64,000 bases of DNA, from assembly GCA_973895155.1 (NCBI GenBank), contig OZ316895.1, positions 23,510,558 through 23,574,557 of the forward strand. Reading direction: 5' to 3'. This DNA comes from Marsupella aquatica. Taxonomy: Eukaryota; Plantae; Marchantiophyta. The position numbers were made by a program, and so were the translations under genes. The notes under the pieces were generated by a model. The model was not told the DNA's origin. It searched no databases and saw nothing but the letters and a program-made list of their open reading frames with translations. Positions within the stretch are counted from its first letter, which is position 1. Each line of letters begins with the position of its first letter. Below, piece by piece: positions 1-64,000 of this stretch.

Positions 1-765
1 TAAAGCTCAGGCTAAATGGACTTTTTGTGCATTATCCAAGGGCAGATGAGAACTACTACATACGGGAAGAGAGTCACAGCCACTTCCTGGCTGCACGAGA
101 AAATCGGTCCCCAAAAATTTTCACTGCAGCTGTCTTCTCGAGAATGACATGAGTTCGTAATTGAATTCTCCGAATTCGGAATTCATTGCCGGTAGGAAGA
201 TAAGTTCAGACATGTCACTAAACAACGTTTTTCAAAAACAACAGCTCCGTGTAAATCCACATAAAACAGTCCGCATCATCCTTGTCATACAGGTGCAATA
301 AATGCGAAGTCAGGCACTCGGTTACTTTATCAGACCAAGACAAATTGCTGCTTGTGCATCGCCAATGTTCATGACATCCAATAAAGGTCGTTCCGTCAAA
401 CTAGAATACTCACCTCCGTTACAAAACAGTACATTGTCAATTATTCCACATACGTGAATGAATGGATTGCTACATTGGTAGTTTGAGAGTGTACGAGGCA
501 CATATTCAAACACTGATAATCTGTATTCAAACAAGTGCAACTCACAAAAAATTGACAATCAGTGCTGGAGAGATTTTCCACCGACCAAGACCTATAGTAC
601 GATCAGAATCGCAATGTCCCACTTGTTCTCTTGCGCATCCAATATGAATGAATTCATAAACAAAAATTTATGTTGCGGCTGATGCCACGATGTGGGTTGA
701 GCTTCTTGGAGAAGCATTACTGACAAGGCCCATTTTTTTTTCTGTGAAGAAGGCACTGAAGCTTA

Positions 766-2818
<2,053 letters not shown>

Positions 2819-3277
2819 GGCTGCTCTGTACAATCGTCGGGAGTCCGAACTCGAAGAGGGGAAGGAGGAACAATCAATGCACACACCAGCAGCTCTGAAA
2901 CACCAGCTCCTGTCGTCTCAGTTCTGGGCGCAAATTCCCGCTACCCAGATTTCACCTTGTTCACAATCGGCCGATGGACTAGAGTGGAAGAGATTGTGCA
3001 GTGAAAGAAGAAGGGCGGAGGAGAGCAAATCCGCAATCCCGCAGTGCGATGGAGGCGAAGCAGATCAGATAAGGGACGACTACTTTACAAACTCGAATGA
3101 ATGAGAGGCCACCGGACTCTATCTGACCCAGTTCCTCTGGGCCGTCGGATCCCCGAACCTGTGGTCCTGCTTGCTCGAAATCCTCCTCCACAAACCTCCG
3201 GATTCCTTCTCCTTGCTCTTGCCCCTCCCCTTCTTTTGCTTTCTTCTGCCCGCGTGGCAGGAGCCCACTGCCCCATT

Positions 3278-4790
3278 CGGGTACCTTAGTAAGGAAGCGC
3301 AACAATAAATAAATAAATTATTATTAACATGTAAGGAAGCGCAACAATAAATAAATAAACTATTATTCAACATTTTGTACCTGTTGACATGTTGACAGAA
3401 TCTGTCAAGACAACATACTGGAGTGCTTGTGAAAATTGGGTACCTTAGTAAGGAAGCGCAACAATAAATAAATAAACTACTATTAACATGCAAGGAAGTG
3501 AAACAATAAATAAATAAAATATTATTAACTTGTGAGGAAGCGCAACAATAAATAAAAAATAAGCTACAACAAAACTACAAAGAAAGAGTCCCAAACAGGG
3601 GTTTAGCACAAGAATCACGTACAAGTGGATCGAAAGGTGAGCATGCCCCAATTCGGGTATCTTAGAAAGGAAGCGCAACAATAAATAATAAATAAACTAT
3701 TAATAACATGTAAGGAAGTCGCAACAATTAATAAATAAACTAATAGTCAACATTTTGTACCTGCTGACATGTTGACAGAATCTCTCAAGACATTCTGGAG
3801 TGCTTTGTGAAAACTGGGTACCTTAGTAAGGAAGCGCAACAATAAAGAAATAAACTATTATTAACATTTTGTGCATGTTGACAGAATCTTTCAAGATAAT
3901 CTGGAGTGCTTGTGAAAGGAATGTTGCTCGGTGTAAATTCTGGGTGTCGTAATGTGAACACTGACTTTTTAGTGTGTGCATTGTGAAATATTTTGGAGTG
4001 CTTGTGAAACCTGAAAAGAGATTTTAATGTTTGACTTATCTTCATGTCAGCACTTTTTCAGTGTGTCATGAAGTATTTTGGAGTGCTCGTGAAACTTGAA
4101 AAGAGTTTTGCTATATAAATTATAAGAATACGAGCCCTATGCCCGTGTGTTGCATGGCGCAAGGAGGGCCAACCCATAGGGAGTCAGGCCGGGGCATTTA
4201 TGGGGCAGCATGAAGCACATATGTGCTTGGGGTGCACATTTTCTCCATTAATGGTCAGGGAAAACAACCAATTGAATCCAATGGCTGCAGATCTTTCTCG
4301 CCCAGTTGAATTGTTTTGTATTGGGACAAAGGAAAAAAAAAACACCAAGATCTCTTATTATAGTTGTAGATTAATAATTTGATGTCTCTTAATGTAAACA
4401 CTGGCTTTTCAGTGCAGCATGTTTTGGAGTGTTTTTGAAAACAATGCTACAGCGTAAATCCTATGTATCTTGAAGTGAACTCTGACTTTTCAGTGTATGC
4501 ATTGTAAAATATCTTGGAGTGCATGTGAAACCTGAAAAGAATTTTACTGTGTAGATTATATGAATGTTTGAATTATCTTCATGTCACAATTTTCAGTGTA
4601 TAAATTCTAAAATATTACGGACTGCTTGTGAAACCTGAAAAGAATCTTGCTATCTAAAATTAAAGAATTTATAAACTACCTTAATATAAACACTGGGTTT
4701 TCACTGTATTCATTTTGGAGTGCTTGTGAAACGTCAAAAGAATTTTGCAATGTAAATTTCCAGAATATTTGAAGTATCTTAACAGTATAC
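3278..4790. repeat. Degenerate AT-rich minisatellite/TE-derived repeat array upstream of GAPA
   Basis: About 8 copies of AAGGAAGCGCAACAATAAATAAATAAACTATTATTAACATG-like units (3278-3870) and about 10 copies of GGAGTGCTTGTGAAA-like motifs (3420-4735). Confidence 0.75.
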
Positions 4791-6901
4791 ATTGTTTTAA
4801 AATCAAAAAAGTATGATCAGGAGAATAATCCTGGAATAATAATTAATTAATGTTTTGGGCATCGTTTTGTGAGCATGGATGGGACTAGGGTATACCCTTC
4901 CAGCTAACTCATTTATTAGGGGATCTCAGATATTGGGCTGTCATAGGTGTTACCAGGAGGTTGATACTGTTGCCCGTGAGGGGGATGCAGGCAAGTTTAA
5001 TGGAAGACATGGGGTCCTCACTTCTTTTCTTCCAACTGATCATGCGTGAAAATGGCTATCTAAGGTATGATCAGACACAATCACTCAAGGAAGCTGCTAC
5101 TTTGGTCTTTGCAAATACACAAATGAATTATGAATATGTGACAAAGGTAGCTAAGACTTTTGTGGATGACAAGATTGTCGCATATTCAGTCAATTTAAAT
5201 CCATTGAAGACCCTTGTGGATAACATGAGTGACAAACCTTCTCAAGGCTCTAGATAATGTCCAAGCCAGTGCAGGAGCTATTTTAATTTTGTTTGTAGGA
5301 TTTGTTTACTGATTTTGCATTCACCACTTGTCTGCTTGAGCATACTCAAACAATTTGGTGTTTGGTGCCAAACATTGACCACATTTATGCTCGGGGGCCT
5401 CACTCCAAGGGAGGTCCCATATCACGGGCGAAGTTTTCAAGGTAATAAACACCCTAAAATCTAAGAAAATAAAGTAGATTTTTACTATTTCTAAACCCCT
5501 AACTTTATAGAATGTTATAGAAATATTGCCATATTTGGTATTTAAAACCCTATTGTTCTTATAATCCTCAAGATTGGATTGAAACACCCCTATAATTCTT
5601 CAACAAAAAATTTAAAGTCTTCCGCACAATTGAATTAAAAAAACCCCTTACTTGTTCGCATGCGATGGATCGGACGAAAAGAACTGAGGGCCCCAGGCAT
5701 CCACGGAGAAAAAACAATAAGAATATGGAAACTGGAGGCCGGGGAATACAAATGTTGAGAGTTACTTTGGAGGGCCCTCGTTTTTAACAATTCCTTGAGC
5801 ATTTGTAATGTAACATCCTTGGTAACATCCCAGGCCACAATCAATATATGTTGTGTAGCCCTCAGGGCCCAAGGATGACAAGAATAAGGAGAACAAGTCA
5901 ATTAAATTAATTAGGCCTAAGAGAATATTCTTAGAATATTTTCCTCATAAAATAGGAGTATATTATATTAGGCTAGGATGACATGTGGTACCACTAAATA
6001 TACTAAATACACTAAATTAAGCCCCGGAGGCCTCCTCCATGGATCCTTATGGATCGGCACCCACCCCTACTAAAGGTTTGACAATGGAATGGGCCCTTGG
6101 TGCTCACAAGTAAGGTATACTTAGTTTGTTGGATGAGAACTAAACAACATTCTTTCTGAAGCTCTTCCTAGACAGTCTAAATGTTAATGTAGCCTTGTAA
6201 GAATGATCAGCTTGTCACTCTGGGCCCTGGCTACATGTAAACTATTAGAATCCTATTTGTGCACATTCATCGTCCCTTCGTTATGTCCCTTTCCTCATAA
6301 TATTTTCCTTTGTTACTAACAATAAATAAATGAGTTCAAGATATCTGTAAATTTCTCTAATGTGTGCATGATCTCTATGAAATCGAGTATGAAATACTTA
6401 AGCTAAGGGCCAAGGGTTCGTGCTGCCTGTGCCACAAATCGTGATCATACATCTTCACAATCTGCCAAGGTTTTTCTGCAGATTATGAAGGTGGGATGGA
6501 TCTCTTCACTTTGCATTATTTCTATCCACTTTCAATCTTCCAGGCCTTAAGTTTACCGTATCTCTGGAGGCCAAAGTTTCCTGATTAGCTATGGCAGCAT
6601 TTCTGGACACTGCTGATATCTTTGACTGCACTCAAAAAACTATGTGGGATACATACATGTCCCGCTCAGGCAGCCATTGCAATTATGCACAGTAATACAA
6701 CAGCCTATACTTGCTAAACCTTTTGAATTGGCATTCCTTCCACTTGTGTGAATGAATTCTGTTTCAAAACACTTAGCCCCATTCTGAGTGTTTATATTTT
6801 GTCTAATTAAAGTCATGAGCTAAACGCCTCACTCAGATAGTGGTAGTTTCTAAAGTCAGGTTATCTAATTTCTGGTGCTTAATTTATTATGGAGAAGAAT
6901 G

Positions 6902-7232
6902 TGTCACACCATTCTGAGTAGTGTAGTAGTATGAGTGCTATTAGAGTATGTACGTTTGGTATGAGTGCTATTGGAGCCGATAAGGTTCTGTCAGGTTTGT
7001 GTGAGAGGGTACTTCTCACTTGTGAGGCATTGAAAGGTCATCTTTCAATGTTGAGCCTTGGAGAGAGAGGAGCTTGAGTGTGGCTATGGTGGCTGTGAGC
7101 TCCGCTTGTGTAACGTGGATTCCTTGAGTAGTGCAAGGTGCGTTGGCTTGACATACGTGTGTGATCGGATCGGTGCGGGATCGATGGGGTATTGTTGACC
7201 GGGATCGTTGTGCCGATTGTATGGAGATTACA
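6902..7232 (+). repeat. Left terminal repeat, segment B1 (329 bp plus CA)
   Basis: 6902-7230 is identical by eye to 16709-17037. Confidence 0.95.
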
Positions 7233-7692
7233 TTGAAAGATCGCTCGAACTCTGCTGCTGTACGGATAGAGCTTCGATTGGAGGTTGTGTATTGGCGACG
7301 GTTTGTGGTAGTTCGAATCGATCGTGTTGTGTTGAAGAGGATTCGTGGTAGTTCAGATCTTATTGTTGACATTGTGTTGGAAGATCTATTCTGCCAGGGA
7401 GCTATTGTTTAAGCTTTCGACAGTTCCCGAAGGGCTCTGAGATGTGTTGATCGAAGGGCTGATCGACAGCAGAGGGATCTATGCCCGTGTTTGTAGATCT
7501 GTTGGACAGGGTCCGGACGGTGTAGTCGACCTTGCTGCGATCTGTCCCGAGTTGCGATCTGTGACAGTAGCGATCGGATTTGATAAGGCCGGCTGTGGCG
7601 CTGCTGTTTTGATGAAGGAAACGGAGATCAAACTTTGAATGCTGCGTTTTGCGTCACTACTGTTTCCATTCGATCATGTGTATGTTGCCGTC

Positions 7693-8964
7693 GCCAAGCT
7701 GCGATTTTGCGTGAAGGGACCCGCAGCCACGAAGTCGATGTTTTGTGAGGGAAATTGAGTCTGGATGTTGTGAGATCGAACTGTTGTGTTTCCGTCGGAC
7801 TGCTACTGCGATCTGTAATTCCGCGAAGGGAACCGAGAGGCAGAAGCTGGATGTTGCCGAATCTGATTGTGTGATCTATGAAGGGAAACCGAGGGCAGAA
7901 CCTGAATGTTGTCGAATCCGAAACTCGATCCGGCGTAGCGAAGCGTTGCGGGCGTGAAGGGCTCACTCTTTGGCTCATCTCGGCGTTTTGAGGCAACTCG
8001 TGGTTACTCGGGACGAGGGGCGTGAGGGTGGAGCAGGAGCGGGCCAGCAAGCCAGCTTGCTGGTACGTGAGGAGTAGTTGCAAGTGCTGCCATTTTGGAG
8101 TGGCAGATTTGGTGCATAATGACAAGTGAGAGGTCACCCATCCCAAAGCTATTCCTCCTCTCATGAGCTTAACTAGCAAGTTTCTATGTGGTGCATTGTA
8201 CATGCTTCCTTCCACATTTGATGTCCAAGGAATGAGGCCCTAGGGGTTTTATGCACTTTTGAATTCATCTAGATACTCTGTTTTAGCTAGTTTGCGATGG
8301 ATTCTTGAATATTTGACGCGGGATTCTTGAGGCCAAGCTGCGATTTTGCGTGAAGGGACCCGCAGCCACGAAGTCGATGTTTTGTGAGGGAAATTGAGTC
8401 TGGATGTTGTGAGATTGAACTGCTGTGTTTCCATCGGACTGCTACTGCGATCTGTAATTCCGTGAAGGGAACCGAGAGGCAGAAGCTGGATGTTGCTGAA
8501 TCTGATTGTGTGATCTGTGAAGGGAAACCGAACCTGAATGTTGCCGAATCCGAAACTCGATCCGGCGTAGCGAAGCGTTGCGGGCGTGAAGGGCTCACTC
8601 TTTGGCTCATCTCGGCGATTTGAGGCTTCGAGGCAACTCGTGGTTACTCGGGACGAGGGGCGTGAGGGCGGAGCGGGCCAGCAAGCTTGCTGGTACGTGA
8701 GGAGTAGTTGCAAGTGCTGCCATTTTGGAGTGGCAAATTTGGTGCATAATGACAAGTGAGAGGTCACCCATCCCAAAGCTATTCCTCCTCTCATGAGCTT
8801 AACTAGCAAGTTTCTATGTGGTGCATTGTACATGCTTCCTTCCACATTTGATGTCCAAGGAATGAGGCCCTAGGGGTTTTATGCACTTTTGAATTCATCT
8901 AGATACTCTGTTTTAGCTAGTTTGCGATGGATTCTTGAATATTTGACGCGGGATTCTTGAGGCC
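7693..8964 (+). repeat. ~635-bp tandem duplication in the retrotransposon 5' leader
   Basis: 7693-8331 and 8332-8964 are near-identical; the antisense ORFs 7628..8215 and 8249..8845 start with the same sequence. Confidence 0.92.
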
Positions 8965-9279
8965 TATTATGAAGGCCTTACATTGAACTATATGCACATT
9001 ATTTACATGTATTTCTGATTAATTGGTGTGGAGAGTTGTGGTAAATCCTCTTCTTGTTGTTGGATCCTCTCCACACATGCTTCATGTTTATGCGCCATGT
9101 TAGTTTGGCGTGGGCGCTTGATTCCATAGGAGTGATCCGGGTTTGCAACTGGACATTCTAGTGTGCCGTGTATTTCTCTCTTGGTGATGTTGGAGTGATG
9201 CCCAACACACCATGGTGAGTGCTTGTGGTGCTGACAGTGATAGATTGCCCTTAGGGTTAGCACATAGATTAGGTTAGGG

Positions 9280-12130
9280 TTGGTCACCACGGATTCTTCT
9301 GGTGCTGCTGGATTACCCGATGGACGACGGACCGGTTTCACTCGGAGTGGGGCACAGTTTCGGCCAGCGACATTGGTGGCAGTCAGCAGTGCAGCTTCAG
9401 ACAATGATTCTGATGAGGACTCAGTGACCAGTTCTCCTCATCATCAGGTGGTTGCACCTTTGTTGTGGGATATGGACGAGATGTACGGGGCTACAAAGGG
9501 CCCACGATGATACTCTGGTGCAGTTGGCACAATTGATCTGGATGACTTCATCCAGGAGTTTGATACGTGGTGCGATATGCAGACATTGCATAACGTCACG
9601 TTGTTTACCCCTTTCATGGCATGGAAGGGATTATTCCAGCATTTGGAGGGGCCACCCATGGATGACTACCATGAGTTTCGGAAGGCTCATTTGGTTGAGA
9701 TTGAGGCATGGAGGCAGCATTGGTCGCCTAATTACATGTCCATCACCTATGGCACTAGTGCAGCTGCCCAACCCATTGCCACAGCTGTTGCTTCTTCTAG
9801 CAGCACTAGCCAGAGTGGCACACCATCCACCACCAGCACTCTAGCAGCATCCACCACTACTCCTGCCGGTGTGATTGTGACAGGAACTGGAGTTGCGCCA
9901 ACATTTAATCCTGTGGTGGAATTCTTTGAGGTACTGAAGCAAAACTATCAGGGTGTGAGAACTGATAAGTTGAAGGGTCTTCAGGAGTTCCAACGCAAGA
10001 CTGGAGAGAGCCTACGTGAGGCATACACACATATGCGCAGATTGATCACTGTCACCAAGGGAGTGACAGAGGCTCAGGCAGTCCAGTTTTGGTATGCAAT
10101 TCTGGACAGAGAATTGCGACACAGAGTGAGAGATGTCAATCTGCTTAGGGATGCAGATCCCACATTAGCAGTTGTTTTCACCCTTTCTGAGCGCATTGAG
10201 CTCAATATGGTGAATGAGAAGGTGGTGACTTCCGATTTGCCAAGGAAGCACCAAAGGCTGCATCTACATCCACACCACAGCCTACTGCATGGAAGAGCCA
10301 GAGGGAGAAGCCTACTGCACGAGAGTCTACCAGCCAGAGACCTGTGCCCTCTTATGCTGGACAGCAGTCAGGATGTTGGACCTGTGGTGGGGATCATGCA
10401 CAGAGATATTGTCCAGATCATAGAGGATCAGGGGGAGCATCAGCGCTTGATCAGCGACAGTGTGATCACTGTGGAGCTCCTGGGCACACCAAGGATAGGT
10501 GTTTCTCACTCCACCCTGAGTTACGGAGAGGAGGATCCCGTACACATGATCAGGGAAGAGGAGGAGGAGGTAGAGGTGGTGGACGTGGTCGTGGCATGCC
10601 ACATGCAGGGAGACAGGGAGGTGACACTGCCCCTGCTGTAACCATAGATCCAAAGGATGCTAAGATTGCTCAATTGGAGCAACAACTAGCTGCCATGGCT
10701 AGTTCCCAGGTGAGACCTAATTCTGGTGATGGGGCATCTACATCCTATGGACCTTCCACATCCCATGGTCCTTCCACATCTTATGGAGCTGATAGAGACC
10801 TTGCCACCATGGGATTCATGTGTGGCACTGCACATATTGATGCATCAGCAGCTTTGACACGTGGGGCAGCCAAAGCTCTTGAGCCCCGAGGAGCAATAGT
10901 GGAGTTAGATCCACAAAGGGGGGATGCACGTTGGCAGACAAAGCTTCCTCAGTCTTTTACATTGTCAGAGACAGTTCAGACTGCCTCTATGAACCCGGTT
11001 CGGACAAACCCTGATGTGGGTAAGTTGGCAGAATCAGGTAGTGATGCAGCAGGGATGACAGGTACCTTGCTGGGGGCGGCTACTGCCATAGTACGCACCC
11101 CATTATTTTCAGCGATAGACATGCTGAACTTGGGAGTTGGTCCTGCAGAAGTGTTCAGATTGGTAGCTACACTCTGTGAGGACACTCCAGTGGTTGCTTC
11201 CCATGCAGAAGCAACTTGCAGTGTTGATGCAGTGAAGACCATGCCACCTACTGCTACTAGTGAGACATGGCATGCAGTAGCAGCGAGGTTGGTGGATTTA
11301 CCAGCACGCCCTGCATTTGAGAGGACTAGGTTTAAACCTAGTGTTGTGTCATTGGATAATCGGAGTGGTATCTTCCGATTAGTTGGGCCTTCTGGAGCAG
11401 TATACCAGCCAGAGAGAGTGTTATTGGATACTGGTGCTCAGCCCTTGATGGTGGGGAAGTCTGCCATACGTGGATTGGGATTGCGTCCAGAGGATTTGGA
11501 AGATTGTCCCTTTCCCATTCAGACTTCATTGGGGGGACCTACACCTACACAGCATATCACCAGGAGACCACTTGATTTGAGGATTCAGGAAGGTCATACC
11601 ACAGATAGCTCACAGATACAGGCGCGAGCTATTCTGACTAAGGCAGAGTCATATGATGTGTTGGTGGGATGTACAGTGCTCTACCCCATGGGATTTATTC
11701 TTGATTTTTGGGAGGAATCAGTGTCATATAGACCTGATTGGCAGTCAGGAGATGCTCGATTGAGCAAATTGCCAGTGAGATTTAGTGGACCTGTGGGAGG
11801 CCCTAAATCCACACCATTGTCTTTGGCAGCATTCAGTGGTGTAATTGTTGGACCTGATGATTTGATTGAGGGTAATGCGCATGCAGCCGATGTTCCACCA
11901 TTGGAGGAGTCTCATGAGGAGCACATCATGCGAGGATTACCTATTGGTAGTGTTGTGCCACCAGTGTGGGGCACTGCACAGGCCTTGCCACAGGCAATAG
12001 CACGATTGGTACATGATGCATGGTGTCATGCTTTTACACCACAGTCAGGAGCAGAGCAGTCTCTTGCAGATGGACCTGTGACTCTTTCACCATTGGATAC
12101 CACTCCTATTGCTTGGCAGTATCCACCGGA
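9280..12130 (+). pseudogene. Retrotransposon gag (two CCHC zinc knuckles) and aspartic protease
   Basis: Gag-like FQRKTGESLREAY; knuckles CWTCGGDHAQRYC and CDHCGAPGHTKDRC; protease LLDTGAQ (~11421) and YDVLVG. Stop at 9508-9510 and a frameshift near 10235. Confidence 0.88.
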
Positions 12131-13075
12131 GGGTATTTGTTTGTTGGATCTTTTTGGTGGGATTAGCACTGGATTGGCTGCTGTTCTTTAGGCAGGAATT
12201 CCTGTGCGTCGTTATTTGTATGTGGAGACAGATGAGACAACGCGGAGGGTCTCATTGCGACATGTGGCTATGTTGGTGGATAGATATCCATAGTTGCTGC
12301 CAGTGGATGCTGTTCGTGGTTATCAGCATGCACTACCTGCTGATATTTCATTGTTGGGGGCGGATCATCTACATCGTGTTGGCCCCATTGATTTGGTGAT
12401 TGTTGGTTGGTCATGTCAGGGCCAATCTGGAGCTGGCATTGGGCATGGACTTCATGATCCACGCTCTGCATTGTTTTGGGAGATGTTACGGGTGCTGCGT
12501 CATCTCCAGCTACATCAGACACAGTCTCTTGCATACATTTTGGAGAATGTGCCATTGTTAGGTGATGATCGTAGTCGGATTGTTGCCAGTGTTCACCAGG
12601 TGAGGTCTTGGATTGGACCTGCTGTGTTATTGGATGCTGCACGTGTCGGTTCTCGTGCACATCGTCCACGCTTGTGGTGGACTAATTTGATCCCATGTGA
12701 GGTGCTGAAGCACGCATTTGACAGCATTCCACGCTCACCAGCCTTAGTGGTGAATGATATTTTGGATCCAGGGTGTCGTGCACAGGGTGTGACCCAACCT
12801 GATAGACCTCCATTGGCAATGGTCAATGTAGTTGGGTGCCCACGTTGTGCATTACCCACTCTTGTAAGCCACTCTGCTTCATATGCATTCAGAGCAGGTG
12901 GCCCTGGACTTGTATGGGACATAGCTCTCCAGTAGTTAGTGGAGCCTACTGCTGATGAGAGAGAGCGTGCTATGGGATTTTTGACTCGCACCACTGCAGT
13001 TGCCTCTGTGTCAGAGGGTTTACGGCGCCAGGTTCTTGGTCAAGCAATGGATTTGAATTGTTTGACTTGGATTAT
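12131..13075 (+). pseudogene. DNMT3-like C5 cytosine DNA methyltransferase domain within pol
   Basis: One frame when the TAG stops at 12189, 12291 and 12933 are read through. Motif I LLDLFGGI; motif II YVETDE; motif IV DLVIVGWSCQG; GLHDPRSALFWE; motif VI ILENV; motif VIII RAHRPRLWWTNL; motif IX ERAMGF; motif X RRQVLGQAM. Confidence 0.88.
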
Positions 13076-13329
13076 CAGCTTGGGAGTAGCTGAACAGTTG
13101 TGGATGCGCTCTGCCGGAATTACTGATTGTCCCTTGGTGAGCTTGCGGTCCACTTAGACAGTATTGACCACAGCTGGGGGCGAGCAGACAGTCCATGGAC
13201 CTATGGCAGGATTGGCCAAGGCTGGACAGATTGTTGAGCAGGAAGGGACTGCTCAATCTACTGCTAAATAGCAATCATCGGCTATCTCTTCTACCCTACA
13301 AAGAGATATTAGGGATTTGGTGGAGAGTT

Positions 13330-16300
13330 GGGAACCACAGCTTGGCCCTAAGTTAACAGGGGAGGAGAGACGTTGCATGCATTGATTCCTGAAGAGTTAT
13401 TGGAATTGTTTTGCATTCAGCATGAAGGATTTGGGGACATTGAAGGGCCCTGGTATTCAGATTGAATTGGCTAGTGATGCGCCAATCTTTCATAGACCAT
13501 ACCGTTATAGTGACATGGAGAGAGCTCTGATTCAAAGCAAAACTCAAGATTTGTTGGAGGTTGGATTGGTGGAGATTTCATATGGGGAGTATGCATCTGC
13601 CACAGTGATGCCAGCCAAGAAGGATGTGCATGGCAATTACATAGATAGGCGCATGTGTGGTGATTACAGACCTATTAATCGCCAGACAAAATCTGATCGA
13701 TATGCCATGCCCACACCTGAGGAGATCTTTGATGCTGTGGGGCATGCAAAGGTTTTCAGTTCATTGGATCTGAGGGCAGGATACCATCAGCTTCCAATTA
13801 GGCATGCTGACAGGTCCAAGACAGCATTCTGGGGGATTGATTCTTATGGCAAAGATCGTTTGTATCAATGGTTATTCTTACCATTTGGGTTGAAGAATGC
13901 ACCAGCTGAGTTCCAGAGAGTCATGGATTGAATCCTTGCAGGTTTGGATTTTGTCAGATTATATTGATGATATTTTGGTCTATTCTTCTACTGTGGAAGA
14001 ACATCAGCAGCACTTGCAGATTGTGTTGGAGAGATTGAGAGCACATGGGTTGAAGCTCCATCCTGGCAAGTGTAAGTTCTTCCAAGACCAGATTGAGTAT
14101 TTGGGCCACACTATATACCCAGGGGGATTGGGTGTACAACAGACTAAAGTGGAGGCCATTACACAAATTCCTCATCCTACTGATGTGAGCAGAGTTCGTG
14201 CATTCTTGGGATTGGCGAGCTACTATAGGAGGTATGTTAAAGGATTTAGCCAGCTTGCTAAACCTTTAACCATACTCACTAAGTTGGATCAGGAATGGAC
14301 TTGGGGTGATGACCAAGAGCATGCCTTTCAGGAGTTGAAGCAAAGGTTGGCATCATCCCCTATTTTGAGAAGACCCATTTCAGGCAGACCATTTCAACTA
14401 CACACTGATTGGAGTGGAGTAGGACTTGGAGCAGTGCTGACTCAGAAAGATGATGAGGGGAATGAGTTTGTTGTGGCTTATGCCAGTAGATCAAACAATG
14501 CAGTAGAGGCTAAGTATAGCTCTTATGAGGGAGAGTATTTGGCAGCAGTGTGGGCTGTTGCACACTTTCGTTGCTACTTGTTTGGTAACCCCTTTACCTT
14601 GATCACTGATCATCAGCCTCTTAAGTGGTTAATGGAGTCTGACAAGCTTGCAGGGAAGCTTGCACGATGGGCATTGTTGTTACAGGAGTATGATTTCCAG
14701 GTGGTGCATAGGCCTGGAAAAGTGAACTTGGATGCAGATGGATTAAGCCGCAATCCATGTACCAGTCAGCAAGATGAGACTGGAGCTAGATGGCATGATA
14801 AGTCAGATAAGGAGATGGTGCTAGGATGGCATGCATCTGTCTTTCTTTGTTGGGTGCCAGCATACAGTGGATCTGTGGACTCTACCTCATTGGATGGAGT
14901 GGATGATGAGTCTTCAGATGTGGATGTTGGTGAGGTAACTTCTGGACAACAAGATATTCACAATGATGTGAGAGTGTTGAAATATCTGCGCAGTGGTTCT
15001 ATTGTTGGCAGTGTTGATGTCAAGGAACGTGACAGGGTTCTACAGAGAGCCAAGAGGTTTCGATGGGAGAGAAACCATCTTTTGAGAGTACTGCATGATG
15101 GTAGGATGTTGGTGGTACCAAAACCATCACAACGAGTACATTTGGTGCGACATGCGCACGAGGAGTTGGGTCACTTTGGTGTGAAGCGCACTTACAGCTT
15201 GCTGCAGACACAGTATTGGTGGCGTGGTATGCACACTCATGTCCAGCAGTTGATAGCTAAGTGTGTGGTATGTGACAGAGTGAGAGCATCATTTAATGCT
15301 CCCACTCCCCAGTTGCACCCGTTACCGATCATGGGTTTGGGATATCGTTGGAGTTTGGATTTTGTTGGTCCATTACCTCTTACCCAACGTCATAATCGAT
15401 ATGTTTTGGTCATGGTGGAGCACTTCTCCAAGTGGATTGAGCTAGTGGCGTAGCCAGATAAAGCCAGTGGAGGAGTTGCTGCTACATTTTTGGATTGTGT
15501 ACTCAGTCATTTTGGAGCACCAACTGAGGTGTTGACTGATCAGGGAACTGAGTTCCGTGGAGAGTTTGAGAGTTTGTGTGAACAAGCTTTGATTGATCAT
15601 CGCACTACCTCTCGTGATCATCCTGAGGCAGATGGATTAGCTGAGAGAGTTGTGCAAACTGTGAAGAGAGGATTGCGTAAGTATGGCTTGCAGGTTGGTC
15701 ATCTGGGAGATTGGGATCTCCAGCTACCTTGGTTAGCTATGGGCTATCGTTTCAGTCGGCAAGCATCACTTGCATCCTTCTCACCCTACTTTTTGCTCTA
15801 TGGTAGAGAGCCAGATTTCCCAACAGCTATTCGTCGTCATGCTGCACCAGTTGTGAACTTGGATGATCCTGATGTTTGGGTCAAGGTGTGTTCAGAGAGA
15901 GCACGGGTATTTCAGAGAGTGATGCCCATGGCTTTTGACAACCTTGCCATTGCCCAACATCGTGATACTTTGAGGTATGCCACTATTCATGGAGGAGGTT
16001 ACCGTGCAAGCATTCGACGATTTCATCCTGGTGATTATGTTTATTTGCAGCAGACAGCACCCACGACACTTGATGTGACCGCAGACCGGACAATCTTACG
16101 TGTGCGTGAAGTGTTGCCTTCTAGTGTCCTGATGTTGGAGGGACGCGATGGTATGGTTTGGAAGGATCATGTGCGCAACTGTGCACCATGTCACCTTCCC
16201 AACATTGATGGTACAGTAGATCCAAGCTTGGCACATGTTCGTGCTGGCTTGAAATGTATGTTGTGTGGATCTGCTCAGGGAGTAGCTACTATGTTGATTT

Positions 16301-16395
16301 GTGATAAGTGTTCTAGAGGATGGCACATGTCATGTTTGACACCACCATTGCAGGTGATTCCTAGTGGATCATGGTTGTGTCCTCAGTATCGGTGA
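13330..16395 (+). pseudogene. Retrotransposon reverse transcriptase, RNase H, integrase and C-terminal PHD finger
   Basis: RT: RMCGDYRPIN, SSLDLRAGYHQ, LPFGLKNAP, YIDD. RH: LHTDWS, TDHQPL, DADGLSR. INT: HEELGH..CVVC, SLDFVG, TDQGTEF, DGLAER. PHD at 16255-16389. Stops at 13929 and 15451 and a frameshift near 13955. Confidence 0.95.
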
Positions 16396-16570
16396 AGCCG
16401 ACTAGTTATCATTTGTGTTCTCTTGGCAGATATGGATTGCAGGTAGGTGATCGATGGGGCTCACTTGCACCCGGCCTCCTGATCTTCACACCTAAAAAGG
16501 TGTATATCAACCTTGTAGAACTCATGGCTAGCTAGAGTTAGGGGACCTTACTCCCAGCTAGGGGGGCGAT

Positions 16571-17174
16571 TGTGGGTTTTGGACATGTGTGGACATGAGT
16601 TCCACTTGTATTCCATTCTCTTGTATTTGTGATGTGGCAGTGTGACTATGTCTGGATGTATGTGACAAGCGATGTATGTTGTGTAGCGATATGTATGCGC
16701 ACGACAGCTGTCACACCATTCTGAGTAGTGTAGTAGTATGAGTGCTATTAGAGTATGTACGTTTGGTATGAGTGCTATTGGAGCCGATAAGGTTCTGTCA
16801 GGTTTGTGTGAGAGGGTACTTCTCACTTGTGAGGCATTGAAAGGTCATCTTTCAATGTTGAGCCTTGGAGAGAGAGGAGCTTGAGTGTGGCTATGGTGGC
16901 TGTGAGCTCCGCTTGTGTAACGTGGATTCCTTGAGTAGTGCAAGGTGCGTTGGCTTGACATACGTGTGTGATCGGATCGGTGCGGGATCGATGGGGTATT
17001 GTTGACCGGGATCGTTGTGCCGATTGTATGGAGATTATTGTGGGTTTTGGACATGTGTGGACATGAGTTCCACTTGTATTCCATTCTCTTGTATTTGTGA
17101 TGTGGCAGTGTGACTATGTCTGGATGTATGTGACAAGCGATGTATGTTGTGTAGCGATATGTATGCGCACGACA
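16571..17174 (+). repeat. Right terminal region A1 (16571-16706) - GC - B2 (16709-17037) - A2 (17039-17174)
   Basis: A1 and A2 are identical 136-bp copies and B2 matches B1. The A1/B2 junction is the palindrome GACAGCTGTC. Confidence 0.93.
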
Positions 17175-18359
17175 AATGCATAGTCCACATTTGGATTGAG
17201 GCAATATGAAATTTTGCCTCTACTTTTACTAAAACTATTAAAATAAAAAATCTCTTCCGCCTTTAAGCATGTTCACACCATGTTATTGAAGGTGTTCTGG
17301 GCGTGTTCTGGGCAATAATAGCCCCTCAAAACTTGACCTAAGACCCTCCTTTTTAGGGGCATTATGGTCCACAATGTCCACTTACTAGGGCATTACTTTG
17401 TAAATCATATTGAGATTGGAGTGTACTTCCTTGCCAGAGTTTTCTAGCCTTGGAGCTTTCTAGCCTTGGAGCTTGGAGGTGTCGCACTAAGGAGGGTCCC
17501 ATATCACATGCAACATTTTGGGGTAATAAATACCGCCAAAAAAAATCATTACCAAAATAAATTTTACTCCTTTCTTTTGGAATATTTCAAATTCATGTTT
17601 TGAGACCCAATAAAATTCTTGCTAAAATATATATTACTCCTTTCTTTTGGAATTTTTCAAATTAGTGTTTTGAAAACCCCATTTTTCCTGATAATGCAAA
17701 AGTGTATTAAGAAACACCTGATACTATTTGTATGCTAGAAACTATGATTGAAGGACTTAATTTGTGATTCTCTATTGATTGAATGATCATGTCTTGCATT
17801 TTTTCTAAATTTTTTTCCATGCCTCGAATGGTGTTTCCACAGACATAAATAATGTTTGATTTTATATGCCCTTGCAAATACATCTTACTGGCTGGAAAAA
17901 TTCATAAGTTACACACATTAATTGAGTATTCATCACACACTATTTGTGGATCACCAAAAATAATCTTCCTTATTTTAATTTAGAATAACATATATTTACT
18001 CTCACTTTTTATATAGTCTCACACACATTAATTATGGTGATATCCTTCAAAATCCTTTGTTCATAAATACTGTGTGTGATACTAATTACGGTAATCAGTG
18101 TAGTTTCCGATGTGTCATGTTTTGCTGTGACACCTAGCTGCATGCACTTCCCTCTTCAAAAGCAAAGATAACGGGGCAAAATGTGAGAGCAAACAATGGC
18201 CTAGACTGGAGGGCCAAGAGCAATTCTTCGCTTGCAACTGTGAAATATCCGTCGCCATTGTTTTCTGCGAGAATGTTGATAGATTCTTCATCAAACTGAG
18301 AATTGTGTTCGAATTGAAATCTCACTGAGTTTCCCACAAAGTGAGATTGATGATTTGAT

Positions 18360-18548
18360 TGGGTTACCCCACAAGTAAGTATCTCCGGAGAAGGTGATAT
18401 CGAAGTACAAACAAGTATGCATATGCAGAACCCTGATGGAGAATCACTCAGTCTGGTAATTGTTTGTTCATCAGATCATCACCAGGGTTATCTCATTTAC
18501 ACCTTTGTTTGTACTTAGATAGCTCCGTCTCTGGAGAGGGGTAGCTCA
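18360..18548. repeat. Imperfect long inverted repeat (MITE-like or hairpin)
   Basis: TGGGTTACCCC..TCTCCGGAGA..TATCGAAGTACAAACAA..AACCCTG pairs with CAGGGTT..TTGTTTGTACTTAGATA..TCTCTGGAGAGGGGTAGCTCA. Confidence 0.6.
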
Positions 18549-19527
18549 TTCCCTAGATGGGGGTACTGCACTTCTTTATGGCTTGAATAATCTTTGAACA
18601 GATAGTGTTCCCTTTGCAGCGGGATGAGCACACTCAGCAGAGTAAAGCAAAGCTTTCCAGCATGTTGCCGACATTGCACACTTCATTTTACTGTTCCGTG
18701 GGGCGAGAGGCATTCGTTGTCGTCTCTCCTACAGTAGTGGTAGTGGGTGCAGCTGGTGGCAACGAGGAGAAACCAGAGTTCCAGACCCGTCTACAAGAGT
18801 CATCTGATCATCTCGTAGGACCAACACGATCATGGTATTGGGCAGAAGCTGGCCGTCTTTAGGCACAATTTGGAGTTGTATGTCGAATTGTCGACCATCT
18901 GGCAGGTAGAAGAAGACGACGACCAACAGCTAGAGCCAGTCCAACAGCCCAACAGCAACCAAGTAAGTTCAGTTTGGTCATCGTAGAGTACACAACAGAG
19001 TAGAACAGGAGGATAAGTTCCAGTAGGGTCTAGCTTCATTATTCAAAGAGGAGTAGTGGGCATTCTTATCGCACAAGGAGGAGCCAAGGGAAGCAACTTG
19101 AGATCGAGAAACTACTGTAGAAACGCTTATTGCCATCGTTCTTCCAATATCAAGAGCAGAGGATTGCAGAGGAGAAGCAAGAAGACGAGGGACGACATTG
19201 TCAAGCCTGTTCTCCAGTTGAAGGCAGAATTACCGTACAGTGGTAGAGAGCCATTGGACTCCGCAAGCAGAGTTGACACATGCGTTGCAAATTTGAGTCC
19301 AACAATGACGCTTCGGGGGCAGCCTTTATAACTCTATCCACTGTAAACAGAGCCTTCTAATGAGGTTGGGGTAAACCGATGAGCTTCCTTATGCCACGCT
19401 TTCTTCCCAACCCATTATTCTAACGATCTCCAACTCCAGCAAAAACCAGTTTCTTAAACTATAGCAGGTCCGTGCTAGGGTCAGTAGAAGGATTATCCAT
19501 CGGGTTTGAGTAGTGGGTTTTGAAGAA

Positions 19528-19929
19528 ATGGCATCGCCAAAGGTGCAGTTGATCAGAAAGTATTTTAACCTGATGATGAATTTCGACAGCGAGCCCAGGT
19601 CATACGAGGCGATACTGCATAAGGACATGGTGGAGACGGAGTACCCAAATCTGCTATCGCCAATCACCCGGAATCGCAGCGCCGAGGAAGGGTTGAAGGG
19701 AACAGCTATGGGGAAGCAGTTTCTCAAGTTCCAGAACTTCGCCATCCAAAAGGTGTTCGAGTCGAAGGATGCTGTCACTGTGGAGGTGATTTGGAGCGGG
19801 GAAGTGACAGCTGATATCGGTCCTCTGAAGACAGATCAGGCCCTTGAAGCTTTCGTCTGCTACGTCTTCGAGTTCAAAGATGGTCTCATACTCCATCAAC
19901 GCCATTATGACTGCTTCGGGCCTATTTGA
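19528..19929 (+). CDS. Intronless SnoaL-like / NTF2-fold protein (133 aa)
   Basis: ATG at 19528. Has the pattern of small bacterial NTF2-family proteins: EYPNLL, VTVEVIWSG, FEFKDGLILHQRHYDCF. Confidence 0.78.
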   Translation: MASPKVQLIRKYFNLMMNFDSEPRSYEAILHKDMVETEYPNLLSPITRNRSAEEGLKGTAMGKQFLKFQNFAIQKVFESKDAVTVEVIWSGEVTADIGPLKTDQALEAFVCYVFEFKDGLILHQRHYDCFGPI

Positions 19930-22669
19930 AACGTGAATTTCTTGATTTAAATCAATTGTCAATCAGTTCCTACTCACTGTCTGGTTGTGATTCTCCTTCA
20001 CATCGGATTCACCTCTATATCAAGGAGGGTCCGTCTCACTTCGATTTGTTCTTCATCAGGCAGCCATTTTGCCATCGATGCTGTTGACAAAGATTATTTC
20101 GAACGAGGAACTATTTAGAACCGATCTTGGTCATGATTGGTGTTTCTGTGCTGTGGCTTTTTCGACTGCGTTCGGACTTCTGAGAACACCTTGTCTTCGA
20201 AGGATCTCGTGGTACTTGTCCATTGCTAATTTCTTGAGTTATTGGAACCGCATTGAGGACAGTTCCATTGTAACACTCCCCATGTTTTATAATACCATTA
20301 ATGAATGAGTATCTTTCTAGAACCTTATTTCCATCCCCCAACCCCAAAGCGTTGGAGCCAAGGGAGATTGCGGTCTGTACAGTAGAGGTTTATGAGTGGA
20401 GTGGACCTCTTCCATTGCACTCTACCGAAACAGTGAGGGCCTCATGGTGGTTCCCAATATCAGATACTAATTTTCTTCCCCATATTGAGAGAGAGCAAAT
20501 AGGAGTGAGTTTTTTCCATGAATGTGGCACTGAGCCTTCTCAAAGATGTGTTCTTATCTCTTGAGTTGCTGCTCTGAAGGTTTTTGCACATGTTACTCCA
20601 TAGATTTTGGAAGAATGAAGTGCCCATGTTCTTCCCGAAGAGCGACATAGCCGTTGGAACCCTATGGGAGCATTTGGAACTTTTGGCCGTATCGAGGCAG
20701 GTTTTACCAATAGAGGGGTCATCAAGCAAGTTCATTGATAATTTTGACCAGCTGCCATCCAGTAGACTCCGGATGTAAGATAAGAGAAACAAAACCCTGA
20801 CATGTGCCCCCAACTCTGGAATGCCGTTCGGATTTCCTCCCGGGTAAGAAGCCCATGACCTTACCAGCAATCTTCAGGGTCAAGATGAATCCAAATGAGA
20901 GTTCTCACACCGGCATTTTCGTTCCATTGACTCAGTCAGCCATAGTTTTATTACTGTACATGAACTCATCGTTTCGTGACGTATGATTACGTTGCATTGC
21001 CCTCCAAGTATCTCTCCCAGTATCCCACATTTCCACTATGATCCGTTGTGTACTGCTGATGTACTACAATGTCACTGTGAGCATCCAGCAATAGTTGCTT
21101 TCTAAAGTTCTTCCGATGCTTCTGCTTTCGAGGTTCCAAAAAGGGAACGTTACTGAGAGAATTAAGTCAGATGGGGGGCTAGGAAACCGTCAAAACGAGT
21201 ACCCTAGTGATAGAGCGAATGTAACTGTGATCGTCGACGTAGTGAGCTAGATACGACATTGAGCTAGCCTTTTTCAGGGGAGTAGAGGCAAGGCCGGTCA
21301 GGGACTAACCCTGAGGTTTGTCGCCCTACTTCTGATACTAGTGTAGTAACTAGCGACTGTTTCCTATCAACTGTCAAGTTGGATATTGATGAGCTGAAAC
21401 ACAGTCCGGGTGAAGTTGCATCAGGGGCATGGCCTTTCTCGTACCAGGCATGTAGCGCCATTTAAGGCTGAAGATTGTTCCGGCCCTCCCTCTCTACCAT
21501 CCTCAAAGTTTTTCTGCGATTTCGTGATTGAAATTTTGGTCGTCCTCAATTCATATGCTCCCTCGATCAATGTCCCAAATGCTCTACTGTAGGTGCTAGA
21601 CTCCTCTCAAGCACCAGAGGTTGCTCGGCGAACACACAAAAGAGCTTGGTGTAGATGGCTGAACCACGAATAGGCAGAATCTCAGAGACTAAAGCACTCG
21701 CATCTTTATGCCGAATGATAGAGATCGGATGCACTCACTGGCCAGGGCGTTCCCCTCTCTTCCCTTATCAAATCTTTGGGTGTGCTGCCCGATGCTGGCA
21801 CATATTTGGGACGAGTTTGCAGCGCTATTTTCTGCCCCGGAAAGTGCAGGATAACGTGGTTAGGTCCAAACTCGGCATCATTTGCGGGCAAATTTATTCC
21901 AGCACAAATTGGTTTCTAGTTCACGAAGTCTGTCGCGGGGAGACGAAGACTAGAGTTTCGAGATAAAGTTCAACACCGATTCCGCGGAAAACATTGTTAC
22001 GAGACGATGATTGCAACAAGGGGCCACAAATCGAACACCTCCTCCATAAAGAAAAGTCGAATTCAAACTCGGATTGTAAAGAGATTTTTACTACGAGAAC
22101 ATAATTTTCTTCTGTGAATGTCGTAGGAAAGGACCTCAAGCACTCCAGACGAAGAAGTGACCCGGCATGATCGTTGGGTGACAGACTATCTACCACATTC
22201 ATGAAGAAAACGGTAGGGGCTCGAAATGAGCGAGCATAGAAGCAAAGCATTGGGTAAGAGATCATACACCACAATTTCTGCCAAAGCTGGTATGCACAGT
22301 TCCTTCCATCTATGTGTGGGGTAGAGGGATTTGAGCCCCACATAAAACCCCTGAAAAATATGCCGACAAAACATTATATCTCTCACCAGTGAAGCTTTCA
22401 GCACATATCCCTATGGTGTTCATTCTGCAAGTATCAAGTTGAGACGGTGGAAATGACTACACCAAAGTCCCCCGCTCACACTGTCTCGTTTAAAACATAA
22501 CTACTTGCAGAAGCTAAATCTAACGCCCAACTAATCACTGTTTTATATGATGAGAAAAGCAATTGCGGGCAGTGATGATGGACACAACTACACTAATGCT
22601 CACAATTCACCATCAAGAGCAACTCTTGGAAAGATGCCCAGGCTAACTTGTCCAATTCCCGGACTAGAT

Positions 22670-27234
<4,565 letters not shown>

Positions 27235-29283
27235 ACTGACTGTTGGAGTTCAACGAGCAGGCAAGAAACTTAATTCAAATTCCCAAAAACTATCGCAGCA
27301 TTGTCATCCCTTGCACATGGGTTCTACGAAAGAGCTTAGAATTTGCCAAAAGCATGACCACTCCGACCACTGCTAAAAATTCCTTTACATAACACGACAC
27401 TTAGCCAGTCCATGAAGTAGCTAGCTGGTGTGGTCTCCCAGCCCACCACCTTAGCTATCTAGTTGTCAATGGACGAATCTAGGAAGTACTTCCTGTTGGA
27501 CGGAGCTGTCAAGATGCTATGCAGGCACTCTGAGGGGGAACTTAGTGACCTCGTGACACCTCTCGCGTTTAGTCCTTCGTGGCAAGTGGGTTCTTCTCCG
27601 CTGTGCTCTCTCCTAGTCCTCTCGGTAGCTCGATTCCGGTTCGAGCTCTCCTTCTAATCCTCTAATGAACTTCTGTGCTGCTGTTCCGAGTACAGTCTCT
27701 GGAAAGGCCCTACAGAACTGTAGTTCTGAATATGATGAAGATCTTGCTGCTCAACCGTCTGGGATGGAATCCAGGCAACCATACGTCTGGGATGAAGTTC
27801 GGCAGCAGCAACGAGCTTGAGTCAGTGTGAGCGAGCCAGCTAGACGGGCAGACCCCTTTCCAGAAATCCCGGAACCTGGACGCTGCAGTTAGGGAGAGAT
27901 AGATAGAGGATAGATTGAGAGGGTGGATAAGTCATTGCTGCATTGTTGTTCTCTATCCACAGCTTCCTCCTTCACCTCATCCATCATCAAACCACCGGCA
28001 GCTTGCCTCCTGACAAGTTACACCCTCCTAATCCTCACAATCTGTCACTCATCCACCGCACCTCACCCCCTCTTTCGCTGTTCCCTTTCCCTCCTCGCCT
28101 TTCTCCTCTTCCTCCTCCTCCCCCGCTTCCTTATCGTTAGCTTTGCTTCATCCCCTTCTCCGCCTTCATTCCTCCCCACAATTCCCATCCACAATTCTAA
28201 CCCAATCCACTTCATTATTATTACTAATCACGCAGCCTGGAATTACGAAGCCACGCTACTTTTTCGTCTTCCTCAGTTCTCCTCTCTCCCCTCTTCGCTC
28301 CCCTCTCTGTCACCTTGCTTACCTCGTTTCCTCTTCGTTAGCTCCAAGTAACAGAGGAGGGAGCTCACACAGAGAACAAACGACACAGGGAGAGTTCGGA
28401 TAGGAGGGTGGTATCTGTGGAGCCAATGGGAGCAAGTCTAGATGAGCTGACGGGGCAGATATGGAGGTAGAGGCACCCGAATTCATAAGGCTCACAGTCG
28501 TCCACATTGCCCCTCCTACTACTCTCCTTTGTCATACTCATCACCACTTTCGCATTCTCCACCTCTTCCCCAATCCAATCATTACAGTCAGCCCCGTCTG
28601 CATATCCCCTGGTAGGAAGGCAACAGACACGCTTGCACTGTTGCACAGGTCAGAAGCAAGTAATGATAAAAGTAAAGTAAGCAGGCAGGCAGCCTACCCA
28701 GGTCCCAGGCCAAGCTGATGATAATAGACGGGCACACACACCACAAGCTTCCAAACGGGCAGCATGCCAACAAATCAGAATTGCCTCGTTGGGGTTTGTC
28801 TGTTGAGAGCCAGCCAGTGAGTGAGCCAGCCTCATTTTGCCATGGAACTGTAGCACACAGCCCATGCAAATTCGGCTAGCTACAGTCCACTAGACCACAG
28901 TCCACCAGAGGCCCACAGCGCTGGAGCTAGTGAGCTATAATAAAAGGGCCTATCTGGCTACTACTGCAATCACTAGAGTGGCTGAGATTTGTAGCTAAGG
29001 TGGGGCACTTTACCATCACTTTTTATGGAGTCATTCCATCTTTACTTATTTGACAGAAAGCTAAATAAGGTGGGGTGTCTTTTACCTTTGCTTTCCAATT
29101 TACTCCTCTTTTCTCTCTTTTTACCTAACTTTATATAGTTTCCATATGAGAGGTACTAGAAAAGTAGTTGTGGATTCATCGCAAAGGTTCTTTGGAGATT
29201 TTTTAAGATTGGCAGTTACTATATTAGCTTTAGTGTCCTGTCTTTGAGTATAAATAGAGGTGAGTAGATTCAAGTTGGTTACT

Positions 29284-29582
29284 TCATTTTTCAGAGACTC
29301 ACCCTGCCCCCATTCCCTATTTTCTGCTTGCACCCCCACCTTCAGTTGCGCCCCCTGAGTCCCCCAGAGTTAGGGTCTAGTGTCATTTTTCAGAGACTCA
29401 CCCTACCCCCATTCCCTATTTTCTGCTCACACCCCCAACTTCAGTCGCGCCCCCAGAGTCCCCCCAGAGTCAGGGTCTAGTGTCATTTTCCAGAGACTCA
29501 CCCTGCCCCCATTCCCTATTTTCTGCTTGCACCCCTAACTTCAGTTGTGCCCCCAGAGTCCCCCTAGAGTCAGGGTCTAGTG
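29284..29582. repeat. Tandem repeat, 3 x ~100 bp
   Basis: Unit TCATTTTTCAGAGACTCACCCTGCCCCCATTCCCTATTTTCTGC...AGGGTCTAGTG. Confidence 0.9.
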
Positions 29583-29779
29583 ATTTTCCTTTAGATTTGT
29601 AAGCCTTGAGGAGTAGCTTTGGATGTAATCATAAATTTAGATTGTGAAAGCAATACTTGAGTCCTCCAAGAAATGTCCCAAAAATGAATCCCCCCTTCTA
29701 AATCTATTGGGTCATGATATATCTTTCGGGCTGATTTCTTCAATTTGTATCTATTTGAAGCAAGTTGCTAAAGCCAATG

Positions 29780-29951
29780 CTTTCTCATCTGTAAGTTGAG
29801 TAGTAAGCTTTTGAATTTCTGATGTTCCGTTTATACACCTGCTTTATGAAGCTGCTATGTGGCGCATGCCCTTTCTCATCTGTAAGTTGAGTAGTAAGCT
29901 TTTGAATTTCTGATGTTCCCTTTATACACCTGCTTTATGAAGCTGCTATGT
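29780..29951. repeat. Tandem duplication, 2 x ~90 bp
   Basis: CTTTCTCATCTGTAAGTTGAGTAGTAAGC...GAAGCTGCTATGTG occurs twice. Confidence 0.85.
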
Positions 29952-32361
29952 GCCGCAACTCTGGTGATCTGCTCTGGAAGTATGTTCTAGAGATGATTAT
30001 TTAAATTTTTATTTCTTAGGGGGGATTTATGCACTGAAGCTCACATGAACCCAACTTTTGACAAAATGCCGGTGGACCGGCTCCACCCAGATAGACTGCA
30101 GACCAATTTTGGTACCCATATAGCACTTTTTCTTTGTAAGAAAATCCATAGTTTTCTGGTCAGCAGTAATCTGGTCCATCTGGGTTCCAAAGGTTCATAG
30201 GAGGGGTCGATCGGAGCACTACCCCGAGCATTACTTGGGGGGTTTCTTCTTTGTGTTTCCCATAATGGCTTTCTTTGTTTCCATTTTCTTTTCTCTTTTT
30301 TGTCTACCAAGCTGCAACAGTACCCCCTAATAGACTCACAGCCTTGGCACTAGGCCTTTGTAAAATGTTTCTATATGCCAAGGATTTTGAACTCTTGACC
30401 TCCCACGTCCAGTTAAAGCCTTTCAACCATTGTGCTAGGGACCAAAAACTTTGGTCCAAAATGGGATGACGTAAGATCAGTTTCTGGTGTAAAAACATCT
30501 CCACTGATTTGAAGGCCGATGCTCCCCAAACAACAGAAACACTTGTCCATTTAATGGCATTGTCATGGCAATGTTGCTATTGACAATCCACAATTCTTCT
30601 AAAAATCCCTTCAACTGACCTCCATTCCTCAAACTGTGTGTTTGTACCTTCAATTGTATGATACAAATGGATCTGATTGAGCCTTTCTGCCATTGTTGAA
30701 AATGGAGTTCTGAAGAGCAGAATATTTAGAGATAAATTACCAGTGGGGAGGGAAATTATCTGCAAATCCCCCATAAACACACAAGGTGGTTATGAAGACT
30801 CAGATGGAAGCAATCAAACCACAGTGTAACTAAACTGGAGTTCTTAAAACTTCATTCAGTTGCCTCTTTTGGGCCCTTGTTTTGTAGTCCCAGATGAACT
30901 TCACAGCATGGAAATTCAGGAAACACACTACAGCATGACTGGCATCTCATGTTCCTTTGGAATCTTTCCTCATTAATAGATTTAAGATAAAATATTTTTT
31001 TGCTTTAAAGCGATGTAACCTTGCCTGAAGAACAAGGTGATGTAGTGCCAAAGGACATTAACGCCATAAGGGGAGACCAGGTCCCCAAGGCAAAGCAATC
31101 CAATGAAGGGAGGGAAAAGGCCCCAAGAAGACCAAAGAGGTGACACACCAAATCTTGTCAAACAAGTACATTTGAGTTGAAGTTGAGGTTCCATTAATCT
31201 ATTTGTTAAGCCACCATAATTCCCATAGACAACAATGTTTGATAAGATTCTTGAGGATAACAGGGCCACTAAAATCTGCATGAAGCCTTTGGGACAAAAC
31301 CAAGATTTGTATGAATGCTCATACTTATGGGTGTGAAAGATTGTTCTGGCCAGTTAGTGTCCTGAAGTCAAACATGATGGTCCATTTGAGCATCAACTTC
31401 ACTTTTTTGAAAGTTCCACAAATAAGGCAGTGTCTCAAGGCATAGCTCCAATTGGCACAGAGGTTGGCACAATCACAAAGAGGAGAGGAATTGGCCGGGA
31501 TGGTGACCAGTTTCTCTTTCCTGCTAGTAAACACTTTGAATATACAATGTAAATTGATAATTTTCACTACAAAGAAAAGGAAGCAACAACCAAAAGACCG
31601 TGGAGGGATAAAACCAATAGAGTTGGTACAGAAGTTGGCCTTCAAAACACAATTGAAACCATCTGCAAGCATTCCTGTCTCATCTTGGAGTGGAAGGCTA
31701 TCTTAGCACTATAATATGCAGTCTGGCTCTTTCTTTCTCATGGTCTGTTTATGAAATGTCATTATTTTGGTGTAAAGCCTCCATACCCATAAGATTCTAG
31801 TGACTTTTTTTTTCCCTACCCAGGCAATGGACCCTAAAGTTGCCACTGGCTGTGCACCTCTGCCTCACCAAACATGTCACTCTCCCCTTAGCTCTCACAC
31901 TCCTTGAACTCCACGTTGTCATGCTACCTGACCATCTCATTTATGCTCAACACACTGCTCAACATCACTTCTTATTGACAATAGTATGCCAAGGCAGGAC
32001 ATGGGGCTAGTTGACAATAAAGTCAATGATTGCTGACTTGTGATGCAGGCAAGGCTAGTGGAAAAATCTCTTCACAAGACAAAAAGTGAAAATCTAAAGT
32101 TCTGTTGGCTTGGAATAAAGCAAATGGTCAAGGTAGATAAAGAATTTGCTTGATTGTCCCATGGGATACTCCATAGTTGCAGGCATAGTTGAAAACATTG
32201 GAACCTGGCCTGATGACCCCAAATGTCAGTTGCATGGCTTGCAAACACAAATAACTTTGAGGTCTCACTTCTGTGAAAATGGCACATTTAGTGCACCAAA
32301 ACATAGGGTAACATTATAGGCTTTTAATTCCAACTTTCAGACTTAAGTTATTAGGGGTTTG

Positions 32362-32701
32362 TGTTGAGCATAGACAACATTCACAATGACATGCCCATAA
32401 TCATCCCACGAACAAGCAATCGACACATGGAGAGAGATACGTGCGTGGTTCACCTCAACTGAGACTACGGCCATGGGAACACACAAGAGCTTTACTACAC
32501 TCTAGGCCCGTCGGTCATATTGAGTCCCCGCAATACAAACTCTCCCTATCTCTCAATTAGCTCTATAACAATGAGCTTGTGTTCCTCCTATTCACTCAGA
32601 CACTGCTTGTGTATATAGTGTGCAGCACAACTAACCTAACCAACTTTGCGACTAAGGTTAGCCTAACTAAGGATGCACTCATAACTCTGACCTAACTTAC
32701 A
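32362..32701. mobile_element. Solo LTR (340 bp), probably Copia-type
   Basis: TG...CA termini with a 5-bp TSD GTTTG (32357-32361 and 32702-32706). Internal CGTGGTTCACC...CTACG motif is reminiscent of plant Copia LTRs. Confidence 0.72.
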
Positions 32702-35673
32702 GTTTGAGCATTCAAAACGCTGCACGGGACGGGGGCTCCATATAGTGCCACCCCCAAGGCCTAGAAAAAATTGTATGGCTTCAAGTGGAGGGAATTAAGG
32801 GGGCTACAGTTTGCTGCCCAACTGGCCCAGTTTTAGATTCATGGTCTGTTTTAGGATTTATATTCAAATTGCACTTTGCAACCTTACTATGCAGTTCCTC
32901 TACTAGACATTTCAATTTGTTGCTGAGTTAGTAGAACTTTAGTTCTTTGGCCATTTGTACTGTTGGGGCTATTTTGGCTCTTTGGTTTTCTTCGGATTTT
33001 CCTATGGATTCCCCCATTTGTTTGTTTGGTTTTTGTCCTATTTGGATTGTTTCCATCGTTAGTGGGTTCTTACTTGGGGTTCCTTTCTCCCAGTATGACC
33101 CATTTGGTTGTTTCTTTTGTACTCTTATATATTCCATAGTTTCAACCCAACCAGCCTGAAAAATCTTACATCTTTATCACGTGGCTTCCAACGCATCTGT
33201 AAGTAATTGAAGGTTTATTAAATTATTCGTTTTGCTCTCTTTTCCTGGTAATTAAAACAGGGTTAAATGTTCCCTCACCAAACCCTATCCTGTTGCACAA
33301 CACCCACGCCACTCAGCTCCTGCCACCTGCTGGGGCATGTATCATCCTTACAAAAAAAAGGAGGAAATCCAGCAACACAACAAAAGGCAATCATGAGGTT
33401 AAGGGGAGATCGAATGAGGAGGGGCCTTTGGGCTAGATTTTATTTACTGGAGGTTTTCTATTGACTCTTAGACTAGATTTTTTAGTATCCTTTCTTGCCC
33501 ATCTGATTCATGGCAGTAGTTTATCAGTTATATTGCATTATTTATGGAGCTGCATGGAAAGTGAGGTACTTAGCAGTGGGGGCCCCATTGGCCAGGGCCC
33601 ACTCCTCTCTGCATACTCATGAGGGCTAAGCAATCAGGAAAAGCGAAGGCCAAGTCAAAATCTGATCCTTGCATGTGGGTCCCATATTTTGAATCTTGCT
33701 TTTTCATTCTACTGTATGACATATCCTATGACTGTAGATATAATTGTTTTTGAATTTTGGGGATTAACAAGATTTTTATCTCCATTTCTTGAGCATGGTA
33801 CAGCCTAATTTTGAAGGTTTTTCCATTTTGCCAGTGTGGCGAATGTCACCTTGCGAGAAGGAGAAGATGCCAGGAATATTCCTTATCTACTTTACTACAT
33901 TAATCTCTGGAGATGTTACGATGACCCTTAGATTCTGGCTATTGGGGTCATAGCTACAGTAGGTGGGAATCTGGCTAATGGAACATAGAAAACCTACACT
34001 AGTGAAGTACGGCCAAAGTGGTCAGGGCTTCTTAGTCAATTGTTAGCACTAAAAAAAACATGCTTGGCACCTCCTTGGAACCATGCAGTCCAACTGCACA
34101 GTTTTATGGAATGAGGGTGACCAAGGATTGCGCTTTTGACGACAGTGATATAAATAGATTAAACTCTCGATGTTGCATGGATTCTATGTGGAAGGCTAAC
34201 CCGTACCCATAGAAAAATGAAAAAATATGCATGCAGTTCAATTCCCACCACACGTATAAATCTCATGTGAAGATATGCTCTATACAATATGATTGTGTAA
34301 GGTAACGCGTGGCCTTGAGATTACAAAGGAAAAAACATACAGTAGGGGTTTATTTCTATAGGAATCCAATGGTGACGACCAGTGTTCCCGTTCTGTGCAA
34401 ATATTTAGCACTTTTGCTCCGGGGTGAAGGGGCTTGCAAATAATACAATGAGGGATTTAAACTGTTTTAGTAACTTATCTGCAATATCAACTGTCTGGAT
34501 CTGACTGTACATAGATATGATGGTCATAATGTGACCATACAAGTCCAATATGCAGTTTTATCTAAGTGACAATTTCTTAACTGGCTATAAGTAGCACCTG
34601 CCTAAAAACAAACGGAAACACTGGTGAGGACCCAGGTTTTGACTATCATTGTACAATGAATCTTGACACAAATATAGATCATTGTTATCTAAACTACTAG
34701 AATAACTCAGACCTCCATGTCTATTACTCCTCTAAATGTGACGATTGACAAACACATTTCAAAATGAGCATGATGGTTTACATATCCTTTGTTTACCATT
34801 TGATGTGGAAAAAGAGTCTGGCATACTCAGGACTGCCTGCCACCCCAATATCTCCCTTTTCCTCCCTATCATTGCAGTGCAGACATGACTGTCGGGCTGA
34901 CCTGGATACACAAAATGTCCAGCCACCGCACCAATTTCCACTACAACACTATGCACCTCTTTTGCGAACCACCACCCTTCGCATCATACAAAGGAAACAA
35001 AATCCGAAATACCCAATTTGCGAACTTACTCGCATCGCAACGTCTTCGCTACTTCCCATCTCAAATTCTTCGCAAATGGCCCTTCGCAACTACTTCGCAA
35101 CTTGCGATTCTAAATACGTCGCAACATCTCCGCAACGTTGCGACGGCACTGTCCTTGCAAATATTGAGAAACGACAAATTTCATTATTTTGCGAGAACAA
35201 ATGAATCGCTCGCGTTGCGATAACATTTACATCGCAATTTCCGATGTTAAATTTCTCTATAACTTGCGATGCAAACAAACTCGTAAGATTGCGAGAAGCG
35301 GATGACCGCTTTGTTGCGAAGGCATTTAACTCGCAAACGTGTGGAGAGGAAGTCTTCGCTAGGGTTGTGATTTAGACAACATCGCAAGTGTTGCGATGCG
35401 TTTCTCCTCGGAATGGTTGCGATACGTTCACCGTGGCTCTTTGAGATGGGGGTTGGTTCTCAAAAGCTTCGCAAAATGTATATTTCATGGGTTTTTGTGT
35501 ATTTGGGTTAGGGTGAGGGTGAGGGAGACCATTCATGGGTTTTGAAGCAGGGAGGAAAGTGATGTTGACCCAGTCTGCCGCAATTAAAATGGCATTACTG
35601 AAAAAGTACAAAAGTTACAAAATGGAAGGGTAAAAACCCTTAGGTAAAGTGCCACGGCCATGCATGCTGATCG

Positions 35674-37825
35674 CTATACATGTGAACTCGATGTAAGTGC
35701 TCTAGCTACAACTTGTCTACATCGAGCTAGAAAGGAGTGTTCCTGCCCCTCCTTGCCTTCTTCCCCTTGGCCTTCTCCTTGCCCTTGTGTGCTCTTGGGG
35801 GGGGGGGGGGGTGCAACCTGGACTTCCTCCTCCTCTTGGTCACCCTCGGGGTCACCCTCATCCTCATCCTCATCCCCACCTCCACCGCCCTGGCTTGCCG
35901 CGCTACCACCCCCAGCACCACTGGAACGTGCTGATGCAAATGACTGGTCTCCAGTGCTAGTTGGCCTGGCTTGAGTAGCAGGAGCTGTGCTCCCCTCCCC
36001 TGTCCCCTCCACATCCTCATCACTACTATCGGTGCCACCCTCGGTATGGGAGTCACCATCCTCCCCTCCCTGCTTCCATTAGCAAACTAGGGTGTCTGTT
36101 AGTCTCATATTCTTTACAAGTGTGAACAAAAGAGATATTCATTCAAAATTGCAATGAATGTAATAACCTAAAAATTCTCACCAATAATTCATCAACTTGC
36201 TGAAAGAGATGCTCCTTCCCATGTTTCTGGCCCACCTCCATCTCAGCCGCCGTAATCTTCCTCTTGTACCTCTTGTACTAAGCCAAAACAAAACCAGCAC
36301 AATTGGGTTAACACCAACCCATAACCCGATTCACATGGCTTCTAAAAATTAGGGGGTTTGTTGGGGCTGGTGGGGTGGTGCATCAAGGTTTTGGGGTTAT
36401 GGAGGGTGGCATATATGGGGAAGACCCTCAAAGAACACTTAAACGATCGGAAAATTTAAAAATTCAAATTTTTGAAATTTTGCGAAGGCGCCAGCTTCGC
36501 AATCATAAGGACAATTACGTTTGCGAAGCTGGTTGCGATGCCAATGTCTTCGCAACGCCTTCGCAAACGTAAGCAAAAAAAGGGCATAATAAGGTTTGCG
36601 AAGGATTTGCGAAGCTACCCGCATCGCAAATGTATCGCAAACTCTGTCATGGCAAAAACCCGAGAGGGAAGCAACTGTACGTGACCTAATCTGACACAAC
36701 AAGTCTAATTGTAACTACTTGGTGGAAATGCAAGAAAGAGTTGGCTCATTGCAGGTGTGTTGGAATAGGAATTGGAGTAGCAAGAAGTCAAGGGAGGAGA
36801 GGGAGGTGCACTCACGAATGTTGCTTTGAGGCCGGGGAGGCCACCTTGACCCAGCCTGTGGGTGATGTTGGGCTTGTCTCGGACTCGCTCAGCTGCCTTC
36901 AGGAACTTGTTGGGTGGATCGCCTACTTCTGCTACAACCTGCTAGAGCTGGGCTACCTTCTGCTCCATCACCTTCAGGTCCCGGTCAGACTTCCCGGCCT
37001 CCTTTGCCCTTCGAGCCTTTGCCAGCTTCTCTGTGAAATCATTGAGGAGCCTGGCTGCTTTCAACTTCACCTCTGTCTGGTAGAAGGCCTGCCAGATATC
37101 TTCTGAGAATTGCAGCGGCCTCTGCAAATTCCTATACTCCTCCAAATCTCTAAGGTGAGACCTGATCTTCATTCTATCATGGTATCTAGCTTGTGACATG
37201 GAGTTTGAAATTTTGTCAGCAAGCCACTGTGAATCCATCTCTCCTCCATTTCGAAATGCATCTTTCACCTGATTGATGACTCACTTCTGCTCTGCCTTTG
37301 AGCGAGTGCCCCACTCGACTCCTCTTGCAAAATTTGTGGATACAATGTGCCTGATTGTGCTCTTGGCCCCATTGTAAGCAAGCTCGGTGGGAATCCCCTC
37401 ATCCTCTAAAGTAATCAGAGGCAGCTTCCTCCTTGCTGCCTCCTTCTTTCTTTGCTCCTCCCTCTGTTTCCTGATCAGGTCTCTCTCATCTTTCCTCCTC
37501 TTCTTTTCCAATGCTTGAGGCGAGAGCACTCCAGCCTGAGCTCTCTCGTCCCTCTTTCGCTTCCTCTCAGCAGCCGCCTGCTCTACTGCCTTCCTTGCAT
37601 CCTCCTCCACTGCTGCTTGCCCTGCAATGAGACCTGCTTGCAAGGCTTGGCCCAGAAGGGCACTCAATGATGCCAGCCCTGCTGGACTGGTGAAATCAAT
37701 TTGACTCAATTGTGCAACCGAAAAATGCTCATCCACAATCGCCTTCAATCGATCCCCCCCCCTCGGTTGCCTCCGCTGCTGCCAGAAGCTCCTCCATCAC
37801 CACCAGTCCCCTCTTCGCTCGCCAT
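35674..37825 (-). pseudogene. CACTA second gene (TnpA/ORF2-like); exons 36816-37825, 36182-36277, 35674-36069
   Basis: EDIWQAFY and THRLGQGGL resemble the H-x-LG-x-GG motif of CACTA ORF2 proteins, and splice phases are consistent. Disrupted by a frameshift in a C9 run (~37755) and in-frame stops at 37281 and 36942. Confidence 0.62.
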
Positions 37826-38558
37826 CGCTCCGCCCTTGCCCTCGTTGCTCTCCTCAGGCCTGAATGAACTGAATCCGCCTTGTCCGCGCTCGGCAATCCA
37901 TAAGGATTCAAAATATTGGGCTTTGCGATTCGTTTCGCATCGCAGTTTGCGATGCATCGGCCTTCGCAAAAAGCTTCGCAAATTCTATCTTTGCAAAGTT
38001 TCAAGATTCGCAAAAGCCTTCGCTATTTGGTTTTGCCATAACCCCCGTCTCGCATGCGTATTTGATGTATTGTTAGGGATACTAAGGGGGCTTATGAACA
38101 TTAAATGGGGTAGATGTAGAGGATTATGTTGCATTTTAGTGGGATGTGATGAGATAAGGATTGGGGGGGTTAGAAAATTGAAGGAGTTATATTGCAGGGT
38201 AAGAGGAGGGGGTTTGGCCTGGTTAGGGGAGGGTTTCTTTTGTGAAGGTTGGGCTTAGATTGGCTTAGATACGAGGGGTTTTATGTTTTGGGTTTGCAGG
38301 GGGTTTTATTTATGAAGGTTGGGGTTATATGTATTGGAGGGTAAGAGCTAGGAGGGGTTTTATGTTTTGGGTTTTGGGGTTTAGGCCAACTTAGGAGGGT
38401 TTGAAAGAGAGGTTTCAGTTTTATAGTATCTTGGGTTACTTTTATGGTATCTTAGGAGGGTAACCAAGAGGGGTGGCATATAATTATGGTAGAGAGAAGC
38501 ATAGGATGGTTGAAGGGAATTGACCATTTAGGTTTTTGCTAACTTCATTGGCTTACGC

Positions 38559-39551
38559 TTTTAGAGTTCCCAAGGGTCTATGGTGGGTTTTTATTGCATG
38601 ACACTCACCTTTCACTTGAAGCGGGATGAGGTTTTGGTTTTTATGCTAACAATTGAGGGAAATCCCATGTAATCATGATCCAGTGCAGGACCATCACTGC
38701 TTCCTCAACTTTTGTCTAATGCATATGCATTGTGGGAACCCGGACATCTAAAAGGTATATTTAAACATGTATGTTAGCAGGGTTTGATAAAGAGATTGTT
38801 CATAAACCTTGCCCTTCTTTGTTGTGCAAGAATATCTATATGCACATGTTTGGGGGTCTACAACTTGAGAGAAGCTAATGGCTATCCAAACTTACTTTTT
38901 TGTTTCCAGTATTTTCCTCGTGCTTCTAGATTCAGCTCATGTTCAATGAGCCACACGACCTACAGGCACTATTGAGTCCGGATCTCATTCAGGTAATTAT
39001 TGTCCAACTTCATTCTGGGCTTAGGCCTTTAGAGTTTTCCCAGGGGTCTAGGGTGGGTTTTTATTGCATGACACTCACCTTTCACTCGAGGGGGGATAAG
39101 GGTTTAGGGTTTAGGGTTTTATGCTAACAATTGAGGGGAAAACCCATGTAATCATGATACAACGCAGGGCCAACACTACTACCTCAACTTTTGTCTAATG
39201 CATATGCATTGTGGGAACCCGGGCATCTAAAAGGTATAACATCATGTATACAGTCAATGTTGTTAGTACAGATTTTTATGCTTGCCCTTCTTTGTTGTGC
39301 CATGATATATGTGGGTAAATGTCTAAGATTCCACAACTTGACGGCTGCTAATTACCATCCAAACTTACATTTTGTTTCCAGTATTTTCCTCCTACTTCTA
39401 GATTTGGCAAATGTTCCAAAAATCACGTGACCTATAGGCACTGTTGAGCCCGGGTCTCATTCAGGTAATAATCTAACCTCACTTAGGACATAGGGTATTA
39501 CAATTTTCCCAAAGGTTATAATGTGGTTTCTTCTTGCATGACACTCACCTT
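38559..39551. repeat. ~470-bp tandem duplication (2 copies plus a partial third) between the divergent CACTA genes
   Basis: TTGCATGACACTCACCT at ~38595, ~39065 and ~39535, with matching flanks. Confidence 0.8.
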
Positions 39552-39707
39552 AATTTGGGTTTCATGCTAACAAATATAAAAGGGTAATAAAGCCCCATGT
39601 ATAAACCAACCTAATTGTTTTTTGAGTTCATTTTTTTAAAAATCGCTTTATATATGGCCTAATTTTTCCTAATCATGCCCTACATGCAATGTAATGTGGC
39701 AGTGGAT

Positions 39708-40874
39708 ATGTCCTCTTCCTCTGAACTATCCAGTAGTGAGTACTCCTCCGATGACGATATACCCCCTCCTCCTCAGCCCGAGGTTACTGGTCCTCGTGGT
39801 CCACCCCGAAGACTTTGTGACTGCACCAGATGTGTGGGCCAAATTTCTCAAAAATCTTATGTGTGTGCTCAACATATTGAGAGATATGGACGTCATAGAG
39901 GTCTTACTCCTAGGGCTTCTTCATCCCATATGGTAAGTTTGTTTCAATTGATTGCGGTTCTTTACTGTTATTTTTAGAGGTGAATCAATGTTTACACATA
40001 TGGTTTACACATTTGGTTGTTTGTGGGTGTTTGCATGGAATAGGGATCCAGTATGCGTAGATTGGTGACACCACCACCCTATGTCCCATCACAAGGAGTT
40101 TTAGATGCTATAGGCAATGCACTTTCACAAGCCTTGGGTTTGGGAATTAGTACCAGTCATGGGACAGAAGGGGAACACCCTCATGTGCCCACTGAGACAC
40201 GAAGACCCCGGTCCAGGCCCCAATCCAACAGGAGGCCACGAGCACCCAATGACCCATCCAGAACACTAGTTCAGGGTAGGTGGGGTGTTTGTTCATTCAC
40301 TGGCAAGTGTGCCTCTATCATCAAGGATTGGGAACCTATCACTCTTGGCTTGCCTTATTTTACAGATTTTGATGAGGAGATTGTGGTTTGGGGTAGACGT
40401 TGGATTGTGAAAACTTCCACACTTGGAGAGAGACATGGATATGGAGTATTTGCTTGTGAGGATATCATCATGGATGAGGAGGGTGGGTCAAGTGTTCGTG
40501 GTAGAGAGGGTCCTACTTTGTTCCCATACGGTGGACCCATCTACAAGAGAAGACATTGGAACATGATCCTTGCACAACATCCTGAGTGGAAAACATATGC
40601 TCTAGAGATGGATACTTTTGATGGTAGCACTAGAAGGTATAGTGAGCAGCGGGTGATAGATGGTGATCCCATACGTAATGGGAATATTGCTGGTTTCATA
40701 AATAGTACTGTGGGGACTCGGCCCAAGCGTAGGGCCAATTGTGAGTGGGTTTTTACTGATGGTCCAATGCCGGCACCATATGGCACGACATATCATAAGG
40801 ACCATTGCTTAGTTCTTGCTACTAGGACCATTAGAGCAGGAGATGAGTTATTCACACACTATGAGTGGGATTAG
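39708..40874 (+). CDS. SET-domain lysine methyltransferase-like protein in the CACTA element (exons 39708-39932 and 40044-40874)
   Basis: SET motifs HGYGVFACEDI, PYGG, YAL, IDGD..GNIAGFINS, NCEW, LATRTIRAGDELFTHY. Open frame with no stops and a phase-0 GT-AG intron. Confidence 0.82.
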
Positions 40875-43800
40875 GAAATCATGTCCTTTATCCTCTTGCA
40901 CCTATTTTGGACTTCCCATTTACTATTATATATATGGCCTTTGGGCTCATTTTGGAGTAATAAGGTTTTAGCCCATGCATTTACTTTAATTCTTAATGTC
41001 TTGAATGAATGGTGTTAAGTCTATTTTAATTTGTTGTACTTGGTCAAATATACATGAGGAGGTTTTTTGGTTGTAATGTGCATAGAATGCGCAACCATCT
41101 CAACAAATGTTACCACGAAGGTTGAGAGCAACATATTGGGAGATGGGTATGCCAGAAGAGGGAGAACCATCAGAGGGTGATTCCTCATCAAGTAATGATG
41201 TAGGTGGTGCTGATGAGGAAGCCGCACCTCGGACTGATGACCAGGTCATGCATGATCAAGATAGAGCCATGGATGACTTCATGGTTGATTGGTTTGGTGC
41301 CGATGTTGAGGATGATGTGCCTCACATTGGTCATGAGGTTGGCCCTTCAAATGACCCACGGCCACAACATACTCCAGAGGGACAACAACAATGGAAAGAG
41401 GCAGAGGAACATGCTCGAACACCTATTTTTGAGGGTGCTCGGTTGAGCCGTCTTTCTGCCATATTGGGGCTCTTGAACATTCAAGCCAAACACAAGACAA
41501 GCAATTCTATGTTATCAGACATATTTGAATATTGTCATGACTTGATGTTACCCTCGGAGAATGTGTTGCCAGGGACCTGGAAGGATGCAAAGAAGGTTCT
41601 CTCATCCATTGGTATGGATTACCATATTATTCATGCCTGTGTGAATGATTGCATGTTATTTCACGGGGATACAGCCCATATCACAGAATGCACAGTGTGT
41701 CATGAGCCACGGTATGAGCCAAACATGCTAACCCAGAAGGTACCAAGGAAAGCAGTTTGTTGGTTCCCCATAATTCCTCGCTTGTTGCACATGTATAGAT
41801 GTTCTTACTTGGCCGAGTTGATGGTATGGCACAAGAAACATCGTTCGGAGCCCGGTGTCATGCGATTACCAGTTGACTCTCCTGCTCATAAACATGTGGA
41901 ATCAACATGGCCAGATTTTGAGCGTGACCCTCGGCATGTGCGACTGGGGTTGGCATCAGATGGAGTTAGCCCTCATTCACTTGGAGGGAAGGGGAGACCT
42001 ACATCGGTCTGGCCTGTGGTTCTCATGAATTACAACCTTCCACCATGGTTGTCCATGAAAAAGGGTTTTTTGTTGCTATCTTTGATTATCCCAGGGCCAA
42101 AGAAGGTGAAGAACATGGACACCTATTTGACATTACTGGTTCAGGAACTCCAGAAATTATGGGAAGGAGTATGGGCATATGATGGTCGAAAGACTACAGG
42201 GGGTACCCCACGGGTTTTCAAACTCAAAGGGGTTTGTATGTGGACCATGCATGACTACCCAGGTAAGAACTTTGTTGTTTAAATGCATCATATTCTAATG
42301 CATGGTATCCCCTCATTTCCATGTGCTAATCCTAACATAATGTGTGTTTATATGACCAGGATTTGGCTTTGTGAGTGGGTTGCAAACCCAAGGCTACAAG
42401 GCTTGCTCCACTTGTGGCCCAAGCCTTGGTGATGTAGCCAAGTATTCATCACATCTTCGCAAGATTGTTTATCTTGGGCATACAAAGTTTCTTCCAATGG
42501 GACATCAGATGAGGCGTGACCCACTACTATTTTCCTCTATTGATATGCCCTTTGGTGACGAGCGTGATGTACCTGAGCCAACAACTTTTACACACTGGAA
42601 AGACATGGCTGCAAGAGTGGCAGACCCAGAGGATCCCATGCAATTTGATGGTAGTGGCTTGACAAGGTGGAGTATATTAACCACTTTGCCCTATTGGGGT
42701 GAGTTGAAGATCCGCCATCTATTAGACCCCATGCACATTGAGGGAAATGTGGGAAAGGCTTTGATAAAGGCTTTCTATGGAGAGAAAGACACTAACTTCA
42801 GGGAGGCTTGTGAGGATCTTGAGATGCATCCAGACGTGTGGGTCATAAGTGATCCTATCACAGGGATCGAGCATCGACCTTCAGCTCCATGGGTGCTTCC
42901 TATTGGCCAGAGAAGGGAGTTTCAGAATCGCATAGGAGACATGCGGTTTCCTACTGGTTATGGTGCCAATCTCCGAAAGGCCTTTGGGATGGAGGACAAT
43001 CATAAGTGGCCAAGGTATCTCAAGACACATGACTACCATAGGTTATTGCAGCACATATTGCCTGTGGCCATAATAGGTTTGGCAAGTGAAGAAGTGCAAG
43101 ATGCCCTTTGGTCATTGGGAAAACTATTGAGATGGGTATGCTCTAAGGAGATATATACTGATGAGATCCCTGGGATGGAGGTTTTGGTAGCAGAGGTGGT
43201 ATGCAAGTTGGAGAAGGCCCTTCCTCCTTCCTTTTTTGACTGTCAAGTGCATTTACTTGTTCATCTTGTTCATGAGGTGGCCATTGCAGGTCCTGTGCAT
43301 TGTCGGTGGATGTATTGGCTAGAACGATACATGGCAGTGTTAAAAGGTTATGTACGTAACCGTGCACGGGTTGAGGGAAGCATGGCTACAGGATACTTAG
43401 CAGCTGAGAGTATGTTCTATTGTAGTAACATATTGGCCACAATTGATTGTACCTCTCCCCGTACTTGGGTAGAGGAGAGGGAAGATGAAGAGGATCGTTT
43501 AACAGGTGCTAGGAAAACTCGCATGTTGACATCAGTGGAGGTGAAACAACTGACCACATTCATGTTGAGTAACAGCACTATCATGGAAGAATGGAGGGAT
43601 TTCTATGAGGATGCCAAAAGTAACAGCACAAGACCAAGGATTTTTCCAAAGTACCTTGACTATATGAAGGAGAAGTTAGTTGAGGTGGATGACATGGTGG
43701 TCAGGGGAGAGAGTGTATTACATTTTCCGGCTATCACAGATGATGTTCGTACCATTGTTCATGGTCCCTTGAGAGTGGTTACAACAAGGACAGCAATGTG

Positions 43801-44479
43801 GACACAAGGAAGACATTTCAGGTGATCTCCATCTACCTTAGTAACCTTTGATTTGAATCACTTGGTTTAATTTAATTCATTTGTAATACAAGCACGTATA
43901 TTGAAGAGGCAGATTCTTGGTGTGTTCAATTAATTGGAATATGTTTGTGTCTATTTTTGTGTAACATATCCTTATGGTTTGATGGATTTTAGGATTTCTT
44001 CCCTTGATGAGAAGAGGGGTCGTACCTTTGATTGTGGAGTTCAAGGACAATTCTCTCAAGATTCCCGCAGCAGTCGGCATGACACAAATATTATTCGAGA
44101 TGTTGTGCCACATTATGGAAAGGTAGAAGAGATTCTAGTGATATCTTATGATGCACAATCAAAGTTTGAAGAGTATGTCTTCAAGTGCAAATGGTTCAAA
44201 GTGAACCTTGCAGGTAACAATCCTACTGTGGTTCAAGATGAGTGTGGATTTACACGACTGAAGACTTCTGCCACTAGTTTCCAGCCATCTCATTGGCAAA
44301 CATCAGAGCCGTTCACTTTTCCAAGTCATGTGGAACAATGTTTCTATATTCCATACCCCCCAAACCCAGAGGAATGGTCACTTGTCATCACATATGTGCC
44401 ACGGTCTCGTTCAATCGTTGGGGAAAAGCCTGATATTCTGGTTGTGTCCCAACCTGAAGATGATGAGGACCAAGTTTGA
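39708..44479 (+). CDS. CACTA TnpD-like transposase (predicted exons 39708-39932, 41086-42262, 42360-43821, 43993-44479; 1116 aa)
   Basis: N-terminal CDCTRC..CAQH..YG transposase-associated motif; IHACVNDCMLF; LASDGVSP; YNLPPW; HDYPG; MHIEGNV; LKTHDYH; HLLVHL..GPVHCRWMY..ERYM; HYGKVEEI..FKCKWF. Exons sum to 3351 nt with no stops. Confidence 0.92.
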
Positions 44480-46562
44480 GGGGTCTGTGTTTGTGGATAT
44501 ATAGCTACACGGATATATAGTTAGATTTGATGATATGAAGATTTCTCTTCTCGGTAGAATGGAGAAATATGCGCTTCTCAATTATCAATAAACTTATGTT
44601 TTGTAAGTATATCATTTTCAAATGTTGTTTTCTATATCTCCCATCCCTACCCCACACTCACCACACCTTTTGGTAGACTTTATGCAAAGAAAACTCATGT
44701 TGCTTGTAGTCCTCTATCCTCCATGCTTTCCTAATCCCCCCTAGCTGTTCTCCTTATTACTTGTACCCACCTCCCTCCTCCTTTCTTTCATTGTCTGTCC
44801 CTCTTATTAAACCCTCCTTCCTCCTTCCTCTCCTTGTCCCAACCCCTGGCTTTCTATTTCAACCCTATACTTTCCTTACTTTCCACCCCTGTCCCCCACT
44901 CTTACCTATACAACCTAGCTTCTCTCCTCCCTCCTAAACCTATACCCTTAAACCTCCCTCATTTCCTTGTCCCTCTCTAAACCAATACCCTCCCTCCTTT
45001 CCTTGTCCCTCTCTAAACCCTAAACTCCCTCCTTTTTATTTTCACTCCCTAAATCCAAACCCTCCCTAAAACTATATCTACATACCCTTCCTCCTCCCTC
45101 ATTTCCTTGTGCCCCCTAAACCTGTATCCTCCCTCTTGGATCCCTCCGTTCCTTGTCCCTCCTAGCCCCATTCCCTTCCTCCTCCTTTTCATTGTCCCTC
45201 CCTAAAAATTACATGTATCCACCCTCCTTTACCCTCCCTCCCCAATCCCATTCCTTTTCCACCTCTTTGAAGCGCTCATAATATTTTGCGAAACATCTTG
45301 CGAAACCCCTACACCCGCAAACTCATCGCTACATTTGCGATACTTAACAGCTCCCTAATTGCCATCATCCCCTCATCGCAAACTTCCGAAGATACCACCA
45401 TCTCAAAGTTGCGAAACCAAAACATTCACAAAATGAGACCCTAGACAGGCACAGGATTTGCGAGCCTATTACTATTGCAAGTTAGCCATATATTCCACAA
45501 ACATCGCTCATTTGCGAGACAATAAGACTCGCAAAATATTTTGAGATGCTTAAATATTCGCAACCATTTAGTTTTCCAGCGCATCTCAATGAATTTGCGA
45601 AGCGGTAAAGATCGCTAACTTGTTCAATGGTAATTGCTTCGGGAATGTTTTGCGATACCTGAAGTGTCGTAAAATGTTGCGATGGTCTAAGTTTCGCAAT
45701 TATGTGTTGCGATGTGTGTAGATTCGCTAAGTGCGATGCGTATCGTATCGCAAGGTTAGCGATGAGATTAATCTTGCAAAGCTTTCTTCCTCTTGTAAAA
45801 CGCCTTCGCAAAATTGGCAAATATGTAGTAGTGTTCCCGTCCAGAGATTTCCCTCGCCATCATGGAGAGTCACACTTACAAGAAATCTTGAGAGACGGAA
45901 TATGATTTGGCATACTCTTGGAGCACTTAAAATACAAGGAAGGCAATTAAATATGGCTGATGTCTGCTCCACAAGGAAGAAGACAACAAACACCCATTCT
46001 GGTTCTACCCTTATTCTGGCTCTACCCTTACGCCCAAAAATGTGGTCCAGGAGATGGGTTATAGTCATCCATCTTATGAAACCAACTGTAGCAGTCTTTC
46101 AAGAGGCTTCATTGTCTCAATCTTCATCAATGAGGGCCTAAAGAAGATGACAAATTCTGTTATGATGGCAAGTTCTCTCAGGGCTTCATTCGCCATAGTG
46201 TTTAGGAGCATTCAATTTGGATTCAAATGGTCACCATGTGGATGTGAAGTGGTCAATCTGCCAATGTATTTTTGTTACAAAAGTGAGGGTGTGTTAGATG
46301 CAGTAGGACCTGTTCATGTAATCCTAAGTGAAATGATGGCTGTAGACAGAGAATTATGCTGGATGTTTATCTGTCCATCTATCTCTAGGGAGAAACAAAG
46401 AGTGACAAGGAAACTGGTGACACATGAAACAGTGAACTGTCCCTGCCAGAACCTAGGGTGATAGGAGAAATGGCCAGGTGATAAGGGAGATGGCAAGGTG
46501 ACATGGGATATCTCTGGACAAAGCAAATATTCAACCCATTGTCAAATACTTTAAGGTCATGC

Positions 46563-46698
46563 GTTCATTGATAATGGTGCTTGCCCAGTGATATCTCTCC
46601 ACGTGTCTGGTTTAATGTCTCATTACACATGTTCATTGATAATGGTGCTTGCCGAGTGATATCTCTCCATGTGTTTGGTTTAATGTCTCATTACACAT
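46563..46698. repeat. Tandem duplication, 2 x ~68 bp
   Basis: GTTCATTGATAATGGTGCTTGCC...TTAATGTCTCATTACACAT occurs twice. Confidence 0.8.
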
Positions 46699-48426
46699 TA
46701 TACAGTTGGTGTACACATTGAGCGCTACCAGCAAGAGAGGAATCCTGTCAGGGTCAATCAAAATTCAACACAGGGCCTGAAAGTACGATCAAAGACATAT
46801 GGTCTGAGTTATGAGCTATACAGTTTCCCAGGTGTCTCCCCACATATGCCGGTCGACATAAGGTCACCCTATACCTCATAATGGCGACCATATGACCTTA
46901 AACCTATACATTATGCTTGCTTTGTGACTTCTTTTGTTGCAAGTTGGAATGCTCCACCAGTTGGGGCATCTCTCACCAAAGCTAAGCTTGCACCCTACAC
47001 TTTTAACATATTCTCCTTCCGAGCAACCATAAGCCTATCTTTTGTGCCTGGGTTTAATTTGACCTCATTGTCATGCTAAATGAGCTTCGATCTGTCGTTG
47101 CCACATGTTTAGCTTTCATGGAGTGTTCCTCTACTTTGGTCGTTGCCTATAGCCCTGGCTTTGTTGGGCCAGTTTGTTTTGTGGTGTAATTTCATAATGT
47201 CCCAGTTCCATTCCAATAAATAGGCAAATTTTACTCGGTAACATTAAGGAGGAGGCAAAAGAGCAGGCAAAGAGAAAGGGGAACAACCCAAGTGGGGCCT
47301 ACGGGTCACCTCAGGAGGCCAAGGATGGCTTGTGCCCAGCAGGTCTCAAGTTCAATCCCAATCCAGTCAATTCTGCTCCTCCATGTCATATGGATTCTGT
47401 GCCAAATTGGCCTGGGCGGGTCAAATGTGTTATGTGCGATAGGCTGGTTTGAAGTGGGTGAAGCCATATCATTTTCAAGCATTACCATTTAGAGAAATGG
47501 TTTTGTTGGAAGATGATAGAACAGATCAGCTTATCAGACAAAAGTTTCAGTCACCTTCATGATGCCCCTCTCCTGTCTTTGCGCGAAAGATTGTTTCCGT
47601 CCCACCCCTACAGATTGATTTCCCAATTTTGCAATGGCCAGTGGCACTTGGATGGTGAAGAATGTAATTCAGGACAATCCAGCCACACATGACTTAGACT
47701 CATCAGCTTATCCTGAATGAGACTAATTGCCTTGCTGCCAGCTAGATGTGATACAACGGGCAGTTGAAGTAGACATACACATTGAGCAGAAATAGATCGC
47801 TGAGCAAGTACCACGTGCAAATTCTGAATCTTGATTTCGTGAATGCAGCACGACATTGAGACATTACGTGCAGAGATTCAAAACTTTCTTCACCCACCTA
47901 CGCATCTATTAAATCTTCAAACCTTTCAGCACTTGCTGCTCAACTCTCTATTGTGCATCTGAAAATGGCCTCAAACGAGAAGCTAGCTCAAATGAATGCC
48001 CGTGCTGCTGACATCACATTTTGCAAGACAGCAGCGTGATGACCTCAACTTTCAGAGTAGGCCAAAATTGTGGAAGTGATCTTGATCCTGCTCATTCTAC
48101 TGCTTTTTCTTGGGAGCAGGGGAATACGCTGTTGCAGTAGGACCAAACATCTACCATACGGCCTTCTGAAGACATCCATTATTGGAGCATTGCCTGCAAC
48201 AAGTGTCCCACTTCGGATGAGCAAGAAATATATATCTAGAACTGCAAAGTTTTAACTCCACTAAACGAGCCTCTCAAGCTACCCCTCGACATTGTCCCGT
48301 GTTTCGAGCTAAGAGCTTTTTTGAGTCATGCCGATATCTCGACAGGCCAAGGAAACGACTATGAAATGCCGCAAAGAAGGAATCAAGGACGGTGTGACAA
48401 ACCTTTCCTATTCCAACACAAACTGC

Positions 48427-51400
48427 TCAGTCTGTCTTCTTGTCAGCTGCTTTTTGATCACCATCAGCTGTTGGCACCTCTCCTTCAGATGTGCTTTCTT
48501 CAGAGACAGACTCATCAAAATCAAGTAGCTGCAGTTCAGGCAAAGACAAGTAGGCCACATGTAAGTACGCTGGTCCATTCAACATATTTATGCAATTATC
48601 TTTCAGGTAGTCCTCCATGAGATCTTTACCGCAATCGTAAGGAAAAATGATGCAGAACTTTACCGCTTTGACTTCTCCTTTCATCAAACTGTGAACAGCT
48701 ACGAAACCAATAACACCTGGTACAATGTAGAGTAGAGCTGGCTGCAACACACAAAGAGGAGTAGGTTAGAGACGATAAAAAGTGAGCATTCACCTAGCTG
48801 TGGTCTTAATAACGACGTAATCTCACGTGAAACAGACGTGAAGGAGATTGGGAACATATCATTCGCTTTCAACATTTGCAGAGCTCACATGTGCAGATAG
48901 GATGTTTCCGTAAGGCTAACCTGAGCAGCTTGAAACCAATTCATGACAACTATGGTCACCAATAATCCTGCAGTATACCCCGCAAAGGCACTGTTGAAGT
49001 AGCGTTTGCCGGTCTTCTGAGAGACGTCAAACCGTAGAGCAAGGGCTACAAAAATGCCTGTACATGGAATTCAATTAAGTCAGCAACGAGTATACATATC
49101 TGAAAGAATGAGAATTTGGAGTTTAAAATAAAATCCTGGGGACTGACGTAACCACAAACCTGGAATGACAATGTCGCCCAAGCCCAGCATGGAGAATGGT
49201 CGGGTTATATCTCCTGTGGGAAATATCAGCTGCGGAATACACGAAACAAACAAATATCAAAATTTCGAAAGCAATGCTTCCGACCTGAAACTTCAGTTAT
49301 TGGATGATGTGAAGAAAAGCCTACATTACATGGAAAGTGTCTGACCCAGTGGCTAAGATTTAGTAGAGTATATACCCCAAACCTATCTGCCAGTGAGGAG
49401 TGCTTGAATGCCCTTTTGTGTAGACCAACTACTGCAACGCATCGAAGGGAAATGAATGATGTACCTTGATAGGAGCGTCAAATGACTTAGCAACGCTGAC
49501 CATAACCGGAGTAAAGAAGACCCAAAATATGTCATAGAAAAATAACCCTGCCTACAAAGTACCAAAACAAATTATTCAGTAATAGAACGAAAGTCTGGGT
49601 ACGTTATAAACTTCGTAAGCCGAAAATAAGTAGGAGATACGCTACACAGTAATTGCCAATTAAACTTCACTTTCTCCACAATGGGGAACGGTCCACAAAA
49701 CACTCCCATCAGAGAAGTTTCGAATGAGAACATAACAAATACATACCAGCAGGATCGCACCGATCTTGAATGATCCTAGAGACAACATCTCAATACCCTG
49801 CAGGAAATTTGCAAAGAGGCAAAGACTATTGGTCCTCCGCGAAAATCTTACGACAGGGAATTCAGGAGCTTGACCGGCATAAAACGTGAGAGATGCAAAC
49901 ATTGTGAATTCCAAGATGTCATTGTGTATATTTTCTTCAACAATATTTGAAACCAAAGTGATAACAAGAGCATTAAATACCTGTATGGAGAAGGCCAACC
50001 CCAGTGTATTGTTTGCCAGCCAATGCTTCTTCAAGACATACCAGACACAAAAAAAGGTGCCTGGAATGCCTGCAATGACCTGCGACTTGGTGAACACCAC
50101 CTCCACTTCTGCATTGTATCCAAGGCAATTAGTTTTGGCAACGTATAAGTCAGCTCATCGGTGTGCCACAAACTATTTGAAGACTTTCGTTTTCGGGAAG
50201 ACATTATCTCTCTCCGGCCATCAAATGAAAGCATGTGCACATGGATAGGCTAAGAATGGTTTTGGCACATATTCGCTGTGTCAACACAACTGGTACAAAT
50301 TATTTCAAAGGGATCGAAGTGACCAGTTCAACAGGCAAGGAATTACGAAAGAGAAAATGCGCAAAACTTCGGGAAATCTCACTTTTGAAATAGGGGAGAT
50401 CCCAGGTGATAGGGACATCATTCCAACTTGGGGGCAGGAAGCTGTCAATCACCGGTAATATTGTTGCACTGCAAAACATCAATAGATGTAAACCAGATGG
50501 TAAGCACACAATCTGCAACATTCACGTCTCAACATATTGCTCCAATATTCAAGGCTATCCAAAAACACAAATCTCTCTGAGACGGTCATGAACCGTTTGG
50601 TAGAAATGAAACAAAGTGAACAATAACATCTAACGTTCAGACTGATGCAGAAAAGGATAGCTTAGCATTGCCCACAAAATTAGTGATTTTGAGCCCACAT
50701 ACGATAGCGCAAGAATGCCCAGAACAAAGAAGTAGACCGTGAGGACTGTGTTGATCAGATCCTTCGGAAGGAACTTGAATAGAAGGAAAAGCGAGAAAAG
50801 AACAGCACTCCCAATGAATGGAAAGCGCATTGCGTGCTCCTTCGACATTGTTTCCTGCAATACACAGACAGCCCTTAGAGGTGCATCAAAACCCTACGTG
50901 AATTTTCACCTTGAGTCAAACAGCCTATCCAGCCAAAATTAAAGAGCTAGAAAAAAGCAGATTAAAGGAGGCAGAGAAACTTACAGTAGGAGGCGCAGGC
51001 TTGACAGAGCGGTGGCAACCAATGAACACAGTCAGGCATGCTGTTGCTATCACATTGAAGTTCGGGTTCACTGTCACTACCAGAGGTGCCAGAGTCAAAC
51101 CTGCAAACGAAAGGTGTACAAAAGATGCCGTGCTTAAGATCAAGCTCAAAACATCTGAACTCCACGGGCCAAATATATTTTTTGCGCTCGCTGTGATCCT
51201 TAAGGGAACCAAGGCCACACCTGATGGCTAATACAGCACAGCTGTGGCTGATGTACAGGAACATTCCCAAACCTTACCAACGGCATACTGCAAACCTACA
51301 AGGTGTGGCTTTGAATTTAAATTGGCGTAAATTGAACTCCCAAGAAGCAAGATAGAATCCCAGACTGATGCTTGAACCCGGTTATTTCGCACATTGCAAG

Positions 51401-52103
51401 CTCCCATTGCCTTCGCACATTGACGAAGACAAGGCTGGATGCAAAACTGTTAGGAGTCGAAGCAGTCAACTCACGATGAAGAATGGCCCCCCATCCTCCT
51501 CGCCAATGGAGACAGACCTAATTAACACTCATCGACAACGCACACGCGATCTACACACATCACGACCTCTCATGCCTAAGATAGTCGTCCTGTGCCCTAT
51601 GAAAGACACTAAGCTCTGCAATCAGACTCGAATGGAAATCCCAGAGTCCATTAAGTCTGCAATTAGTCACGCTCAAAGTAGACAGGGGAGCAGCGAAAAG
51701 TGGCCGCGGGAGCGGTGTCCGAGATTTGTCTAACGCAATTCGATCGTCAAATAGATGGAACGAGACGGAAAGAGAGGAAGCCAAATCCGCTGTTCTTCCA
51801 CAAAAACCAAACGAAAGCATAAAACAGATCGGTGTTCTTCCATAATGGAAAAACAACAACAATTGAGAACGCAAAACAGATCTGAATTATGAAGACATAA
51901 ATGCTTTTCACGGTAAAGCCTCAGAAAGAAAGACTCGAAGTCGACGACGAGCAAACATACCTCCAATTACTCAAGCCTACACCAACGACATCGCTGCTTA
52001 TCCAGAACGCAACAACAGTGAAGACGATGGAGCCAATTTGTTTTTAAAGAAATGAATACCAACCTACGAGCGCCGCGCTCGCTATGCGCTCTGCTGTTGC
52101 CAT
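48427..52103 (-). CDS. SPP: Signal peptide peptidase (GxGD intramembrane aspartyl protease), multi-exon
   Basis: MATAERIASAALV|GLTLAPLVVTVNPN; ETMSKEHAMRFP; HWLANNTLG; FFYDIFWVFFTPVM; FSMLGLGDIVIPG; QPALLYIVP; C-terminal KKTD ER-retrieval motif. Confidence 0.95.
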
Positions 52104-52953
52104 GACCGCAAAGACCGCGTCACAAATGAGCACTCGCAACCCTCGCCTAAACCTCCTCCCAGAACTCTACTTCGCTGCCTCGTTCCTTTTCTACTCGTCG
52201 TCTTCTCTCCTTCTTTTCTCGAGCTACTCCAGTTCAACCTAATTCACCTCCGTTAAGTCCCATAATCAACCCGAAAACTGGCTGTTCCCTCCCTTTCCCT
52301 CTGATCACTAGTCCAAATTCCACGCTCCACTCTCCACTCCGCAAATTGATGCCTGCTGACAATACGCTTCTCCCTGCCTCAGCGTTCTCCAAAATCGCCT
52401 CTCTCCAAAATTTACGACAGCTTTGAGACAATTTCGTGCTCCTGTCACAAATACGTCTCAAACGAGCGTTTCAGACCAGCCGGCGTTCTGCGAAACGCGG
52501 ATTCCAGCTCTCGACGTGCCGCTGGTGATGCAGCCGGCGACCACAATTGGAGCTCGCGAATTCGATCAGTCAATCGAAACACATTGCAGAAGTTGAAGAG
52601 CGAAATTAGGACGAAATGACGACAGAAAGACACGATGAAAGTCCCAAAAGAAGAGAGAAGGCCTCTTGTTCTTCTTTGGAGTGTGAAGGACGGTGAATCG
52701 ATCCATTAGCCAGATCACGATTAACTAAACTCACCATTTACCACTAATCCGGTTACTCGACGTCGTGTCAATCACTCCATGTTCAGTAACTAGCAGTACG
52801 GGTTCTCTATGACCCTCGATTGCGCATTTTTTTGGATGATCCACGGCCAGGAGAATGCGTTACACAGAAGAAATGGTATGCTCTTACAGGGTAGGGAGAC
52901 GGATTACACTTCCTCGTCCGTACTGTACGTCAGGACGTTTAACAGTGTGTTAG

Positions 52954-53084
52954 GTATTCATTACACAAGACCCACGCAATTACATTACATTACACCTCGG
53001 AGAACGCATGAACGACATTGTATTCATTACACAAGACTCACGCAATTACATTACATTACACCTCGGAGAACGCATGAACGACAT
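52954..53084. repeat. Tandem duplication, 2 x 66 bp
   Basis: GTATTCATTACACAAGAC..GCATGAACGACAT occurs twice. Confidence 0.85.
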
Positions 53085-53475
53085 GGGTCACAGGGTAAAG
53101 CATGTAAGGTTTACAGTCTGTTAGGATTTCAAGAATCACGTACTCAAATTAATGCAACGGATTTATCCTTGGGATAAAAAATGAGCGTTTTGTCATACTC
53201 CTTCCTGAAACCGATCCTAATTAATTTCCATTTTAAATATGGTAAGAATTCAGGTTAGTGCATACCAGCAGAGATGAATGTCAGCCGTGGGATCTATCGT
53301 AATGGACGGATACCATGAATGGGATGGATGGAATGACTTCATGGTCAAGGCAGTCATGACTTGTGGCGACGAATGAGGAGGCGAGTAGTTGCTGCTTGAC
53401 GAATGGGAGAAATCGGGCAATTGGGCATGTGTGGGGGCTGGATACTCTAAATTACTAATAAAGTGCAATGCAAAG

Positions 53476-53636
53476 CTATTTTCAAGGGCTAGTGAAGACT
53501 CTAGACAATAACTATCAATATAAACAAAATAGAAGTGAGGATGAAAGGGTCAAAAACTATTTTCAAGGGCTAGTGAAGACTCTAGACAATAACTATCAAT
53601 ATAAACAAAATAGAAGTGAGGATGAAAGGGTCAAAA
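53476..53636. repeat. Tandem duplication, 2 x ~81 bp
   Basis: CTATTTTCAAGGGCTAGTGAAGAC...GGGTCAAAAA occurs twice. Confidence 0.88.
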
Positions 53637-54232
53637 AAACAAATTGAAACAAAGATGAATAACTCTATTTACATTCAAAGAGACTAGTCCTTTAATCTGC
53701 TCGTGCATTTTTTTCGTAGTTTTATATCCCATTATAATTATATTATTGGTAGTGACCCTTTTCCCCGACTTGGGGGGGTCTATTTTTTACTAGCTCGGGG
53801 TTATAGTTATTTAAAAGAATAGGGTGAGAGTTTAATGATAAAAGTAGCGGACGAAAATACACTTGGGGTCTAGGCTAAATAGTGTATGGCCTTTTCAGGG
53901 GCTATGGGTTATCCTACACTCTCAACCCTCAGTTCAGTGTAGGCTGTAAGTTACTATCATTGAGTTTTTTGGGGAGCACTTATACTACAGTAGTAGTGGA
54001 TCGACTGTATATCCTGATCTGCTTTGCTCAATTATTAAGAGAGCCTAGAACTAGGCCATCATCACCTGTACTAAGTCTTTATCTTATTTTCATTGTAAGA
54101 ACTGCAAACTAACGGACGATCGGATAGCTAGGAACTAACTCTTGGAACTAATTTGGAATCTAACAAATGGATGCGCTTGAATGCATCTGCACCTTAACTT
54201 CGATTTGATCTGGTCAGAATACCAAAATATTT

Positions 54233-54575
54233 TCAAGAGTGACGAATATTAACGCTCACTGAAGGATCTGTGAAGCCACACATGCATGTAGCCTGCCGCC
54301 CGGGAATCGGCCGAACCCGAGGAAGCCATGATGTACACGATGTAGTTAATTCCCGGCTTGTTGATCGACATGGGACAAAAGCTCCGCAGCTGCCACCAAT
54401 GACAGTGGCCGCCTTTCCAGAATTGTACAGTGGTGCAGCTGACCCCGGAGGCAGTGGAGCAATCGGTTTGACAGCACGCTTGGTTGCCCAGAGCAACGAG
54501 ATCGTTCGAGCAGGTGTTGGCATCGGCTAATCCAGGATTACCGAGCATCTCACCTGCCGATGCCAACACTGTCAT
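54233..54575 (-). pseudogene. Possible frameshifted relic of a small cysteine-rich protein
   Basis: Cys-rich segments split across frames: TCSNDL..GNQACCQTDCS..SCTT / GGSCGAFVPC / CGFTDPSVSVNIRHS. Confidence 0.3.
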
Positions 54576-55563
54576 CTAATTCAGTACTGGTTTGACAAGG
54601 TTTGAAAAGTTATGCCATTTTTGTGTAAGATACCGCCGATTGGTAGAACAGGACCCTCTAAAATTTGCAGTAAGGGGACATGCAACATTGGCGAACTACT
54701 ACTCTTTGTGTACTTATAGATTCCATCAGAACTCTCACTGTCGAAGACTCCAGTCAATCCCAGCCGACTTCAACAATAACTGGCCGTCAGGATCTCTCGA
54801 AAGACACATACGATTGACTAGACTGCTGAAGAGCAGACATTCACGGCTCCGAAAGTATTACAATTTAGTTCAACTCAAAAGTTGCCATCTTCTGAAAACA
54901 GTGTCGACAAGCATGTAACCATTGGACAGTCTCATGACGGGACAACACTTTAACAAATGAAAATTCATATTCCGATATACTGTTCAACTGAAGTACATCG
55001 GAAGTTCCGGAAATGAGATGCACGCAAACAAATATTTCATGAAGAGACTCGGCTACTTCCGTTGAGAACGGAGGGACCTGTTTATTTGCTCAAAGAAATT
55101 TAACTGCCGAAGAACATGTAATGCCAAACTTAAAAAGGGTAATGCCATTACATCGAAGACCTTAGAGTTGACTACCATGCGGGAATAATCATGCCATCAG
55201 AAGTCCCTGCATGCTTCAAAAAAGGAAAATATGCACCCCGACGTCAGAAGTCCGTCCAGAAAAGGAAAATCTGCACCCCGACCTTGAGTGTAAGCAGACC
55301 TGACGCTGATTTGGCTCAGCGTTCAGATAGACACTCTCGGAAAGCATAAATTAGACTGATTGTTATATAGCCAGAGAGAGCAGCTAAACTCCGAGGTGCA
55401 AGCATCATCCAGAGGATCTTCCAACAAAATCTGTACGAACGTTATGAGAACGATAATTGCGAACTACCTGACACGCACGGCTACTTGTCTAAACCCTGAC
55501 CGGTTCCGAATGTGGAGCTGAACTGGTAAGATCTGGTACTTTTGAAACATCATGAGCTTCTTC

Positions 55564-56601
55564 CTAATCATCATCCGAACCATCATCAAGTCCTTCCAAA
55601 ACATCAAAAACTTTAGTCTTGAGCATGTGGAAGTGTTCCCTGAAGAGCGTCTCGGCTTCCTGTTGAAGTTTAGTTGCTGCAAGCGTCCGAGCGAGTCTGA
55701 GCATGTGTGGCACATTATCTACTGTTAATTGTCGGCAAAGCTCAGAAAAATTCCTTCAGAAATCCAATTTCCAGACAATGTGCAGCTCTGAGGACCTCAT
55801 CAGGGCGAACAAATTCCGAGAAAGTTAATTCTCCAGAATGACAAAAATTCGATAGTTCTTCGTAGACTGGGTCTGTGCCAGAAAACAGCTCCTTGACCGG
55901 TTTCAGTCCAGTTCGACCATTCGCTATCGCCTCTTGGACGAATCGTGATTTTGCAGCCTGTACATCATGTTGAAACAATATTGTTAACCAACGAACAAAG
56001 ACACTCATATATCCTAAAGTCACATTTAAGATTTGATTTTCATGAAATGACGCCAGAAGTAAACAAATATTTCGAGGTCCAACTACACCGTCATTTTTGA
56101 GGAACAGGAAACAGACGTTGGCGTGATGTCAGCCAATGGGATTAGAAGCAAGGAGTACAAATTCCTCACCACGACAGACAAAATTACAGCTGCAGGTGTA
56201 GGCACCGTAGAGCCATTGAGCTTTCGCATTGTCCACGCAGGCAGAAACTCGCGGGGCAGTTTCAAAAACTGCACCATAATTCCCTGGCTAAGGTTTTCGG
56301 CCTTCAGCCTCTCAACCTCCGATAGTAATTGCTCGTACTCTGTGCTCTTGTTCGTCAATGCAAGGGAGCTCTCGGCAGTTATCCTGGACAGTTCAGTTTG
56401 ATGATTTTCTTTGGACGCGGCAAATGCAGCCCGCACCAACCTCAATTCAGCCTGAAGTTCCGTAACTTGTTTCTCATGGCGCGATTGACAACTGGAGCAG
56501 CCAGAGATATCCAGACGATATTGACAGCCACTTACCCAAGTACGAACCACTGCCGGTAAATCGGCCTCCAAACAGTATTTACAATACTTCTGTGTTGACA
56601 T
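55564..56601 (-). pseudogene. Cys-motif/coiled-coil/BTB-POZ gene, copy 1 (frameshifted)
   Basis: Exons 56170-56601 and 55564-55957. A 5-nt deletion relative to copy 2 near 55745 (FLKEF) shifts the frame. Confidence 0.75.
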
Positions 56602-58671
56602 TACTGCTAGATAGCGATCGGTCTTTCAAGACATATCAATTACCGTTTATTCGAGAAGCTAAGCATTGAAGCCAAGACGTTCTAAAGGGAAGATCAACAA
56701 GTCAATCAAATATATTAAGGTTGAAAAACGACGAAGATGTCACTCATGAACTACTCAAGAGCAGATAACACGACAATCGCTTGATACAGATCATCTCTAG
56801 TGAGAACCCGGGGCACGGCAAGAGATAACACGACAATCACTTGATACAGATCATCTTGAGTGAGAACACGGGGCACGAAATAGAACACTGAAGCCGGGAC
56901 TGACGCACGATATAAATCTCTCTACCATTTGTTGAGTGAAATACCCACTGCTGATTTTGTCTGCTTGGACAAACCGGAAATGGCGGGACTCCAGGAATCT
57001 ACTAGGCCGATCTGGCGATCTGCTGTGTGTTCGCAATAATTAAGCACGGAAGGGGACTAAATGGGTTGAATAATGTGGCCGCCAGCAGCCAGCCACCCTG
57101 GCGGCGTAATGTCTGTAGTATGCAGGTCATAAGAAATAATGTGGAATCTACTGTACTGTAGATGTACCATATGTCTGCCGACGAAACCAGATGATAACTC
57201 AGTCATGTAAAGTACTCCCCACAGCATTTCTAAAACCATGCCTAATTCGTTGTTTGTTTCGTTGAAATGCTGAGCCACGTACAGTGATCTGTCCACACGT
57301 ATAGGTGGAATGACTGTGTTCAACATGCGATGTAAGTCATAATTACTGGACCCGCGCCGCTGAGTTGTAACTTGCGATCGATTGAAATGCGGCCAAGTGT
57401 CCCTTTTATCTTTTTAACTTTCTTCCGAGAGAGGTTACTTTCCGAAATTAACGAGTCACAGCAAGTTCAACAAGTGATGCATTTACAAGTGCTAGAGATT
57501 AGTGTATACTTTCGTCTGACAATAAACTACTGACTGTGTTTCCCCTTCAACTGTCATCGATGTTACCGATCAAACGTGACCGGGATGGCAACTACGATGT
57601 TGAAAACAGACGTTGCCAATTGACCAGTTTTCTTATTTCAAGGGTTTAAGCTTTGAAAGAAACGCTAGTTTTTCTCTTGTTTCAACGGTAGGCGATATTC
57701 CTTGTTAACCATAAAATTACTTTGCAATCCCGAGAGAATTCATTCCTTAATCTTCAGGTACACGTAGGATAGACATACTGTAGGGCTACCGACGAAGCCA
57801 GATGATAAAGTCCTACAGTCAGTATAAAAAAGCGCAGCATTTCTAAAGCCATATCTAATTTCGTTATATGTTTCCTTGAGATGGTAAGCCACTTACGGTG
57901 ATCTGTCCACACGGATGGGTGGAATGACTGTGACACAGAGTTCAACTTGCGACGTTAGTGATAAAATACTGTACCCCTACGCGCCATGTGTTCTTGAGAT
58001 GGATTGGAATGTGACGAAGCGTACATTTGCATGTTTCCGATCCGTCCTACTAACAGGGCAGCTGAGTAGTCTCGCTGAGATCCCGGCTGAGATCGCCTTG
58101 CTATTTAATGCAGGTGGAGGGAGAGGGCGATCGAACGCGCGAATGTGCTCCAAGAAATTTAGCTACCAAGGAGATTGATAAATCAACGATGGAGACCAAA
58201 TTTTAGAAGCAGAAAAGGTGCCATAAATATGATGCCATACAGTTTGGACAAAACATCATGTAATTAAACCAACGACCATGTAGTTGATTGCAAGCAGATT
58301 CAACCCTGACAAAATTGGTTGAGATGCGGGAATGGTTCCACGACAGCTTCCAGAATTCAGACATCCTTCTTCAAGAGAAAGGAAATCTACACCTCAACCA
58401 TTGAGTGGAAGCAGACGTCACGCTATTTGCTTAGCGTTCGAGTTAGACATTCGCAGGAAATTATAGATCAGGAATTTATAGATCTTAGTCAAAGGGCAGC
58501 TAAAATCCGAGGAAGCATCATCCAAAGAAGGATCTTCGAACATGATACCGTGGGAAAACTAGATTCAAAGAATCATTTCGTACTACTACATTTGGAGCCC
58601 AGTAATTATCAAAATACTGGCAGGTCCCGAATGTGGAATTGAAATGGTTCAAAACAGGTCCTTCCGAAACA

Positions 58672-59952
58672 TCAGATCCTTCCGGTCGTAGCATGATCAA
58701 GACCTTCTAGACCGTCATAAAACTTAGTCTTCAGCATGTCGAAGTGTTCCTTGAAAATATTCTCCGCTTCCTCTTGCAGTTTAGTTGCTGCAAACTTCCG
58801 AGAGAGTTTGAGCATCTGTGGCACATTATTTACACTTAATCGTCTGCAAAGCTCAGCCTCACAAAACTCCTTCAGAAACCCAATTTCCAGATTATGTGCA
58901 ACTTTCAAGACCTCATCAGGAGGCACTAGTTTCGAGAAAGTCATTTCCCCACGATGGCAAAACGTCAGTATTTGATCGAGTATTGGCACCGTCACAGTCC
59001 CAAGAAGATCCAGTAATGGTTGCTCTAAAATTTGACTTGCGCGTAGCATCATCCGGACGACTGGCGATTTTGCAGCCTGTACATGTAACAAGGCATAACA
59101 TCAATTACGAACGGAGTACATATCGACGACATAACCTTAATTTACCTAGTATCTGCTTAGACGTCCTCCCAGCTGGCTTCCAACATTTATTTCGACTCTT
59201 AGATTCGACAATCAAGGAAACCAATTCAAATTGAAACTGACTTCCTACGCAATGTCCTCCAAGAACCACTCACAAATCACCCCATGAACTTTGGAGAAGA
59301 GAATGTAGCATGCATGGTGTTAAAATCAAGAAAAAATTTAGAGGTCGATCCCCACCGTCATGAGGTGTTTCGTTTAGAAGGAAACAGAAGCTGACGTGAT
59401 ATCAGCCAATTGAATTGCAAGTATGGAGTACGAATTTCTCACCAGGACAGACACCAGGACAGATAACTCTGCACCTAGACGTGGAGGTATCTTGAGGCCA
59501 GTCCTGGCCGCTTGCAGTTGCCACACATGCACAGGCGGGGGGTGCAGTTTTAAAAATTGCACTATATTCCGCTGGCTGTCGTTCTGAGCCTTCAGCCTGT
59601 TAACCTGCGACAGTAATTGTTCGTACTCCGTCTGCTTGTGCACCAAGGCAATCGATCCCTCCGATAGCAATTGCTCGTACTTGGCCTTGTTGTTCATCAA
59701 GGCAAGCGAACTCTGGGCTGTTATCCTGGACAGTTCAGTTTCGTGACTCTCCTTCCCGCTTTCTTCCGACTTTGCAAATGCAGCCCGCAGAGACGTCAAT
59801 TCCATTTGAAGGGCCATAACTTCTTCCTCATGACGCCGTTGACAACTGGAGCAGCCCGAGATTTCCAACCGGTGAGAGCCGTTTTCCCAACTACGAACTA
59901 CTTCCTTCTGATCAACCTCCAGACAGTATTTACAGTACCGTTCTGCATTCAT
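58672..59952 (-). CDS. Cys-motif/coiled-coil/BTB-POZ (BACK-like tail) protein, copy 2 (intact, 304 aa)
   Basis: Exons 59443-59952 and 58672-59076 are in phase. VL|AAKSPV..M, ILTFCHRGE, VLKVAHNLEIGFLKEFCE..L..NNV are BTB-type motifs. Confidence 0.82.
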
Positions 59953-62448
59953 CACTTCTAGATACTGGTCACAATTTACAATGTGTGGGCGTGATCGAGA
60001 TGGATATAGCTACCAAAGTAAGCGTTCTAGAGGAAGATCAAGATGTTGGCGAATTCCTCAACAGGAGAAACCACGACAATCACTTTATATCTATCATCTG
60101 GAGAGAGAACTCCAGGCAAGCGGTAGAACACAGGGGGACGTACCGCTCATTTTTGCACTTCGACAAACCTGATCGAAAAACGGCAAGACGGATTCAAGGA
60201 ATCTAGCAGATCTGCTGCATGTTCATAATGATTACGGTGCTTTCATTCGTGTACAGGAGGCCATGCCCTTGGCGGCCCAATGGCTACCAGAATTATAACC
60301 ACTCCTCTACAATCCCGAGGCAATTTATTCCTTTATTATCTTTGCTCGTGGTAAAGACGTACTGTAGAGCGAAGAAGTACTCTGGGTAGGGTTCCATCGG
60401 CCCTCATACTACACTTTGAGGGTTTCTCGTAAATCTTCATATTTCTGGGAGTCTGTGGGAGCCGTATTCCATCTGTCCTCATACTACACTTTGAGAGTTT
60501 CTTGTAGACCTTCATATTTCTGGGAACTTGTGGGAGAAGTATACCCTTCCTGAATTTTTATGAGACATTATTACTGCCACTGAACTATTGGGCCAGTTGG
60601 AACTGGGACTTCTGAAATTTGAATGAGAAATATAATAAATGTAAATGATAGACAAGTGAATGCTTTGTAAAAATTCACTCAAGCTTTACACTTTGTAACT
60701 GATCTTCACTTGGGGATAATGGCAATAACCCCCTTGGGGATGGGTTACCCTACACATTATTTGTTTGCAGGCAACCCTCTGGTTTGAAAATTGTCTAAAA
60801 TGAGAGCAGATGGCTTGCAACCCATAAGGTTTGTTTCAAATTCCAATCGGCTCTCAAGTTCTAGTTTGGTGTACACAGTGAAGTATTCTTTAGAGGCACT
60901 ACGGGATGTAATGCACTGCAAACAAGAAGTTTTACCTCAAATTTTGAGAAGTTATTATGTTGAGCATAGACAATTATCGAAACGACAAGTTTATGAACCA
61001 TGAATTTTCACTATCAAAACAAATATCACTTGGGATATAGAGTGTATAGCCTAGTTAACCTACTCTAGTTTCCAACTAGATAAATTAACTCTAACTACGG
61101 TTAGGGCCCGTCACCTTAGACTAAAAGTAAAAGCCTAATATACTATTGCCCATGATGTTCCAAAAACAGGCCCTAAGTGCACTTGAGGTACTGAATTATT
61201 TATTTATTTTAACTTTGGTATAACAAAAAATCCTAAAGAGGCTAATCTTGAATGGGCATTATGTTCCAAATGAATGCTCTCAAGTATACAAAATGAAAAA
61301 TCACTAAAGGCATTAAGTTTAGAATAGTATGAAATAGCCTTCTTTGACAAGCTAAATTTGTTAATACTCTATTCAAGATAGAAGAAAATTTACATAGAAT
61401 AATCTTTATTGATGACTAAGTTAGAATAACTAAGTAATAGAACAGACCACCTGCAGTAGGTATATGCTCACTGAATTGAATATGGCCGTCATTTGTGTTG
61501 AGTCCGCCAAACAAGGGGCGAAGTTTCTGTCAGATCACATCAAAACCTGTCCCCCGGTAAGTTGTCTTAAATCGTAAAATGAGGCTAATGAAGATCGCTA
61601 ATCTAATCCCCACGAGCAGCAGTTCTCGTAAAGGATGCGGCATTGTCGAAATACTCATCTCTGTGCATTTATTCATGAGAACTCTCAGTGTATCACGGTC
61701 TGTCCCAGCTGACCTCGAGTTACCGGCCCTCAAGACATCTGAAAAGATGCTATGATCAACTGGAATTTCGTTCGCTATATTGCCATGGATTCCTCAAGAG
61801 TATACATTCGCCCATCCCAAATTAGTGTAATTTAGTTGAACTCAATAGTCGCCAGCTCCTGGAAACAATTTCAAGGGTGTAACCATTGGACAGTATCACG
61901 ATAGGATAACAGTACTGTAACCAAACAAATTTAAATTCTTACGAGGAGACGCTGTACTATGCAACCAAAGTAAATCGGAATTTTTGGAATGGAGATACAC
62001 GCAAACAAATATTTCATGAGAGACCTACAGTAGCTACTTCGAATCCGTAGAGAGGACCTGTTATTGTGTCAAAGAAATTAACTGCCCAAGAACACGTAAA
62101 TAATGCCAAACTTGACACAACGGTAATGCAATTAAATCAAAGACCATACAGTTGATTATGCAGACAGAACTTAGAAGTTCCTGCTTCAGACAAGGACAAT
62201 CTCCGCCTCGACCTTGAAGAGTAAGCAGACATGATCGACGCTGATTTGTTCAGCGTTCAAGTAAGACACTCTCAGGAATTTAAATACAGATTAGACTGAT
62301 TGTTCCTAGTCAGCGATCGTCGCTAAAATCAGGGGTCCAAGCATCAGCCAAAGGCACTTCCAATAAAATCCGCGAGAAAGTGGATGAGAACGATAATTCC
62401 GAACTACATAAAATGGAGGCCAATCAACTTGTCTAAATCCTGAGTTGT

Positions 62449-63562
62449 TCATTGTGGAGCCGAATGTCGAGCTGAAATGGTACCATCAAGTCCTTCTGAA
62501 ACATCATCCGGTCCTCGTGAACGATCATCACCTCCTTCCGAGCCATAACTATCAAGTCCTTCCAAACCATCAAAAACTTTAGTCTTTAGTATGTCGAAGT
62601 GCTTCCTGAAGAGCTTCTCGGCTTCCTCTTGAAGTTTGGTTGCTGCAAATGTCCGAGCGAGTTTGAGCATTTGCGGCACATTATCTACTTTTAATCGTCG
62701 GCAAAGTTCAGTCTCACAAAACTCCTTCAGAAACCCAATGTCCAAAGCATGTGCAACTCTGAGGACCTCATCAGGACGTACAAGTTCCGAGAAAGCTATT
62801 TCCCCAGAATGACAAAAACACGTTATTTCTTTGAAGGCCGGGCTTGTCCGCATTATCTCCTGGATTGGTTTCAGCAGAGATAGATCTTCCGTTAGTGCCT
62901 TTTGCAATATATGCTGGTGATTTTGCAGCCTGTACATGTGAGAAGCCATATTGTTAACTAGCAGAACACAGACCAATGAGATGAGATGTCCTATACAGAC
63001 ATTTGGTCCAACGTCCTGCTGGTATCCAACATTGATTTCGCATTTCAAGGATTTGATTTTATGGAATGGTGCTCAACTCAAAACAACATTTTCAAGGTCC
63101 ACACCGGCATTGTGAGGACAAGGGAACGGAAGTTCACGAGATGTAATCAAGCCACTTCAACTCTAGCAAGGAGCACAAATTCCTCACCACGACAGACAAC
63201 TCTGCACCTGCATATACAGGCACATGAAAGCCGTTCACCGTTCGCACTACCAACTCAGGCAGGGACTCGGGGCTCAGTTTCAAAAATTGCACCATACTTC
63301 GCTGGCTATTGTTTTCAGCCTTCAGCTTGTTAAGCTCCGACAGTAATTGCTCGTACTCTGCCGTCTTGTTTGTCAAGGCCAGCGAACTCTCGGCTGTTAT
63401 CCTGGACAGTTCAGCTTGAAGTGCCGTAACTTGTTTCTCATGGCGGTATTGACAAGAGTAGCAGCCCGATATATCCAAACGTTATTGAGCGCCAATTACC
63501 CAACTACGAACGACTTCCGTCGAATCGGCCTCCAAACAGTACCTACAATACTGTTTTAACAT
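62449..63562 (-). pseudogene. Cys-motif/coiled-coil/BTB-POZ gene, copy 3 (disrupted)
   Basis: Exons 63188-63562 and 62449-62929. In-frame TAA near 63483 and a +1 frameshift at the start of exon 2. Confidence 0.75.
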
Positions 63563-64000
63563 CACTGCCAGCTAGTGATCACCCGTCAAAATATATATCT
63601 TACAGTCTGTTCCAGAAGCTGAGCATCGACGCTTAGAAGCTACCTAGCTAGTACCAACAGTGAACGCTCTAGACGAAGATCAAGATGTCGATCAATGAAG
63701 GCTAGGTATTCGATGACATCTTTCAAGGCCAAAACATAAAATATCGTTGACACACTGCTCGACAGGAGATCAAACGACAATCACCGGAAACCGATCGTCT
63801 CGAGAGAGAACTCGAGGCACGCAGTACGACGTTGACGGGCAACGTTGATCTCAGTACCATTAGTTCAATGAAGTAGCCACTGGGTCAGCTTGTTTTCCTG
63901 CTTGCATGGGCAAGTCTCCAATGGCGGGAATCAAGGTATCTACCGGGCCGTTCTCTCTGTGTTTGTAATAACTAAGCACGGAAGGGGAATTTACAGTGAA

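Follow-up and report, generated by a model that had tools for sequence, protein, structure and literature searches.

The Ty3/Gypsy element at 6902-17174 of the window (the whole 64,000-nt stretch of Marsupella aquatica DNA analyzed) ends in the wrong halves of its long terminal repeat (LTR). Read from the sequence, its order is B1, primer binding site (PBS), leader, gag, pol, polypurine tract (PPT), A1, GC, B2 and A2. There is one complete LTR as defined by reverse transcription, it is internal (16569-17036), and the termini of the element are B and A rather than two complete LTRs. The permuted ends recur among relatives, where two further families share them, and appear to be a heritable design of the family, not a single event. 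Integration was probably from cDNA in which U5 was joined head-to-tail to U3, as in a 2-LTR circle, with a DDE integrase opening a CA-NN-TG palindrome.

Permuted ends in the window and in relatives

The B-internal-A-B-A layout with B and A at the termini, first described in a first-pass annotation of the window, is borne out by comparison of the repeats (Table 1). B1 and B2 (6902-7230 and 16709-17037) are identical at 329 of 329 nt, and A1 and A2 at 138 of 138 nt. Only GC separates A1 from B2, the junction at 16703-16712 reading GACAGCTGTC, and a 21-nt string across that junction occurs once in the window with 0 occurrences expected in shuffles. The left terminus reads GAAGAATG and then TGTCAC, the right terminus CGACA and then AATGCATAG. 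As also first described, AATG stands cleanly on either side as a 4-bp target-site duplication (TSD), and the central GC of GACA-GC-TGTC is missing at the termini. The B2/A2 join (GGAGATT, then ATTGTGGG) had been taken to lack a few bases. It is instead an exact joint of the U5 end to the U3 start with no bases lost, given the predicted PBS at 7230-7241, set by its 12-nt self-complementarity, and a PPT that ends at 16568. Reading B.A as the true LTR (TG..CA, 466 bp) is ruled out, because in every family A1 is preceded by the PPT and B1 followed by the PBS.

Table 1. Features of the element and its flanks, in window coordinates
Feature	Position	Strand	Basis or remark
Left TSD copy, AATG	6898-6901	+	Read directly; matches 17175-17178
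B1, start TGTCAC (integrase-type end)	6902-7229	+	100% identical to B2; U5 end set by PBS start
B1, predicted core promoter and R-U5	6902-7039 (core promoter), 7040-7229 (R-U5)	+	Predicted from self-primer position and TATA at -31 in relatives
Hairpin CATTGAAAG-gtc-ATCTTTCAATG	7028-7051	+	3' arm 7040-7051 is predicted self-primer and RNA 5' end
Predicted PBS ACATTGAAAGAT	7230-7241	+	12-nt exact complement of 7040-7051
Leader containing a ~635-bp unit twice in tandem (identity 94.6%)	7693-8964	+	Repeat comparison
gag-like ORF	9511-10638	+	No Pfam match
pol part 1: two CCHC knuckles, protease, Dnmt3-type C5 methyltransferase (about 12090-13150), RT start	10218-13928	+	
pol part 2, other frame: RT, RNase H, integrase H2C2 finger, rve core, C-terminal PHD finger	13894-16392	+	
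Polypurine-type tract AGGGGGGCG, adjoining A1	16560-16568	+	Sequence read
A1, predicted U3 start, end GCACGACA	16569-16706	+	Repeat identity, sequence read
Palindrome GACA-GC-TGTC, predicted integrase site inside U3	16703-16712	.	Junction sequence; recurs in relatives
B2, remaining U3 and R-U5 of the complete LTR	16709-17036	+	Repeat identity
A2, directly on the B2 U5 end (U5-U3 head-to-tail joint 17036/17037), end CGACA	17037-17174	+	
Right TSD copy, AATG	17175-17178	+	Read directly

The relatives comprise 56 metagenome loci, and six 5' ends and 20 independent metagenome 3' ends were counted. An A-NN-B-A tail with a GACA-NN-TGTC junction is present in four independent metagenome copies (L001 = L021, L004 = L005, L009 = L011, L023 = L024) and in a second family (L022) with 44% pol identity; pol identity between families keeping this tail is 44-70%. 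The central NN is GC, AC, AT or GT among relatives while the CA and TG half-sites are constant. Taken alone, the ten-base motif is not rare, as it is also found at unrelated coding positions of other loci. In 6 independent copies, however, the palindrome lies exactly at the repeat boundary, and perfect 4-bp TSDs flank three of the four complete copies, which together is beyond chance.

The perfect TSDs are AATG in the window, TCTC around the complete copy L011 and TGTG around L013; in the fourth copy, L028, the flanking 4-mers match at three of four positions. Permuted ends with a TSD thus recur in other copies, a point on which the first-pass annotation had made its reading depend, and the normal A+B LTRs it named as the refuting case were not found: A stands upstream of B1 at 0 of the 6 5' ends, and none of the 20 independent 3' ends from the metagenomes has B as its terminus. 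A single A closes 13 of those 20 3' ends and the B-A tail of the window the other 7, a minority state among old copies. Plain B-internal-A relatives, L013 being a complete one, are common, which the earlier annotation had not foreseen.

Where B meets A, the join shows neither gain nor loss of bases in the window, in L004, in L023 and in the second family; L001/L021 carry one substitution there and L009/L011 a 19-nt filler. Such a spectrum of exact joints, substitution and filler is typical of end-joined 2-LTR junctions. In L020, U5 is joined by snap-back to an inverted B(178-1), and the join falls precisely on the primer/PBS.

In the host, flank contigs (Logan contigs of three runs from two studies, among those listed) enter the element for 28 and 27 nt with 0 differences, a reach below the 31-nt bridging criterion, and read support for the locus is limited to that extent. 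The empty site, 6901 joined to 17175, was not found among the contig joints listed. Contigs leaving the A end at 16706/16707 run into unlike, heterogeneous sequence (at least 10 in X2 and at least 3 in X3), and a minority of canonical ends may exist in the host genome.

Coding content and priming

The copy is young, belongs to a very abundant Ty3/Gypsy family and is coding-defective, as are all the relatives. Pfam places RVT_1, RT_RNaseH, Integrase_H2C2 and rve in Ty3/Gypsy order, the searches having used the window's own pol read-through with stops as X, and an Atlas search matched generic Gypsy RT-RNase H-integrase clusters. The protease gives a weak Asp_protease_2 match (E 0.009) along with an LLDTGAQ motif read by eye. 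The integrase combines H2C2, rve (3.1e-14) and a PHD finger (1.6e-9), the last standing at the C-terminus, where no chromodomain was found. A DDE integrase on a Gypsy element is what the first-pass annotation had called, and neither Phage_integrase nor any other Pfam recombinase was matched in the 7 and 11 ORFs scanned (18 in all). The methyltransferase region matches PF00145 at 1.5e-7, has DNMT3A/3B/3C as its best solved relatives in a PDB search (1.5e-10), and is collinear and coding in relatives. Read depth over the leader tandem copies is far below that over the rest of the element.

Part 1 of pol contains five interrupting TAG codons (12189, 12291, 12933, 13155, 13269) and one TGA (13383), and part 2 a single TAG (15451). 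These in-frame stops are best read as nonsense mutations. An alternative code with the six in-frame TAGs as sense is ruled out, as the TGA and the frame change would remain and relatives show Q, E, V or mixed residues at the TAG positions and have their own stops elsewhere. Introns at 12189-12293 and 13155-13385 are likewise ruled out, since relatives align through both in one frame.

Priming is predicted to be Tf1-like self-priming. A tRNA-type PBS is ruled out, as the bases after B1 do not begin TGG. The complementarity between self-primer and PBS is 12 nt in the window, 12 nt in L028 and 11 nt in L039, at the same position in each; the letters differ between these families but covary, and the match was equaled in 2, 6 and 15 of 5000 shuffles, respectively. 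Relatives also have an equivalent hairpin with different letters. Both the MFE and the centroid RNA folds are closed by the self-primer/PBS pairing, and the whole RNA folds no better than shuffles (z = -1.16 and -1.59). In relatives TATAAAG lies 31 nt upstream of the primer; the B of the window element has no such TATA. As for the PPT, CTAGGGGGGCGA is kept before A1 in L011-type relatives and decayed in L004/L005 and L038/L039, and the second family has a longer G run there.

Given that the PPT adjoins A1 and the self-primer site adjoins B1, the repeat built by reverse transcription is predicted to be A-NN-B. The TG..CA ends given to the LTR first proposed (A+GC+B+CA) are not needed, since priming is predicted to be of the Tf1 type.

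The proposed integration route and its rivals

Under the route favored here, transcription would begin in B1 at 7040 and stop in B2, giving an RNA of the form R-U5-PBS...PPT-U3-R. Its first 12 nt would fold onto the PBS and prime the minus strand in the fashion of Tf1. The linear product of reverse transcription would then be [A-NN-B]-internal-[A-NN-B], and neither of its termini, ATTGTG... and ...GGAGATT, would be an integrase end. U5 would next become joined exactly to U3, either through end-joining that closes a 2-LTR circle or through template switching from end to end. The integrase would cut 3' of CA on both strands at the palindrome of the PBS-proximal LTR, leaving recessed CA-OH ends with 2-nt 5' overhangs, and insertion with a 4-bp stagger would produce B-internal-A-NN-B.A. 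The design would be heritable because only this form keeps an internal A-NN-B from which the full U3 can be recopied. Plain B-internal-A copies would be sterile, and may come from cutting of both palindromes, from a 1-LTR circle, from linear cDNA or from later deletion between A1 and A2.

Such cleavage has a precedent: tetramers of HIV-1 integrase cut the palindrome where the two LTRs of a circle meet (PMC1905944). Foamy virus integrase reportedly cleaves 2-LTR circles (PMC1180852), and an HIV reversal study (PMC4372172) is said to bear on the same reaction. The first-pass proposal of a circular intermediate opened at an att-like site within the LTR is still the best explanation, now supported by a design conserved across families. 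More tentatively, and with the chances close to even, an ancient lineage of DDE-integrase retrotransposons may replicate obligatorily via head-to-tail U5-U3 cDNA that is opened inside U3.

The numbers of each end form count in part against a circle. Random cutting of a 2-LTR circle would be expected to yield B.A-NN-B-internal-A and the form actually observed in equal numbers, yet the former, a mirror form, is seen at 0 of the 6 5' ends (about p = 0.08 when 7 of 20 tails have the observed layout, from small numbers). Its absence would be explained by directional extension of the right end, if reverse transcriptase itself made the U5-U3 joint through template switching or concatemeric cDNA and integrase excised B...A from a linear multimer with no circle. 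End-to-end template switching is a property of other reverse transcriptases, the joint is exact in most copies, and the snap-back in L020 shows that aberrant reverse transcription products of the family do integrate. The 19-nt filler in L009/L011 is more like end-joining, however, and we consider this alternative fairly unlikely.

It is very improbable that the element always inserts as plain B-internal-A, after linear cDNA of the ordinary kind is processed internally, and gained its B.A tail later by insertion of a released B.A fragment or by conversion. The single A at most 3' ends and the TSD of the plain copy L013 would fit such a history. B-internal-A cannot template the full U3, though, and so the lineage could not persist, while the A-NN-B-A tail is kept across families only 44-70% identical in pol. 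Moreover, the A1/B2 spacer is 2 nt, B2.A2 is not bracketed by a 4-bp duplication of its own, and in both the window and L011 the TSD encloses the whole B1...A2 unit.

Even less credible is a DIRS/PAT/Ngaro mechanism, in which a closed circle with the internal junction as bridge is inserted by a tyrosine recombinase. The repeat layout fits A-coding-B-A-B, the order that PMC5890265 gives for elements of DIRS type, but the 18 ORFs hold an rve integrase and no recombinase domain, 4-bp target duplications are present, and reverse transcriptase cannot copy A2 from the RNA because the PBS adjoins B1 and the PPT adjoins A1. Finally, a one-off rearrangement or assembly artefact of a canonical element can practically be dismissed: internal junctions at the locus lack 31-nt two-sided bridging among the contigs listed, but the layout recurs in 5 independent metagenome copies of two families with conserved half-sites and TSDs of their own, the repeats are fully identical within a clean TSD, and flank contigs of all three runs enter B1 and A2 without a difference.

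Implications and known systems

It has long been asked whether retroviral DNA in circular or end-joined form can ever truly serve as a substrate for integration, and the genomic record here implies one such substrate. If a whole lineage does depend on the favored route, cleavage of the circle-junction type would be the main integration route in a natural system and not a dead-end side reaction, and a Gypsy lineage would have converged on the split-repeat design of tyrosine-recombinase retroelements. The family's youth and its great abundance in the host make it experimentally approachable. The Dnmt3 domain, PHD finger and self-priming are three captured or unusual modules tied to one lineage. 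For annotation, paired-LTR finders will pair B1 with B2, misplace the boundaries and miss the duplication, and they will miss the common B-internal-A copies entirely.

The split direct repeats (A1-coding-B1-A2-B2) are shared with PAT, Ngaro and DIRS elements and imply that replication passes through an intermediate that is circular or end-joined. Those elements rely on a tyrosine recombinase and are not known to duplicate their target, whereas in the window element an rve integrase goes with TG/CA-type ends and 4-bp duplications.

The closest described system is KnitGypsy-Dnmt3 of Klebsormidium nitens, a Gypsy element with Dnmt3 whose repeats are structured "the same as" those of a DIRS retrotransposon (de Mendoza et al. 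2018, PMC5890265). Compared by description only, it is like the window element in its Gypsy domain composition, the Dnmt3-type methyltransferase in pol and the DIRS-like repeats. As a DIRS-like layout on a Gypsy-Dnmt3 element is already in print there, the layout itself is not new. The text of that account gives no ends, TSD, PBS/PPT, mechanism or PHD finger, and the hosts differ, Klebsormidium in the one case and what looks like a plant with CACTA transposons in the other. A literature search for a published mechanism found only this paper, whose text gives the layout without explanation; our proposal would supply a concrete mechanism for its 2018 remark.

Self-priming is described for the Tf1/Sushi group and the plant Tcn1 clade of Ty3/Gypsy (Neumann et al. 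2019, PMC6317226). As far as that description goes, the window element is like them in having no tRNA-type PBS and a predicted transcript start complementary to a site just past U5. Elements of those groups carry a chromodomain and two complete LTRs, while the ends of the window element are permuted and its pol includes a PHD finger and a Dnmt3 domain.

The retroviral 2-LTR junction is similar in that, as described in PMC1905944, a CA..TG palindrome is cut on both strands to give integration-competent ends. In retroviruses the palindrome is the U5/U3 joint and the reaction a side path. In the window element the palindrome is set 138 nt within U3, the provirus retains an intact U5/U3 joint, and this route would be an obligatory one.

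Repeat architecture and coding content of the window element

The Ty3/Gypsy retrotransposon in the window carries two copies each of the repeat parts A and B in the order B1-internal-A1-GC-B2-A2. GC alone separates A1 from B2, resulting in the palindrome GACAGCTGTC, and B2 passes directly into A2. At the left border GAAGAATG is followed by TGTCAC, and at the right border CGACA is followed by AATGCATAG; a 4-bp AATG duplication bounds the unit 6902-17174. The unit starts with the right half of the palindrome and ends with the left half, the central GC being absent from both termini. Repeat finding, self-BLAST, the border sequences and the duplication bear out the layout and ends described in the first-pass annotation. 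Contigs linking the locus to its flanks reach just 28 and 27 nt into the element.

Features of the window and of related metagenome loci (L handles; = joins duplicates; n, independent 3' ends)
Feature	Position or loci	Remarks
B1; B2	6902-7230; 16709-17037	329/329 identical
A1; A2	16569-16706; 17037-17174	138/138 identical
Palindrome	16703-16712
Predicted RT-defined LTR	16569-17036	A-NN-B
Leader	7693-8964	two tandem ~635-bp copies, 94.6% identical
Right flank, AT-rich	17536-17675	two tandem 70-bp units, 83% identical
CACTA/En-Spm-type transposase ORFs	40044-44476	Transposase_21, DUF4218, DUF4216; SET-domain ORF before them
Signal peptide peptidase exon (PF04258, 1.3e-9) and weak BTB match	49660-50151 and 62449-63069
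Full A-NN-B-A tail	L001=L021, L004=L005, L009=L011, L023=L024	n=4
Full A-NN-B-A tail, second family	L022 14653-15305	n=1; pol 44% identical to the window's
A-B aberrant or truncated	L020, L038=L039	n=2
Single A, then unrelated sequence at once	L002, L010, L012, L013, L014, L022, L025, L026, L027, L028, L031=L042, L032, L036	n=13
Second Gypsy family	L022 12681-15305	directly after the first element's single-A end; own A-GT-B-A tail; PPT with long G run
Deletion of A end, NN and B start	L038 6834-6994 = L039 12600-12760	between two ATGAC microhomologies
Inverted B join	L020 3363-3876	past A-GC-B2

Between the repeats lie a gag-like ORF and coding sequence for two CCHC knuckles, a protease, a C5 cytosine methyltransferase (best solved relatives DNMT3A/3B/3C, 1.5e-10), RT, RNase H and an integrase. 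The integrase combines an H2C2 finger and an rve core (3.1e-14) with a PHD finger at its C terminus. No tyrosine recombinase match turned up among the 18 scanned ORFs. The window copy is defective, with six in-frame TAGs, one TGA and one frame change; relatives have Q, E, V or mixed residues at the stop positions, and the same stretches are open in one frame there. Given 467 identical repeat bases alongside broken coding, the insertion was likely recent and its template already defective, and the copy presumably moved in trans. At the stops 12933 and 13383, aligned relatives also stop in 5/18 and 8/23 segments (duplicates counted); either conserved read-through or a mutational hot spot (CAG/CGA) may underlie this. 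The strands are asymmetric across 7001-17000 (GC skew +0.10 to +0.29, mostly T>A; flanks near zero). Taken together with nonsense codons of the CAG-to-TAG type, the skew suggests either C-to-T change on the plus strand or a family compositional habit.

In three runs of host reads (X1, X2, X3), k-mer depth summed over the coding part, which is not a copy number, exceeds that of the flanks by three to four orders of magnitude. The leader has a read depth far below the rest of the element and therefore marks a small subfamily. Elsewhere in the window, 40044-44476 is a plant-type DNA transposon whose SET domain was possibly captured, and the peptidase exon and BTB match are likely host gene fragments.

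Element ends across the family

Searching metagenome contigs with the RT-RNase H-integrase ORF yielded 56 related loci (28-86% identity), of which 30 were matched by BLAST with A and B from the window, L011 and L022. The 3' ends were counted after merging duplicate loci, recognised by identical flanks. The A/B junction invariably reads ..(C/T)GACA-NN-TGTCA.., the dinucleotide NN being GC, AC, AT or GT. Complete copies of both kinds, B-int-A-AT-B-A in L011 and B-int-A in L013, have flanking duplications of their own (TCTC and TGTG), and in L028, with an internal deletion, the flanks agree at three of four duplication positions. Unrelated sequence precedes B1 at all six readable 5' ends (window, L011, L013, L016, L028, L039), A-NN standing upstream of B1 at none of them, and no metagenome 3' end surveyed stops at the B terminus. 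Normal A+B LTRs at both ends, considered in the first-pass annotation as a feature other copies might have, were sought in the metagenome relatives, where canonical insertions numbered zero. Judged from these end sequences, the B-internal-A-NN-B.A layout is a family design and no accident.

Among host reads, at least 10 X2 and at least three X3 contigs track A as far as 16706/16707, beyond which they diverge and are heterogeneous; one X1 contig, among the matches listed, leads from the A end across 10 other bases into another copy, at position 16165. These contigs are compatible with A as the true terminus in many copies. The depth of A far exceeds that of the first 100 nt of B, which we attribute to putative variation of B's head between subfamilies. 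The deletion in L038/L039 removed the palindrome there.

Predicted priming, polypurine tract and U5-U3 joint

The polypurine-type tract (PPT) CTAGGGGGGCGA adjoins A1 in the window and L011-type relatives. L004/L005 and L038/L039 retain decayed forms of it, and in the second family the G run at this position is longer. The predicted primer-binding site (PBS), ACATTGAAAGAT (7230-7241), 12 nt from the last shared base of B1, is the exact complement of 7040-7051 within B. L028 keeps complementarity and position with changed letters (ACTCAAAGAACT versus AGTTCTTTGAGT at B+164), and L039 has 11-nt complementarity at B+165; shuffled B reached the same length in 2, 6 and 15 per 5000 cases (window, L028, L039). 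The complementarity is lacking in L011 B1 and L016, where the primer hairpin is deleted. When the predicted 5' RNA was folded from a start picked from the complementarity, the primer/PBS stem was closed in the MFE and centroid structures, and the whole RNA folded no better than shuffles. TATAAAG lies 31 nt upstream of the primer sequence in relatives; such a box is absent from the window's B.

From the placement of self-primer/PBS and PPT, U3 would be A, NN and the first ~138 nt of B, R-U5 the remainder of B, and the RT-defined LTR A-NN-B, with ends (ATTGTG.. and ..GGAGATT) that are not of the TG/CA type. The B2/A2 join, previously annotated as short of a few bases, would then be the exact joint of U5 end and U3 start, nothing missing. 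The second family, L004 and L023 share this exact joint; L001/L021 depart from it by one substitution, and L009/L011 have 19 nt of filler there, ending in bases that match the end of the PPT.

In L020 the PBS/primer sequence is the exact point at which the U5 end meets inverted B 178-1, which ends ..GGTCATGACA beside the flank. This join looks like a fossil of integrated snap-back, self-primed cDNA and would be a direct trace of self-priming; a chimeric metagenome contig is a possible explanation.

A proposed joined intermediate and its known counterparts

With the PBS after B1 and the PPT before A1, RT would be unable to copy A2 from any element transcript, and its product would be limited to [A-NN-B]-internal-[A-NN-B]. 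A B-internal-A-NN-B.A provirus would require that U5 be joined to U3, either while reverse transcription proceeds or once it is complete, and that the molecule be opened at the palindrome in the PBS-proximal LTR. Cuts 3' of CA in each strand of GACA-NN-TGTC would produce what retroviral 3' processing normally yields, recessed CA-OH ends with 2-nt 5' overhangs. Such integrase-type cuts would account for the missing NN at both termini and for the 4-bp duplication. B-internal-A-NN-B.A would be the sole fertile form, because it alone keeps an internal A-NN-B from which U3 is recopied. The design is kept across families whose pol sequences are 44-70% identical, so passage through the joined intermediate would be obligatory for these elements.

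Among the old relatives, the plain B-internal-A form predominates. These copies could be direct products, with both palindromes cut, from a 1-LTR circle or by internal processing of linear cDNA, or could have arisen by deletion from one A copy to the other, a distance of only about 330 nt. If a 2-LTR circle were cut at random, the observed form and its mirror image, B.A-NN-B-internal-A, should be equally frequent; the mirror form is nevertheless absent from all six 5' ends, a small number. A U5-U3 extension made directionally by RT would explain that absence and is a live, if less probable, alternative. Head-to-tail joining and opening at the palindrome, as the first-pass annotation proposed, is the best available reading, though unproven and now corrected in its details.

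The excerpted text of De Mendoza et al. 2018 (PMC5890265) already gives this layout, for KnitGypsy-Dnmt3 of Klebsormidium, with neither element ends nor mechanism; our literature search found no description of such elements beyond PMC5890265. The window contributes a young copy whose repeats are identical and whose duplication is clean, a conserved palindrome in which the central dinucleotide is free, a predicted self-primer and PPT that would fix the RT boundaries, and a putatively exact U5-U3 joint. The element is of real interest for the field of retroelement integration. Foamy virus integrase reportedly cleaves a 2-LTR junction. HIV-1 integrase cleaves the palindromic 2-LTR junction in vitro (PMC1905944). 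Self-priming is known in Tf1/Sushi elements and has also been predicted in the Tcn1 clade of plants (PMC6317226), and the window element is predicted to have the same arrangement.

Follow-up and report, generated by a model that had tools for sequence, protein, structure and literature searches.

A liverwort Gypsy retrotransposon family with a DNMT3-like methyltransferase, possibly made at capsid level to methylate its own cDNA

The window analysed here, a 64-kb stretch of the Marsupella aquatica genome, contains a Ty3/Gypsy retrotransposon that carries a DNMT3-like C5 cytosine methyltransferase (DNMT) domain between its protease (PR) and reverse transcriptase (RT). The identity and anatomy of this element are held with high confidence. 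For its biology, we lean towards an account in which a high-copy liverwort family supplies DNMT at the level of its capsid protein by means of a leaky stop codon, and the enzyme would methylate the element's own cDNA before integration; the window copy itself is defective.

The element and its methyltransferase domain

The element occupies positions 6902–17174 on the plus strand, between two copies of a 4-bp target-site duplication, AATG (6898–6901 and 17175–17178). It has the traits of Ty3/Gypsy elements: the order Gag–PR–RT–RNase H–integrase, a DDE integrase, a polypurine tract and the target duplication. All features described below lie on the plus strand. A long 5′ leader (7242–9471), with a tandem duplication of about 640 bp (7693–8334 and 8332–8964, 94.6% alike), precedes Gag (9472–11360), which has zinc knuckles CWTC at 10374 and CDHC at 10461. 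Gag is followed by the aspartic protease (11370–11750; LLDTGA at 11421) and by DNMT (12129–13085), the last domain of ORF1. RT and RNase H (13278–14760) come next, in frame with ORF1, and then a DDE integrase with an H2C2 zinc finger (15100–15800). In relatives, Gag is continuous with PR, and the protease matches PF13650/PF13975. The preliminary description of this DNA had proposed a Gypsy element carrying a methyltransferase, and the presence of Gag, PR, RT, RNase H, DDE integrase and a polypurine tract bears this out.

The integrase ends in a PHD finger (16249–16395; PF00628, E = 4.6e-10) that is without the tryptophan of the H3K4me3 cage. Among its relatives, this tryptophan is replaced by glycine in 56 of 61 and is missing in 60 of 61. 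The solved proteins that best match the finger are CHD4, DPF3, ATXR5, KDM5, PHF21A, UHRF1 and AIRE; PHD fingers of this class read unmethylated H3K4.

Besides natural stops at 13269 and 16393, the window copy has eight stray stops and two frameshifts. Gag is interrupted by a stop (9508) and a frameshift (near 10233), RT–RNase H by two stops (13383, 13929) and the other frameshift (near 13958), and the integrase by a stop (15451). The copy is dead and cannot make the enzyme. Where read tables list them, sibling copies differ from the window at the breaks 10233, 12291, 13155, 13383 and 13958. Because its repeats are identical and yet its ORFs carry ten breaks, the window copy was probably mobilized recently in trans by an intact sibling.

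For translation of the DNMT domain, each of its three TAG stops (at 12189, 12291 and 12933) was read as X. Its motifs run in linear order, in the protease frame and within the PR–RT interval, as had been proposed: motif I (LFGG) at 12150–12161, II (VE) at 12222, IV (GWSC) at 12405–12416, VI (ENV) at 12543–12551, VIII (RPRLWW) at 12663–12680, IX (ERERAMGF) at 12957–12980 and X (GQAMDLN) at 13038–13058. The PF00145 match on which the earlier assignment hung was recovered with this repaired translation, above the Pfam cut-off (E = 1.3e-7; 31.8 bits versus a cut-off of 22). As a single sequence, the domain is nearest among solved proteins to DNMT3A (1e-10), followed by DNMT3C and DNMT3B, with DRM (6e-4) and M.HaeIII (2e-3) at lower ranks; a family profile again placed DNMT3A first (6e-19), ahead of DRM (1e-8) and bacterial enzymes (4e-5). 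The profile alignment to DNMT3A covers motifs I–VIII and IX–X, and the target-recognition region does not align. This region is also poorly modelled by AlphaFold2 (pLDDT 73 and pTM 0.80 for the domain, residues 213–267 being unreliable), and the top structural match of the model is DNMT3A (E = 7e-14; TM 0.59/0.70). With DNMT3A first by sequence, family profile and fold, the earlier claim of a DNMT3-like rather than a DRM enzyme stands. By these similarity ranks DNMT3 appears to be its nearest relative, with DRM, DNMT2 and bacterial enzymes further off; the trees described below hold element-borne domains only. In the ESM Atlas, a streptophyte PF00145 cluster and phage clusters gave equal scores, and a search of viral contigs returned only weak matches to phage methyltransferases (7 loci at 28–40% identity).

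The catalytic machinery is conserved across the family. Motif IV was located by pattern in 93 of 173 relatives and reads PC in 87 of these 93 and SC in one, so the change from PC to SC noted previously in this motif is genuine and confined to the window copy. EN[VI] is kept in 121 of 135 (173 family proteins examined), and the catalytic PC, EN[VI] and SAM-binding motif I are retained in families that are about 35–70% alike. No targeting domain is attached to DNMT; DUF3444, PWWP and ADD are missing, and the domain has no introns.

The genomic surroundings agree with a land-plant host. A nuclear, spliced GAPA gene with a transit peptide lies at 766–2818 on the minus strand, and its last exon (766–1270) shares 99% identity with Calypogeia and 97–98% with Marchantia and Riccia; no other named taxon in the 120 matches listed exceeds 95%. 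The host is a liverwort, and its standing as a land plant, assumed earlier, is thereby borne out. AT-rich repeats of about 40–160 bp lie upstream of GAPA (3279–3904), and a 100-bp unit is repeated in tandem three times at 29262–29560. The window also contains a CACTA (En/Spm) transposase remnant (39663–44479). An ORF just upstream of it (40044–40874) matches the SET domain (PF00856, E = 5.7e-6, above cut-off); a DNA transposon lies beside or carries a histone-methyltransferase-like domain. An exon of a signal peptide peptidase (PF04258) is found at 49660–50154 on the minus strand. Three diverged tandem copies, about 3.1–3.9 kb apart, fill 55585–63826; within them, an ORF on the minus strand (62449–63072) matches BTB/POZ.

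A widespread family and a conserved stop

Searches returned 170 relatives of near-equal length and 53 longer ones, with named plant relatives in Marchantia, Calypogeia, Riccia, Sphagnum and Closterium, and a profile search with a limit of E ≤ 1e-30 gave 493 clusters (50% identity). Of 104 confirmed metagenome loci, 80 were examined; the family met most often among them shares 92% identity with a Sphagnum protein. In sequencing run X1, 24,830 contigs align to the element region, and some stretches of flank are covered by single exact contigs. The element family is large; summed contig depth is no copy number. One family member, P0021, is named as a DNA cytosine methyltransferase in a cyanobacterial-relative metagenome-assembled genome, on a 2.4-kb contig, and is likely to be plant DNA binned with a bacterium.

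The domain is under purifying selection. For an unsaturated pair of loci, L036 and L037, dN/dS is 0.12 in DNMT, 0.14 in PR and 0.08 in RT. Between families where dS is computable and not saturated, DNMT has a dN/dS of 0.13–0.21, and within a decaying Sphagnum-like family the value is 0.35. A domain confined to this copy and free of purifying selection had been named as the case that would undo the earlier proposal; what is found is a widespread family with a dN/dS of 0.12–0.21.

Many relatives have a different arrangement. In 83 of 144 newly listed clusters (for example, P0429, P0158 and P0400), DNMT lies between RNase H and integrase (RT–RNase H–DNMT–integrase–PHD), and the sole named member of this group is a Scenedesmus pol. 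In the DNMT tree, this second and more diverse architecture makes up one side (SH-aLRT 99); DNMT therefore either moved once or was captured twice. We found no mention of it in the literature searched. Distances in the DNMT and RT–RNase H trees are modestly correlated (Spearman 0.56 over 64 rows, and 0.37 within the second architecture); the RT–RNase H tree is without a sound outgroup, and the distance correlation alone was used. Eighteen proteins are omitted from the DNMT trees, as are domains of fewer than 270 or more than 420 residues and DNMT-only proteins. The eighteen include five Marchantia and Sphagnum gene models in which DNMT and RT are joined (P0125, P0129, P0132, P0135 and P0154); these have internal gaps, which suggests spliced predictions over broken copies.

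In the window element, ORF1 (Gag–PR–DNMT) is closed by an in-frame stop, TAG CAA TCA, at 13269–13277, with adenines at −1 and −2. The TMV-type readthrough motif is given as UAG-CAR-YYA (PMC3159437, as far as its text is accessible), and the liverwort sequence matches it exactly. The description of the methyltransferase as lying inside pol is therefore right as to the protease frame and the position between PR and RT; it does not hold for a shared reading unit with RT, from which the conserved stop separates DNMT.

Of the 56 loci that hold both domains, 53 have CAR directly behind the first stop met upstream of RT, and two of the three exceptions have a second stop codon right there. These 56 loci are not independent, since they come mostly from one Sphagnum-like family, include some shared insertions and represent about five families. 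The stop sits 12–22 codons from the RT match in families that are only 50–70% alike. The clearest case is L036, in which an ORF1 of 1,369 amino acids, TAG CAG TTA and an ORF2 of 1,047 amino acids form one frame with no other stop. Sibling copies agree with this picture: in four of four runs no variant is listed at 13252–13281, and siblings depart from the window's flanking stray stops in nearly all of the X1 depth (110,752 of 110,894 at 13155 and 134,659 of 135,399 at 13383). Taken together, these sequence comparisons make it likely that the stop at 13269 is read through by a minority of ribosomes to give RT, RNase H and integrase–PHD.

The stop might instead be a true end, with RT, RNase H and integrase translated from an RNA of their own, spliced or internal, or through re-initiation at an ATG two codons on. 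In 44 of the 56 loci the stop is followed by CAA CCC and then ATG, and in 20 of 56 it is TAA, which would suit such an arrangement. Just 7 of the 56 have CARYYA in its strict form, which counts against readthrough. RNA structure 3′ of the stop is weak (z of −0.6 to −2.0 in six of seven sequences, and −4.1 in L036 versus −0.8 in its sister L037), in a set in which the window sequence is offset by one base and the covariation term is only −0.49. However, this ATG is missing from the window family and from L004/L075 and L036/L037, all of which yet keep stop–CAR in frame with RT. Moreover, an RT that is not fused to Gag would be without the usual route into the particle. We therefore regard a true end as improbable and retain readthrough as the preferred reading; DNMT would remain at Gag level under either.

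Because the conserved stop lies behind DNMT, the enzyme would be made at the level of Gag. Gag–PR–DNMT proteins without RT, from Marchantia and others, end 72–146 residues past DNMT. In the DNMT tree, 27 rows ending after DNMT group with the window (SH-aLRT 86), and this group nests inside relatives that run on into RT, such as P0215, which has DNMT and RT in one ORF of 2,811 amino acids, and Closterium models. The stop-terminated form thus looks derived. Judging from their ORFs, many relatives keep DNMT in the RT unit, and a Gag-level supply would not be needed by the whole clade.

Permuted repeats and the route to integration

The window element is without two equal terminal long terminal repeats (LTRs) and instead has a permuted layout, A–ORFs–B–A–B. 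Repeat A1 (6902–7229; 328 bp) starts with TGTCA at the 5′ end of the element, a boundary common to relatives, and is identical to A2 (16709–17036). Repeat B1 (16569–16706; 138 bp) ends in CACGACA and is identical to B2 (17037–17174), which forms the 3′ end. A polypurine tract, AGCTAGGGGGGCG (16556–16568), is common to distant relatives and abuts B1. A1 is predicted to hold the distal U3, R and U5.

The putative primer-binding site (7230–7241) is not tRNA-like and has no TGG; there is also no tRNA gene in the 64-kb window. Its 12 bases, directly after A1, are the exact complement of 7040–7051 within A, a candidate self-primer and RNA 5′ end, and none of 9,240 other 12-mers of the element matches A in this way. 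Such a pairing recurs in relatives, at 17 of 17 bases in L052, whose sequence differs, at 16 of 17 in L003 and at 14 of 17 in L060; it is degraded in L016, where none is convincing. RNA would thus start near 7040 and its first 12 bases would prime reverse transcription, in the style of Tf1.

From primer and polypurine tract one would expect a linear cDNA with the beginning of B at one end and the last base of A at the other. In two families, joining these two predicted ends bluntly gives exactly the A2|B2 join. At the B1|A2 joint, the two termini of the element, TGTCA and CGACA, recur head to head around two spacer bases, forming an internal palindrome, GACA-GC-TGTC (16703–16712), that is a predicted integrase site; in relatives the spacer is GC, AT, AC or GT. 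In seven complete elements, the 4-bp duplication is exact in five and has one mismatch in two, and a 5-bp duplication is found in none. A complete B–A–B end is present in five loci plus the window. A shorter A–ORFs–B form without the trailing A–B, in which B meets the flank, occurs in ten records (nine distinct; for example, L029, L034 and L079), and its 4-bp duplication is exact in L034 and L079.

We slightly favour a route in which the integrase cuts the internal palindrome on a circle, so that circular DNA integrates. The linear cDNA, (B–A)...(B–A), would be circularized and GACA-NN-TGTC cut with the loss of two bases; a two-LTR circle would give A–ORFs–B–A–B and a one-LTR circle A–ORFs–B. 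The A–ORFs–B copies could equally be recombinants or assembly collapses. The mirror form, A–B–A–ORFs–B, is found in none of 18 records with a full 5′ repeat (16 distinct flanks), which counts against a simple symmetric two-LTR circle, although collapse of short reads could hide it. At 17032, the sequence immediately ahead of repeat B varies in seven contigs from run X2, which may come from diverged subfamilies or from copies with B as their first part.

The same absence of the mirror form would fit a DIRS/Ngaro-like replication, or strand transfers by RT, as the source of A–ORFs–B–A–B, with A–ORFs–B arising later by B–B recombination or collapse. The layout is indeed that of DIRS elements as the accessible text of PMC5890265 describes them. 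We nevertheless consider this origin doubtful. The six element ORFs scanned contain no tyrosine recombinase, there being a DDE integrase and 4-bp duplications instead; the A2|B2 join exactly fits the ends set by self-primer and polypurine tract in two families; and short reads would tend to collapse A–B–A (a 338-bp repeat) more than B–A–B (113 bp). Circle integration through the palindrome accordingly remains our preferred route, and DDE integrase using a circle as its normal route would, if true, be unusual among LTR elements.

Possible roles of the enzyme and comparison with known systems

On the preferred account, most ribosomes would halt at 13269 and a minority would continue, the protease would free DNMT within the particle, and DNMT would place 5mC on the cDNA or circle, which could then pass as ordinary host chromatin or keep new copies quiet. 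The PHD finger would guide integrase to chromatin in which H3K4 is unmethylated. Among possible substrates, the cDNA of the element itself is favoured because an enzyme fused to Gag–PR would be packaged and because SymbioDIRS enzymes methylate CG; we give its methylation about an even chance. CpG depletion was considered as a footprint of self-methylation and set aside as unspecific: observed/expected CpG at codon junctions is 0.13 in the element versus 0.16 in the DNMT-less CACTA of the same window, which is equally depleted, and ranges from 0.10 to 0.73 in relatives. A CHG difference in raw counts vanished after codon shuffling.

Two other roles have to be weighed. Animal DNMT3 reads unmethylated H3K4 through its ADD domain. 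DNMT might act in the nucleus on chromosomes, at the insertion site or in trans on family copies, damping transposition and sparing the host. A Gag-level supply exceeds the need of one cDNA, the integrase PHD is of the unmethylated-H3K4 type, the same cue as that of the animal ADD, and a host-benefit model is raised in the accessible text of PMC5890265. We think this unlikely, since DNMT and PHD are on different predicted cleavage products, DNMT is without an attached targeting domain, and the methylome of Klebsormidium nitens is described in the same text as ordinary despite such elements. Less probable still is a non-catalytic job, such as binding or shielding the cDNA or acting as a decoy for the host methylation machinery. 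Gag-level amounts would suit a structural protein, there is no specific CpG footprint, and the Klebsormidium relative was inactive in yeast; yet human DNMT3B was likewise inactive in the same yeast test (PMC5890265, accessible text), and the family-wide retention of PC (87/93), EN[VI] (121/135) and SAM-binding motif I argues against it. Methylation of the element's own cDNA thus stays our preferred function.

More broadly, and tentatively, these elements could belong to an old, undescribed green-plant Gypsy lineage of chlorophytes, Zygnematophyceae, liverworts and peat mosses that has DNMT3 and PHD domains, is self-primed and integrates as a circle through an internal att site. Its land-plant branch might have moved DNMT before a leaky stop, so that particles are loaded and 5mC is written before the host sees the copy.

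The kind of element is already known: KnitGypsy-Dnmt3 has the same repeat layout, and the cases published in the accessible literature come from algae only. New here are the host, a liverwort, and the ORF1 models without interruption in Marchantia; the conserved stop of the readthrough type, by which DNMT is grouped with Gag; and the large second architecture. The literature searched, outside of which lie most subscription journals, Repbase and figure supplements, contains no land-plant DNMT retrotransposon and no such readthrough or repeat mechanism. The survey in PMC5890265 lists Physcomitrella and Selaginella, with no Marchantia match in its searchable supplements, and the accessible text of PMC12344493 speaks of 'streptophytes', and its supplementary trees may include land-plant copies. 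What DNMTs do for retrotransposons was left unanswered in the accessible text of the 2018 paper, whose algae are difficult experimental subjects. In Marchantia polymorpha, uninterrupted Gag–PR–DNMT ORFs are annotated as hypothetical genes (for example, Mp4g09160) and methylation mutants exist, so the role of the element's DNMT becomes testable. If readthrough is true, the element invests as heavily in the enzyme as in its capsid, and fewer models then fit. Because the repeats are permuted, a family abundant in bryophytes would be overlooked or misinterpreted by ordinary LTR finders, and counts of bryophyte 'DNMT genes' are inflated by transposons.

The closest known system is KnitGypsy-Dnmt3 of Klebsormidium nitens, a Gypsy element with a Dnmt3-type domain (de Mendoza et al. 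2018, PMC5890265; this and the SymbioDIRS comparison follow the accessible text). Going by its description, the two have in common Gypsy domains joined by a Dnmt3-type domain that is linear and free of introns, A–ORFs–B–A–B repeats and purifying selection near or below 0.2. Unlike KnitGypsy-Dnmt3, the liverwort element has a land-plant host and a very high copy number, and its DNMT is split off by a stop, whereas the authors place that of KnitGypsy in one ORF with RT and RNase H. The text makes no mention of a self-primer, internal termini, a 4-bp duplication or a PHD finger. KnitGypsy-Dnmt3 did not methylate DNA in yeast, a result its authors call inconclusive. No named Klebsormidium sequence was among the relatives returned by our family searches, in which Closterium relatives were present. 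SymbioDIRS-Dnmt3 of Symbiodinium, which methylates CG de novo in yeast and is reported as an independent capture, likewise has a Dnmt3-type domain in a retrotransposon with split repeats; it differs in having a tyrosine recombinase rather than a DDE integrase and in carrying DNMT in the RT ORF (PMC5890265). The tyrosine recombinase that defines DIRS/Ngaro elements is likewise replaced in the window element by a DDE integrase, with 4-bp duplications.

Two further groups were considered. Troyka, by its accessible description, has CG..CG termini and a 3-bp duplication and is confined to animals, versus the 4-bp duplication here, and its standing as a split-repeat element is not borne out there (PMC12440569); identity with it was rejected. 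The accessible descriptions of Phygy and Selgy name no PHD, methyltransferase or Marchantia.

The remaining parallels concern priming, the stop and the enzyme, again from the accessible parts of the sources. In the self-primed Gypsy elements Tf1/Sushi and plant Tcn1, the primer site is complementary to the RNA 5′ end, as predicted here (PMC6317226, PMC4600332); these differ in having ordinary paired LTRs and no methyltransferase, and the chromoviruses among them have a chromodomain, whereas the liverwort integrase has a PHD finger. Tj1 of S. japonicus also needs a stop codon between two ORFs (PMC6317226, PMC4600332), but its stop follows Gag, and that of the liverwort element follows Gag–PR–DNMT. 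Unlike in TMV, the predicted readthrough signal parts a methyltransferase from RT in a retrotransposon. Finally, host DNMT3 of non-flowering plants (PpDNMT3a/b, PMC6453930) and animal DNMT3A/B share with the element the same linear catalytic domain and fold; the element's DNMT differs from host DNMT3 in having no DUF3444, PWWP, ADD or introns, in lying within a polyprotein and in its unalignable target-recognition region.

Follow-up and report, generated by a model that had tools for sequence, protein, structure and literature searches.

A SET-domain exon predicted to share its first coding exon with the transposase of a bryophyte CACTA element

Our combined findings suggest that a CACTA element in the window, the 64,000-nucleotide stretch of Marsupella aquatica DNA analysed here, probably encodes two proteins that begin with the same exon. 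In the best explanation of the data, splicing to a near acceptor would join a zinc-module exon to a SET exon (351 aa) and splicing to a far acceptor would join it to the transposase (1116 aa), with the SET protein likely serving as a lysine methyltransferase on element chromatin. If this is true, a land-plant element carries its own lysine methyltransferase, splice-linked to its transposase, and thereby has a direct route both to chromatin marks and to transposase rationing; the element would mark chromatin within its own life cycle. The intact 351-aa frame makes function and substrate directly testable.

The element and its genes

The element belongs to the CACTA (En/Spm) group by its termini, its 3-bp target-site duplication, its TnpD-type transposase domains and its subterminal repeat clusters (Table 1), with 52 of the 72 TCGCAA sites in the window falling inside it. 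It is a bryophyte CACTA, of a kind that occurs in mosses and liverworts. Transposase_21, DUF4218 and DUF4216 all scored above their Pfam cut-offs, and the best long protein matches to the transposase were TnpD-type proteins (29-34%), mostly named as angiosperm. Copies of the element were viewed through five contig runs, which are of DNA type with contigs that span introns and contain no splice joint, and 63 loci were fetched. One family, in nearly identical copies, makes up the majority of these, and the comparison amounts to about five independent lineages. Inner pieces of the element were found in run X1, which may come from the same sample as the window, at a depth of 506-607 with 0-4 differences, compared with 16-20 for its flanks; depth is not copy number, and this contrast hints at tens of near-identical copies.

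We sought a TnpA-like second protein and found a conserved minus-strand gene without a match to any family. This accessory gene is 63-84% identical to its counterparts at related loci (dN/dS = 0.135), its product had no Pfam match above the cut-off, and an Atlas search with it returned weak, seemingly unrelated matches only. The copy in the window carries two in-frame stops (37281-37283 and 36942-36944) that are missing from most other copies, and contigs show a G at 37283 and 36944. Between this gene and the plus-strand gene lies a TCGCAA cluster, also present at the equivalent position in another locus (L029), which may be part of a bidirectional promoter region. Four putative non-coding leader exons follow, forming a duplicated unit. 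The donor of the last one is AG/GTA (a slash marks the exon border) in 36 of the 43 loci in which that exon could be mapped, and an AG precedes ATG 39708 by 5 nt both in the window and at 47 of the 54 loci that could be mapped. Given this AG and the conserved, spliced-looking leader exons upstream, 39703..39932 is likely the first coding exon rather than the first exon, the label used in the first-pass annotation.

Table 1. Features of the element and coordinates within the window
Feature	Position	Strand	Remarks
Complete CACTA (En/Spm) element, 10,895 bp	34939..45833	+	CACTAC..GTAGTG termini, TTC flanking both ends
Target-site duplication TTC, left, 3 bp	34936..34938	n/a	
Target-site duplication TTC, right, 3 bp	45834..45836	n/a	
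Left terminal inverted repeat and subterminal TCGCAA cluster	34939..35475		
Divergent accessory gene, no family match	35700..37825 (ends approximate)	-	Similarity to related loci, dN/dS
TCGCAA cluster, putative bidirectional promoter region	37923..38013		
Putative non-coding leader exon A1 (duplicated unit)	38689..38754	+	AG/GT borders; similarity in L019, L028, L045
Putative non-coding leader exon B1 (duplicated unit)	38910..38992	+	
Putative non-coding leader exon A2	39168..39233	+	
Putative non-coding leader exon B2	39382..39464	+	Donor AG/GTA kept
First coding exon	39703..39932	+	ATG 39708, 75 codons, phase-0 donor at end
C-x-C-x2-C-x13-H motif	39816..39875	+	Predicted hairpin and helix
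Intron to proximal acceptor, 111 nt	39933..40043	+	GC 0.33
SET exon, predicted alternative last exon	40044..40874	+	Folded core 40269-40871; stop 40872-40874
AT-rich spacer, 211 nt	40875..41085	+	Predicted 3' UTR/poly(A) region of SET mRNA and 3' end of long intron
Transposase exon after distal acceptor	41086..42262	+	In-frame ATG 41107
Transposase exon	42360..43821	+	Transposase_21 C-part, DUF4218
Last transposase exon	43993..44479	+	DUF4216
Right subterminal TCGCAA cluster and terminal inverted repeat	45280..45833		

One donor and two acceptors

The first coding exon ends 225 nt from its ATG in the phase-0 donor ATG/GTAAGT, and both acceptor 1 (GAATAG/GGA at 40044) and acceptor 2 (GCATAG/AAT at 41086) are in phase 0. 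Joined to the SET exon, the first coding exon gives an open 351-aa product; joined to the three transposase exons it gives 1116 aa with a terminal stop only, all introns being GT..AG. The sites, phases and product lengths reported in the first-pass annotation were thus all correct. The donor GT was found in phase 0 in all 47 loci that reach the end of the exon and the AG of acceptor 1 in 25 of 29, while CATAG/AAT at acceptor 2 was present in 9/9 loci with transposase sequence and additionally in L019, so that both acceptors are indeed conserved in other copies, as that annotation had proposed to check. Besides the nine loci, three further diverged lineages retain acceptor 2 while the spacer sequence drifts. 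Similarity restarts exactly at the TAG at 41083 in a second subfamily (runs X1 and X3), and contigs of run X5 carry CCATAG/AAT. Between the window and locus L010, for example, the last six intron bases are identical (6/6), compared with 8/24 and 23/60 further upstream. Of the phase-0 donors in the coding region, that of the first coding exon (8/9 consensus) alone scores well; the window has just one other, a 6/9 site within SET, and the spacer contains no usable donor. As the donor and both acceptors are kept in diverged relatives, the pattern is beyond chance.

Transcription may start at about 38.0 kb and pass through the leader exons. Use of the near acceptor would then be followed by cleavage and polyadenylation in the spacer, which has an AATAA at 40959, and use of the far acceptor would skip SET and yield the transposase, whose output would be capped by the splice choice. 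The conserved splice sites are best explained if SET and transposase share an N-terminal module by way of alternative acceptors, as originally suggested, and we judge this quite probable; the junction from 39932 to 41086 occurs in no annotated protein. A direct junction of this exon to the transposase was found in 0/7 proteins carrying the exon (222-707 aa), and none of 45 protein matches of 857-2445 aa was a bryophyte transposase, lengths of 708-856 aa lying outside the search. Models that join the exon to SET are predicted in several Sphagnum species (a cluster of 360), Calypogeia fissa (351 aa) and Riccia sorocarpa, and the two form a single uninterrupted ORF on a 2.1-kb Logan contig. One Calypogeia model needs the first coding exon, since there is no Met close to the start of its SET exon.

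The first coding exon (dN/dS = 0.10-0.16) does contain the Cys/His motif described in the first-pass annotation. Its assignment as a transposase-associated, PF13963-like zinc module is likely and comes from weaker tests than a Pfam match, as the motif in the window had none in a Pfam search. Against a TnpD N-terminal profile, the exon alone scored 3.9 bits, with 4 of 1000 shuffles scoring higher. A profile of the bryophyte motif matched the angiosperm TnpD N-terminal module with an HH probability of 70% (P 4e-5), in a test with some circularity, Cys/His patterns having been used to cut both sets. In most full-length TnpDs the top match of this profile was the N-terminal motif, and reversed controls lacked such a match. 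PF13963 was the sole Pfam match in one homologue (P0170, E 0.03), and most long angiosperm TnpD matches carry PF13963 and start with a C-P-C-x2-C..H-L module. A search of the PDB with a model of the exon gave nothing at E <= 0.001, its weak rows being mostly C2H2 fingers, a hint only.

A different arrangement, which we judge unlikely, would keep a shared promoter and leader exons without a common coding exon: the leader would be spliced directly to 41086, the transposase (1034 aa) would start at ATG 41107, and the Cys/His exon would be used for SET only. The transposase could begin there, since this ATG, 21 nt past acceptor 2, is present in all nine loci and in P0251, in which P-S-x-x-M-x-P-R-R-L-R is found again, and since leader exons exist. 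The leader donor is conserved, the frame from 41107 is open in such a message, and the seven codons preceding the ATG are weakly conserved (11/21 identical, compared with 22/24 just downstream). Yet these codons are in frame with the acceptor and keep their length, with synonymous changes in a Pro codon (CCA, CCT or CCC), and a start at 41107 would forfeit the N-terminal zinc module of most angiosperm TnpDs. In addition, a short out-of-frame ATG (41087) lies ahead of it, and P0178 (Riccia) and P0214 lack a Met where, in an alignment made by eye, the corresponding position seems to lie. The conserved ATG 41107 would also fit two separate tandem genes with their own promoters and an incidental AG at 41085, comparable to the split TnpA/TnpD of some Arabidopsis Spm families, an architecture documented in the available portions of two reports (PMC13547354; bioRxiv 10.64898/2026.08.24.746577). 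This is improbable, as the 136-211 nt from the SET stop to the transposase exon would have to accommodate a 3' UTR and a promoter, and CATAG/AAT is fixed in five lineages despite the diverging spacer. Slighter still is the chance that an internal SET donor is also used, making SET partly a transposase module in fusions of the first coding exon, partial SET and transposase. Predicted chimeras (P0021 from Sphagnum jensenii, P0178 from Riccia, P0181 and P0205) are of this form, and two internal GT sites are conserved, a weak one in phase 0 at codon 204 and a phase-1 GTGAGT at codon 233. However, the cut points of the chimeras differ and their SET motifs are lost, as would be expected if gene finders erred on decayed copies; the stronger of the two internal donors does not match the phase of acceptor 2, and the SET stop codon is conserved.

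The predicted SET protein

The SET exon has a Pfam SET match (27.1 bits, cut-off 22.4), and its predicted fold agrees with that of SET proteins (Foldseek E 4e-8; structure match Z 12.2, rmsd 2.8, 134 aligned). RFINHS, G-x-G and Y-x-G are the names of SET-domain motifs, whose positions we took from the alignment. Among 56 homologues, G132 (54), G134 (56), N220 (52) and Y273 (54) are retained, E268 is kept within the same 52-56 range, and position 162 is Y or F in all. The family is diverse, with dozens of 50%-identity clusters, and the G-x-G, Asn and C-terminal Tyr are near-invariant across homologues at 25-84% identity. In 53/56 homologues Ser occupies the place of the RFINHS His. The SET exon also has no post-SET cysteines. 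The top solved-structure match by sequence was a histone H3 methyltransferase that shares the N-x-S and L-L-x-x-Y deviations, and the His is also missing in the alignment with LegAS4, so it is not needed in every active member. The predicted activity, as a SAM-dependent methyltransferase, is probable. For histone tails as its substrate we consider the chances evenly balanced, and an anti-silencing effect is a tentative proposal. The fold search names no substrate, since EZH2, SET8, Set1 and SET7/9 tie at Z 11-12.

It is possible, if rather doubtful, that splicing proceeds as proposed and yields a SET protein without catalytic activity, which would act as a binder or decoy, or one whose target is not a histone, for instance a protein of the element itself. 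The His-to-Ser change, Phe at position 162 in 14/56 homologues and the lack of a favoured substrate class would fit this, whereas the near-invariant residues and an active enzyme with the same deviations as best PDB sequence match speak for catalysis. CACTA elements are known to capture gene fragments, and SET might therefore be passive cargo, as in Pack-CACTA-like elements. We regard this as extremely unlikely, in agreement with the first-pass annotation: the SET exon has an intact frame under purifying selection (dN/dS = 0.24-0.28) and occupies the same place beside the transposase both in Sphagnum-type loci and in models from Riccia, thus in moss and liverwort families, and no close host SET gene emerged, the best solved matches of the family being at most 30% identical.

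Scans with the SET alignment, whose reach is close relatives only, gave 12 pattern matches in viral contigs and 29 in prokaryote genomes, with none confirmed in either. Sphagnum annotations list many members of this transposon family as ordinary 'SET domain proteins', which can inflate host SET gene counts. A broader picture, which we put forward with considerable doubt, is that of an active histone methyltransferase made as a splice isoform of a transposase gene: the shared zinc module would bring both isoforms to the element, the splice choice would switch between chromatin marking and jumping, and the family would be multi-copy with intact frames, perhaps transferred horizontally between peat moss and leafy liverwort.

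Comparison with known systems

Both SET accessory genes in other transposons and alternative splicing in En/Spm are already known. According to the available text of the two sources, maize En/Spm and Arabidopsis EN/SPM3 and EN/SPM7 make TnpA and TnpD from one alternatively spliced gene (PMC13547354; bioRxiv 10.64898/2026.08.24.746577), which bears out the precedent that the first-pass annotation had invoked. As in those elements, to the extent described there, we find CACTA ends, a 3-bp duplication, a TnpD-type transposase, subterminal motif clusters (TCGCAA here, CCVTCGCAAA for TnpA-Spm1) and two products predicted from one spliced gene. Unlike in En/Spm, the alternative product has a SET fold instead of the helix-turn-helix of TnpA, the SET exon, predicted to serve as an alternative last exon, precedes the transposase core, and a separate divergent accessory gene is also present. 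Our literature search, with Repbase Reports and subscription journals outside it, found neither a report of SET exons in CACTA elements of bryophytes nor one of a nested shared-exon form in land plants.

A SET domain is also carried by another element of the EnSpm superfamily, Plavaka of red algae, whose accessory gene PAG2 fuses it to an N6-adenine methylase in the part of the preprint available (bioRxiv 10.1101/2025.02.11.637652). PAG2 is a separate gene, whereas here SET and the transposase, which is of the plant TnpD type, are predicted to have a coding exon in common. A Pfam search yielded SET only, with no methylase domain. PMC12730594 and the Bostrychia preprint cite HarbingerS and oomycete MuDR families with SET genes, and SET in Helitrons, all of which resemble our element in having a transposon-borne SET lysine methyltransferase, predicted here, as an accessory. 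They belong to other superfamilies and hosts, and the passages available present accessory genes and do not describe a shared exon.

The minimal SET enzymes LegAS4/RomA (PDB 8swi, 8sr6, 5czy), SET8 and EZH2 have a fold in common with the SET protein of the element (Z 11-12), and LegAS4 (E 2e-7) likewise has N-x-S in place of N-H-S and no aromatic residue at the switch position. At no more than 30% identity, and with ankyrin repeats absent from the element's protein, this likeness does not indicate the same substrate or descent. Finally, VANC of VANDAL elements and TnpA of Spm in Arabidopsis are, as far as the accessible accounts go, sequence-specific DNA-binding regulators that cause DNA hypomethylation and have no SET domain. 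The SET protein would be similar to these known plant anti-silencing factors as a transposon-encoded protein proposed to change the chromatin state of its own element, and would differ from them in its SET domain.

Element architecture and the predicted shared coding exon

The element belongs to the CACTA superfamily as defined in PMC4158355, with CACTAC at its left terminus (34939), GTAGTG at its right terminus (45833) and TTC on both flanks. Pfam profiles found on it were SET (27.1 bits, cut-off 22.4), Transposase_21, DUF4218 and DUF4216. TCGCAA motifs, of which the element holds 52 of the window's 72, form clusters at both element ends, at 36.5 kb and at 37.95 kb. A subterminal motif, CCTTCGCAAA, occurs five times within the element and resembles CCVTCGCAAA, bound by Arabidopsis TnpA-Spm1 (bioRxiv 10.64898/2026.08.24.746577).

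The coordinates, phase-0 frames and two products proposed in the first-pass annotation agree with the sequence. The ATG at 39708 opens 75 codons ending at ATG/GTAAGT (39932), GAATAG/GGA at 40044 opens a SET exon of 276 codons (stop 40872-40874), and GCATAG/AAT at 41086 opens the frame of the transposase, TnpD. Exon 1 joined to the SET exon encodes 351 aa; joined to the transposase exons it encodes 1116 aa with no internal stops. Introns and the spacer between the SET stop and 41086 are AT-rich (GC 0.31-0.35, vs 0.43-0.48 in exons).

Features of the window
Feature	Position	Strand	Remarks
Fragments matching GAPDH C-terminal domain and signal peptide peptidase	769-1299; 49663-50154	-	
LTR retroelement	6902-17008		identical 300-nt repeats 6902-7201 and 16709-17008; like the CACTA element, a mobile element bearing chromatin modules
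C5 DNA-methylase fragment	12294-12932		in the retroelement, before RT; Pfam 33 bits, above cut-off
PHD finger	15454-16392		in the retroelement, after integrase
Divergent gene	35700-37825	-	starts ~37.8 kb; conserved in relatives
Tandem duplication (~465 bp)	38541-39551		78% identity; leaves two putative leader exons in duplicate; each has upstream ATGs
Putative non-coding leader segment	38689-38754		AG/GT-bounded, conserved
Putative non-coding leader segment	38910-38992		AG/GT-bounded, conserved
Putative non-coding leader segment	39168-39233		AG/GT-bounded, conserved
Putative non-coding leader segment	39382-39464		AG/GT-bounded, conserved; donor in 36/43 loci
Transposase introns	42263-42359; 43822-43992		
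Three diverged copies of a 3-4-kb unit	55585-63900		one with BTB/POZ match, 62452-63072

The divergent gene matches no known family and has a dN/dS of 0.135 against relatives; its window copy carries two premature stops that are absent from most contigs of other copies.

Splice sites and the start of the transposase

Scanning metagenomes for exon 1 yielded 63 loci, all Sphagnum-type by similarity to named proteins except L019. Those long enough carry exon 1, then SET, then transposase, as the window does, as well as the CACTAC left end; one locus (L063:3243-3394) is an internal deletion derivative in which exon 1 runs straight into the third transposase exon's end. Conservation of both acceptors in other copies, which the first-pass annotation had set as a check, was borne out. 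The exon 1 donor is a phase-0 GT in 47/47 loci reaching the exon end, and the acceptor at 40044 is AG in 25/29 loci, with AA in the other four. The acceptor at 41086 reads CATAG/AAT in 9/9 loci with transposase sequence, which are close copies of one family. L019 also shows it at its end; the sequences of L018 and L032 run out before it. L019 lends independent sequence support, as do a second subfamily (contig runs X1 and X3) in which similarity restarts exactly at 41083, beyond a dissimilar spacer, and X5 contigs reading CCATAG/AAT AAG TGG CCC. Between the window and L010, the last bases of the intron are 6/6 identical, vs 4/10, 8/24 and 23/60 further up.

No usable donor was found in the spacer, so the acceptor at 41086 must pair with a donor 5' of the SET stop. 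The exon 1 donor is the best candidate for a phase-0 partner; the window offers just one other, a weak site within SET at codon 204.

Exon 1 is likely to be the first coding exon rather than the first exon, as it had been called, because an AG lies 5 nt upstream of its ATG, both in the window and at 47 of the 54 loci that could be mapped (nine unmappable loci dropped), and conserved leader segments lie upstream. Together with ATG 41107, these same segments open the way to the main alternative, in which a leader is spliced directly to 41086 and the transposase starts at ATG 41107, lacking the Cys/His module; that ATG is present in all nine loci with transposase sequence. Nonetheless, the 41086 acceptor is in frame with exon 1, the seven codons before ATG 41107 keep their length and their Pro codons vary synonymously, and most angiosperm TnpDs start with a Cys/His-type module. 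Against L010 these seven codons are identical at 11/21 positions and the next eight at 22/24.

Evidence for exon 1 as a transposase-associated module is moderate. It has no Pfam match in the window, and a profile built from 26 TnpD N-termini gives it 3.9 bits (4/1000 shuffles score higher). Adding eight more diverse bryophyte motifs raised the profile-profile match, a partly circular one, to 70% (P 4e-5). In most full-length TnpDs it is the N-terminal motif that the bryophyte motif profile selects, which does not happen in reversed controls, and an unbiased Pfam scan of the Riccia homologue P0170 returned PF13963 as sole match, below cut-off (E 0.03). The structure model is a hairpin plus helix, with non-significant zinc-finger matches. 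Motif dN/dS is 0.10-0.16 (four pairs, window vs relatives).

The SET protein and its relatives

The SET exon model (pLDDT 76.5; exon residues 32-67 disordered) matches SET domains, among which EZH2, SET8, Set1 and SET7/9 tie (Z 11-12); therefore no substrate is readable from the fold. Across 56 homologues there is almost no variation at G132, G134, N220, E268 and Y273, Ser takes the place of the usual His after Asn, and the residue before H272-Y273 is small. The best sequence match of solved structure, LegAS4 (E 2e-7), described as an H3K14 methyltransferase, has the same deviations, which are therefore compatible with catalysis. In four pairs each, window vs relatives, dN/dS was 0.24-0.28 for the SET core and 0.10-0.18 for the transposase core, values that, like those of the exon 1 motif, are raised because many relatives are decayed copies; dS was lower for SET (0.53-0.64) than for transposase (0.88-1.25).

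A SET exon search matched 46 proteins, named relatives being from several Sphagnum species, Calypogeia fissa and Riccia sorocarpa; the Sphagnum ones include one 360-member cluster, of which 40 members were read. Models of 343-351 aa carry the same Cys/His exon at the N-terminus, joined at the same point. For exon 1 the closest named protein is from the liverwort C. fissa (79%, vs 64-68% for Sphagnum), which points to a bryophyte host. A profile search gave 149 clusters at 50% identity; among 45 new matches of at least 225 aa, four fit the Cys/His pattern in its strict form and a few others match a looser version. P0140 occupies one uninterrupted ORF on a Logan contig of 2,141 nt, which would be consistent with a spliced transcript. 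The Riccia models P0181 and P0205 join the SET family to Transposase_21, and the SET-transposase pairing therefore reaches distant families.

Named proteins of the liverwort Calypogeia and of the moss Sphagnum alike share 67-70% identity with the SET exon of the window, and Riccia ones are far more distant. Against L010, L029, L044 and L049, dS is 0.5-1.25, unsaturated, and intron 1 aligns at 66%. The element family may have passed horizontally between mosses and leafy liverworts. Distant family members P0193/P0297 (503-506-aa Calypogeia models) and P0243 (a Ginkgo biloba model) may be host or domesticated genes.

Proposed mechanism and known systems

In the most likely mechanism, a single promoter at about 38.0 kb would drive the leader exons plus the coding exon. 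Splicing to the near acceptor, followed by polyadenylation in the spacer, would give zinc module-linker-SET, and use of the far acceptor, skipping SET, zinc module-TnpD. We consider such a splice choice between isoforms probable. The sites that En/Spm-style splicing of a shared exon would use are in frame and conserved, but the 39932-41086 junction was not found in annotated proteins: none of the seven exon-1 proteins (222-707 aa) has it, and the 45 long matches (857-2445 aa) included no bryophyte protein. The SET isoform would likely methylate lysines, plausibly on histone tails at the element, and this putative methylation may keep the element expressible.

In En/Spm, TnpA and TnpD arise through alternative splicing, and families related to it carry split genes (PMC13547354; bioRxiv 10.64898/2026.08.24.746577); the available text of the latter mentions no SET domain. 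SET accessory genes are described in HarbingerS and oomycete MuDR (PMC12730594), and in red-algal Plavaka (EnSpm superfamily) and Helitrons (bioRxiv 10.1101/2025.02.11.637652). SET exons in bryophyte CACTA elements were not found in the literature covered, which lies outside Repbase Reports and preprint supplements, and the nested shared-exon SET/transposase form appears undescribed in land plants. The element is like Spm in the predicted alternative splicing of one gene, and like SET-carrying transposons in its SET cargo.

Follow-up and report, generated by a model that had tools for sequence, protein, structure and literature searches.

We found that a young CACTA transposon of the liverwort Marsupella aquatica encloses an open reading frame with a SET fold, and that this frame is predicted to be an alternative last exon within the transposase gene of the same element. 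The stretch of 64,000 nucleotides that was analyzed is called the window throughout, and the features of the element are listed in Table 1. Taken jointly, the element, its ends and copies, the SET fold, the conservation of gene order, the splice signals and the active-site positions can be regarded as established with near certainty. The SET product is quite probably an active methyltransferase, judging from the residues it has kept, and it may serve the element by marking its chromatin.

Table 1. Features of the CACTA element and its target site (positions in the window)
Feature	Position	Strand	Basis or remark
Left target-site duplication, TTC	34936..34938	.	Termini search; empty-site contigs in runs X3 and X4
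Left terminus CACTACAACA and subterminal TTGCGA/TCGCAA repeats	34939..35500	+	19 motifs in bin 35000-35499
Acidic ORF of low complexity; may be a 3' exon of the minus-strand gene	35677..36086	-	No Pfam family
ORF2, the second gene; TnpA-like only in its position	36816..37825	-	This copy broken: two stops and a frameshift
Tandem duplication of ~465 bp, 78% alike	38541..39551	+	Lies between the divergent genes
Predicted exon 1, 75 aa, CxCxxC-x13-H-x3-G, phase-0 donor GTAAGT	39708..39932	+	Predicted common to both products
SET exon: basic linker, then SET core 40260-40871, stop TAG	40044..40874	+	ORF, Pfam, structure model, fold search
Spacer after the SET stop: diverged interior, conserved CATAG acceptor at its end	40875..41085	+	
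Transposase exon 2	41086..42262	+	PF02992
Transposase exon 3	42360..43821	+	PF02992, PF13960
Transposase exon 4, stop	43993..44479	+	PF13952
Right subterminal repeats and terminus, CACTACTACA on the minus strand	45270..45833	-	Termini search; depth drop in run X1
Right target-site duplication, TTC	45834..45836	.	Termini search and run contigs

Ends, copies and mobility of the element

An earlier note, made from the sequence alone, had placed the SET frame within terminal inverted repeats and a target-site duplication, and the analysis of the termini bore this out. The window holds 54 CACTA and 68 TAGTG sites, and pairs of these around the SET frame were tested as element ends. Six pairs had a 3-bp flank in common, of which only 34939/45833, with TTC on both sides, reached at least 9 of 15 terminal matches. 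The element thus delimited is 10,895 bp long and has CACTA...TAGTG termini (CACTAC ends), with nine of the first ten bases inverted-identical. Subterminal repeats (TTGCGA/TCGCAA) number 52 inside the element compared with 20 in the remaining 53 kb of the window.

Public sequencing runs provided direct evidence of mobility. Contigs from runs X3 and X4, which belong to another study and organism code than run X1, connect the left flank directly to a single TTC, with 20 of 21 adjoining bases matching, and so represent the empty site. Other flanks were seen at the right end among the matches listed for all four public runs compared. The flank contigs of run X1, which may be the source sample, do not differ from the window; in this run, depth was 15.5–15.9 outside the element and 330–610 on single contigs inside, dropping from >300 to 15.9 at the right end. 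Because of the empty site, the other right-end junctions and this difference in depth, we conclude that the element is young, multicopy, recently mobile and insertion-polymorphic. The depth suggests ~20–40 near-identical copies, which is a rough reading, as depth does not equal copy number. The exons of the element are CpG-poor (observed/expected 0.28–0.38 vs 0.60 in a host exon), which indicates that it has been methylated over long periods, with no lasting escape from DNA methylation.

Gene structure and predicted splicing

The SET frame comprises 276 uninterrupted codons with the motifs GYG (40437), FPYGG (40521), GFINS (40692) and ELFTHY (40845), the last followed by E-W-D and the stop, so that the frame ends three residues after the conserved Tyr, as had been described. 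Two earlier statements needed qualification. The frame had been taken for an intact SET gene; it is indeed open and has the SET fold, but the prediction makes it the second exon of a 351-aa product rather than the whole gene, and its start adjoins a splice acceptor AG at 40042–40043. Likewise, the reported lack of pre-SET and post-SET Cys clusters holds for the frame itself, whereas the upstream exon adds a CxCxxC-x13-H motif. No pre-SET, post-SET, reader or known DNA-binding domain was found in the SET product, and the C-terminal flank of SET is almost absent.

When joined in silico, exon 1 and the SET exon encode 351 aa, and exon 1 and the transposase exons encode 1,116 aa, with no internal stop in either. 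The acceptors of the SET exon and of transposase exon 2 are both in phase 0 with exon 1, and two splice products are therefore predicted. On these signals, the SET exon is predicted to act as an alternative last exon inside intron 1 of the transposase gene, and the two products probably come from one promoter. The open 1,116-aa model represents a Tnp2-type DDE transposase (PF02992, PF13960 and PF13952), and we take the positions of its DDE triad to be those of this transposase type. Exon 1 did not reach PF13963 in Pfam but resembles the CxCxxC..H start of CACTA transposases: its gap-free alignment to an N-terminal profile scored 11.2 bits, a score surpassed by 2 of 2000 shuffles. The profile was built from the 35 CACTA transposases, out of 59 retrieved, with the CxCxxC..H motif near their start.

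The same arrangement was followed through 38 peat-bog metagenome loci. These are mostly of one close family, and the counts drawn from them therefore represent about three lineages rather than 20–26. The splice sites recur at these loci, all in phase 0: the donor is GT in all 17 loci scored, and the acceptor is kept in 22 of 25 loci for SET and in 20 of 21 for the transposase. Three subfamilies differ in the spacer that follows the SET stop, and only its terminal CATAG/AAT is conserved. In gene models deposited for five Sphagnum species and for Calypogeia fissa, themselves predictions, exon 1 is joined to SET. The 16 public runs listed as matching the stretch include no RNA run, which has no bearing on whether it is expressed. 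An in-frame Met lies near the start of transposase exon 2 in 21 of 21 loci, and the transposase could therefore also start without exon 1. The gene model P0021, which is spliced from within SET to the transposase, was set aside as a probable artefact of gene prediction, since the acceptor that it uses lacks a pyrimidine tract in the sequence of the locus. In five loci (L001, L011, L013, L024 and L027), transposase exon 3 shows an additional gap of ~150 bp at codon 198–199, probably an intron, which is absent from the window.

Fold and active site of the SET product

The SET frame matched PF00856 above the cut-off (E 5.7e-6; 27.1 bits vs 22.4). Since this match is modest, the fold evidence carries the SET claim. 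The AlphaFold2 model of the SET core, based on a 40-sequence alignment and replacing one from 23 sequences (pLDDT 61.6), reached a pLDDT of 89.3 and a pTM of 0.85, and every match listed by Foldseek was a SET structure (best E 2e-7), so that profile and structure both uphold the domain assignment of the earlier note. Viral SETs also match by fold (best E 5e-7). A wide fold search placed Set1 first (Z 12.1, rmsd 2.6, 124 aligned residues), followed by SET8 and SET7/9 (11.7), EZH2 (11.6) and NSD2 and LegAS4 (11.1), with identities of 16–30%, the highest being that of LegAS4 (30% over 129 residues); EZH2 was 20–23% identical. Activating and repressive enzymes are thus tied within ~1 Z and no subfamily is prominent. 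On the model, the SET fold is certain, and no subfamily assignment follows from it.

At the sequence level, a phmmer search of the PDB with the SET core retrieved nothing relevant, and a profile search of the PDB gave matches at E 0.33 or worse only, 12 of the 15 being SET proteins, with no solved canonical SET below E 0.3. Scans of viral contigs and of prokaryote genomes, both pattern-based and hence insensitive, detected no sequence relative of the family. An Atlas query with member P0013 returned its own cluster first and then unnamed and haptophyte SET clusters, which we treat as a lead only.

The residues expected of a SET active site are well conserved. In an alignment of 40 diverse members, G62, P89, G92, Y95, G145, N160 and E196 (SET core numbering) are invariant, and by column counts the GxG, the YxG, the Asn of the NH motif and the C-terminal Tyr are all present in the family (G62, G92, Y/F90 and E196 in 40 members, Y113 in 39, N148 and Y201 in 38). 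A small residue (T, V, C or A) occupies the Phe/Tyr switch, the position limiting the methyl number in canonical SETs, and would allow several methyls. The absence of the His of the canonical RFINHS, already remarked on for this copy, turned out to be family-wide: Ser takes its place in 38 of the 40 members, and none of the 90 motif-bearing members among 131 new representatives has a His after the Asn. Counting along the HMM alignment, Y113, N148 and Y201 align with Tyr159, Asn181 and Tyr220 of LegAS4, which has a Phe where the NH-motif His would be. LegAS4 is an active H3K14 enzyme, and the accessible text lists these three among its cofactor-cleft or active-site residues (10.64898/2026.05.29.728679); the NH-motif His is therefore not required for activity. 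The minimal SETs of bacteria and giant viruses (LegAS4/RomA, vSET-like) are also alike in having no pre-SET or post-SET zinc clusters, whereas LegAS4 differs in its ankyrin repeats and a further C-terminal Tyr. The very short C-terminal flank is the main structural doubt on the activity of the SET product.

Conservation, selection and distribution

Exon 1 was found 5' of SET in 18 of 19 loci and the transposase 3' of SET in 18 of the 22 loci with at least 400 bp downstream; of the four loci without it, one (L038) holds an unrelated SET of bacterial type and three are copies that break off within SET. The left terminal sequence CACTACAACA was found 3.7–3.9 kb 5' of SET in four of seven long loci checked. 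Gene order also recurs in gene models of Sphagnum, Calypogeia and Riccia, and SET continues to the transposase in Riccia and Sphagnum models (P0021, P0145, P0242, P0248 and P0270). The members from Riccia sorocarpa are 30–46% identical, with an exon-1-like start in P0127, P0235 and P0248 and a transposase continuation in P0145, P0242 and P0248.

Between the window and 26 loci with at least 150 aligned codons, dN/dS was 0.19–0.28 for SET and 0.13–0.22 for the transposase exons, and by this sequence measure the SET exon is under purifying selection. Among near-identical loci (pairs with dS <0.3) the ratio was 0.88, as expected of copies decaying after insertion. Neither of the outcomes that would have refuted the earlier note, a lack of the SET fold or a neutral single-copy capture nearly identical to a host exon, was found: the SET-fold gene is element-borne, multicopy and under purifying selection, and it did not arise recently by the copying of a host exon. 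A candidate signal of synonymous constraint on SET (dS 0.54–0.77 vs 1.2–1.5 in transposase exon 2) was dropped, as the intervals at fourfold sites overlap.

The full profile search retrieved 223 clusters at E <=0.001. Those named among the 20 new representatives looked up were four from Riccia, two each from Calypogeia and Adiantum, and one each from Ginkgo and Psilotum; a marginal match among the 20 was a thraustochytrid multi-SET protein. Distant His-less members therefore occur beyond bryophytes, in Psilotum (P0274, with a transcript-contig name), Ginkgo (P0289) and Adiantum (P0326 and P0335). The SET domains of the window, Sphagnum and Calypogeia (P0002 and P0036) form a tight, well-supported clade, with the Riccia members far off; fourfold sites are not saturated. 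From this moss–liverwort clade, horizontal transfer among bog bryophytes is possible.

Other genes of the element and the window

The minus-strand ORF2, although broken in this copy, has sense codons at positions 36944 and 37283 in contigs of four runs, and in most contigs overall, and is open in locus L035. It is conserved (~60–75% to the metagenome loci) and was found in 9 of the 12 loci with enough upstream DNA. ORF2 matched no family in Pfam or the PDB, and a TnpA-like identity, which its position had brought to mind, was supported neither by these nor by a pairwise test.

Elsewhere in the window, a Ty3/Gypsy-type LTR element (6902–17238, plus strand), whose two ends carry identical repeat stretches of 329 bp, encodes a C5 cytosine DNA-methyltransferase domain (PF00145, E 5.6e-8) 5' of the reverse transcriptase and a PHD finger 3' of the integrase, with several stops in its frames; it is the second transposon of the window with a chromatin enzyme. 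Host genes lie at 766–2700 (minus), 19510–19929 (plus), 22670–23695 (minus) and 48400–51200 (minus), and include a SnoaL-like and a C2H2 zinc-finger gene; by their motifs, we take two of the window's host genes to be GAPDH-like and signal-peptide-peptidase-like. Three tandem gene copies with a weak BTB domain occupy 55500–64000 on the minus strand.

Possible role of the SET product

We propose that transcripts from the transposase promoter would have exon 1 spliced to either the SET exon or the transposase exons, and that both products would carry the same zinc-finger-like start. The SET product would be a lysine methyltransferase that marks histones at copies of the element, targeted by the shared start and its basic linker, possibly through the transposase or the ORF2 protein; such a histone substrate and such targeting are somewhat favoured over other possibilities. 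By analogy with VANC and TnpA, the mark may keep the copies transcribable. This anti-silencing direction, and with it the full explanation, is the best that we can offer and remains tentative, at a little under an even chance.

Two readings, each of them unlikely and to about the same degree, also assume an active enzyme. The mark might instead be repressive or insulating (H3K27-like or H4K20-like), leaving the copies in reversible facultative heterochromatin or limiting their own harm. EZH2 and SET8 are among the tied top structures, and bryophyte transposons are often found in facultative heterochromatin, according to the accessible part of one study (PMC10952607); against this, no subfamily is prominent and the identity to EZH2 is low. 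The element is somewhat richer than the rest of the window in telomere-like AAACCCT/AGGGTTT motifs (11 in 10.9 kb vs 12 in 53 kb), which would suit a repressive mark, but this excess is small and may be due to chance. Alternatively, the enzyme might act on a protein other than a histone, such as the transposase, the product of ORF2 or a silencing factor of the host. SET7/9, an enzyme with many non-histone substrates, is likewise among the tied matches, the common first exon would bring both products together, and the SET core is not strongly acidic (25 K+R, 27 D+E). However, all close folds are annotated as histone enzymes, and the SET cargos of other transposons have been described as histone methyltransferases, if by homology only.

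That the SET fold is dead, and was retained as a lysine reader, a decoy or a splice-based brake on transposase output, is less likely again. The family-wide loss of the His and a median tail of only seven residues after the last Tyr (new representatives) are consistent with lost activity, and transposase output would fall if transcripts were diverted to a terminal exon, regardless of what that exon encodes; yet the Gly, the Asn and both Tyr are near invariant down to 30% identity, beyond the needs of a brake, and LegAS4 is active without the same His. A neutral, Pack-CACTA-type capture of a host SET exon, although gene-fragment capture by CACTA elements is known (from reference titles in PMC4158355) and near copies show a dN/dS of 0.88, is largely refuted and very improbable, given the low dN/dS between lineages, the unchanged position of SET from Sphagnum to Riccia, the distance from any solved canonical SET and the 223 clusters that make up a separate family.

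Relation to known systems

The novelty implied by the earlier note, which knew of no SET-encoding CACTA family, was overstated, because SET cargo has been described on Plavaka (PAG2), HarbingerS and MuDR elements. Red-algal Plavaka elements, of the EnSpm/CACTA superfamily, carry the accessory gene PAG2, an N6-adenine methylase–SET fusion (10.1101/2025.02.11.637652). As described in the accessible text, PAG2 resembles the present case in placing a PF00856 SET domain on an EnSpm-superfamily element over long times, with a function proposed from homology, and differs in being a separate fusion gene within a three-gene PAG1–3 cassette on elements of 17–19 kb. The element in the window is set apart by a lone SET exon within a plant-type Tnp2 transposase gene with a predicted common exon 1; its ORFs include no PAG1–3 cassette and no N6-methylase, and its SET product has PF00856 alone. 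SET genes are also reported on HarbingerS and MuDR of Phytophthora (PMC12730594), and SET-bearing Helitrons are cited (10.1101/2025.02.11.637652); these too are DNA transposons with a SET accessory gene, but, as described in the citing papers, of other superfamilies and hosts than plant CACTA.

In maize En/Spm and Arabidopsis Spm3, alternative splicing of one gene gives TnpA, which is anti-silencing, and TnpD (10.64898/2026.08.24.746577). The CACTA termini, the 3-bp duplication, the subterminal repeats and, here by prediction, two products per transcript are shared with these elements, whereas their second product is a DNA-binding regulator and ours has an enzyme fold, and ORF2 is here a separate minus-strand gene. 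The accessible part of that paper mentions neither SET domains nor mosses or bryophytes. VANC of VANDAL (MuDR) is the established anti-silencing model (PMC12730594) and is likewise a chromatin regulator encoded by its element; VANC is sequence-specific and non-SET and its effect has been demonstrated, whereas that of the SET product is inferred. Our literature search retrieved no paper describing a plant SET-bearing CACTA family; Repbase Reports, subscription journals and preprint supplements, which may hold one, lay outside it.

The window contributes a family that was active recently, whose empty site was observed and whose SET and transposase frames are intact, and the range of the SET family is extended further across land plants. 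The known plant anti-silencing factors, VANC and TnpA, act by DNA binding and loss of DNA methylation, and the SET cargos on other transposons have, in the sources available, been assigned by homology only. The boldest version of our proposal is doubtful and somewhat unlikely as a whole: an old land-plant CACTA lineage of mosses and liverworts, with fern and Ginkgo relatives, would produce, as a splice form of the transposase, a histone writer with which it marks its own copies, perhaps at a lysine that the host does not use. The common first exon, if true, would be an unusual route for adding an enzyme to a transposase gene. With a small, well-folded SET candidate in a young element, and in plants with many transposons in facultative heterochromatin, the idea that a transposon writes its own histone marks becomes directly testable.
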